Assembly: GCF_045862395.1 (NCBI RefSeq)
Contig: NZ_AP023087.1
Span: 196,744 to 228,743 of the forward strand
Length of the DNA stretch: 32,000 nucleotides
Reading direction: 5' to 3'
DNA from: Marinicellulosiphila megalodicopiae
GTDB lineage: Bacteria; Pseudomonadota; Gammaproteobacteria; Pseudomonadales; Natronospirillaceae
Under the pieces are notes generated by a model. It was given only the letters and a program-made list of their open reading frames with translations, was not told where the DNA came from and ran no database searches. This document shows, piece after piece, positions 1 through 32,000 of this stretch. Each line of letters opens with the position of its first letter. Positions within the stretch are counted from its first letter, which is position 1. The position numbers were made by a program, and so were the translations under genes.

Positions 1-1373
1 TCGGCACCAATGCCGTATGTGGACAATTGATCGTGATTAAATTGTTTAACTTTTTGATTGTTAGAACCCATCAATACATCAATTAAATGACTCGCACCAA
101 AACGTTGTTCGGTTCGATACACAGTGGATAACGCTTTTTGTGCCGCAATGCTGGCATCCCATGTTTTAACAGGCGTGATGCAGTTGTCGCAATTTTTACA
201 ATTGGTCTCAAGGCGCGCTTCATTAAAATAATTTAATAAATTAATGCGTCGGCAATCCACCGATTCACATAACGCTAACATCGCGTTTAATTTATTTTGC
301 TCTGCGCGTTTAAAATTTTCTTGGCCTTGAGATTGTGCCAACATCTGTTGTAAAAATACAACGTCTTGCAACCCATAAATTAACCAAGCCTCTGAGGGTA
401 ATCCGTCACGTCCTGCGCGTCCTGTTTCTTGATAATACGATTCAATGGATTTGGGTAAATCAATATGTGCCACAAAACGCACATCAGGTTTGTCAATGCC
501 CATACCAAACGCAATGGTTGCTACCATAATAATCCCTTCTTCTCGCAAAAATCTTGCTTGATGGGTTTGGCGTAATGGTGCAGGTAAACCTGCGTGATAA
601 GGCAACGCATTTAAGCCTTGCTGATTTAAATATTCCGCAAAGTCTTCAACGCGTTTGCGCGACAAACAATACACAATGCCACTGTTATTTAAATGCTTGC
701 TTTGAATAAAATTTAATAATTGTTTTTTAGCATTGGTTTTTTGGGTGATCGTATATTTAATATTCGGTCGATCAAAACTCGACACAAACTGCTGTGCATC
801 ATGTAACTGCAAGCGATCAATAATTTCTTGTTTGGTGCGCGCATCCGCCGTTGCCGTTAATGCAATGCGTGGTACGTTGGGAAAGTTTTCATGTAATAAC
901 GTGACACTTAAATAGTCTTTACGAAAGTCATGACCCCATTGCGACACACAATGCGCTTCATCAATGGCAAAAATAGAAATTTGCACCTGTTGTAATAAAT
1001 CAAACGTACGTTGCTGCGTTAAACGCTCTGGTGCAATATACAAAAAATCCACAATACCTTGGCGGAGCTCTTGTTCAATTTCATAAACTTGTTGTGCACT
1101 TAATGTTGAGTTTAAAAAACGAGCGTTTAAACCCAACTGCGCCAACGCATCGACCTGATCTTGCATCAGTGCAATCAAAGGCGAAATCACCACACCCACA
1201 CCAGGCCTTGCTAACGCAGGAATCTGATAACACAACGACTTGCCGCCGCCAGTAGGCATTAAGACCAATACATCTTCACCTGCAATGGCGTGTTCAATAA
1301 TGGCTTTTTGCTGATTACGAAATTCAGGATAACCGAAAGTGTTGTTGAGAATGTCTAGGGCTGTTTGATTCAT
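1..1373 (-). CDS. recQ: ATP-dependent DNA helicase RecQ (N-terminal part, gene runs off the left edge)
   Basis: Reverse-strand translation from CAT at 1371-1373 gives MNQTALDILNNTFGYPEFRNQQKAIIEHAIAGEDVLVLMPTGGGKSLCYQIPAL...DEAHCVSQWGHDFR...YYQETGRAGRDG, with RecQ helicase motifs I, II (DEAH) and VI. It is missing from the ORF track because it has no stop inside the window. Confidence 0.95.
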   Translation of the reverse strand, partial: MNQTALDILNNTFGYPEFRNQQKAIIEHAIAGEDVLVLMPTGGGKSLCYQIPALARPGVGVVISPLIALMQDQVDALAQLGLNARFLNSTLSAQQVYEIEQELRQGIVDFLYIAPERLTQQRTFDLLQQVQISIFAIDEAHCVSQWGHDFRKDYLSVTLLHENFPNVPRIALTATADARTKQEIIDRLQLHDAQQFVSSFDRPNIKYTITQKTNAKKQLLNFIQSKHLNNSGIVYCLSRKRVEDFAEYLNQQGLNALPYHAGLPAPLRQTHQARFLREEGIIMVATIAFGMGIDKPDVRFVAHIDLPKSIESYYQETGRAGRDGLPSEAWLIYGLQDVVFLQQMLAQSQGQENFKRAEQNKLNAMLALCESVDCRRINLLNYFNEARLETNCKNCDNCITPVKTWDASIAAQKALSTVYRTEQRFGASHLIDVLMGSNNQKVKQFNHDQLSTYGIGA

Positions 1374-1483
1374 TGTGTTTAAAAAATATTCAATAGCAAA
1401 ATAGATAGGTAGTTTAAACCAAAATGGATTGGTTCGCTTTGATTGTTTTATGGGTAGGGGGCATTATGGATAGATAGACCTAT

Positions 1484-1909
1484 TTGGAATTGGAATGTAT
1501 AGTTGTTGCTTTAATTTATAAAATACTAGATATGAAAATTAAATGTTGTGGAAAAATACTAATTCCTAAAATAAACATTAAGGCAAGTGTGCTGGATTTT
1601 ATAGGGCTTAGTTTCTTTCTTTCATTCTTTTTGTCGATACTGTGGTTTGTATTGTATCTAGCTACCTTATCTTTTCTCGAAGAATTATCTAACGGTACTT
1701 TATTTGAGCCAATAGAAGCATTTGGTTTTGAGCTTAGAAATACTCCATTTATATTTTTTGCTTTATTCGTTACTTATAAGTTATTGCCAAAATTTTTACA
1801 TGCTTGTAGTTTTTTTATTAATTACCGAATTAAGATTTTTAACAAATGTCGAGTGTGCCAAGTTAAGAGCATCATACTTGATCTACCAACCGATAAAGAA
1901 CCATTTTAG
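1484..1909 (+). CDS. hypothetical small membrane protein
   Basis: 141-aa ORF with two hydrophobic segments (FIGLSFFLSFFLSILWFVLYLATL; TPFIFFALFVTYKLL). Family not recognised. Confidence 0.4.
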   Translation: MELECIVVALIYKILDMKIKCCGKILIPKINIKASVLDFIGLSFFLSFFLSILWFVLYLATLSFLEELSNGTLFEPIEAFGFELRNTPFIFFALFVTYKLLPKFLHACSFFINYRIKIFNKCRVCQVKSIILDLPTDKEPF

Positions 1910-1940
1910 TTAATTTTTTATTAAAAAAGGTGAAGTAAAA

Positions 1941-2429
1941 ATGGGAAATAAAGCTAGAGAATTTGCATTAAAGGCCCATGGAGATCAAAAATATGGAACG
2001 TTTCCCTATTCAGTACATTTAGACGAAGTTGCCAGTATTGCAAAATCCTATGGTAAAACCGCTGAGGCCGTCGCTTTTTTACATGATGTCATTGAAGATA
2101 CTGATATTACTGCTAAAGAAATTGAACAGGAATTTGGTTGTTTTATTTCTAGGTGCGTTCAAATATTAAGTGATGAGCCCGGCGATACACGAACAATAAG
2201 AAAAGCCGCTACTTATAAAAAGATGGGAAATGTTAAAGGCGATGAGTCACTGGCATTACTGGTTAAAGCGGCAGATCGGTTAGCTAATATGAGAGCTTGT
2301 ATTAGAGAGGGTAATGAAAAATATCTCACTATTTATAAATCGGAATATGATGTATTTAGAAAGTCTGCATATCGCTTCGATCTTTGTGAAGAAATATGGG
2401 CTGAGTTAGAATCAATTCAACATGCTTAA
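1941..2429 (+). CDS. HD-domain hydrolase, RelA/SpoT-like (p)ppGpp hydrolase superfamily
   Basis: ARE-FALKAHGDQKYGTFPYSVHLDEVA...AFLHDVIEDT...KAADRLANMR matches the HD-domain pattern (H...HD...D). Confidence 0.85.
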   Translation: MGNKAREFALKAHGDQKYGTFPYSVHLDEVASIAKSYGKTAEAVAFLHDVIEDTDITAKEIEQEFGCFISRCVQILSDEPGDTRTIRKAATYKKMGNVKGDESLALLVKAADRLANMRACIREGNEKYLTIYKSEYDVFRKSAYRFDLCEEIWAELESIQHA

Positions 2430-2672
2430 TTACTGATAGATAATTAGTTTAAACGTAGGTATGCCTTTGCTTACAGGGATGTAGGTATGTCGAATTTGAC
2501 CGGATCAAAATTCGTAAGGCTGTCAGTCTAACTTATGTCGATAGTCTGGCTGATTTTTATTCATTAAAAATTGGATTTTATGTTTCTGACTAATATTTTA
2601 TTCAATATATAAAACACAAGCTAAACTGAATCATGATGTGTAAAAAAACTATTTTTGATGAGGGAATGATAG

Positions 2673-3131
2673 ATGAGATTATCCGAACGCCAAGTCGGTA
2701 TGATTCAAGACAGTTTTAAAAAAGTATTGCCAATTTCTGATGCGGCGGCTCAAATATTTTACGATAAGTTGTTTGAGTATGATGCTGATTTACAAAGACT
2801 GTTTAAGCAAAATATGGGAGACCAGGGTAAGAAGTTGATGCAAACACTGGCCGTGGCAATTGGTGCATTAAAGGATTTAGACAAGCTTGTACCCGTATTA
2901 CAAAATCTTGCTGTAAAGCATTTGGATTATGGTGTGAAAGTGGAAGATTATACACCTGTGGGAAATGCTTTACTTTTCACTTTAGAAAAAGGTCTTGGAA
3001 ATAGTTTTACTCAAGAGTTGAAACAGGCTTGGATTGTTTTGCTAAAAGTGGTGTTTAATGTCATGCGGCAGGCTGCTTATCCCGATTTTGATCCAATCAC
3101 TTATAAAAATATAAAGCGTTATAATATTTAA
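2673..3131 (+). CDS. single-domain globin-family protein
   Basis: 152 aa; LSERQVGMIQDSFKKVLPISDAAAQIFYDKLFEYDADLQRLFK...LAVKHLDYGVKVEDYTPVGNALLFTLEKGLG resembles flavohemoglobin/cytoglobin-like globin domains, with a proximal His in AVKH. Confidence 0.85.
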   Translation: MRLSERQVGMIQDSFKKVLPISDAAAQIFYDKLFEYDADLQRLFKQNMGDQGKKLMQTLAVAIGALKDLDKLVPVLQNLAVKHLDYGVKVEDYTPVGNALLFTLEKGLGNSFTQELKQAWIVLLKVVFNVMRQAAYPDFDPITYKNIKRYNI

Positions 3132-3376
3132 TATCACTGATCGTTAACCATCTTGGATTAAAAATATCCACTAGAAAATAAGAATATTTGTAGGAAAGAA
3201 ATTAATCCCGATGACATCAGTGTTAGAAAGAATGTTAGAAACAGTTAGTTTTATTTAGGCCAAAGAAGCGAAAAACCAACCGTTAGCTGTTTTTGGGCTT
3301 TGTATTTTAAATCGAAATGTTAATAAAAATTATCCCACTTACCAAAAGAATCAATTAAAAACTTGCGCATTCACTT

Positions 3377-3404
3377 TTGGTGTATCATTATATTAATACA
3401 CCAA
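3377..3404. promoter_or_regulatory. probable operator for the downstream GntR/YtrA-type regulator
   Basis: Perfect 9-bp inverted arms TTGGTGTAT-N10-ATACACCAA just upstream of the ATG at 3413. Confidence 0.5.
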
Positions 3405-3412
3405 TATAGCTG

Positions 3413-3817
3413 ATGCTTATGACCCAACGAAATTTTATCCACTTGCTTTGTATTAACACAAGTACTGGCATACCTATTTATCGTCAATTAATCGATCAAA
3501 TAAAACAAGCCATTGCCATGCAGTTAATTGCTGAAGGGCAAACGTTACCTTCAGTTAGAAATATTGCAACAAGTTTACAAATTAATCCTATGACAATTTC
3601 TAAAGCATACAGTCAGCTTGAATTGGAAGGCATACTTATTCGTAAGCCAGGCATTGGGATGATTATCGCTAAACCTCAAGCAACCACGGCTATTCCAGTT
3701 GATATTAAAAAGTGTATTACTAAATTAGTAAAGCTATGTGATACGCACAGGCTCGATCCTGAAGTAGTACAAAGTTTAATTCAGCAGTCATTTTCAATTT
3801 ACAATAAGGAAAAATAA
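3413..3817 (+). CDS. GntR-family transcriptional regulator, YtrA subfamily
   Basis: 134 aa with a GntR wHTH: GIPIYRQLIDQIKQAIAMQLIAEGQTLPSVRNIATSLQINPMTISKAYSQLELEGILIRKPGIGM. Short C-terminus and location directly upstream of ABC genes. Confidence 0.9.
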   Translation: MLMTQRNFIHLLCINTSTGIPIYRQLIDQIKQAIAMQLIAEGQTLPSVRNIATSLQINPMTISKAYSQLELEGILIRKPGIGMIIAKPQATTAIPVDIKKCITKLVKLCDTHRLDPEVVQSLIQQSFSIYNKEK

Positions 3818-3819
3818 AT

Positions 3820-4692
3820 ATGACATCTATTGTTGAAATTCATAATTTAAGCAAAACCTATGATGGCAATTTAATATTAGATAATTTAAATCTCACAATC
3901 GAACAAGGGCAAATAATTGGTTTACTTGGTCGTAATGGCGCTGGTAAAACCACGTTAATAGAATCAATCATGGGGTTAAAGGATTTAAAAAAAAATTGCA
4001 TTCATATATGGCAGCAACCCATAAACGAGTTAAAAAAATCCCAGCTTCAATCCATTGCATTTGTTCCGCAAAATCAAGAATTATTTGAATGGATGAAAGT
4101 AAACGAATATTTTGATTATTTTTCAGTATTTTTTGAAAAGTGGGACAACCTTTATGCGCAGCAATTATTAAATCGTTGGAATCTCAATTCTACGAAAAAA
4201 ATATCAGAATTGTCTGGTGGGCAAAAACAAATACTTCAAATTGTTCAAGCATTATCGGTTAAACCTAAGCTTTTAATATTGGATGAGCCTGTCGTAAATT
4301 TAGACCCCAATATGCGACGAGAATTTCTTAAGGAAATTGTTGATTTGTCCTGTGAGAGCAACATTACAGTATTATTTTCAACTCATATTATTTCGGATGT
4401 TGAACGCATTGCAAGCCATATTGCTTTATTAAATAATGGTAAAATAGAAATATTTGACGCAGTAGAAACTATTCAAACTCATGCCGCTTCAGTGGTTATA
4501 CAAGGTACAATCACCAATAAAGAACAATATAACCATCTCACGCAGTGGGAGGATTTTGACCAAGGCCATAAAGCCGTAATGACCCAAAAAGGCAATCATT
4601 CAATCAGTCAAATTGAATGTGAAAATAATGTCACGATTCAATCTATACCTATGTCATTAGAAGATTGGTATTTGGAGGTTACACGTGCATAA
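3820..4692 (+). CDS. ABC transporter ATP-binding protein
   Basis: Walker A GRNGAGKTT, signature LSGGQKQ, Walker B LLILDEPVVNLD. Starts 2 nt after the regulator ORF. Confidence 0.95.
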   Translation: MTSIVEIHNLSKTYDGNLILDNLNLTIEQGQIIGLLGRNGAGKTTLIESIMGLKDLKKNCIHIWQQPINELKKSQLQSIAFVPQNQELFEWMKVNEYFDYFSVFFEKWDNLYAQQLLNRWNLNSTKKISELSGGQKQILQIVQALSVKPKLLILDEPVVNLDPNMRREFLKEIVDLSCESNITVLFSTHIISDVERIASHIALLNNGKIEIFDAVETIQTHAASVVIQGTITNKEQYNHLTQWEDFDQGHKAVMTQKGNHSISQIECENNVTIQSIPMSLEDWYLEVTRA

Positions 4693-5950
4693 ATTTTTAA
4701 ATATATTAATAGCGAATATAAAGCTTTCAAAAAATTTATTAATTATTTGGATTTTAAGCATCGTTATTATCAACGGATTGTTGTTTGTTATTAATGCGTT
4801 TGTGTCATCTGATTTAGATTTAAATGTATACGCTATATATTTTGTAACCACTATTGTCATTGCTGTCGGATTTTTTTTGAATTTTTCTATTTTGAAAAAT
4901 AATCATTTTTATTCTGTTTTTTTTGAATATCGTTTATATCTGATATTAACTAGTCTTGCGATATTAACTTTTATTAGTTTTGTATCGGTAATAGGTATGG
5001 CGTTACTTGGTTATAGGGTTTGGTTGCATTTTCTCACACTTTTTATCGTTCTTAATAGCTTGATGCTATATTGTGCTATATTAAAAAAATTCACTATTGT
5101 GAGTAGTTTGGTAGCACTTTTTCCGGTGCTTGTTTTTTTTGATGATGTGTTTGATTTAAATAAAATTATTTTATTAACTTTTCTTGGGTTATTTCAAATA
5201 ATATTTGCATTTTTGTTAAACTATATCGAATCTAAGTATTCATTGAATGTATTTAAAGTCATTACCACATACATAAAATTAAATGTTGAATCCTTAATGT
5301 TTTTAATTGGAAGAAATATTAGATTGACCACATTTTTTAATAAATTAGATTTATATTTACATGTGTTTGTTTATTTGTTTTTTCTATTATTTTTGTTTCT
5401 AATATTTTCTAAAAGTGAAAATGATATCACTTACGAATTAATTGTATTGAGTTTTTTTGTCTTATTCATTCTAAGCTTAATTTCAATTCATCAAAAAACA
5501 CTTATGTTTATTAAATATTTAAAACCTGTGTACCACCTTTATCCTAATAGTAGCTTAAGTCATTCTATTATTAAGTATTTAAAAGTTAATATTATGGTGA
5601 ACATTCTAATTATTATTACTTTAGTGATGATTTTTGTCATTAGTTTTGATTTAGTTATCGATTATGAATTTTATTTTTCTGTGATGATTTTTAATCTAAC
5701 CTTCTTCGTTGGGCTGCTTCCTCTTTTGTTATTTCATAATCACACTAATAGCAGTATCTTATCATTTATATTTGTTATGTTTATTTTTTCGCTGATAGTT
5801 TCCATTAATGTTGGGTTTTATTATTTTGAATTTTCTGCTGTTTTGTATCTATTGCTAATTGCTTGTATCGTATCTTTTTTTGTGACTTACAATGTTGGGC
5901 TGAAATGGTATTTATCTGTTAGCAAAGAAAGGATGTTAAAAAATTCATAA
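4685..5950 (+). CDS. ABC transporter membrane protein (permease)
   Basis: 421-aa polytopic hydrophobic protein overlapping the ATPase ORF by 8 nt. Confidence 0.75.
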   Translation: MHKFLNILIANIKLSKNLLIIWILSIVIINGLLFVINAFVSSDLDLNVYAIYFVTTIVIAVGFFLNFSILKNNHFYSVFFEYRLYLILTSLAILTFISFVSVIGMALLGYRVWLHFLTLFIVLNSLMLYCAILKKFTIVSSLVALFPVLVFFDDVFDLNKIILLTFLGLFQIIFAFLLNYIESKYSLNVFKVITTYIKLNVESLMFLIGRNIRLTTFFNKLDLYLHVFVYLFFLLFLFLIFSKSENDITYELIVLSFFVLFILSLISIHQKTLMFIKYLKPVYHLYPNSSLSHSIIKYLKVNIMVNILIIITLVMIFVISFDLVIDYEFYFSVMIFNLTFFVGLLPLLLFHNHTNSSILSFIFVMFIFSLIVSINVGFYYFEFSAVLYLLLIACIVSFFVTYNVGLKWYLSVSKERMLKNS

Positions 5951-6012
5951 TAAATGGAAAACTAAATGGATTTAAAAACTTATTGTCAATAATAATGGTT
6001 GTATAAAAATAA

Positions 6013-6036
6013 AAAACGCGCAATTAAGCGCGTTTT
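6013..6036. terminator. bidirectional intrinsic terminator
   Basis: AAAACGCGC-AATTAA-GCGCGTTTT between the converging permease and PhoX-like genes. Confidence 0.8.
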
Positions 6037-6054
6037 AATTATAAGAATAAAACC

Positions 6055-8091
6055 TTATTCTCCAATTTTTCCGCCATCATCTTTACGGATCACAACGGTG
6101 GATGATCTTGCCAAAACAGTATTTCCAGGCGCACTTGTGGCATCTGTATTTTCTGGATTTGGCCAGTTACCTGGGTGCTGAATATTCACAAACATCGTTG
6201 TGTTATCTGGTGACATTGCAATACCTGTTACCTCACAACCATTAGGCCCTACAAAAAAACGTTTTAAATTTGTTTGATTGTCAGCATTTATGTTTTGCAT
6301 TTTTCCATCTTCATCTACTAAGGCAGATGGAATGACTGCTAACATTTGGTCATTGGTATAACTGGTTACTTCGCCTGCACTGTTATCGGTTTGCACCCAT
6401 AAAATTCCACGAGCATCAAATGCCAAACCATCTGGGCTTGCAAATTGATTCAGTGCTGACAAATCAGAAATATTGTAATCACTTGTTTCAGGGCTGCCGA
6501 ATACAAAAATATCCCATGAAAAATCAACTTGGTTTTCACTTTCGTCCCAACGAATAATATGGCCAAATTTATTATCTAAACGCGGGTTTGCGTAGTTAGT
6601 TCCAACATCTAATGTGCGTCTTGTGTTATTTGTCATTGTCATATAAACAGTACCTGTTACTGGATCAACTGCGCCCCACTCTGGACGATCCATTGGAGTA
6701 GCACCTAATAAATCTGCTGCGCCTGCTGTGTTTAAAATGATTTTTGCCAAACTTGCAAATGAATCTGATAATAGATTGCCGTTTTTATCGATGCTGGCTA
6801 ATTCAAGTGCCAGCCATTTTGCATGTCCATTAATATTAAATTGAGCAACATACAGCGTCCCTTCGTCCATATATGATGCACCAGTAGCTAAACGGTCTGT
6901 TGGGTCGGCATCTGCGGCACTCCAGTTTTTTGCTGAAACAAATTTATAGACATATTCAAAACGAGAGTCGTGTCCAGAATAAAATACAACCGGTTTGCCT
7001 TCTGTTAATTTTCCAAAGGTGCAACCTTCATGTCTAAAACGACCAAGGGCGGTTCTTTTTTGTCCACGAGAATTTGGATTATACGGATCAATTTCTACAA
7101 TATATCCGTGTCCATTTACTTCATTACGGTAGTCATCATTTGCAGTTGCGCCAATTGTTGATCCATCAAAACGGGTGAATTCATCTTGTAATTCACCTGC
7201 TAACCCTGCTGCAAATTCCCAGCCGTAACGTGTTTCATCATTAGCTATTCCTATACGATCATCTGCTGTATTTCGGCCGCTTGTTTTAACAAAATAACCG
7301 GGCCAGTTTTCTTCACAAGTTAAATACGTGCCCCAAGGTGTCGTGCCGTTACCGCAGTTATTAAATGTGCCGCGAGCAATAGCTTGCCCTTGTGAAAATT
7401 TTGTTCTTAATAATTCTGCAGTAACAGGACCCGTTACATCAAATTCAGTTAAACCTGTAAAGCGACGATTGTGCTCATCATTTTTTACAACATTCCATTT
7501 TCCGTCCATTAACTTCACACGAACAACCGATACGCCATGCGCGTTTATTTCTAAGCGAGTTGCATCAACATACTCTGCAATTTCTGTTACTAATGGTTTT
7601 TCGCCAGTGGTTTGGTTTGCATATAATGCGTCGACATTTAAATATTCATGATTGATGCATAAAATGCCATCGGTTGATGAATCATTTAAAGGAAAAAAAT
7701 GCATGCCGTCGTGGTTTTGACCCATTGCATTTTCTTGATCAAGTGCGCTCATTTGATTGTTAGCATCAAACACTGAAGCATTATCATTTAATGCTTCTCC
7801 CCAAGGGGCTAATACTTGCGCGCTGTATCCTTGTGGAACCACAACGGCATCTGTTTTTGAGCCAGCAATGGATTCAAATCCTAATTTTAATGATGCGTTT
7901 TCTTCTGGTGTTTGTTCGTCATCGTCTTTACTTGCGCAAGAAGCCAGTCCTAATCCTAGTGCTGACATGCCACCCATAGCGGCGCCACCTTTTAAAACTT
8001 TACGGCGATTCACATGGGTTTCTAAAACTTTTGCAAATTCTGTATTACCGCTTTTATTATAAATTGTAGGGTCAAATGTTTCTTTACTCAT
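6055..8091 (-). CDS. PhoX-family (DUF839) Tat-exported alkaline phosphatase
   Basis: Twin-arginine signal NRRKVLKGGAAMGGMSALGLGLASC; GTYLTCEENWPGYF, GRFRHEGCTF, VYSGHDSRFEYVYKFVS, SPDGLAFDARGILWVQTD. The track ORF begins at 8145, but MSKETFDP at 8091 is the more likely start. Confidence 0.88.
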   Translation of the reverse strand: MSKETFDPTIYNKSGNTEFAKVLETHVNRRKVLKGGAAMGGMSALGLGLASCASKDDDEQTPEENASLKLGFESIAGSKTDAVVVPQGYSAQVLAPWGEALNDNASVFDANNQMSALDQENAMGQNHDGMHFFPLNDSSTDGILCINHEYLNVDALYANQTTGEKPLVTEIAEYVDATRLEINAHGVSVVRVKLMDGKWNVVKNDEHNRRFTGLTEFDVTGPVTAELLRTKFSQGQAIARGTFNNCGNGTTPWGTYLTCEENWPGYFVKTSGRNTADDRIGIANDETRYGWEFAAGLAGELQDEFTRFDGSTIGATANDDYRNEVNGHGYIVEIDPYNPNSRGQKRTALGRFRHEGCTFGKLTEGKPVVFYSGHDSRFEYVYKFVSAKNWSAADADPTDRLATGASYMDEGTLYVAQFNINGHAKWLALELASIDKNGNLLSDSFASLAKIILNTAGAADLLGATPMDRPEWGAVDPVTGTVYMTMTNNTRRTLDVGTNYANPRLDNKFGHIIRWDESENQVDFSWDIFVFGSPETSDYNISDLSALNQFASPDGLAFDARGILWVQTDNSAGEVTSYTNDQMLAVIPSALVDEDGKMQNINADNQTNLKRFFVGPNGCEVTGIAMSPDNTTMFVNIQHPGNWPNPENTDATSAPGNTVLARSSTVVIRKDDGGKIGE

Positions 8092-8158
8092 GTTGTCACT
8101 CCGAATTTTGATTAAGATATTGGGCGAATAATTATCGTGGGACAAACTAAATTTTTAG

Positions 8159-8177
8159 TATGACAAACATGTGACAC
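8159..8177 (-). promoter_or_regulatory. Pho-box-like direct repeat upstream of the PhoX-like gene
   Basis: Reverse strand reads GTGTCACATGTTTGTCATA: TGTCAC and TGTCAT half-sites spaced 11 bp apart, as in the PhoB box. Confidence 0.5.
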
Positions 8178-8290
8178 TAATATGTGATTTATATGAATAT
8201 TTGTATTCAGAATTATTAGACATTAAATATAAAATGAAGGTATCCATTTTTAGTGCTACAAAATTTTATCACACTGTGTTTTACATCCAT

Positions 8291-8313
8291 AAAAAAAGGG
8301 AGCAATGCTCCCT
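8291..8313 (-). terminator. intrinsic terminator of the lactate dehydrogenase gene
   Basis: On the - strand GGGAGC-ATT-GCTCCC followed by a T run (TTTTTTT). Confidence 0.85.
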
Positions 8314-8335
8314 AAAGATAGTTCTAAGTTTTATA

Positions 8336-9289
8336 TCATTCAACTTGTAAAGTGGCGTATTGCTCTTTTAAAATATTTGCACTTTCCACAAGTTGTTGTT
8401 GTTCTTCAGTTGACAAATGAATATTAGGCATCAACTGCGCACCATCTTTTGACACTATACAGGGTAATGAAATACACACATCGTCTATTCCATGTTGTCC
8501 TGTAATTAATCGCGAAACAGTAAGTAGTGATTTTTTGTCTTTGATTATAGCGCTCACAATTTTTACTAGGGCCATACCAATTGCAAAATAGGTAGAGCCT
8601 TTAGCTTCGATAATTTTATAAGCAGAGCGTTGTACGTTTTCGGTGATGCTTGCTTTTTCGGCTTGTGTTAAAGGCTCGGTTAATGAATATTGATCAATAT
8701 CAATACAGCCAATACTTGCAATGGACCAGGCTGTAAATTCTGAATCACCGTGCTCACCAAGTACATAAGCATGAACGTTATGAATGTCTACTTTCATGCG
8801 ATCTGCTAAGTAATAACGTAATCGTGCTGAGTCTAAAACAGTACCTGACCCAAATACTCGGTTAGCAGGTAGGCCGGTTCGCTCTAATACCACTTTGGTT
8901 AAAATATCCACAGGATTTGAGACAACCAAAATAACGCCTTTTGGATCTTGGCTTTTTATGTCATCTGCAATGCTGCACATAATTTTTTGATTACGTTTTA
9001 ATAAGTTTAAACGGCTTTCGTCTGGGCGTTGTTTTGAGCCTGCGGTAATGACAATGACATCGGCATCGGCATAATCCTCAATGCCACCTGCACGCATTTT
9101 TGTGGTTGGCATAAAACAAAAGCCTTGAGCTAAATCTAATACCTGTCCTTCACTTAATGCTTGATTGCTGTCGACGATTACAATTTCTTCAAAATCGCCA
9201 GTTTGAGCTAATGCAAAAGCGAAGGTTGCGCCAACACTGCCTGCGCCGACGATGACGATTTTACGTTGTTGCCATGGATTGTGTGGCAT
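8336..9289 (-). CDS. ldh: L-lactate dehydrogenase (LDH/MDH family)
   Basis: KIVIVGAGSVGATFAFAL, VVSNPVDILT, RVFGSGTVLDSARLRYYLA, YVLGEHGDSEFTAWS: NAD-binding motif and catalytic GEHGDS. Confidence 0.92.
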   Translation of the reverse strand: MPHNPWQQRKIVIVGAGSVGATFAFALAQTGDFEEIVIVDSNQALSEGQVLDLAQGFCFMPTTKMRAGGIEDYADADVIVITAGSKQRPDESRLNLLKRNQKIMCSIADDIKSQDPKGVILVVSNPVDILTKVVLERTGLPANRVFGSGTVLDSARLRYYLADRMKVDIHNVHAYVLGEHGDSEFTAWSIASIGCIDIDQYSLTEPLTQAEKASITENVQRSAYKIIEAKGSTYFAIGMALVKIVSAIIKDKKSLLTVSRLITGQHGIDDVCISLPCIVSKDGAQLMPNIHLSTEEQQQLVESANILKEQYATLQVE

Positions 9290-9452
9290 GGTTTTGTCCT
9301 CATAAATTAGTAATGTTGATTATTTTAGGCTTGTATTTTGGTTTGCACTATACCAACAAGTGATAGGTTTTCATTGATTAATGTAGAGGTAATCAATGTA
9401 GGTTGTTGGTATGATTTACGCGCAAAATTTAGTGATAATTAAGGTAGACAAA

Positions 9453-9992
9453 ATGTTTGAGATTTTAATATTGGCATTAGCGTTAAGCATGGATGCGTTT
9501 GCAGTTTCCATTGGATTAGGCTCTAAGCAGCATAAACCTCTAAAGGTTATGGCATTAATGGCCGCCACGTATTTTGGTATATTTCAAGGTGTTATGCCAT
9601 TACTTGGTTATTTAGGTGGTCGTGGTGTGTTTGGTTGGATCGAATCTTTTGCACCTTGGGTGGCTTGGTTTTTATTGATGTTAATTGGCGCAAAAATGAT
9701 TTATGAATCGTTTGCAGAAGGCATTGAAGAAGATTTATCTAATATTACCCACAAAGTGATGCTCACTTTAGCCATAGCAACAAGCATCGATGCCATGGCC
9801 GCTGGGTTCTCGCTGACATTAATGGCCATCAATCCGTTTTTGGCTTGTTTGATTATAGGTGTCATTACTTTTTTATTTAGTGCGCTAGGTGTGATTGTGG
9901 GTAAGGTAAGTGGTACTTGGCTTGAAAGTAAAGCGGAATTATTAGGTGGCGTGGTATTGATTTTAATTGGGTTTAAAATTTTATTATTTTAG
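9453..9992 (+). CDS. mntP: putative manganese efflux pump MntP
   Basis: [25 protein letters not shown]...[11 protein letters not shown]...[13 protein letters not shown]. The track ORF starts at 9411; MFEIL at 9453 fits the family start. Confidence 0.9.
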
Positions 9993-10030
9993 CTGTTTAG
10001 ATTATTCAATTTTAAGAATAACCTAAACAG
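9993..10030. terminator. bidirectional terminator / long hairpin
   Basis: CTGTTTAGATTATTC-AATTTTAA-GAATAACCTAAACAG: 15-bp arms with one mismatch, between converging genes. Confidence 0.7.
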
Positions 10031-10041
10031 TCTGAAGTAAT

Positions 10042-10983
10042 TTATTTGATAGGGAAACAAATATTAGTCATTAAATCTTTCGCTTCGGTATCTTTTGGGC
10101 TATTAACATAAACTTCATAAGGGTGTATTTTTTTAAATTGTTTAATTTTTTTATAGCGTAACATTCCCATTGCTGTGGCCCATGCATTACCAACAAATTT
10201 GTAATCCCCAGTGTGTTTAATAGCAAATGCTTGATGAGTAGCAATGGTGCCTTGCGTAAATTTTGGGTCACTAAATGCTATATATTCGTCAAAAGCTAAA
10301 GCACTTATAAAATGACAACGCCCTTTGGCTAAGTCGAATTTTTTATAAATAGCAATGACTTTGGAAGGCTGGGGAATGGATTTAGACTCGATCATTCCGT
10401 GCAATGTATCAAAATCTTCTGACATCACTTGGCCGATATCTTTCACATCACATTGTTTTTCAATACCAATATAATACATAGCGGGTACTTTGATATTTTC
10501 TTGTATCTCAATAGATGAATGCACTGTTTTGTTTTCAGCTAATTCTTTAAGCATAGTCAACCCACGAATATAATCGTTGCCGATCAGTGCGATCATCATG
10601 TTTTTCATCCAAAACATAAAAAATGGTAATGAGCTGTCCATTGCCCAAGTAATATGACACTGACCTTCTATTTGTTTGAAATCAAAGCTTGTTTTACTGC
10701 TGCTTTTCCAGGGTTTTAAGAATTCCAAATCATAATCTATGCGTTTATTTTCAACAATATTGGTGATGTGCATATTGCCAGATCCTATATGTGTGCCGGT
10801 CCAATGTTGAGCGTGCCCTACTTCATACGGAGGCAATTGCACAACAACAGGACAGGTAGGTTCTTGGCACAACCAAGGAGACCAAGTGCGCCAAGTATTA
10901 AAGTCGGACACAATTTTAAACACTTCGCTTACGGGTGCATCAATGACCATGGTGCGTTCTAGGGTTAACTTTACGTCAAACAT
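10042..10983 (-). CDS. SRPBCC-domain protein with C-terminal GyrI/AraC-effector-like domain
   Basis: N-term VKLTLERTMVIDAPVSEVFKIVSDFNTWRTWSPW is SRPBCC-like; C-term contains the GyrI-like AFAIKHTGDYKFVGNAWATAMGML. Confidence 0.75.
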   Translation of the reverse strand: MFDVKLTLERTMVIDAPVSEVFKIVSDFNTWRTWSPWLCQEPTCPVVVQLPPYEVGHAQHWTGTHIGSGNMHITNIVENKRIDYDLEFLKPWKSSSKTSFDFKQIEGQCHITWAMDSSLPFFMFWMKNMMIALIGNDYIRGLTMLKELAENKTVHSSIEIQENIKVPAMYYIGIEKQCDVKDIGQVMSEDFDTLHGMIESKSIPQPSKVIAIYKKFDLAKGRCHFISALAFDEYIAFSDPKFTQGTIATHQAFAIKHTGDYKFVGNAWATAMGMLRYKKIKQFKKIHPYEVYVNSPKDTEAKDLMTNICFPIK

Positions 10984-11192
10984 ATTGGTTCCTGTCGTTT
11001 AATTATTGATCAAATTGAACTTGATTGTAGGAGAGTTCACCTAAAAATCCAATGGTTATTTTAAAAAAATAATCATAGAAAATAATAAAAATAAACCCAG
11101 TAAATCCTTATAAATTGACATTAACAAAACATCAATATTTTTAAGAGTTAAAATTAAGGTAAAATACTTGTCGATAAATCAAAATTATTCTT

Positions 11193-11228
11193 CCAAGGCT
11201 AAACCCAAGGCTAAACCCAAGGCTAAAC
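11193..11228 (+). repeat. three tandem copies of a 12-bp unit (CCAAGGCTAAAC)
   Basis: ccaaggctaaac x3 read directly, ending immediately before the ATG at 11230. Confidence 0.95.
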
Positions 11229-11229
11229 A

Positions 11230-11583
11230 ATGAGAGACAATTCACAAATTATTGCACGATTACGAGAACGCATCCCTAAATTTGAATGCGTTAAAGGGTG
11301 TCATGATTGTTGTGGTCCTGTTACTACGTCCTCTGAAGAAATGGCACGTTTGCCAGTAAAAACTGAGGCAGAGCACACAGCCGCTCTTAATGAATATAAC
11401 TGCGTACATCTTGGGCCAAATGGCTGCACAGTTTATGGTGAGCGTCCTTTAATTTGTCGATTGTTTGGAACCACAGAAAAAATGCCCTGCCCAAATGATC
11501 GTCGCCCAGAGGAAATGATTGATGAACAAACCGAAAAACAAATTCATCATTATATTGCAACTACACGACAGGTATTGGTTTGA
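11230..11583 (+). CDS. YkgJ-family Cys-cluster protein
   Basis: FECVKGCHDCCGP...CVHLGPNGCTVYGERPLICRLFG: typical CxxCC...C...C arrangement of the zinc/iron-chelating YkgJ family. Confidence 0.85.
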   Translation: MRDNSQIIARLRERIPKFECVKGCHDCCGPVTTSSEEMARLPVKTEAEHTAALNEYNCVHLGPNGCTVYGERPLICRLFGTTEKMPCPNDRRPEEMIDEQTEKQIHHYIATTRQVLV

Positions 11584-11775
11584 GGTATTGGTTTGAGGTC
11601 TTGGTTTTAGATTTTGGTTTGAAATCAATTTAACACCCAATTAAGCATACAAATAATTACTTAATGTTTTATGATGATTCGCGATAACATACTAACTGTT
11701 TCTGATACTAATTGTTTCTGATAATAATTGTTCAGGAAATAATTGTTCAACCTACTTTAATTATTAAGGAATTGC

Positions 11776-13041
11776 ATGAAATCAATGTACTTTACTTTAT
11801 TTACTATTATTAACCTGTTTGCATCAAGCTGTTCTGATGATGCTAAGCATTCTCCCCCTGCAACCCCCACTACTACGTTAAGTGTCGGGGGGTTCAATAA
11901 CGCTCCAAATTATATAATGGACAACCAAGCGCGTATTGAAAATAGGCTCAACCTCAAACTAAATATTACTGATAATAATTGGAGTGTTCATCACACTGCG
12001 TTAAGTGCTAATTTATACGAGTCGCCTCAATTTCTGAATGACATTGAATTTATAGACGCAGGCATGCTGGCAGGCTATTTACATAATGAAAACTTAATGG
12101 ATTTAACCGATAAATTTGAGCCAATAAAAAATAACTTCCCGGATTTTTCTGTCGCTCATGGAATAAATGATGAATCAAAACAAATCGCTGTTCCATTTGA
12201 ATTAGGCCCTGGTGTTGCAATATATCGAAGAGCGTATATGGAAGACATCAATCAAAATTTAGCCGATGTCATGGCCACTTGGGAAAGTTGGTTAGAATAC
12301 GGAAGAATGTTAAAACAAGATCATAATGTCTATTTAATTGCAAATTCTGCTGGAGTTGCTCGTGCAATTATTTATTCAGATATCAAAGAAAATACAGGTG
12401 TATATTTTGGTGAGAATAATGAAATTTTAGTTGAAACCGATCGATTTAAAACGGCATTTCAAATTGCCAAAATCTTAACTGAAGAAGAGCTAGCAGAAAA
12501 TTTAGGTATGTGGAATTCAAATTGGTATGAAGGGTTTAATAATGCAAGCTTCGCAATGGAGTTTCAAGGAGCATGGTTGTTGCAAAGCTTGGCAGATTGG
12601 ATTGCCGAAGACACTGCTGGACAATGGGGTGTGAGTCATTTACCCAATGGAATTCATATGGCATGGGGCGGTACCTATTTAGCAATTTCAAATAACAGTA
12701 AAGAAAAAGACGCCGCATGGGAATTAGTGAACTACTTAATTGAATCTCAAAATCAACTGGATATTTATCAACAAATATTTACTTTTCCAGCAAACTTGCT
12801 TACTTATAGTGATGCGTATTTTGATCAAAGCAATCCATTTTTAAATCATCAAAAAGACAGAAAAATTTATGCTGAAGTAGCATTGAATATTAAACCTGCA
12901 AAATATCATAGATTAAATAATGTAGCCGAGACACAGGTAATGAATTATGCGCTCACTTCAGTATTAAATGGTAGCGCGACCATTGATGAAGCACTTGCTA
13001 CTGCTGCAAAAAATATTCAACTGAGACTTGATGAAAAGTAA
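11776..13041 (+). CDS. extracellular solute-binding lipoprotein (family 1 SBP-like), orphan
   Basis: N-term FASSC lipobox-like; C-terminal MAWGGTYLAISNNSKEKDAAWELVNYLIESQNQLDIYQQ resembles sugar SBPs. No permease or ATPase adjacent. Confidence 0.65.
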   Translation: MKSMYFTLFTIINLFASSCSDDAKHSPPATPTTTLSVGGFNNAPNYIMDNQARIENRLNLKLNITDNNWSVHHTALSANLYESPQFLNDIEFIDAGMLAGYLHNENLMDLTDKFEPIKNNFPDFSVAHGINDESKQIAVPFELGPGVAIYRRAYMEDINQNLADVMATWESWLEYGRMLKQDHNVYLIANSAGVARAIIYSDIKENTGVYFGENNEILVETDRFKTAFQIAKILTEEELAENLGMWNSNWYEGFNNASFAMEFQGAWLLQSLADWIAEDTAGQWGVSHLPNGIHMAWGGTYLAISNNSKEKDAAWELVNYLIESQNQLDIYQQIFTFPANLLTYSDAYFDQSNPFLNHQKDRKIYAEVALNIKPAKYHRLNNVAETQVMNYALTSVLNGSATIDEALATAAKNIQLRLDEK

Positions 13042-13043
13042 AA

Positions 13044-13082
13044 AAAGATTGAGATGCTAATTTACTTAGCATCTCAATCTTT
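13044..13082. terminator. bidirectional terminator-like hairpin
   Basis: Perfect 17-bp stem AAAGATTGAGATGCTAA-TTTAC-TTAGCATCTCAATCTTT right after the SBP stop codon. Confidence 0.85.
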
Positions 13083-13254
13083 TCTATATTCTAAATCTAT
13101 TTAGTCAATATCATATCAAATCCTCTCAAATTGTAATCAAAAGCGATAAGCAACAACTTTTATTATTTCTAATCTGAGTTTAATTCAATGAATCACTTCG
13201 CCTAATTCAGCAAATCGGTTAAAATCTTAAAATTATTCAATAGAGAAGTAGATT

Positions 13255-13578
13255 ATGGGTTTTATTAAATTTTTCATCATTCTGTTATTTATCGCATTTG
13301 GGATTGGCGTACTGTCTAAACCTGATGAGCAATCTTTAAAAGATATGTATTATCAGAAAATCTTAAATGACGTGCAGCAAATTAACGAAGACGATAACCT
13401 GTTAAGTGGCGCATTAAAAGTTGCTTGTATTTTAACCAAAGATGATTGTGCACAAAGTATTGTGGATAATTTAAACATTCAAAGTACCGATTATTTCGCA
13501 ATGAAACTTGCTAAAGTTCAGATTCAAAGTAATGAAAATATTTGTTTAGGTGTGTTTAATACTTGGAAATGTTTTTAA
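13255..13578 (+). CDS. small hypothetical protein with N-terminal TM or signal segment
   Basis: 107 aa, MGFIKFFIILLFIAFGIGVLSKP..., two-Cys motifs (ACILTKDDCAQ). Family not recognised. Confidence 0.45.
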   Translation: MGFIKFFIILLFIAFGIGVLSKPDEQSLKDMYYQKILNDVQQINEDDNLLSGALKVACILTKDDCAQSIVDNLNIQSTDYFAMKLAKVQIQSNENICLGVFNTWKCF

Positions 13579-13745
13579 GTAATTAATATCATTGAGGCAG
13601 GCTCAATTTATAAAAATCTAAAATGTATATTTTAAAATCAGATTGAAAATTGTATGCTAAGTTTTTAGAATGCTTAGGGTTTTGACTTTGATACTTAATT
13701 TTTTATTTGCTTTATTTAAAATATTATATCTGTAACTGTAAAAAA

Positions 13746-13772
13746 TCCTCGATTTTGGTCGAGGACTTTTTT
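13746..13772 (+). terminator. intrinsic terminator
   Basis: TCCTCGA-TTTTGG-TCGAGGA followed by CTTTTTT. Confidence 0.85.
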
Positions 13773-13834
13773 AGTTTTTTGAATTGGGTTGGTTTAAATT
13801 GTTGACAGCCATAAATAATATAGGCTTTACCTGC

Positions 13835-14400
13835 TTAAAATTTATCATTAGTGTCATGTTTGTAAGTATCGGTTATAAAGTCAGGAATCCCATCATCTTT
13901 GATGCCATTCAAGCCAGAAATACTTTTCGAGAATTGGTCATTTTTTAATTTTCAATTAATGATAACGTTTTGCTCTGCAGTCATATCAAATATATCTAAC
14001 GAGCTATACCAACCGCTGGCTGAGCCAAAAGTAAAAAATACACGGCAAGCATTCTCAACTTTATCTATTTCAGATTCAGTTAAATCATCAATGCCATCCT
14101 CGTTAAACTCTTTAATTGCACTTAACTCAAAAACAGTGACATCTAACATTGTTTCACCGTTTAATATAAGTCCATTACTGCCTTCTAATAATTCGACATC
14201 AATTTTTTCTAAATCTTCTAGTCCAAATACAATATAAGCAGTACATGAGGTTAAATGACTTTCATTACCAAAACTGCATCATCTATTTCATTTACCCAGC
14301 CAGTATTCTTCCCATAAAAAATATCATTTAAAGAGCTACTTCGAAATGCAAAACCCTCATTTTCATCATGATGTCTTAACCTCTGCAAAGTAAGCAATTA
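13835..14400 (-). pseudogene. decayed FG-GAP (integrin-alpha-like) repeat protein fragment
   Basis: Three - strand frames together read ...GWVNEIDDAV | GNESHLTSCTAYIVFGLEDLEKIDVELLEGSNGLILNGETMLDVTVFELSAIKEFNEDGIDDL... | FSKSISGLNGIKDDGIPDFITDTY, i.e. FG-GAP style DxNxDGIDD and YVVFG motifs broken by frameshifts/stops. Confidence 0.6.
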
Positions 14401-14439
14401 ATAAACCCATTAATGTGCTAACCAGCGACTTTTCAATCA

Positions 14440-14700
14440 AAGGTGGGAAGTTTTGACTTAAATGTTACGCCAGTAGGCGAAAACACATAAGGTGCCATTT
14501 AAGAATTAAATTCCGAATTTTTACCAAATGGTTGGTTTGTTACTAGGGCATTTGAACGTTGTATAACCTTAAAATCAGAAGGGTTTGAAGGCATTGGAAT
14601 GCCGAGGGATATTTATAGTGAAAATTTTAGCAAAGAGCAATCTTTTGAAATATTACCCAACGCAATGAATTTCGCAATTGAAAACATCAATAAAAAATAG
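14440..14700 (+). pseudogene. C-terminal remnant of an S41 (C-terminal processing) peptidase-like gene
   Basis: In-frame reading DLNVTPVGENT*GAI*ELNSEFLPNGWFVTRAFERCITLKSEGFEGIGMPRDI* resembles the S41 tail VGExTxGA...LPNGW...(D)G..FEGxGIPPDI, with two internal stops and no start codon. Confidence 0.5.
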
Positions 14701-14784
14701 TTTATGGTTGAAATTTCATGCAATTTTACTTCTTTGTTCTATTCTGTAATTAACTGAAATTTTTATTAGTACTTTGGAAAAACT

Positions 14785-15843
14785 ATGTTGCAAGTTGTAA
14801 AGCAATTATCAAATTGGATTGGCGTAGCGCTTATAATGAGTGTTTGCTTACAAATTCATGCTCAAACGCCACCTGCGCCAGTGAACATGGTGATCCATTC
14901 AGGTTTTGTGAATCTGATGAGTGATCCAAAAGCGCTTGTATTTACTGATCTATATGAGGTGCCACCTAGTATCAAGCGTGTGGCTTTATATAACAGCAAC
15001 GATAAACTATCTAAGGAGATCAGTAAGCAGACTCGAACCATGATCGAAGGACAAATTTTATCAGAATTGTTAAATACAAAACGATTTGAAATTACAGCCT
15101 GTGTTGAATGCGATCAAATTAATGTCATATTAAATGAAGAGCAAGTCAAAATTGAAAAAGCCATTGAGAGCAATCAACAATTAAGGAAACTTGCAAAAAT
15201 CATTGCCGTAGATGCATTTTTTGTATGGAGTGCTCAAGTGGTAAACCAGCAATATCGAATCGATATGCGGTTGATTCGCGCCACAGACAATCAAGTATTA
15301 TGGACGCACCAGTATGCAAAAAAAACCACAGAAGAAGACGTGATAAAAGATTTTAAATCCACTCAATGGGAAATGTATTTAAGTAGCATTGGTTTTAAAA
15401 TGGAACGCACCTCCAGTACATTAAGTACTTTAAAATCTGGGCAGATTTCTGTGTTTGGGTTGCGTCGTCGTGAAGCGTCTACTTTTTATCCACATTTAAA
15501 TTATGGGTTAGGTATTGAGGTGTTTGGCAACATTACCAAGCGCGAATCCATGCCATTTTTTGGTGGGTCCATTAATGGCCGACTTAGTTTAGATTTTCCC
15601 GCATTACAAAAGTATATTCCTACCAGTACTTATATTGAAGTAGGGCAGAGTATATACAATCAAAGCCAAGCTTTAATTTTTAAATACGGACTTGAATTTC
15701 CGTTTGCTAAAAATGGAATCATTAATTTAGGTGTCTTATATTCTCCTGAAAATACAATCATTTGGGATGCGTTTGAAGACTATTCAACTGAAACCGTATT
15801 TGGTGGAGCAACTTATGAAATTATGCTGGGGTATCGACTTTGA
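14785..15843 (+). CDS. exported protein with CsgG/FlgO/TolB-N-like domain and putative outer-membrane C-terminal region; first gene of the motor-like operon
   Basis: Signal-like N-term ending IHAQ; LAKIIAVDAFFVWSAQVVNQQYRIDMRLIRATDNQVLWTHQY resembles CsgG/FlgO-type proteins. C-terminal alternating aromatic segments end in ...GGATYEIMLGYRL. Confidence 0.6.
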   Translation: MLQVVKQLSNWIGVALIMSVCLQIHAQTPPAPVNMVIHSGFVNLMSDPKALVFTDLYEVPPSIKRVALYNSNDKLSKEISKQTRTMIEGQILSELLNTKRFEITACVECDQINVILNEEQVKIEKAIESNQQLRKLAKIIAVDAFFVWSAQVVNQQYRIDMRLIRATDNQVLWTHQYAKKTTEEDVIKDFKSTQWEMYLSSIGFKMERTSSTLSTLKSGQISVFGLRRREASTFYPHLNYGLGIEVFGNITKRESMPFFGGSINGRLSLDFPALQKYIPTSTYIEVGQSIYNQSQALIFKYGLEFPFAKNGIINLGVLYSPENTIIWDAFEDYSTETVFGGATYEIMLGYRL

Positions 15844-16652
15844 ATATTCAATATAAAATTTTATCGTGCATTATTTTTCTATTATTTTCATTAACCGGCT
15901 GTACATCGATTAAGCAAAAAAAAGACATGAATGCACAATTAAATGATTTGCCGCAAAGCAGCGCATTACCTGCATTTGATATGCCTGCACCAGTTAAAAA
16001 AACAAAAGATGATTTTGGTGTGCTGGCCATTAAACAAGATGGTCCAGGTTATGAAATTAATTTAGCTCTAGATACAGGTGATGAAAATGTTAGTTTTCAA
16101 ATGGATTTACCGGAGCAATCCTCTGCAAGCAAAAAACTTGCGCAACAGGATAATTCACAGTTACCTAAAACCGCAATAACAAAAATAAAAAATGACGAAC
16201 TTGATGGTTTTATCGATCCGATGACTTCAACTGATTCTGTTGAAAAAACAAAAGTGATGCCTAACAATATTACCTCAACACAGCAAGCAAAAATAGACAG
16301 TGCTTTTACTGGAAACACACCTGAAAACAATGTCAGTAATCCAAACAACAGTAACCTAAACAACAGTAGCCAAAACAATAGTAACCCAAAAAACAATGGG
16401 CCAAGTGCCAATGATTATTTAGTGTCTGCACAAACGCAATTTTATGAAGACAATTATATGGGCGCGTTAACGGATATTGAACAGGCTATTTTACAAGACG
16501 ATACTCAAGCATTGTCCTATGCAATTAAGGGTTCTATTTTATACAAGCTTGGCAACAAAAACGCAGCAAAAATCGCATGGCAAAAAGCGTTAAAGTTGAA
16601 TCCAAAATTATCATCAGTTGAATTAAGTCTGCAATATTTAGTAGGGCAATAA
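15840..16652 (+). CDS. TPR-containing lipoprotein with Asn-rich linker
   Basis: Lipobox FSLTGC; linker NTPENNVSNPNNSNLNNSSQNNSNPKNNG; C-terminal NYMGALTDIEQAILQDDTQALSYAIKGSILYKLGNKNAAKIAWQKALKLNP is TPR. Overlaps the previous gene by 4 nt. Confidence 0.8.
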   Translation: MNIQYKILSCIIFLLFSLTGCTSIKQKKDMNAQLNDLPQSSALPAFDMPAPVKKTKDDFGVLAIKQDGPGYEINLALDTGDENVSFQMDLPEQSSASKKLAQQDNSQLPKTAITKIKNDELDGFIDPMTSTDSVEKTKVMPNNITSTQQAKIDSAFTGNTPENNVSNPNNSNLNNSSQNNSNPKNNGPSANDYLVSAQTQFYEDNYMGALTDIEQAILQDDTQALSYAIKGSILYKLGNKNAAKIAWQKALKLNPKLSSVELSLQYLVGQ

Positions 16653-16653
16653 G

Positions 16654-18585
16654 ATGAAACGGATACCGTTATTAGTAATTGGCGCACTGGGTTTATTTTG
16701 TGTAAACCTCAAAGCAAATGAAATACAGCAATTAGATATTGTTGATCAACTTGAGCACCGTGTTGCAAGAGATGTGGCTGCCTATTTAGGGCACAATCGT
16801 TTTATCGTAAATATTGATGTCGCATTGTCAGCGATTACCTTGCAAAACAATCAAGTAAATTCTTCTCAAAATAATCAAGCAGAAATGGATGCCTATGAAA
16901 ACTTCAGTGAAACCATTTCATCACTTGAAGAAGTTATTCGTGTTTTGGAAAGTCAACAGCCTAAAATCAGTGAAATATCATTACCGGGATTACCCTTTGC
17001 TGCCCCAGAAAAAATTGACATTCCGGAATCGGAAGCACTGACCCTTTTAAATAAAACTATAACGGATTATCAAAACAAAAAACCCATAGCAACCTCAACA
17101 CCCAATAATGTTGCACCCACACTTACAGTATCAGAACAAACAAAAATTGATAATATTTTAGTAACCCTAGTAATTGATGAAACCATCGATGCAGAGCAAT
17201 TAAATTTTGTTAAATTTTTGATTGAAGACAAGTTAAATATCAATCCATTTCGTGGTGATAAAATCAGTGTCTTTCCAACTAAATTTAATTTAGAAACTTT
17301 TGAGCCAACGTTAAATTTAGATGAGCCCCTTGATTTAGACTCACCGATTAATTCTCAATTGAACGAAGATAAAAATACAGCAATGGAGCAGCCAGCATTA
17401 TTTGCATGGAATCAACCATTAACTTGGATATTGCTTGTACTTGTGGTTATGTTTTTAATGATGTTACTACTTTTAATTAGACGCAACCAAGGTGCTACTA
17501 ATTTGCAGTCAAATGCTCAGGCAGACACTGGATCAGTGACAGCATATAGCGACACCCATAAAAAACCTGACAATGTTTATGCTTATTCAGAAAAAATTAA
17601 AAACCTGAAGCAAGATATTATTAGCTCGGGATTGAGTCATCCTGAGCGTACAAGTTTAAGAGTGGATGAATTATTGTTTGAGCCTAATAATCAAGCCATG
17701 CTTGCCTGTGCGTATTTTGTGTTAGGTGGATCATTATTCAGAGGGTTATTTCCAAGCGTATCTCAAGCACAGCTTGTGACAATTTCACAATATCTAGACG
17801 AACAACAATTAGAGGATGAATCCATCGTACAAGAATTAAGTGCGCTGCATTTAATTTTATCTAAGCACAATGACACTAAAAGCACGACTACCACATTAGC
17901 GCCATTTCAATTTTTAAAACGCCTAAATAACAATCAAATTATTTATTTATTGCAAGAAGAAGAGCCAAGAATTAAAGCATTAGTACTTAGTCAGTTACCC
18001 GCGAATCGCGCCGCTGACATCATTCATAAACTCACCCCAGACCAGCAGGGGCAAGTTGCCTTTGAAATAGGTCAGTTTAGTGAATTTCCTATTTCTACCT
18101 TTAAAGATATTGCCCAACGTTTAGCCAAAAAATCATTAAATGTCCCAAGTTTTGAAAATCTCAATACCGATGGAACAAGTTTGATGATTGATTTATTAGA
18201 CAACATGAAAAATGAAAATGAACATCAATTTTTACAACAACTTAAAAATCAATCGCCTGAAATGTATTATCGTATTCGACAAATTTATTTTACTTTTGAA
18301 GACATTAAACGCACGCCTACTACTACATTAAAAGATGCTTTTGTAGATTTAGATCGCAAACAATTAGCGTTTGCATTAATGGGTGTGGATGAAACGTTAC
18401 TGCAACATTGTTTAGATTCCATGCCAAACAAATTAAAACAAGCCGTTAAAGATGAAATTGAATTCAGTGATGTAAAACCAAGTACCGATATGATTGAATC
18501 TGCTCGCAAACATATTGTTAAACATATTCGTGCATTAATTGAACTTGGTAAAATCAATATGCAAGACTTAGCCACGCTAGAATAA
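16654..18585 (+). CDS. natural fusion of a reduced FliF (RBM3-like + C-terminal TM) and FliG (middle + C-terminal torque domain)
   Basis: aa 32-58 QLEHRVARDVAAYLGHNRFIVNIDVAL ~ FliF YEQRIE..L.PIVG..NV.A.V...LDF; aa 163-211 KIDNILVTLVIDETIDAEQLNFVKFLIEDKLNINPFRGDKISVFPTKF ~ FliF RBM3 end; TM at aa ~253-275; aa ~437-495 and 505-643 match FliG middle and C domains (LDRKQLAFALMGVDETLLQHCLDSMPNKLKQAVKDEIEF). Confidence 0.85.
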   Translation: MKRIPLLVIGALGLFCVNLKANEIQQLDIVDQLEHRVARDVAAYLGHNRFIVNIDVALSAITLQNNQVNSSQNNQAEMDAYENFSETISSLEEVIRVLESQQPKISEISLPGLPFAAPEKIDIPESEALTLLNKTITDYQNKKPIATSTPNNVAPTLTVSEQTKIDNILVTLVIDETIDAEQLNFVKFLIEDKLNINPFRGDKISVFPTKFNLETFEPTLNLDEPLDLDSPINSQLNEDKNTAMEQPALFAWNQPLTWILLVLVVMFLMMLLLLIRRNQGATNLQSNAQADTGSVTAYSDTHKKPDNVYAYSEKIKNLKQDIISSGLSHPERTSLRVDELLFEPNNQAMLACAYFVLGGSLFRGLFPSVSQAQLVTISQYLDEQQLEDESIVQELSALHLILSKHNDTKSTTTTLAPFQFLKRLNNNQIIYLLQEEEPRIKALVLSQLPANRAADIIHKLTPDQQGQVAFEIGQFSEFPISTFKDIAQRLAKKSLNVPSFENLNTDGTSLMIDLLDNMKNENEHQFLQQLKNQSPEMYYRIRQIYFTFEDIKRTPTTTLKDAFVDLDRKQLAFALMGVDETLLQHCLDSMPNKLKQAVKDEIEFSDVKPSTDMIESARKHIVKHIRALIELGKINMQDLATLE

Positions 18586-18599
18586 TAAAGAGAAAAAAC

Positions 18600-19412
18600 A
18601 TGCCTTTTATAAGTACAGTTATTGGATTTGTTGGTGCTTCGTTATTATTTATATTTGCTATTACATCAAGTACCGATTCCTACTCAATGTTCTTAAGTCC
18701 ATCCAGTTTTTTATTAGTACTTGGGGGGACATTGGCAGCAAGTATTATTTCATTTAATTTATTTGATGTATTAAAAGCATTAGGGGCAATATTTAAAACA
18801 CTTTCAAATGACAAGGACACCAATCAAGTATTAAATAAAGATGTTAAAAAAATAATTGATTGGAGCAAAGTGTATCGAAAAAAAGGGTTGGGTAGTTGGA
18901 TTGACTCATTATCAAGCAAAGATCAAAAAGATAAATTTTTAAATTATTGTTTTGAAATGGTGCAAACTGGATATGAGCAAGAGGAATTACGTTATTTAAT
19001 TTCAGCAAGAATAGAGGCTGATTTTACGCGCAAAGCCCAGCCTGCAAAAATATTACAAACCATGGCAAGTTACGCTCCAGGCTTTGGTATGGTTGGCACT
19101 ATTATCGGCTTAATTATTATGCTTGATACGATGGGTGGCGATATTTCTGCATTAGGTAAAGGCTTGGCCTTAGCGTTAATTACCACGCTATATGGTGTAC
19201 TTTTAGGACAGCTAGTATTTAAACCCTGTGCTACCCATTTATTTAATAAAGTAGAAGGAGAATATTTTAGGCATCAAATTATTTTGGAAGGTATTATTTG
19301 TATTTTACAAAAACGCGATTCTATTGCGATTCAAGATCATATTAACGCTCTGTTGCGCCCTAAAGCCTATTATCAATTAAGCAATGAAAAAGAAGGAAAG
19401 TCCGATAAATAA
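18600..19412 (+). CDS. MotA-like stator subunit (MotA/TolQ/ExbB proton channel family)
   Basis: 270 aa; SFLLVLGGTLAASIISF, TMASYAPGFGMVGTIIGLIIMLDTMGGD, GKGLALALITTLYGVLLGQLVFKPCA: MotA signature segments. Confidence 0.92.
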   Translation: MPFISTVIGFVGASLLFIFAITSSTDSYSMFLSPSSFLLVLGGTLAASIISFNLFDVLKALGAIFKTLSNDKDTNQVLNKDVKKIIDWSKVYRKKGLGSWIDSLSSKDQKDKFLNYCFEMVQTGYEQEELRYLISARIEADFTRKAQPAKILQTMASYAPGFGMVGTIIGLIIMLDTMGGDISALGKGLALALITTLYGVLLGQLVFKPCATHLFNKVEGEYFRHQIILEGIICILQKRDSIAIQDHINALLRPKAYYQLSNEKEGKSDK

Positions 19413-20076
19413 ATCAAAACCAACAGCAATGCGCAGACGACCTCGCGCAGCAGACAATGGCGATGATTGGTTATTAACTTATGCCGATGTGATTACACTG
19501 CTGCTTGCTTTTTTTGTAATGTTGTTAACCATCACCGATGTAAACGAAGGAAAAATGGAAGCGTTAAAAGAAGCGCTCTCTGAAAATATTACCAAGGGAG
19601 AAGTCAATACACCGTTAAAAGATATTGAAACCATGGTAGAAAATGCATTTGCTCTTAAAGGTGCGTCTGAATTTACAGAAGTAGAAATCAATCAGGATGG
19701 AATCAGCATAGAGTTAAATAATGTTTTAATGTATCCATCTGGTCAAGCGACTTTATCGGGTAATGCTTTAGATATTATTGAATCTTTAGGTCGTTCAATA
19801 CAGCCTTATATAAAAGATCATTATGAAATTTGGATTGAAGGACACACAGATGATATCCCTATTCATACTGAAAAGTTTGATTCAAACTGGGAATTAAGCT
19901 CAATAAGAGCGATTAATATTGTGCAAGCATTATTAGCCCAAGGTATTGATGCGAATCAATTAGTTGCGGTAGGGTTTGCAGATTCGCGACCTAAGAAAAC
20001 GGACTTGGTTTTAACGCAGCAGGAACAACGTAATATGAATCGCCGAGTGGTGATTCATATTAAGCGGGTTTATTAA
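19384..20076 (+). CDS. MotB-like stator subunit with OmpA/MotB peptidoglycan-binding domain
   Basis: RRPRAADNGDDWLLTYADVITLLLAFFVMLL carries the TM Asp; C-terminal IEGHTDDIPI...NWELSSIRAINIVQALLAQGI...GFADSRP...NRRVVIHI is the OmpA-like domain. Overlaps the MotA-like gene by 29 nt. Confidence 0.93.
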   Translation: MKKKESPINKSKPTAMRRRPRAADNGDDWLLTYADVITLLLAFFVMLLTITDVNEGKMEALKEALSENITKGEVNTPLKDIETMVENAFALKGASEFTEVEINQDGISIELNNVLMYPSGQATLSGNALDIIESLGRSIQPYIKDHYEIWIEGHTDDIPIHTEKFDSNWELSSIRAINIVQALLAQGIDANQLVAVGFADSRPKKTDLVLTQQEQRNMNRRVVIHIKRVY

Positions 20077-20079
20077 TAT

Positions 20080-22947
20080 TTATTGAGTGATTTTATTTAA
20101 TTCAATGACACCTGCATTAAGTTTTAATTGATATTGCACTGAAATATTATTTTCATCACTTGAAACGCTTACAGTATATTCACCATCTTGTTTGAACTGA
20201 TGCATCATAGTTAAAGTTGCGTCTGTATGATATCCATCACCAAAATCCCAATGTAAGGTTTTCACTTGCGAACTTGTGCACTGCTGATTTGAAATAATGT
20301 TTGCCATTGCTGAAAACTGAATTGTATTTGGATTTAATTCATCGTAAGAACTTTGTAATGAAATCGAATTAAATTGTGCATTGCAATTTTGGGTTAGTTG
20401 TTCGTCAGAAATGACTATGCTGGTTAAATTTTCCCAATCACCATACTGAGAATAAGTAATGTTATACGTACCCGGTTGGCTGTAGATATGTGTAAGTGAG
20501 CCAGTATTATAATATTGGTCAATACTTTCATCACCAAATGAAATCGTCAAATTGTCCGTTTGACTTGAGCATATTGATTCTCTTACAAATACATTTAAAT
20601 TCACTTGATTATTAATTTGTGAAATGAATTCTGCTTCAACTGGATTTATTGCCTGGCAATTAGAGACTGTAAATAATTCAGGCAATATCGAAACAACAAA
20701 TTCATCATTTAATTTGATGTCATAGTATTTTGAAGCATTGGCAAATTGATGAGTTAAATAATCTGTATTAAATTCGAATGCAGCACTGCCATTATCTAAA
20801 TCCAAAATTGGTCGAGTGCTGTATGCATAATTACAAATTTCAGAATTTTTAGCAGTTAAATCAAAAATAAATGTGTTATATGTATTTGTATCCACCCTAT
20901 AATTTAATTCCCAGTCACATTGTACAAAATCATCTGATAATGGTTCATTTAATTCAAAATTAGTTTGTCTAATTAATTCTAATGTAGATTCATTATCACT
21001 AATGATAATTTTATATTTTGATTCTAAATCCCCTGTTGCTGTATTTGCAGTAACAATATAATTGCCATTACGCAAATAGGTATGTGAAATACTTCCACCA
21101 GTTTTTGCTAGATATCCATCACCCATGTCCCAATATACTGTGTTTAGCGAACTCAAGGTGCAGCCATCTTCATTTAACTTCATTATTTCAGCATTTAAAT
21201 TAACGCTGTTGTTACCTTTTATAGATTGCATTAATGTGACGTTAATGAATTCAGAAAAATCCGCACATGAAAATTCAAGATCACTTTGATCAATCGTCAC
21301 GGTATAAATATCATCTGAATTACTGTTATCGCCAGTTGAATTGTAATTATTTAATGACTGTCCATCAAATTTAATTTGATAAACGCCAGCTTCTGAAAAT
21401 ACATGTTCGATTAATCCTTGTGAATAATAAGAAGGTGCACCATCTCCAAAATCTATTTCAACTAGACTACCATTATTGCTTTTACAGCCAATGTAGATGT
21501 CATCGTTATAATTTAGTGTTAATTTATTTTTATTTAATGAAATCACTTCAATTAAACTAGAAGTATATAGGCATCCAGTATCTGTCGATATGGATGTATT
21601 TCCTAGAGTTGTATACACAATTTCATTATTCAATTTTATGTCGTAATTTAAATCTGGATTTTCATAGATATATTTGACGTAATCCGTTTCTACAGAAAAA
21701 GGTTCACTTGAATCACCCATGTCAATGATAGGGCGAATAATATTTTGCATATCACAAGTGTCTGGATTTGTAACATCAACTGCTAAAATCATAATATTAT
21801 AGGAGTCATTTGCTAAAGAAACATCAAAATGACATGCATCAAAATTACCTGAATCAATTTGATGTTGCCCAATTAGTTTTGATTTAAATTCATCCTGTTC
21901 AAAAGTAATTTCATATATTTTCTCGATATTATTTTCGGGGGTTCTAAGCGTAACAATATACGTTTTATTTTGTTTAAATTCATGAATGATCGAACCATCA
22001 AAATTTGAATCTACATATGTTTTAGTGTTTCTTCCATCTCCAAAATTCCATTCAAAATATTTTACATCTGATTGTGTGCATTTGTCTGCTGAAAGCATTG
22101 TTCCTTTTGGAATAAAATTAATTTGTTTATTATTATTTTCATCAACTACAAATGTCAATTGAGTAATTGGTATTTCCCCATCACACTGATTAATTAAATC
22201 GTCTGCAGAAATATTAACTAACAACTCTTCATTATCTTGATATTGCTCGTATCCAGGTGGAACGAAATTATTAAAATTAGCCAACGATAAGCTATTAAAT
22301 GTAATGTCGTTATATTCGCCGATATCGGAAAAAATATGTTTTATTTTTCCTTGGTTGTAAACTTCGGGCTGGCTACCATCATTAAAATCGATTAAGACTT
22401 GGGCTGAATTATGCTCGCAACTATAATATCCTTCATAGCCATAATTTAAAATTAATACATTATCTATAATAGACTCAATGCTGATTTTCTCTGGAGAACT
22501 AATTGAGCAAGAAGTAATTGAACCTGCATCTCCATATATAGTCAGCGCTAATTCGTTATTTAATTTAATGTCGTATTCCATAAAGGATTTTTCATATTCA
22601 TAAGTAACATAATCGCCTTCCACAACAAATGGGGCGCTTCCATCGCCCATGTCTATAGTTGGTTTTTGCAGATTAGTTTGATCGCATGTAGCTTCATTTA
22701 ATAATGACACTGACAAAATAACAGAATTGTAATCGTAAATTTTCTTTACGGTCCAAATGCACTGATCTGGATCTATCACGACTAATTCAGTTTCGATGGA
22801 ATCACTTGATTCAGTTTCTGTATTTGTTTCAATACCAGATTCCGTATTAGTATCCAATTCTGAGTCGGTGGAATTATTCGCTTCAACCAAGTTATCTAAA
22901 CAAGACGAAAGTAATAGCGTAACAAAAAATAGGTTTAAAGTTTTCAT
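20080..22947 (-). CDS. large lipoprotein with tandem PKD-like domains in three ~300-aa supermodules
   Basis: Lipobox LLLSSC; repeated PTIDMGDGSAPF / IDFNDG / FEWNFGDG...HEF...YIVTL; VYWDMGDG...SHTYLRNGNYIVT; LHWDFGDG...MHQFKQDGEYTVSV. Confidence 0.85.
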   Translation of the reverse strand: MKTLNLFFVTLLLSSCLDNLVEANNSTDSELDTNTESGIETNTETESSDSIETELVVIDPDQCIWTVKKIYDYNSVILSVSLLNEATCDQTNLQKPTIDMGDGSAPFVVEGDYVTYEYEKSFMEYDIKLNNELALTIYGDAGSITSCSISSPEKISIESIIDNVLILNYGYEGYYSCEHNSAQVLIDFNDGSQPEVYNQGKIKHIFSDIGEYNDITFNSLSLANFNNFVPPGYEQYQDNEELLVNISADDLINQCDGEIPITQLTFVVDENNNKQINFIPKGTMLSADKCTQSDVKYFEWNFGDGRNTKTYVDSNFDGSIIHEFKQNKTYIVTLRTPENNIEKIYEITFEQDEFKSKLIGQHQIDSGNFDACHFDVSLANDSYNIMILAVDVTNPDTCDMQNIIRPIIDMGDSSEPFSVETDYVKYIYENPDLNYDIKLNNEIVYTTLGNTSISTDTGCLYTSSLIEVISLNKNKLTLNYNDDIYIGCKSNNGSLVEIDFGDGAPSYYSQGLIEHVFSEAGVYQIKFDGQSLNNYNSTGDNSNSDDIYTVTIDQSDLEFSCADFSEFINVTLMQSIKGNNSVNLNAEIMKLNEDGCTLSSLNTVYWDMGDGYLAKTGGSISHTYLRNGNYIVTANTATGDLESKYKIIISDNESTLELIRQTNFELNEPLSDDFVQCDWELNYRVDTNTYNTFIFDLTAKNSEICNYAYSTRPILDLDNGSAAFEFNTDYLTHQFANASKYYDIKLNDEFVVSILPELFTVSNCQAINPVEAEFISQINNQVNLNVFVRESICSSQTDNLTISFGDESIDQYYNTGSLTHIYSQPGTYNITYSQYGDWENLTSIVISDEQLTQNCNAQFNSISLQSSYDELNPNTIQFSAMANIISNQQCTSSQVKTLHWDFGDGYHTDATLTMMHQFKQDGEYTVSVSSDENNISVQYQLKLNAGVIELNKITQ

Positions 22948-23165
22948 GTATCCCTCTTAAATAATTTTATATCACCCTATAATACTCTATTTTGGATTTC
23001 ATCCTAAAGCATTGTTTTAATTTTGTAGATGCATTGTTCACAAAATATTGATTATTATCCTCAATAGCCGCGATTCTAAGAAATTTACCTATTTTTAAAT
23101 CTAAGTTATAGTGTTGCTAACTTATTAATCAATCAACCAATTTAATTGTTAAAAGGTAATCACTT

Positions 23166-23576
23166 ATGCCAAAAATGATATTTATAAATTTACCAGTCGT
23201 TAATTTAGAGGTCTCAATTGCGTTTTATGAATCCATTGGGTTTACAAATAATAAAAATTTCACCGATGACACCGCAGCATGTATGGTTTGGAGTGAATCC
23301 ATAAATGTAATGTTATTAACCCATGAAAAATGGAAGACATTTACAGCGCGTCCAATCCCCCCAACGACCTCAAGCGAAGTACTACTTGCATTGTCGTTTG
23401 AGAGTCGTGACGACGTTGATCGTATTAATGAAATTGCAGCACAAAATGGAGGTGTTGCGGATATTAATCCTGTTCAGGATTTGGGATTTATGTATAACCG
23501 AAATATTACAGATTTAGACGGGCATGTTTGGGAAATCATGTGGATGGATCCTGCTGCTTTTCCTGCAGAAAGTTAA
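23166..23576 (+). CDS. VOC/glyoxalase-family protein
   Basis: FINLPVVNLEVSIAFYESIGF...DLGFMYNRNITDLDGHVWEIMWMDP. Confidence 0.9.
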   Translation: MPKMIFINLPVVNLEVSIAFYESIGFTNNKNFTDDTAACMVWSESINVMLLTHEKWKTFTARPIPPTTSSEVLLALSFESRDDVDRINEIAAQNGGVADINPVQDLGFMYNRNITDLDGHVWEIMWMDPAAFPAES

Positions 23577-23614
23577 TGCTACCTCTTTGTTATGAAGATT
23601 ATTGAAAATCCAAA

Positions 23615-23767
23615 AGTATTGTCAAGACACACTGATTAGCTAATCCCAAAAGAAGTATTGTCAAGACACACTGATTAGCTAATCCCAAAAAGTATTGTCA
23701 AGAAGTATTGTCAAGACACACTGATTAGCTAATCCCAAAAAGTACTAGCAAGACACACTAAATAAGC
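23615..23767 (-). repeat. left tandem repeat array, 37-bp unit, flanking the RAYT-like gene
   Basis: AGTATTGTCAAGACACACTGATTAGCTAATCCCAAAA at 23615, 23654 and 23704, a truncated copy at 23691 and a degenerate copy at 23741. Confidence 0.95.
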
Positions 23768-23867
23768 AACAAAACGACACAAAACAAAAAAAGCAATTCA
23801 ATCATCTTAATCTATTCTTTAAATATGATTAAAGAAATCGATAAATGAATCTTTAAGAGGATGAATA

Positions 23868-24875
23868 ATGCCAATAGCCAGAAGTAAACTCGTATCTGTA
23901 GAGGCGACGCCATTTTACCATTTGATAAGCCGTTGCTGTAGGCAGTGCTACATTTTGGGTAAGGATGCAGTGACTAAAAAGGATTATTCACACAGACAAG
24001 AATGGATTGAAAATCGATTAGAAGAATTGCCCTCGATATTTAATATAAAAGTAGCATCCTATGCGATCATGTCAAATCATTTTCACCTAGTGGTGTTTGT
24101 AGATAAAGACGAGTCGAGTAAATTATCGGATTTACAAGTCATTGAGCGCTGGCATAAAATTTATAATGGCACAGTATTAACTCAAAAATATGCCAAAGGT
24201 GAGCTTTTATCAGAAATTGAGATGGATTTGGTAAAAGAGCGAGCGGATGAGTTTCGCAGTCGACTAATGGACTTAGGTTGGTTCATGAAATGCATTAATG
24301 AGCCATTAGCACGAAGCGCCAATCGAGAAGATAATTGCACAGGAAAATTCTGGGAAGGTCGTTTCAAGTCTCAAGCATTGCTTGATGAAAAAGCATTATT
24401 AGCCTGTATGGCATATGTGGATCTCAATCCAGTGCGCGCAAAAATGGCAAAAACACCAGAAAAATCAGCACATACCAGCATCAAAAAACGCATCGAACAA
24501 TCATTAAAAACAAATAAGCCAAATAATCAAACAGAGCAAGTCAAAGGTCTTTTAAACTTTGTAAGTCAATCAAGGCAAGATATGCCTAAAGGGATTCCAT
24601 GCAAACTGACAAGCTATATTGAATTAGTAGAATGGACAGGAAGGCAGTCCAGAAAAGGAAAAGCAGGTAAAATTGATTCAGATATACCAGAACTTATGCA
24701 GCGACTCAATATAGATCCAGTTAAGTGGGCACATATTACCTCAAATTTCGAATCAAGTTTTAAAGGCATTGTGGGTGAATCGTTATCCATAATAGAAACA
24801 GTCAAAAACTTTGGGCGAGAGCGTGCATTAAACGTATCAAACTGCTTGTATTATTTTGGAAAACAAAAAAAATAG
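23868..24875 (+). mobile_element. Y1/HUH transposase-like protein, REP-associated tyrosine transposase (RAYT)-like family
   Basis: FYHLISRCCRQCYILG..., YAIMSNHFHLVVFVD (HxH = HFH within MSNHFHL), FWEGRFKSQALLDEKALLACMAYVDLNPVRAKMA. Confidence 0.88.
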
Positions 24876-25790
24876 AAAAAACATATCGAGCTTCAATCAC
24901 AAATACTAGTTTTTCGGAATTAGAAAATCCATATGTCTGAGAATTGACAAATCTGAATGTATTTTAAAATTTCATGTTCGTTATTGGTAAAAATTTAGAA
25001 TGTATAAATAATGCTAGAATTGTAGGGATATAGTGATTTATTAATTGCTTTGATTCTTAAGTCAGTATGTCTTTGCAAGTTCTCTTTGATTCTTAATTCA
25101 GTCTGTCTTAGCAAGTTCTTATAATAGAAACAGTCAAAAACTTTGGGCGAGAGCGTGCATTAAACGTATCAAACTGCTTGTATTATTTTGGAAAACAAAA
25201 AAATTAGAAAAAACATATCGAGCTTCAATCACAAATACTAGTTTTTCGGAATTAGAAAATCCGTATGTCTGAAAATTGACAAATCTGAATGTATTTTAAA
25301 ATTTCATGTTCGTTATTGGTAAAAATTTAGAATTTATAAATAATGCTAGAATTGTAGGGATATAGTGTTTATTAATTGTTTTGATTCTTAATTCAGTCTG
25401 TCTTTGCAAGTTCTCTAGAATTGTAGGGATATAGTGTTTATTAATTGTTTTGATTCTTAATTCAGTCTGTCTTTGCAAGTTCTTTTTAAAATTTCATGTC
25501 CGTTATTGGTAAAAATTTAGAATTTATAAATAATGCTAGAATTGTAGGGATATAGTGATTTATTAATTGCTTTGATTCTTAATTCAGTCTGTCTTTGCAA
25601 GTTCTTGTTAATTCAGTATGTCTTAGCAAGTTCTTAGTGATTTATTAATTGCTTTGATTCTTAATTCAGTCTGTCTTTGCAAGTTCTTGTTAATTCAGTA
25701 TGTCTTAGCAAGTTCCTTAGCAAGTTCTTTAGCAAGTTCTTGTCTTTTTATAACGATAACAGGTAAAAAATATTTATTGATATCTACATT
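24789..25790 (+). repeat. right repeat region: 332-bp duplication including the 3' end of the transposase, plus a ~35-bp core repeat present about 8 times
   Basis: ATAATAGAAACAGTCAAAAACTTTGGGCG... at 24789 recurs at 25121; the TTTAAAATTTCATGT..GTTATTGG unit occurs 3 times; the core TTGATTCTTAATTCAGTCTGTCTTTGCAAGTTCT is repeated through ~25735. Confidence 0.92.
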
Positions 25791-25808
25791 TTATTGTTTG
25801 TCAGTTAA

Positions 25809-26231
25809 TTAAACGGATATCAGTTTTTGAGATTTATGATTGTGTTTAACATTTGTGTGTCTAATAAATGTATTTGCATTAAAGCCTGTATCACTGGTGA
25901 ATTCAAAATCACCATTTATATTAAATTCAATATTAAAAAATAAAATCTGGCTAAATGCCGTGCAACGTAACGTGAAATTGATGTAGTCATCACCAAATGA
26001 ATTGACTTTGTGTAGTCGTAAAGGCAACGCGAGATTAAATTTCACTTTTAACCAGTTAATCAGTTTAAAGGTAGCTCGATTGATTAGGCTTTGTTGAGCT
26101 TCGCAATACAGTGCTATCATTGATTGGTGAGGCAAAGCCAATTCAATTGAATTCAATATATTTAAAGTATCAAGTTCTTCGGAAATATTTATGAGTGGGC
26201 TGTTATTATTTGAATAAATGATGATATTCAC
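25809..26231 (-). CDS. hypothetical protein
   Basis: 140-aa ORF, no family recognised. Confidence 0.45.
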   Translation of the reverse strand: MNIIIYSNNNSPLINISEELDTLNILNSIELALPHQSMIALYCEAQQSLINRATFKLINWLKVKFNLALPLRLHKVNSFGDDYINFTLRCTAFSQILFFNIEFNINGDFEFTSDTGFNANTFIRHTNVKHNHKSQKLISV

Positions 26232-26317
26232 TATGCATTGAAAGTAAATGTATCTCTATTGTAATAAAATGCGCATAGTATGTAAATATTTTATATTTTT
26301 TATATGGGTGTCGTAAA

Positions 26318-27403
26318 TTAATGTATGTATAACGATGTGATCAAGCGTTCAACCCAAAATGCACTAAATTGCTGATTTGATAGTTTACTGAGTTCAACCA
26401 ATGCACGTTTTACAGGTCTCTGATAATCGGACTTATAATAATGTCCATGTGTAATCGCTTCATAAGCATGAATAATAGACAGACACATAGCGCCAGGGTG
26501 AATATCGTTTTCAGTCAGACCTTTAGGGTAACCTAGACCGTTGACCCATTCGTGATGCTCATGCAAAATTCTTGAGGCTTGCTGCCAATGCTCGCTTTGG
26601 GATAATAAAAAACTACAGGCATAAACATGTGCTTTGATTTGTTTTTTTTCATTTTGGGTCATGGGCTGTTCGCGAGATAGCAATTTGATAGGCAAAAACG
26701 ACATCGCAATATCATGTGTATAAATAGCCGCTGCTATTTGTTCAAAATCAAAATCGTATTGGCTGCCGTCTAGCATTCTATGCGCAAGATTGAGTAATCG
26801 ATTGGTTCGTCCTTTCCATTGAGGCATTCTATTTTCGACGCTAGGAATTAAATTGGCAAAATAAGTTAAATCAGGATATTGCTCAGGAAACTGATTGTGA
26901 AGCATCGATTCTTCTATTTCTATTAATGAAGGTTGGTTGTGATTCAACAGAGCAAGGGCTTTGAGAATTTGTAACTCAGGGTCGCTATGGGTTGATATTT
27001 TATTGATTTGTATTCCAACATCTTCATAAAGTTTTGCGTCATAAAACACAGTCTCCGACTCAAGTGAGTCATTTAAAAATGTTTTAACATGATCAAGTAA
27101 TAATAACGAAAGATCGCCAATTTTAGGATTAAATTCAAGCTCACCTTGTCGAACCAAACTTAAAACGTCTTCTAATTCTTGTAATACAGGAATTAACGGC
27201 GGTAATTGTGCAATACTTAAATTGCCTTTAACTGTGTGGATATTTCTAAATAGTGCGCTGAGCTTTTCAGTCTCTTTAGGTTGATGCTCCAATTCAATAA
27301 TTAAATTTTCAGCATCTGCTAAATTTTCATGAAATTCTTCATGCAGGTTTTGCAGTAACTCTTGATTTAACTGTTCAGTTCTAAATTCTAACATTGTATG
27401 CAT
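26318..27403 (-). CDS. Hpt-domain protein fused to a degenerate HD-GYP-like domain
   Basis: N-terminal LFRNIHTVKGNLSI (Hpt phospho-His motif); C-terminal AAAIYTHDIAM...HEHHEWVNGLGYPKGLTENDI resembles HD-GYP with altered signature. Confidence 0.75.
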   Translation of the reverse strand: MHTMLEFRTEQLNQELLQNLHEEFHENLADAENLIIELEHQPKETEKLSALFRNIHTVKGNLSIAQLPPLIPVLQELEDVLSLVRQGELEFNPKIGDLSLLLLDHVKTFLNDSLESETVFYDAKLYEDVGIQINKISTHSDPELQILKALALLNHNQPSLIEIEESMLHNQFPEQYPDLTYFANLIPSVENRMPQWKGRTNRLLNLAHRMLDGSQYDFDFEQIAAAIYTHDIAMSFLPIKLLSREQPMTQNEKKQIKAHVYACSFLLSQSEHWQQASRILHEHHEWVNGLGYPKGLTENDIHPGAMCLSIIHAYEAITHGHYYKSDYQRPVKRALVELSKLSNQQFSAFWVERLITSLYIH

Positions 27404-27730
27404 TCCACCACCGAGTCAACTTTAGTGTAGTTGTAACCCATTGCTTGGTCGTAAATTTTTGTAAAATATCAAGTTGTTAAAAAGTTATGTTTTCATGCCA
27501 TGAATTGAGAAATTCGATTTGGCCTTAGATGAATTTTAAATAATTTGAACTTAGTATGATTTTTGACATATTTATATATATTTTACGTTTATTTTTTGAC
27601 GAAATTCATTTAGTTGTCTACTTTTTATTATGATTAAACATCACTTATTTTCAAAAATAGGATCAGCGCATCCATCACTCTGTGGCATTTAAATCATTGT
27701 ATTTACGCAAATTTTTTTATAGGGATCAAA

Positions 27731-28990
27731 ATGAATTTTAAAAACACACTCTTAAGTATTTCCGTTTTAGCCGCCTCGACAATGAGTGCAAATATAGCCA
27801 ATGCAGCCGAAGTTGAAGTATTGCATTGGTGGACATCAGGTGGGGAGGCTAAGTCTATCTCGGTATTAAAAGATATGGTGCAGGTCGAAGGCCATGTTTG
27901 GAAAGATTTTGCAGTAGCAGGGGGCGGGGGAGAAAATGCAAAAACTGTTTTACGCTCACGTGTGGTGTCTGGTAATCCACCTACGTCTGCGCAAATAAAA
28001 GGTCTAGAAATTCAAGAGTGGGGCGAGCTTGGATTTTTAGCGGATTTATCTTCTGTTGCTAAAGCAAATAAATGGGATGCAATTTTACCGTCTGTGGTAT
28101 CAGATGTTATGAAGTACGAGGGTAAGTACGTTGCAGCCCCCGTTAATGTGCATCGTGTCAATTGGATGTGGGCAAATCCTGAAGTCTTTAAAAAAGCAGG
28201 CGTAGAAATTCCAACCACTCTACCAGAGCTATGGATGGCCGCTGATAAGATTAAAGCAGCAGGGTTTACCGCCATTGCGCATGGTGGCCAACCATGGCAA
28301 GACTTAACCACATTTGAGTCAATTGTATTGGCAGTTGGCGGCGCTGAATTTTTTGATCAAGCATTTGTTAAACATGATCCAAAAGCATTATCTAGTGCAA
28401 CTATGGTCAAAGCGTTTGATGAGTTTAGAAAGGTGAATCAATATTTGGATAATGGGTTTTCAGGTCGTGATTGGAACGTTGCAACGTCGATGGTCATTAA
28501 AGGTGAAGCAGCCATGCAATTTATGGGTGACTGGGCAAAAGGGGAATTTACCGCGGCAGGAAAAATGCCTGGTAAAGATTATGAGTGTCTAGCTTTTCCT
28601 GGAACAGAAGGCGAATTCACCTTTAATATCGATTCATTAGCCATGTTTAAGCAGAAAGACTCGAAAAAAGAAGCGGCACAAAATGTAATGGCGCAGCTTG
28701 TATTATCAGAGAAATTCCAAGATGTGTTTAATATGAACAAAGGCTCTATTCCTGCAAGAACCGATCAAGACATGTCAGGATTTGATAGTTGTGCTAAAGC
28801 ATCAATGAATACATTTAAACAAACAGCCTCAATGAAAAAAGGTTTGGTGCCTTCTATGGCGCACGGCATGTCGACCACTGCGGCGATTCAAGGGGCAATC
28901 TCTGATGTTGTTACTGAATTTTTTAATAGCGATATGAGCTCCAAAGAAGCCGTTGAAAAATTAGCACGATCAGTGAAAGCTGAAATGTAA
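27731..28990 (+). CDS. sugar ABC transporter substrate-binding protein
   Basis: Signal peptide ...SANIANA; VEVLHWWTSGGEAKS, MANPEVFKKAG, FMGDWAKGEF: CUT1 glucose/mannose-type SBP. Confidence 0.9.
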   Translation: MNFKNTLLSISVLAASTMSANIANAAEVEVLHWWTSGGEAKSISVLKDMVQVEGHVWKDFAVAGGGGENAKTVLRSRVVSGNPPTSAQIKGLEIQEWGELGFLADLSSVAKANKWDAILPSVVSDVMKYEGKYVAAPVNVHRVNWMWANPEVFKKAGVEIPTTLPELWMAADKIKAAGFTAIAHGGQPWQDLTTFESIVLAVGGAEFFDQAFVKHDPKALSSATMVKAFDEFRKVNQYLDNGFSGRDWNVATSMVIKGEAAMQFMGDWAKGEFTAAGKMPGKDYECLAFPGTEGEFTFNIDSLAMFKQKDSKKEAAQNVMAQLVLSEKFQDVFNMNKGSIPARTDQDMSGFDSCAKASMNTFKQTASMKKGLVPSMAHGMSTTAAIQGAISDVVTEFFNSDMSSKEAVEKLARSVKAEM

Positions 28991-29005
28991 AAAAATAATT
29001 AATGA

Positions 29006-29030
29006 AAAAGGCCAGTTAATCTGGCCTTTT
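29006..29030 (+). terminator. intercistronic terminator/attenuator after the SBP gene
   Basis: AAAAGGCCAG-TTAAT-CTGGCCTTTT. Confidence 0.8.
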
Positions 29031-29079
29031 ATTTGTCCGTATATTTTTTTAACGGTAGTCGATAAAAAATGGAATCAAT

Positions 29080-30003
29080 ATGACTTCAAATCAAAGTGTC
29101 CGCATTCCCAAAAAAAGACGTGGCTTGGGCGATGTTTTAGAAACATGGTTACCGAAAATAGTCATGTCACCGTCGCTAGTCTTAACTGTAGTTTTTATTT
29201 ATGGTTTTATTATTTGGACGTCGGTTTTATCTTTTACAAAATCAAGAATGTTACCTCAATATGAGTTTGTTGGTTTTGATCAATATGTAAAATTATTTCA
29301 AAATGATCGCTGGATGGATGCCTTACAAAATTTGGCAGTATTTGGCATATTATTTATTGCAATTTGTTTAGTTTTAGGATTGTTTCTTGCAATTCTATTG
29401 GATCAAAAAATCCGTGGTGAAGGGTTTATTCGAACAATTTATTTATACCCAATGGCGTTATCTTTTATTGTGACAGGCACTGTATGGAAATGGATACTAA
29501 ATCCTTCTGTTGGGCTTGAGAATTTCTTTCAATCGATAGGATTTGAAAATTTTGAATTTGATTGGTTAGTTAATCCTGATAAAGCCATTTACACTGTTGT
29601 GATTGCAGGAGTGTGGCAGTCATCAGGTTTTGTGATGGCATTATTTTTAGCTGGGCTTCGAAGTGTAGATGAATCCATTATTAAAGCCGCTCAAATAGAT
29701 GGCGCAAGTTTAAGCACTATTTATATCCGTATTATTATTCCTTCGTTGGGTCCTGTGTTTTTCTCTGCTGTGATTATGCTTGCGCATATTGCAATTAAAT
29801 CCTTTGATTTAGTTATGGCATTGACTGGAGGAGGGCCTGGAAATTCAACAGATGTTCCTGCTATTTTTATGTATCAATTTTCTTTTACTCGTTCGCGTAT
29901 TGGAATGGGAGCGGCCAGTGCTGTTGTAATGTTAATGGGTATTATCAGTATTTTAGTCCCATTTTTATATTCTCAATTAAGGAGTAAAAAAGATGAATAC
30001 TAA
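29080..30003 (+). CDS. sugar ABC transporter permease (CUT1)
   Basis: SLSTIYIRIIIPSLGPVFFSAVIMLAHIAIKSFDLVMALTGGGPG: inner-membrane EAA loop and GGGPG of CUT1 permeases. Confidence 0.93.
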   Translation: MTSNQSVRIPKKRRGLGDVLETWLPKIVMSPSLVLTVVFIYGFIIWTSVLSFTKSRMLPQYEFVGFDQYVKLFQNDRWMDALQNLAVFGILFIAICLVLGLFLAILLDQKIRGEGFIRTIYLYPMALSFIVTGTVWKWILNPSVGLENFFQSIGFENFEFDWLVNPDKAIYTVVIAGVWQSSGFVMALFLAGLRSVDESIIKAAQIDGASLSTIYIRIIIPSLGPVFFSAVIMLAHIAIKSFDLVMALTGGGPGNSTDVPAIFMYQFSFTRSRIGMGAASAVVMLMGIISILVPFLYSQLRSKKDEY

Positions 30004-30859
30004 ATATAAAAAAATCACAAAACGATCATTACTGTATGCATTAATTATTGTAATAGCCGCTTATTATTTATTGCCATTGATCTTAATGGTGGTGACATCA
30101 TTTCGATCGATGGAAGAAATAAGAATAGGACAGTTAATTCAATGGCCGAAATCGTTTAATTTTGATGCGTGGTCTCAAGCGTGGAATGAAGCGCAAATTG
30201 GAGCAAGAGAAGACAAAGGGCTAAAACCATATTTTATTAACTCACTTTTAATTGTGATTCCAGCGGTGGTGATCACAACCGTACTTGGTGCAATTAACGG
30301 ATATGTATTAAGTTTTTGGAAATTTAAAGGCAGTGAAATAGTGTTTGCTTTGATTTTATTTGGTTGTTTTATTCCCTTCCAAGCTATTTTATTACCTATG
30401 TCTCAATCGTTAGGTCGCATGGGAATTTCAGGATCCATCTATGGTTTGATTTTTGTGCATGTCATTTATGGACTGCCGTTTACAACATTATTTTTTAGAA
30501 ATTATTATATTTCAATTCCTGTTGAATTAATCAAGGCAGCAAAATTAGATGGAGCAGGGTTTTTAAGGATTTTCTTTAGAATTATTTTTCCATTAAGTAC
30601 GCCAATCATTGTGGTCAGTGTGATTTGGCAATTTACCCAAATCTGGAATGATTTCTTATTTGGCGTTACTTTTAGTGATCCAGATTCTCAACCTGTAACT
30701 GTCGGTTTAAATAATCTAGTAAACAGTTCAACAGGTGAAAAACGTTACAATGTAGATATGGCAGGTGCCATTATTGCTGCATTGCCTACCATCATTGTTT
30801 ATGTGCTTGCAGGTAAATATTTTGTACGCGGTTTAAGTGCCGGTTCAGTAAAGGGATAA
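29993..30859 (+). CDS. carbohydrate ABC transporter permease (CUT1)
   Basis: ELIKAAKLDGAGFLRIFFRIIFPLSTPIIVV is the EAA motif; overlaps the previous ORF by 11 nt. Confidence 0.93.
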   Translation: MNTKYKKITKRSLLYALIIVIAAYYLLPLILMVVTSFRSMEEIRIGQLIQWPKSFNFDAWSQAWNEAQIGAREDKGLKPYFINSLLIVIPAVVITTVLGAINGYVLSFWKFKGSEIVFALILFGCFIPFQAILLPMSQSLGRMGISGSIYGLIFVHVIYGLPFTTLFFRNYYISIPVELIKAAKLDGAGFLRIFFRIIFPLSTPIIVVSVIWQFTQIWNDFLFGVTFSDPDSQPVTVGLNNLVNSSTGEKRYNVDMAGAIIAALPTIIVYVLAGKYFVRGLSAGSVKG

Positions 30860-30863
30860 AAAA

Positions 30864-31973
30864 ATGGCTTCATTAACAATTAAAAATGTGACAAAAACCT
30901 ACAGTGCTAACCCAATTTTAAAAGGCATTGATTTAGAAATTAATGACAGTGAATTTATTATTTTAGTCGGGCCATCTGGTTGTGGAAAATCAACATTATT
31001 AAATAGTATTGCAGGGTTAGAAGATATTACATCAGGTGAAATATTAATTGATGATGAATTAATGAATGAAGTCGCGCCTAAAGATCGTGATATAGCAATG
31101 GTATTTCAAAGTTATGCGTTATACCCAACTATGAGTGTGCGTAAAAATATTGCATTTGGCTTGGAGATTCGTAAATTCACAAAACAGCAAATCAAACAAG
31201 AAGTAGAACGCGTTGCGGATTTATTACAAATTACCAATTTATTAGATCGAAAACCGGCTCAGTTATCAGGTGGTCAACGTCAGCGAGTTGCAATGGGTCG
31301 TGCATTAGCGCGAAAACCTAAAATCTATTTATTTGATGAACCCCTTTCAAATTTGGATGCGAAACTTCGAGTTGAAATGCGTTCTGAAATTAAAAAATTA
31401 CATCAAAGATTAAAGACAACCATTGTGTATGTCACGCACGATCAAATCGAAGCAATGACTTTGGCGGATAAAATTGCCATCATGAACGAAGGTCAAGTTC
31501 AGCAATACGCAACCCCTCAAGAAGTTTATGATAACCCTGTGAATATGTTTGTAGCAGGATTTATGGGATCAGTGTCTATGAATTTTATTACCTGTAAAAT
31601 CATTGATCATTCAGGTGAGTTATTTGCATTGTGGGAGGTGAATAATAAAAAATACGAAATTAATATTCCTTCAGAAAATGACAACTTAAAAAAATACATA
31701 GACTCTGAAGTGATTGTTGGATTAAGAGCAGAGCAAATTACTCAGGTGATTCCTCATCAAATTGACGAAAAATTTTGTACTGAATTTAGTGCGATTGTGG
31801 ATGTGGTGGAACCTACAGGGGCGGACACATTAATTACATTACAAATTAATAACCAAGATGTAAATTGTCGCGTGCATCCTGAGGCGAGTCGGCCAGTAGG
31901 GGAAGTAATTAAATTAATGGTGAATACACAAAAAGTTGTATTTTTTGATGTGAAAACTGAATATAGAATTTAA
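30864..31973 (+). CDS. sugar ABC transporter ATP-binding protein (UgpC/MalK/MsmX type)
   Basis: GPSGCGKSTLLNSIAG, LSGGQRQRVAMGRALARKP, LFDEPLSNLDAKLR, C-terminal TOBE-like domain. Confidence 0.95.
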   Translation: MASLTIKNVTKTYSANPILKGIDLEINDSEFIILVGPSGCGKSTLLNSIAGLEDITSGEILIDDELMNEVAPKDRDIAMVFQSYALYPTMSVRKNIAFGLEIRKFTKQQIKQEVERVADLLQITNLLDRKPAQLSGGQRQRVAMGRALARKPKIYLFDEPLSNLDAKLRVEMRSEIKKLHQRLKTTIVYVTHDQIEAMTLADKIAIMNEGQVQQYATPQEVYDNPVNMFVAGFMGSVSMNFITCKIIDHSGELFALWEVNNKKYEINIPSENDNLKKYIDSEVIVGLRAEQITQVIPHQIDEKFCTEFSAIVDVVEPTGADTLITLQINNQDVNCRVHPEASRPVGEVIKLMVNTQKVVFFDVKTEYRI

Positions 31974-32000
31974 AAATTGTGTTGGATTCATAAATATGAA

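Follow-up and report, generated by a model that had tools for sequence, protein, structure and literature searches.

Five adjoining genes of Marinicellulosiphila megalodicopiae raise the question of whether parts of a flagellar rotor and stator can be kept, together with two outer-membrane proteins, as an ion-driven machine in their own right. The genes occupy positions 14785-20076 of a 32,000-nt window (contig NZ_AP023087.1), the whole stretch of DNA that was analyzed and to which all coordinates refer. A preliminary description had read them as a CsgG/FlgO-like exported protein, a TPR lipoprotein, a FliF-FliG fusion, MotA and MotB, with no other flagellar genes nearby and no known description of such a system, possibly for gliding, surface motility or force transmission across the envelope; our full-text literature searches likewise found no published description of the gene set. 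With somewhat better than even confidence, we interpret the operon as encoding an autonomous, switchless FliG-ring/MotAB motor that is tied to the outer membrane and derived from the flagellar motor core. As a conserved, natural, cut-down rotor and stator accompanied by two outer-membrane proteins, the module appears to represent an ion-driven machine of the envelope that has so far escaped description.

Arrangement and surroundings of the operon

All five ORFs are intact, lie on the plus strand and were present with exactly the coordinates and junctions first reported. The exported outer-membrane protein p1 (14785-15843, 352 aa) shares a 4-nt overlap (cTTTGA) with p2 (15840-16652, 270 aa, TTG start), a lipoprotein with a TPR domain. 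After a 1-nt gap follows p3 (16654-18585, 643 aa), a rotor-like fusion with type I membrane topology, and after another 14 nt p4 (18600-19412, 270 aa), a MotA/PomA-type stator A subunit, which overlaps p5 (19384-20076, 230 aa), a MotB-type stator B subunit, by 29 nt. This last overlap hinges on the start chosen for p5, as an internal ATG (Met16, nt 19429) would turn it into a 16-nt gap; in the closest ortholog, 8 nt separate the two genes at this junction. The ORFs represent real genes rather than chance reading frames, since 27 of the 32 dereplicated groups (drawn from 87 loci) contain all five, and their dN/dS values against the closest relative are 0.06-0.18.

A Pfam scan of the window, which took in every ORF ≥ 100 aa except 29993-30859, bore out the claimed absence of further flagellar genes: FliM/FliN, the type III export gate and ATPase, rod, hook, filament and L/P ring, all parts of the flagellum, are missing from the operon and the 32 kb around it. 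The flanks encode PhoX, malate dehydrogenase, MntP, solute-binding proteins, a PKD-repeat protein and ABC transporters. Directly upstream lies a 1.2-kb stretch (13579-14784) without an intact gene, in which only broken ORFs and no RNA family were found, and which presumably contains the operon promoter; neither the window nor 14 orthologs had a detectable sigma28 or sigma54 consensus upstream of the operon. The adjoining broken ORFs and the restriction to a subset of flagellar-type genes could mean that a second flagellar locus is decaying here and that the genes are its now functionless remains, a reading that we regard as extremely improbable. It is effectively refuted by conservation, i.e., by the five intact ORFs, the dN/dS values, the invariant catalytic residues and the retention of the five-gene set in at least 27 divergent groups spanning two deep clades.

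The rotor-like fusion and the stator pair

The p3 protein, 100% identical to the NCBI entry 'FliG C-terminal domain-containing protein [Marinicellulosiphila megalodicopiae]', comprises a signal peptide, a FliF RBM3/collar-like domain, one TM helix and the FliG middle and C domains, in this order. The signal peptide (16654-16716, residues 1-21, MKR...NLKA/NE) was read from the sequence; p3 orthologs have AxA-type cleavage sites, and an N-terminal hydrophobic segment with a single central TM helix was seen in 66 of 147 family representatives. The periplasmic FliF-like domain (16783-17286, residues 44-211) has the fold alpha-beta-(insert)-beta-alpha-beta, with an LPGLP motif (110-114, P111 invariant) in the insert and an RGD motif (200-202, D202 invariant) in the last unit. 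PF08345, a model common to YscJ and FliF, was found in 16 of 22 family members (best 9.8e-12); that the window protein itself scored just under the Pfam cut-off (2.3e-4) counts against the motor. Alignment with E. coli FliF 373-472 by hhalign gave a probability of 89% (E 2e-6), and Foldseek matched the FliF RBM3/collar chains 7bk0_B, 6sd1_A, and 6sd3_Q with probability 1.0 and E ~1e-2. The TM helix (17419-17478, residues 256-275), followed by a cytoplasmic-side RR, aligns with FliF TM2 in hhalign and was also recognized in a hydrophobicity scan and as AF2 helix 255-288.

The FliG middle (427-497) and C (529-635) domains with the torque helix (17932-18558 together) were matched by Pfam (FliG_M 2.7e-14, FliG_C 7.5e-23), by PDB FliG 3hjl (7.8e-21), by hhalign against E. 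coli FliG 119-321 (probability 92%) and by Foldseek against full-length FliG (316-349 columns). K593 corresponds to R281 of E. coli FliG and D600/E601 to D288/D289; p3 carries both domains with a charged, stator-facing torque helix. Profile support for FliF and FliG within 16654-18585, on which the preliminary description had made its reading depend, is therefore present, and the proposed fusion stands for the FliG middle and C domains and for the FliF RBM3/collar and TM2, which are homologous to those of the flagellar motor core; it does not extend to RBM1, RBM2, TM1 or a detectable FliG_N. Hence, p3 falls short of a complete FliF (two TM helices, RBM1-RBM2-RBM3): in contrast to the flagellar motor, the FliF- and FliG-derived parts form one polypeptide, and a cleavable-type signal peptide replaces RBM1, RBM2, and TM1, leaving only RBM3/collar and TM2. 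It further differs from flagellar FliG in that FliG_N is undetectable by sequence and the EHPQR motif that binds FliM is degenerate, reading EEPR with E in place of R160, and varies across the family. Together with the absence of FliM/FliN from the window and from the recurrent neighbors at the 87 loci, this degenerate motif suggests that the device is switchless.

FliF-FliG fusions engineered in Salmonella and Vibrio alginolyticus have been reported to assemble rings (PMC11481574, PMC10941966, PMC6079021), those in Salmonella being functional, and RBM3/collar is the part that forms the S-ring (PMC11481574). By RBM3 homology and by analogy with these constructs, p3 may oligomerize into a ring. 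The engineered proteins share the covalent FliF-FliG linkage with p3, but they were made in the laboratory from complete FliF and FliG and work inside a whole flagellum, whereas p3 occurs naturally, is shortened and has only a stator and two outer-membrane proteins beside it. RBM-type periplasmic domains on single-pass membrane proteins are also known from SctJ/SctD of the injectisome and SpoIIIAG/AH of sporulation; these, however, are not known to carry FliG or to be paired with MotAB, and the best structural matches of the p3 domain were specifically FliF RBM3/collar.

The MotA and MotB assignments were supported by Pfam, NCBIfam and PDB matches. For p4, these were MotA_ExbB (1.4e-22), MotP, MotA, and PomA (156, 143, and 130 bits, all under the equivalog cut-offs, the best being MotP with 155.8 bits vs. 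a cut-off of 394), as well as C. sporogenes MotA (2.9e-30) and PomA (1.7e-23) in the PDB. R93, P160, and P209 of p4 correspond to R90, P173, and P222 of E. coli MotA; the E98 position is taken by Ile101 with an adjacent Asp102, a replacement that speaks against the motor. In p5, a TM helix with channel Asp35 (E. coli D32) is followed by a plug (MotB_plug 1.6e-15) and an OmpA-like peptidoglycan-binding domain (OmpA 1e-12); SNWELS and NRR motifs occur in its family, and its matches include MotD in NCBIfam (6e-50, 170.2 bits, cut-off 283) and B. subtilis MotB (1.3e-21), PomB, and MotS in the PDB. Thus, p4/p5 share with MotAB/PomAB the features of flagellar-type stators, i.e., a four-TM MotA with Pro173/Pro222 and a MotB with channel aspartate, plug and OmpA-like domain (the 'FIT' class; PMC12505986); a counterpart of the FliG-facing charged R90/E98 loop may be present, with R93 but Ile101/Asp102 at the E98 position. 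By NCBIfam cut-offs they belong to none of the named equivalogs (MotA, PomA, MotP, MotB, MotD, MotS), and on sequence grounds we place them as a distinct lineage inside this class. An assignment to Tol-Pal or ExbBD-TonB was rejected (ExbB 2.2e-4 and TolQ 5e-3 vs. 1e-45 with flagellar stator models), and the operon contains no TonB/TolA-like gene.

A Zorya-type anti-phage or other defense system built on a MotAB-like ion channel would be compatible with PADLOC matches of ZorB models to p5 (3.6e-20) and, weakly, of ZorA models to p4 (3.6e-4), and with the location of some module copies in mobile-element-like regions. We nevertheless judge it very improbable, as the matches are limited to the shared MotA/MotB core, p4 with its 270 aa has no ZorA tail (ZorA profiles span 545-590 positions), flagellar stator models give both proteins much higher scores, no ZorC/ZorD-like gene, nuclease or other PADLOC match is present in the operon, and the module had no match in plasmids. 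Mobile-element-like contexts also fit the autonomous unit of our main reading.

The outer-membrane partners and a candidate mechanism

In p1, a signal peptide and a periplasmic alpha/beta N-domain, in which a CxxC (C106/C109) is invariant across the ortholog alignment, precede a C-terminal 8-stranded beta-barrel that closes with an OMP beta-signal (family consensus LTLGxRF). The sequence had no match in the PDB; with the AF2 model (pLDDT 59 overall, 60-86 across the barrel), Foldseek retrieved the OmpA TM domain (5.6e-6), Ail, NspA, and OmpX, which firmly supports the prediction of an OmpA/OmpX-type 8-stranded outer-membrane barrel. A CsgG-like secretion channel was not supported, given these OmpA/OmpX/Ail-type matches and the lack of a CsgG match in Pfam or NCBIfam. 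The FlgO profile (PF17680) reached 16.4 bits in the window protein, below the Pfam cut-off of 22.6, and in orthologs FlgO was sub-threshold in 13 of 16 (best 6.9e-4) and FlgT_M appeared in 4 of 16, so that the N-domain shows a weak likeness to FlgO rather than membership of its family. Of the 'CsgG/FlgO-like' exported protein, the export and the outer-membrane location were retained, CsgG was without support and FlgO stayed sub-threshold.

The TPR lipoprotein was substantiated by a lipobox (LTGC, Cys21, Thr at +2), present in most p2 orthologs, and by Pfam matches (TPR_1 1e-5, TPR_2 1.4e-5, residues 225-256) in a C-terminal TPR domain (~residues 190-265) that follows a long N/S/Q-rich linker. 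The PilW-like and PrsT-like TPR matches in NCBIfam were all sub-threshold, and the PDB gave generic TPR matches only. An outer-membrane/lipoprotein pair (FlgO/FlgT_M-like and TPR) encoded with a stator resembles the Vibrio FlgO/FlgP/FlgT H-ring. The MotX/MotY T-ring, Campylobacter PflA/PflB and the spirochaete collar TPR proteins are likewise outer-membrane-linked accessory rings or scaffolds, and this analogy suggests that p1/p2 may scaffold the stator or the ring. The two differ from flagellar accessory rings in having no rod or LP ring to surround, and p1 differs from H-ring proteins in its sub-threshold FlgO/FlgT similarity and its added integral barrel.

Read as a motor, p3 would be exported via its signal peptide and anchored by the TM helix. 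Its RBM3/collar would assemble into an inner-membrane ring, and the FliG middle and C domains, torque helices included, would thereby form a second, matching ring on the cytoplasmic side. p4 and p5 would form MotA5MotB2-type stator units, with p5 holding the peptidoglycan and providing the channel aspartate. Ion flow would turn p4 around p5, and the cytoplasmic loop of p4 would push the torque helix of p3 through charge pairs, as in MotA-FliG. The assembly could be tied to the outer membrane by p1, through its barrel and periplasmic FlgO-like domain, and by p2 as an outer-membrane lipoprotein with its TPR domain on a long flexible linker; both could serve either as stator/ring scaffold, in the manner of the H/T-ring and Pfl proteins of flagella, or as the part that is driven. 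The absence of export gate, rod, hook and filament suggests an output other than swimming. Two points weigh against the motor here: a ring firmly fixed to proteins of the outer membrane would not be free to spin, and the AF2 monomers of p3 (pLDDT 66, insert of the RBM3-like domain poorly modelled) and p1 are of medium to low confidence.

Distribution, conservation and alternative readings

The conserved gene order proposed for checking in other genomes was recovered, in several versions. In the close clade, the order p1-p2-p3-p4-p5 is kept at 25-50% identity at all 25 genome loci where the contig allows (Oleispira, Bermanella, Thalassolituus, Oceaniserpentilla, Gynuella, Saccharospirillaceae, Moritella; 25 of 185,579 species genomes in a pattern-limited search). 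Distant members have the same proteins reordered as p3-p1-p2-p4-p5 or MotA-MotB-p1-p2-p3, and matches at E ≤ 1e-30 were obtained to at least 186 clusters (50% identity). Locus GC varies from 34 to 70% and the flanks are unrelated, with no sixth recurrent partner family in the 32 groups and 87 loci. The pairwise-distance matrices are correlated between the five proteins (r = 0.81-0.92), in line with co-inheritance. The equivalents of MotB D32, MotA P173, and MotA P222 are conserved in 28 of 28 groups, and the FliG R281 position is K/R in 26 of 28; MotA position 90 is R/K in 18 of 27 groups and position 98 E/D in 22 of 27. Acidic residues at FliG 288/289 were found in 15 of 18 groups with R/K at MotA-90 vs. 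none of eight with Q, a co-variation confined essentially to one clade and thus equal to about one event. That a subgroup of loci (L079-L085) has p3-p1-p2 without adjacent MotAB, and that one locus is without p1, argues against the motor.

The flagellated state of the hosts bears on its independence. M. megalodicopiae is reported to have a polar flagellum (PMC11966569), and p3 lacks parts required of a sole FliF/FliG. Both points bear, indirectly, on whether the host has fliF/fliG/motAB copies elsewhere, as the preliminary reading would require. Since every named host belongs to a flagellated genus (PMC11966569), the module might be an accessory of the ordinary flagellum, with p4/p5 as alternative stator, p1/p2 as H/T-ring-like or Pfl-like periplasmic scaffold and p3 as an extra ring or an assembly/positioning factor at or beside the real motor. 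TPR scaffolds are indeed known around flagellar stators (PMC12222027, PMC8609358), the weak FlgO/FlgT_M similarity of p1 would fit, and at one locus the module lies directly downstream of fliR-flhB. This is, however, the only one of the 32 groups in which flagellar genes adjoin; the missing sigma28/sigma54 consensus, the mobile-element-like contexts and the sporadic occurrence of the module in groups where flagella are general also disagree with it, and the ring-building domain and torque helix of p3 would make it a competitor of FliF/FliG, not a complement. On balance, we consider such a role unlikely.

In uniting an A5B2-type unit with periplasmic or outer-membrane partners, the module resembles TolQR-TolA-Pal, ExbBD-TonB, GldLM/PorLM (T9SS gliding), AglRQS-Glt, and ZorAB, and by analogy with these non-flagellar 5:2 motors it likely delivers energy outward. 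Such motors can drive non-rotary outputs across the periplasm (PMC12505986, PMC9389320), and with two conserved outer-membrane partners the module could be a non-rotating transducer or sensor, in which MotAB-like ion flow pulls or remodels p3 (cf. ExbBD-TonB, TolQR-TolA) and the outer-membrane partners p2/p1 receive a conformational signal or force, or the ion-motive force or load is reported to signalling proteins. We hold this to be rather improbable. In contrast to the 5:2 motors above, p4/p5 are of the plug-bearing, peptidoglycan-anchored flagellar class, ExbB/TolQ/ZorA models reach only 2e-4 to 5e-3 on p4, and the stator partner is FliG and not TolA, TonB, GldM, or a ZorA tail; moreover, the stator-facing FliG helix and the FliF ring-building motif are both known from a rotating ring only. 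Signalling-type neighbors would suit a sensor but are non-recurrent.

Neighbors at single loci comprised a GGDEF response regulator, a 7TMR-DISM histidine kinase and a MoxR/VWA set. At one locus MotB and a TPR domain form a single fusion protein, suggesting that the TPR acts beside the periplasmic domain of the stator.

Operon layout and architecture of the encoded proteins

An ORF check of the window recovered all five plus-strand genes of the operon at 14785-20076, with boundaries, overlaps and gaps agreeing with the preliminary description: p1, an exported outer membrane (OM) protein (14785-15843); p2, a TPR lipoprotein (15840-16652); p3, the FliF/FliG-like fusion (16654-18585, 643 aa); p4, of MotA type (18600-19412); and p5, of MotB type (19384-20076). 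At the p1/p2 junction (cTTTGA), the TTG start of p2 overlaps the TGA stop of p1. The 29-nt overlap of p4 and p5 hinges on the choice of the p5 start (a start at Met16 leaves a 16-nt gap), and in the closest ortholog the two genes are separated by an 8-nt gap. The host is Marinicellulosiphila megalodicopiae TOYAMA8, and NCBI lists proteins 100% identical to p3 and p1 under the names 'FliG C-terminal domain-containing protein' and 'hypothetical protein', respectively. Upstream of the operon, the 1.2 kb that follow a 107-aa ORF (13579-14784) hold short broken ORFs on both strands (e.g., 14251-14397, 13952-14149, and 13835-13912 on the minus strand) and no intact gene. These broken ORFs had no match in Pfam or Rfam; the region may represent a decayed gene, and the operon promoter must be located inside it. 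As Rfam had zero matches in the whole window, the long gap 5' of the operon is not explained by a riboswitch or sRNA.

The FliG part of p3 was identified by Pfam (FliG_M 2.7e-14, FliG_C 7.5e-23), by matches to solved FliG structures (3hjl, 7.8e-21), by hhalign, in which the family profile aligned to residues 119-321 of E. coli FliG (probability 92%), and by Foldseek, in which the cytoplasmic part of the AF2 model shared 316-349 aligned columns with full-length FliG. For the FliF part, PF08345 (YscJ_FliF_C) scored just under its cut-off in the window protein (22.1 vs. 23.8 bits) and was detected in 16 of 22 family members (best E-value 9.8e-12). The family profile aligned to residues 373-472 of E. 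coli FliF (hhalign probability 89%, E 2e-6), which comprise the last beta-alpha-beta of RBM3 and TM2, and both proteins have an RGD motif in common (residues 200-202 in window p3). The periplasmic domain in the AF2 model (pLDDT 66) follows the order alpha-beta-(insert)-beta-alpha-beta and matched the FliF RBM3/collar chains 7bk0_B, 6sd1_A, and 6sd3_Q (Foldseek probability 1.0, E about 1e-2). With a typical cleavable-type signal peptide at the N-terminus of the window protein and its orthologs, and a single central TM helix followed by Arg-Arg, the architecture reads as signal peptide, RBM3/collar-like domain, TM helix, linker, and FliG M and C. p3 lacks TM1, RBM1, and RBM2 of FliF, and no FliG_N can be detected in its sequence; the FliF-FliG fusion originally proposed for this gene thus holds for FliG M/C and for the RBM3/collar and TM2 of FliF, the rest of FliF having no counterpart.

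Among the 147 p3 relatives analysed (from the best 150 of 186), a single central TM helix was present in 121, of which 66 also had an N-terminal hydrophobic segment. In an alignment of 40 very divergent members (A4, mean identity 23%), the RGD motif and an LPGLP motif (residues 110-114 of window p3, inside the insert of the RBM3-like domain) were almost the only invariant periplasmic features, and the LPGLP loop may be where p1/p2 bind or where ring subunits pack. EHPQR, the motif by which FliG binds FliM, is degenerate in p3 (EEPR, with R160 replaced by E) and varies elsewhere in the family, which fits the absence of FliM/FliN. NCBIfam contains no model for p3 or p1.

The remaining proteins were characterized in the same manner. 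p1 has a signal peptide, an N-domain carrying an invariant CxxC, and the C-terminal family consensus LTLGxRF, and its C-terminal half was modelled by AF2 as an 8-stranded barrel matching the OmpA TM domain, Ail, NspA, and OmpX (5.6e-6 and weaker), while its profile had zero matches among PDB sequences. The initial CsgG/FlgO-like label is therefore replaced by an OmpA-type barrel: CsgG received zero support, and the FlgO profile gave weak matches, below threshold, in the window protein and again in 13 of 16 orthologs (FlgT_M in 4 of 16). p2 is a lipoprotein as predicted, with an LTGC lipobox, a long low-complexity linker, and a C-terminal TPR domain that matched only designed or generic TPR proteins in the PDB. 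The MotA and MotB assignments were likewise upheld, p4 being of MotA/PomA type (MotA_ExbB 1.4e-22; best PDB match C. sporogenes MotA, 2.9e-30; PomA 1.7e-23) and p5 a MotB with plug and OmpA-like domain. Flagellar stator models scored far above those of ExbB, TolQ, and ZorA, yet all scores lay under every curated NCBIfam equivalog cut-off, and p4/p5 thus form a separate lineage of the flagellar-type stator class. A Zorya system was considered and rejected, as PADLOC gave only generic matches to the MotA/MotB core.

Conservation and spread of the five-gene module

The p3 family comprises at least 186 proteins at E<=1e-30 in an exhaustive profile search of 1.84 billion representatives, and its members split into two superclusters at 30% identity. 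The relatives nearest to window p3 (the close clade) were found at 25 loci in a scan of one genome per species, with hosts in Oleispira, Bermanella, Thalassolituus, Oceaniserpentilla, Gynuella, Saccharospirillaceae, and Moritella; the order p1-p2-p3-p4-p5 is kept at all loci where the contig permits (25-50% identity), and the flanking genes vary from locus to locus. More distant members encode the same five proteins in other orders (p3-p1-p2-MotA-MotB and MotA-MotB-p1-p2-p3) as well as in the order p1-p2-p3-MotA-MotB. A metagenome scan, for which the clade-specific alignment A5 was used as query because A4 was too divergent for that purpose, added 48 further loci of the second clade, nearly all arranged p3-p1-p2-p4-p5. 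The 87 loci fall into 32 groups (70% p3 identity), 27 of which have all five genes; the incomplete ones are short contigs, one p3-p1-p2-only subgroup, and one locus that lacks p1. No sixth recurrent gene family was found across the 87 loci, the apparent ones being antisense shadow ORFs or local synteny. Pairwise distance matrices of the five proteins correlate (r = 0.81-0.92), dN/dS, calculated with the nearest relative, lies at 0.06-0.18 (dS being near saturation), and locus GC content ranges from 34% to 70%. A tblastn search of 72,556 plasmids returned no family member, only ordinary fliG genes. The five genes are a conserved, selected, self-contained module and not a chance neighbourhood, and this module is far more widespread and better kept than was apparent from the window sequence alone.

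Putative rotor-stator interface and relation to the flagellum

In E. coli, MotA R90 pairs with FliG D288/D289 and MotA E98 with FliG R281 (PMC12505986). Using E. coli numbering, residue conservation was counted across 28 groups: the channel residue MotB Asp32, MotA Pro173, and MotA Pro222 are each present in 28/28, FliG Arg281 is Arg/Lys in 26/28, its partner MotA Glu98 is Glu/Asp in 22/27, and MotA Arg90 is Arg/Lys in 18/27. In the window, p3 K593 corresponds to FliG Arg281 and D600/E601 to Asp288/Asp289, and the MotA E98 position of p4 is Ile101, adjacent to Asp102. An acidic residue at FliG 288/289 occurs in 15 of the 18 groups with Arg/Lys at MotA 90 vs. none of the 8 with Gln, a covariation that amounts to about one event because the 8 Gln groups form one clade. 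The S-ring of the flagellum is formed by RBM3/collar, and engineered FliF-FliG fusions reportedly assemble into rings and work in Salmonella (PMC11481574). From these observations, we infer that p3 would form a ring, that p4/p5 would drive it as a switchless motor, and that p1/p2 would link it to the outer membrane.

MotAB-type stators (plug-bearing, flagellar-class) are thought to serve flagellar rotation only, and a 2025 paper on MotAB evolution links flagellar-type stators with the flagellum and makes no mention of this module (PMC12505986). The full-text literature searched, which has most subscription journals outside its coverage, contains canonical motors, engineered FliF-FliG fusions, and general stator phylogenies, and does not describe this gene set, as the preliminary description had supposed; the set is likely undescribed. 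To our knowledge, FliG and the ring-building domain of FliF are known from flagella only.

The module could be an accessory of its host's flagellum, which we consider unlikely. Cells of M. megalodicopiae are 'motile with monopolar flagella', and their flagellation differs between growth on cellulose and growth on cellobiose (PMC11966569). Every host that could be named belongs to a flagellated genus. Non-flagellated Bacteroidota were dropped as hosts, as both hints failed NCBIfam testing: a module neighbour labelled PorP_SprF gave only a sub-threshold PorV/PorQ-like match, and a CarboxypepD_reg TonB receptor beside the module was not SusC. An RpoC gene adjoining the module at one locus of 64% GC points only to a 'Pseudomonadota-like diderm'. 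The named hosts and the failed hints keep the accessory reading alive; against it, a Pfam scan of all but one of the ORFs of at least 100 aa found no flagellar gene besides the operon within the 32-kb window (as first described), sigma28/sigma54 consensus sequences are absent upstream of p1 in the window and in 14 orthologs, only one group has fliR-flhB next to the module, the close clade occurs sporadically across species genomes, and two related loci lie amid conjugation-type genes with an integrase.

The description that suits the module best is a pared-down variant of the flagellar rotor-stator core, accompanied by OM partners. Tentatively, and with somewhat more confidence than we give the accessory reading, it may be an ion-driven rotary machine based on FliG, the first to work with neither a type III export apparatus nor an axial structure. 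It would then be a free-standing rotor-stator module that has spread vertically and horizontally among many uncultured bacteria and whose FliF/FliG ring, by turning, powers some process at the outer membrane. If so, candidate outputs include surface movement, envelope maintenance, or adhesion, and a module that keeps the torque-generating pair, fuses the rotor proteins, drops the rest, and adds two OM proteins would constitute a new class of envelope machine. If the lineage is old rather than recently reduced, the flagellar torque core is able to persist under selection by itself, which bears directly on how a secretion system gained rotation; a rotor-stator core independent of the secretion apparatus, which models of flagellar origin need, would become testable. 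The five proteins would also offer a minimal natural system in which rotor-stator coupling could be studied free of switch or export complexity, and the cultivable marine hosts (Marinicellulosiphila, Bermanella, Thalassolituus, Moritella) make genetics and cryo-ET feasible.

Unusual loci and other features of the window

Several individual loci have a distinct context. In two related metagenomic loci (L034, 1002-16905; L088, 1-21884), the module lies amid TraG/DUF87-type conjugation genes and many small unknown genes, together with a phage-type integrase in L034. Behind it come two unknown genes (about 1045 aa and 395 aa) that are conserved as a pair. This setting suggests that an integrative element carries the module, possibly along with further cargo. 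A low-GC subgroup (L079-L085; e.g., L083, 7980-11769) keeps p3-p1-p2 and has a MarR regulator and a TonB-dependent receptor downstream, with no MotA/MotB within 6-8 kb. At locus L089 (4864-8930), MotB (372 aa) has a C-terminal TPR extension, a fusion hinting that the TPR protein may work beside the periplasmic domain of the stator; the genes that come next, for a sub-threshold PorV/PorQ-like OM barrel, a DUF11-repeat protein, and a choice-of-anchor-like protein, may be an output set of surface proteins at this one locus. Locus L039 (12805-16573, on a 2.17-Mb contig) has no adjacent p1, and its MotB gene shares 8 nt with the start of a Bat-like MoxR AAA+/DUF58/DUF4381/VWA set, suggesting co-transcription. 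Locus L033 (5322-10939) has MotA in two separate ORFs of 131 and 137 aa, with an IS1595-family transposase immediately 5' of the module, and represents either a possibly inactivated copy or an assembly error. In a Gammaproteobacteria MAG (L032, 3191-16819), the module has the order MotA-MotB-p1-p2-p3 and lies between a Sel1/SPOR protein on its 5' side and a polysaccharide export cluster of Wza-Wzc-Wzy type on its 3' side.

Within the window, a minus-strand gene (20080-22947) converges on the operon, its stop codon lying 3 nt past that of MotB (p5), and encodes a lipoprotein-like protein of 955 aa that contains PKD domains and about four modules repeated along its length; it is probably unrelated to the five genes, since other genomes do not have it beside them. 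Directly 3' of a solute-binding-protein gene (11776-13041), a near-perfect 18-20-bp inverted repeat with T-runs flanking both sides (13041-13085) looks like a bidirectional intrinsic terminator. Finally, a minus-strand gene at 26318-27403 combines an Hpt phosphotransfer domain and an HD_5 (HD-GYP-type) domain in one protein, possibly a cyclic-di-GMP phosphodiesterase wired to a phosphorelay.

Follow-up and report, generated by a model that had tools for sequence, protein, structure and literature searches.

In the flagellum, FliG coupled to stators of the MotA/PomA type rotates, and FliG and the MS-ring have, to our knowledge, so far been regarded solely as flagellar parts. Several other systems combine a non-swimming unit of the MotAB family with envelope partners (ExbBD-TonB, TolQR-TolA, AglRQS, GldLM and ZorAB), and we know of none of them that partners FliG or a FliF ring. 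Membrane-anchored periplasmic proteins with the alpha-beta-beta-alpha-beta ring-building fold are found in the injectisome (SctJ, or PrgK/EscJ) and in sporulation (SpoIIIAG), but these systems have neither a stator nor FliG. FliF and FliG are joined in a single chain in engineered or mutant fusions (PDB 8z4d/8z4g), and engineered fusions of Salmonella and Vibrio assemble rings (PMC6079021, PMC10941966); these are laboratory constructs in which full-length FliF, with RBM1-3 and two transmembrane (TM) helices, sits inside a complete flagellum.

Here, we describe a FliF-FliG fusion encoded on the complete, 4.65-Mb chromosome of Marinicellulosiphila megalodicopiae, within a 32-kb stretch of DNA (the window, to whose first nucleotide all positions refer). 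In contrast to the engineered fusions, this one is natural and N-terminally truncated, and it belongs to a family of 186 clusters (50% identity) that match at E<=1e-30. Its gene is the middle one of a five-gene cassette (14785-20076):

14785..15843, + strand: 352-aa secreted FlgO/FlgT_M-like protein, first gene of the cassette, with a conserved CxEC motif at aa 106-109
15840..16652, + strand: 270-aa TPR lipoprotein, lipobox LTGC, Cys21, Thr at position +2
16654..18585, + strand: FliF-FliG fusion, ATG start, 643 aa
18600..19412, + strand: MotA/PomA-type stator A subunit, 270 aa, four TM helices, Pfam MotA_ExbB (E 1.4e-22)
19384..20076, + strand: MotB-type stator B subunit, 230 aa, with plug, channel Asp35 and OmpA-like peptidoglycan-binding domain

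We estimate a probability of about 0.65 that these five adjacent genes encode a self-contained motor, driven by ions and independent of the flagellum, in which the fusion serves as the rotor; ring formation, rotation and expression of such a motor are inferred, in the absence of experimental data.

The cassette resembles the flagellar basal body in having an RBM3-type domain that carries an insert where the collar would be, an equivalent of the second FliF TM helix (TM2), a C-tail-like segment and a FliG with M and C domains, torque charges and, by inference, an N domain, and it resembles the flagellar stator in having a MotA5B2-type unit with a plug, a channel Asp, the two MotA prolines and an OmpA-like anchor. 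It differs from the basal body in that FliF and FliG form one polypeptide without RBM1/RBM2 and probably without the first TM anchor, that FliM/FliN, the EHPQR motif and nearby genes for export gate, ATPase, rod, hook and filament are missing, that the fusion carries an LPGLP motif, and that equivalog cut-offs are not reached. With the non-swimming systems listed above it shares a MotAB-family unit accompanied by envelope partners, but its stator is of the flagellar MotA/PomA type and not of the ExbB/TolQ type found in non-flagellar 5:2 motors. FlgO/FlgT_M-like and TPR proteins encoded with a stator recall the Vibrio H-ring (FlgO, FlgP, FlgT) and T-ring (MotX, MotY) and the TPR proteins PflA/PflB of Campylobacter; in contrast to these, the cassette has only sub-threshold FlgO/FlgT_M matches, an extra probable barrel in the 352-aa protein and no LP-ring as a seat, so that a scaffold role is only one possibility.

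The fusion gene and its FliF part

From N to C terminus, the fusion is made up of a signal-like N-terminus, a FliF RBM3-type domain, a strong TM helix, a FliF C-tail-like segment, an inferred FliG N domain and FliG M and C domains. The features of its first half are as follows:

16654..16716, + strand: signal-peptide-like N-terminus, aa 1-21, ending VNLKA-NE
16723..17286, + strand: FliF RBM3-type ring-building domain, aa 24-211, topology alpha-beta-[insert]-beta-alpha-beta
16843..17130, + strand: insert at the FliF beta-collar position, aa 64-159, LPGLP motif at aa 110-114
17422..17478, + strand: TM helix, equivalent of FliF TM2, aa 257-275, followed by RRNQ on the cytoplasmic side
17575..17688, + strand: helices like those of the FliF C-terminal tail, aa 308-345, with conserved Q320, G326, L327 and P330

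A first-pass annotation, made from the sequence alone, had described the fusion as a signal-like N-terminus followed by only the RBM3/beta-collar half of FliF, without RBM1 and RBM2, and one strong TM helix ahead of FliG. The peptides that it quoted all lie at the places given (QLEHRV...DVAL, aa 32-58; IDNILV...PTKF, aa 165-211; the TM peptide TWILLVLVVMFLMMLLLLI, aa 257-275; and NKLKQAVKDEI, aa 592-602). At the N-terminus, a cleavable signal peptide fits better than the first TM helix of FliF: the hydrophobic core is short (11-15 residues; LVIGALGLFCV in the window fusion) and the stretch ends in small residues in an AxA-like manner (LKA-NE in the window fusion; AYA-ET or SYA-ET in relatives), although cleavage itself is inferred. 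The gap between this segment and the first RBM3 helix is only about 10 residues. A hydropathy scan found one weak segment (aa 1-22) and a single strong TM (aa 248-280), with 19-residue Kyte-Doolittle means of 1.68 for the N-terminal segment and 3.1 for aa 257-275. The latter aligns with the TM2 region of FliF, in agreement with the single TM helix originally proposed, and in the AlphaFold model the helix spans 255-289.

The assignment of the region before this helix to RBM3 was borne out by sequence profile, Foldseek and predicted fold. Pfam YscJ_FliF_C, which covers the RBM3 region, matched aa 44-211 just below its cut-off (E 2.3e-4; 22.1 bits, below 23.8) and is on record for many relatives of the fusion. 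A profile of the family matched Salmonella FliF among PDB sequences (E 3.4e-8; query 38-337 to FliF 234-540) as well as the FliF-FliG fusion 8z4d, and a profile of the N-terminal part alone still matched Salmonella FliF at E 5e-4. The structural comparison with FliF that had been suggested as a check gave a match: with the AlphaFold model of aa 1-292, Foldseek placed only FliF structures in its top 18 ranks: the first 17 show RBM3/collar or the MS-ring (E 1.3e-5 to 6e-4, probability 1.00), and the 18th is an integrative FliF-YlxF model (E 8.9e-4, probability 0.96). Injectisome inner-ring chains of the SctJ type ranked next, far below FliF RBM3 (E 0.07, probability 0.14). In the RBM3 core, pLDDT is 80-92. 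Because the rmsd of the superpositions is high (about 21 A), the case for RBM3 is built on local similarity in sequence and 3Di, together with topology. The absence of RBM1 and RBM2 was likewise upheld, in that Pfam YscJ_FliF had no match in the fusion at E<=1; NCBIfam fliF gave no match either. By profile and by predicted structure, homology of the N-terminal half to FliF begins where RBM3 begins and extends across the second TM helix.

Two motifs set this family apart. Within the insert, two helices flank LPGLP in an AlphaFold prediction of low confidence (pLDDT <50 over much of aa 64-159), and L110, P111 and G112 are nearly invariant in the wide family. In the RGD motif (aa 200-202), D202 is invariant and R200 and G201 are nearly so. 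Both motifs are family-specific, and FliF lacks them at the aligned positions.

The alignment of the fusion to FliF reaches FliF residue 530-540 of 560, and we infer that aa ~308-345 is a FliF C-tail-like segment ahead of FliG. The motif Q320/G326/L327/P330 also closes a separate FliF-like protein described below. Used alone as a family profile, the linker (aa 286-425) had no significant PDB or Pfam match; the assignments of FliG_N and of the FliF tail consequently rest on an unfused homologue and on fold alignment.

The FliG part and the torque helix

The second half of the fusion contains the following features:

17689..17883, + strand: FliG N-domain equivalent, aa 346-410, by alignment to the stand-alone FliG-like protein P0189
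17905..18144, + strand: FliG middle domain, aa 418-497, EEPR (aa 436-439) at the EHPQ position, R489 kept
18238..18561, + strand: FliG C-terminal domain, aa 529-636, YFTF at the MFXF position
18421-18462, + strand: torque helix, aa 590-603, with K593, D600 and E601

A middle and a C-terminal FliG domain had been claimed for this region, and both were recovered above gathering score by Pfam (FliG_M, aa 427-497, E 2.7e-14, 53.6 bits against 25; FliG_C, aa 529-635, E 7.5e-23, 81.3 bits against 23.3). That description fell short in one respect, since FliG appears to be complete, including its N domain. Pfam FliG_N has no direct match at the right place in the fusion, but aa 351-639 align with residues 14-303 of the 310-aa P0189 (29% identity, E 4e-44), which does have a FliG_N match. 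In the Foldseek comparison for FliG, the top 13 matches were FliG; 311-349 columns aligned with full-length FliG structures (349 with Aquifex FliG), and FliG_C superposed on that of T. maritima with a TM score of 0.89 and an rmsd of 1.5 A. The family profile matched Aquifex FliG among PDB sequences at E 2.4e-26. Moreover, the FliG part scored 95 and 80 bits against Aquifex and Thermotoga FliG and only 27-28 bits against Salmonella FliG, which speaks against recent copying from a gammaproteobacterial fliG. The fliG equivalog TIGR00207 reached 90.9 bits, below its cut-off of 226.7, and covered model positions 102-328 only.

The proposal that the torque-helix charges are kept survived alignment through Thermotoga and Aquifex FliG: K593, D600 and E601 align with R281, D288 and D289 of E. 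coli FliG, residues whose roles have been described (PMC7564593). In the close family, K593 is invariant and at least one acidic residue stands at 600/601 in every relative, but the acidic pair is often missing in the wider family. The FliM-binding motif EHPQR is lost; it reads EEPR in the window fusion and varies in the family, with only the Arg (R489) retained. We find a stronger argument for retained torque generation in the adjacent, dedicated MotA/MotB and in a cassette conserved across phyla, rotation itself being inferred.

Occurrence of the fusion

We found full-length relatives of the fusion in 25 species genomes, and full-length homologues are colinear with its reading frame at 30-73% identity. 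Both halves are present, in the fusion's order, in 116 of the best 150 cluster representatives, and 113 of these 116 have a TM-like segment between the FliF and FliG halves. Repeating the homologue search from a diverse alignment recovered this close family again, without adding to it. In one locus, from a Marinimicrobia-type genome (L033), the two halves are encoded by separate adjacent genes, one for a YscJ_FliF_C protein of 386 aa and the other for P0189, the FliG_N/M/C protein of 310 aa aligned above, and the pair lies next to MotA and MotB; the fusion family HMM matches the 386-aa protein at E 3e-20, and this is the protein that ends in the C-tail motif noted above. As judged from these matches, the two separate proteins support both a complete FliG and a true fusion.

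The adjacent stator genes

The motA and motB genes downstream of the fusion overlap by 29 nt. MotA is matched over its full length by C. sporogenes MotA (E 2.9e-30) and PomA (E 1.7e-23), and R93, P160 and P209 are the equivalents of E. coli R90, P173 and P222. In the family alignment, both prolines are invariant and the R93 equivalent is nearly so. Most members have Glu at the E98 position; the window MotA has Ile101 there, adjoining Asp102, and a Gynuella relative has Ser-Asn. MotB matches Pfam MotB_plug (E 1.6e-15) and OmpA (E 1e-12), and in an alignment of 12 sequences its TYADxITLLLAFF segment, including the channel Asp, is invariant, as are the plug and OmpA motifs. All stator equivalogs (NCBIfam MotA, PomA and MotP; MotB, MotD and MotS) remained below cut-off, the best scores being 155.8 bits for MotP (cut-off 394) and 170.2 bits for MotD (cut-off 283). 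Thus, by its scores against these models, the MotA/MotB pair is a divergent branch and none of the named stators. Neither the adjacent MotA/MotB nor the cassette context figured in the first-pass annotation.

The two envelope proteins

The 352-aa protein has an N-terminal FlgO/FlgT_M-like domain and a C-terminal half that resembles an outer-membrane beta-barrel. Its Pfam FlgO match is weak (E 0.0081; 16.4 bits against a threshold of 22.6), and across the family FlgO was matched by 6/10 proteins (best E 6.9e-4) and FlgT_M by 2/10, all under the gathering score; NCBIfam had no match to the 352-aa protein. The C-terminal strands gave a weak FadL-like match (E 0.017), and relatives terminate in ...LGYRF. 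It is probably a FlgO/FlgT-like outer-membrane protein. A homologue occupies this place in all loci whose length allows it to be seen, and of the six loci retrieved for distant members the family HMM matched five, the two Elusimicrobiota loci among them.

In the TPR lipoprotein, a variable linker rich in Asn and Ser connects a small conserved N-terminal domain to a pair of TPRs at the C-terminal end (Pfam TPR_1/TPR_2, aa 225-256). The lipobox Cys is invariant throughout its family, and we infer from the +2 rule of E. coli that the protein is sorted to the outer membrane. Searched against the PDB, its profile found generic TPR only and left the N-terminal domain unmatched. Homologues were present in all related loci searched (L001-L037).

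Conservation and genomic context of the cassette

All five genes occur in unchanged order wherever a close-family locus is long enough for this to be seen (31/31 loci, Moritella included). HMMs also found all five in the distant loci L032, L034, L035 and L037; in Elusimicrobiota the gene order is permuted, and L038 (Fibrobacterales) and L039 show the five-gene pattern on the evidence of Pfam calls and gene sizes. The cassette ranges over marine Gammaproteobacteria, Elusimicrobiota and Fibrobacterales, with the FliF-like and FliG-like genes as separate neighbours in Marinimicrobia. Genes that flank the cassette vary between lineages. Carriers in culture include M. megalodicopiae TOYAMA8 (JCM 31119 / DSM 114864), Bermanella sp. 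R86531, Thalassolituus pacificus 59MF3M-4 and Moritella sp. JT01. The cassette is under purifying selection: dN/dS is 0.035-0.10 for all five genes (about 0.08 for the 352-aa protein, about 0.07 for the TPR lipoprotein and about 0.035 for motB). The distant locus L036 has no MotAB beside the fusion, and in one metagenomic relative MotA is split.

We found no export, rod, hook or other flagellar gene elsewhere in the window, and no FliM/FliN genes in the window or in related loci. A promoter and terminator scan of 14000-20400 gave fewer promoter-like sites than in shuffled sequence and no convincing terminator, and searches for sigma-54 and sigma-28 consensus sites gave chance-level results, with none upstream of the cassette. 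M. megalodicopiae has a normal polar flagellum, and flagellation of strain TOYAMA8 is not the same on cellulose as on cellobiose (PMC11966569). Free-living Elusimicrobiota without flagellar structural genes are reported to carry motAB and fliG in a role that is unclear (bioRxiv 10.1101/2022.07.08.499144). The cassette looks to occur in groups reported to lack flagella; the flagellar status of the individual Elusimicrobiota and Fibrobacterales carriers is not established.

We considered a 955-aa PKD protein encoded downstream as a sixth component and rejected it, because the cassette of the closest relative, and cassettes elsewhere, have no such neighbour. We also rejected a defence-system reading, because PADLOC reported only generic MotAB/Zor similarity. 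For Zorya (ZorAB with ZorC/D), this amounted to generic MotB/ZorB and weak ZorA similarity (E 3.6e-4), and ZorC/ZorD-type genes are absent; the other PADLOC match, of the fusion to PDC-S19, was marginal (E 0.0062).

A possible self-contained motor

In the motor that we favor, Sec export and probable cleavage of the signal peptide would allow the RBM3 domains to form a periplasmic ring with one inner-membrane helix per subunit. Because each ring subunit would hang one FliG below the membrane, the FliF:FliG ratio would be fixed at 1:1. MotB would hold MotA5B2-type units to the peptidoglycan, and ion flow through the Asp35 channel would turn MotA, which would push on the FliG torque helix and rotate the ring, with K593, D600 and E601 of FliG as charge partners of MotA R93 and D102. 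Since FliM/FliN genes are missing and EHPQR is gone, such a motor is probably not switched by CheY; likewise, with RBM1/2, export gate, rod and hook absent, torque would not be passed to a filament. Candidates for the load are the LPGLP insert atop the ring, the TPR lipoprotein and the FlgO-like outer-membrane protein. These parts could be driven, or could serve as a stator scaffold as in the Vibrio H/T rings and with Campylobacter PflA/PflB, and the output itself is unidentified.

Several observations count against this motor. No shaft or bushing is encoded for work beyond the peptidoglycan; Ile101 stands at the E98 position of MotA, and the torque helix of the wider family often lacks the acidic pair; L036 is without MotAB, and the collar insert is modelled at low confidence. 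As to the broader proposition, that the cassette is a previously unrecognised class of rotary machine, in which the rotor-stator core of the flagellum works alone, without type III export or axial structure, in an unknown envelope or surface process of several phyla including lineages without flagella, we consider the odds evenly balanced.

Alternative explanations

We considered that the cassette might be an energy transducer, in which a static or slow FliF-FliG platform docks and activates MotAB, whose ion-driven motion would reach a process in the outer membrane by way of the TPR lipoprotein and the FlgO-like protein. We think this unlikely, but it survives best of the alternatives. The Tol-Pal, Ton and GldLM systems offer parallels, no axial parts or bushing are encoded, and co-conservation of the two envelope proteins is strict; in L034 and L036, outer-membrane genes of the PorP/SprF type come after the cassette, and the variation of the acidic torque-helix residues in the wide family would also be accommodated. 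Against this, the stator belongs from end to end with the flagellar (MotA/PomA) type rather than with ExbB/TolQ, and a FliG with a torque helix and the R93/K593 charge partners has been maintained under selection.

A distinctly improbable alternative is that the fusion is an accessory of an ordinary flagellum, that is, a second rotor-like ring, a reservoir or a regulator that binds a second stator type of the polar motor. The Oleispira genome paper took a second MotAB set to serve the polar motor, the host and most gammaproteobacterial carriers are flagellated, and the FlgO/FlgT-like and TPR proteins recall the stator scaffolds known from Vibrio and Campylobacter motors. However, the cassette lies away from flagellar genes, has its own rotor and stator and has lost the FliM-binding motif; its range also takes in Elusimicrobiota and Fibrobacterales, and fliG and motAB have been reported from Elusimicrobiota that lack flagellar structural genes. 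The lack of an upstream sigma-28 or sigma-54 consensus points the same way, but is weak evidence.

A decaying, functionless remnant of a lost second flagellar system would explain why only a subset of flagellar proteins is left and why MotA is split in one metagenomic relative. This reading is close to refuted, given intact open reading frames in 25 species, the retention of five genes across phyla, the low dN/dS values and the invariant, family-specific LPGLP and RGD. Finally, an artefact of assembly or gene calling that joined two genes, a misassembly having been named at the outset as what could undo the fusion, finds no support beyond the separate-gene arrangement in Marinimicrobia and is already refuted by the comparative data (a complete genome, full-length relatives in 25 species genomes, colinear homologues at 30-73% identity and both halves in 116/150 representatives).

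Implications

If the cassette does encode a self-contained motor, it would be the simplest known motor based on FliG, with about five proteins, a fixed 1:1 ratio of FliF to FliG and no switch, and such a minimal motor would be attractive for structural and single-molecule study of torque generation. The machine would relate to the flagellum roughly as the injectisome does, as a second machine made from a subset of its parts, and the torque-generating module could then exist and evolve apart from the secretion module, which bears on how the flagellum was assembled in evolution. The cassette points to an unknown cellular function, be it surface movement, an outer-membrane process or something seated in the empty ring. 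In the searchable literature, which leaves subscription journals outside coverage, we found neither the cassette nor a natural FliF-FliG fusion described, so an earlier account remains possible. Annotations of 'fliG' and 'motAB' are, as such, no evidence for flagellar motility or for dual flagellar stators. Carriers of the cassette include abundant marine degraders of hydrocarbons and cellulose.

The fusion protein and its domain layout

The open reading frame that the first-pass annotation had read as a natural FliF-FliG fusion is real, with every peptide quoted for it found in its place. It is one of five cassette genes that lie head to tail, overlapping or separated by at most 14 nt:

14785-15843, 352-aa secreted protein
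15840-16652, 270-aa lipoprotein with TPR repeats at its end
16654-18585, + strand, 643-aa FliF-FliG fusion with an ATG start, third gene of the cassette
18600-19412, MotA-type protein
19384-20076, MotB-type protein with plug and OmpA-like domain

The fusion is 100% identical to an M. megalodicopiae protein that the database annotates only as a "FliG C-terminal domain-containing protein", and we found no description of a natural FliF-FliG fusion or of the five-gene cassette in the searchable literature (subscription journals were not covered). Engineered FliF-FliG fusions form rings (PMC6079021, PMC10941966), and one of them (PDB 8z4d) was matched by the profile of A1, our alignment of 23 relatives of the fusion. 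These are ring-forming single chains that likewise combine FliF with FliG, but they are laboratory-made, whereas the protein described here is natural.

The proposal that only the RBM3/collar half of FliF is present was borne out. The A1 profile matched Salmonella FliF in the PDB (E 3.4e-8), aligning query residues 38-337 to FliF 234-540; this part of FliF begins with the opening helix of RBM3, takes in TM2 and reaches the cytoplasmic tail. When the profile was restricted to the N-terminal 345 residues, FliF was its sole significant match (E 5e-4), and the two proteins have as common landmarks in this alignment the first helix, the strand leading into the second one, an RGD(T/K)L-V---F motif and a Trp-rich stretch ahead of the TM. 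In Pfam, the RBM3-region family YscJ_FliF_C matched aa 44-211 slightly below its cut-off (E 2.3e-4), and the RBM1/2 family YscJ_FliF had no match in the fusion; nor did the NCBIfam fliF models. AlphaFold2, run with the family alignment, predicted an N-terminal alpha-beta-[insert]-beta-alpha-beta domain (core pLDDT 80-92) whose insert, aa 64-159, was modelled poorly. A Foldseek search, the structural comparison with FliF RBM3 and FliG that the first-pass annotation had proposed, returned FliF for the top 18 matches to the N-terminal model; 17 of these, from Salmonella and Vibrio, show RBM3/collar or the MS-ring (E 1.3e-5 to 6e-4, probability 1.00), and the last comes from integrative modelling of FliF-YlxF (E 8.9e-4, probability 0.96). 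In contrast, the likeness to SctJ-type inner-ring chains of the injectisome, which rank next, was much weaker (E 0.07, probability 0.14). Across the wide family, which includes distant phyla, D202 of the RGD motif is invariant, and L110, P111 and G112, which belong to an LPGLP motif within the insert at the collar position, hardly vary; FliF has no LPGLP motif at the aligned position. Hydropathy agreed with the predicted signal-like N-terminus (a weak stretch at aa 1-22, core 11-15 residues) and single strong TM (aa 257-275, followed by RRNQ).

The C-terminal half was said to hold the FliG middle and C-terminal regions, and both are there above the Pfam gathering scores (FliG_M, aa 427-497, E 2.7e-14; FliG_C, aa 529-635, E 7.5e-23), but the claim stopped short, as the fusion appears to contain a whole FliG, with an N domain inferred from an unfused relative and from fold alignment. 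The NCBIfam fliG equivalog aligned only from model position 102 to 328 (90.9 bits against a cut-off of 226.7), and the linker region searched alone had no significant database match. With the full model, the top 13 Foldseek matches were all FliG; those to full-length FliG of Aquifex and of Salmonella spanned 311-349 aligned columns, and FliG_C superposed at an rmsd of 1.5 A. The decisive evidence is an unfused pair at L033 (a locus of an NCBI assembly; the protein cluster carries the name Candidatus Marinimicrobia), where the gene of a 386-aa YscJ_FliF_C protein is directly followed by one for 310 aa that match FliG_N, FliG_M and FliG_C, and MotA and MotB lie just upstream. Fusion aa 351-639 align with residues 14-303 of this FliG-like protein (29% identity, E 4e-44); the family HMM matches the FliF-like protein (E 3e-20), which ends in a conserved helix, …RQAIITLSVGSPE…, also found at fusion aa ~315-341. 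Thus, the layout is a probable signal peptide (cleavage inferred), RBM3 with insert, TM, FliF tail and FliG N-M-C, the tail and the N domain being assigned by inference. The fusion fails equivalog membership for FliF and FliG, yet is clearly built from their domains; the domain identities and the fusion are established, and the original interpretation is supported and extended.

Conservation of the cassette

We found 34 full-length or nearly full-length relatives of the fusion (30-73% identity), and the 23 in A1 are colinear end to end. A scan of one genome per species yielded 25 cassette loci, in Oleispira, Bermanella, Thalassolituus, Oceaniserpentilla, Gynuella, Saccharospirillaceae and one Moritella. 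Gene order was identical in all 31 loci compared, as far as each contig extends, and three distant relatives examined singly had the same five genes within different flanks. In close pairs, dN/dS was 0.035-0.10 for each cassette gene. Conservation of the five genes and selection on them are both directly documented.

An exhaustive profile search of 1.84 billion cluster representatives gave 186 fusion-family matches at E<=1e-30. Among the best 150 of these, 136 were at least 480 aa (median 618 aa), and in 116 the two halves follow each other in order, separated in 113 of them by a TM-like segment. Judged from named members, the fused form occurs in Elusimicrobiota (Endomicrobia included), Fibrobacterales and further Gammaproteobacteria, and the unfused form in Marinimicrobia/Neomarinimicrobiota. 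At these loci, too, the fusion is accompanied by a ~350-410-aa protein, a TPR protein, MotA and MotB, and it is the first gene in Elusimicrobiota and Fibrobacterales. HMMs built from the gammaproteobacterial proteins detected all five partners in L032, L034, L035 and L037; in L038 and L039 the pattern rests on Pfam calls and gene sizes. L033 (1167-8933) has three TPR proteins (230, 346 and 456 aa) in place of one, and no homologue of the 352-aa protein was detected there by the gammaproteobacterial HMM. In the metagenomic L035 (10150-10939), MotA is split into two overlapping ORFs of 131 and 137 aa, by either a frameshift or a sequencing error. The Moritella sp. JT01 locus (NZ_LOCN01000024.1) has the most divergent version of all five proteins and, two "Gammaproteobacteria" MAGs aside, is the sole one of the 25 outside Oceanospirillales/Pseudomonadales-type genera, which suggests, from sequence comparison alone, that the whole cassette may have been gained by horizontal transfer.

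These distributions touch on two earlier reports. A preprint on magnetotactic Elusimicrobiota mentions in passing that most free-living members have no flagellar structural genes but do have homologues of motAB and fliG, with a role that it calls "unclear" (10.1101/2022.07.08.499144). The Oleispira antarctica genome was described as having "two stator systems MotAB and PomAB", read as dual flagellar stators (PMC3759055); since Oleispira MAGs carry the cassette, that MotAB may belong to the fusion rather than to the flagellum, although gene identity was not compared.

Rotor and stator residues

As proposed, the torque-helix charges are kept as K/D/E: through alignments with T. maritima and Aquifex FliG, K593, D600 and E601 match R281, D288 and D289 of E. 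coli FliG, the partners of MotA E98 and R90 (PMC7564593). K593 is invariant in the close family, every member of which has at least one acidic residue at 600/601; in the wide family the basic residue is usually retained and the acidic pair often missing. The EHPQ part of the FliM-binding EHPQR motif is EEPR in the fusion and freely variable, with only the Arg (R489) conserved. Across 26 MotA orthologues, R93 (equivalent to R90) is nearly invariant, the functional prolines P160 and P209 are invariant, and the E98 position is Glu in most, with Ile101-Asp102 in the window MotA. In the 12-sequence alignment displayed, MotB shows no variation at the channel Asp (D35) or in the plug and OmpA motifs. 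That the close family keeps its stator and torque-helix residues is an observation.

A possible rotary machine

The most economical reading is that the cassette encodes a rotor-stator motor complete in itself, which either descends from the core of the flagellar motor or is its sister; we put the odds of its being a new class of rotary machine at about even. RBM3 would form a ring in the inner membrane with one FliG borne per subunit, and dedicated peptidoglycan-anchored MotAB units would drive it (ring assembly and rotation are both inferred). Such a motor would lack FliM/CheY switching and be uncoupled from the export apparatus and filament, its ring centre left empty by the loss of RBM1/2. 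Coupling or scaffold candidates would be the insert with its LPGLP tip, the lipoprotein with TPR repeats and the FlgO-like 352-aa protein. The last had only sub-threshold matches to FlgO (in 6 of 10 relatives; best E 6.9e-4) and to FlgT_M (2 of 10), weakly FadL-like C-terminal strands and a C-terminus of outer-membrane type. The outer-membrane location of the lipoprotein and the 352-aa protein is an inference.

We considered that the complex might instead be a Tol/Ton-like transducer with a static ring, which we regard as unlikely, though it is the strongest of the rival readings. The window MotA aligned full-length with flagellar stator structures (C. sporogenes MotA, E 2.9e-30; PomA, E 1.7e-23), in contrast to a merely marginal alignment with ExbB/TolQ models; it fails the equivalog tests for named stators, though the stator is clearly built from their domains. 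We consider it rather unlikely that the cassette is an accessory of an ordinary flagellum. M. megalodicopiae, a deep-sea cellulolytic member of Oceanospirillales/Pseudomonadales (complete genome, 4,648,065 bp), has monopolar flagella (PMC11966569), so the fusion is additional to an ordinary flagellum; no other flagellar genes were found in the rest of the 32-kb window, and the motor's independence from the flagellum in each carrier is inferred. A decaying remnant is very improbable given the selection on each gene, and an assembly or gene-calling artefact can be set aside with colinear relatives in so many genomes.

For a self-contained motor, possible hints of output come from neighboring genes. 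In L037, an Elusimicrobia contig (1-9400, 15907-16929), the cassette stands back to back with type IV pilus genes (PilM, PilD, PilC, PilT, PilB and pilin) and beside a GAF-GGDEF gene; PorP/SprF-type outer-membrane protein genes lie downstream in L034 (5991-7070) and L036 (7303-8715).

Other features of the window

20080-22947, - strand, 955-aa protein with five PKD-domain matches and a lipoprotein-like N-terminus (LLLSSC)
26318-27403, - strand, 361-aa protein with Hpt phosphotransfer and HD_5 (HD-GYP-like) domains
3413-5950, GntR regulator, ABC ATPase and 421-aa protein without Pfam match

The PKD protein, which has three long internal repeats of ~300 aa each and is convergent with the cassette, was rejected as a member because it is missing next to the cassette of the closest relative (L007) and from other loci. 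The 361-aa protein is possibly a c-di-GMP phosphodiesterase wired to a phosphorelay. Upstream of the cassette, ~1.7 kb (13042-14784) lacks a convincing ORF, the one candidate being a doubtful TTG-start ORF of 112 aa, and no sigma-70, sigma-54 or sigma-28 consensus stood out there; GC falls to 0.28 at 13001-14000, and this stretch may be either the remains of a gene or a long piece of regulatory DNA. The 421-aa protein is probably a membrane permease, and its gene group lies where the window is richest in AT (GC 0.24, AT skew -0.24 at 5001-6000).
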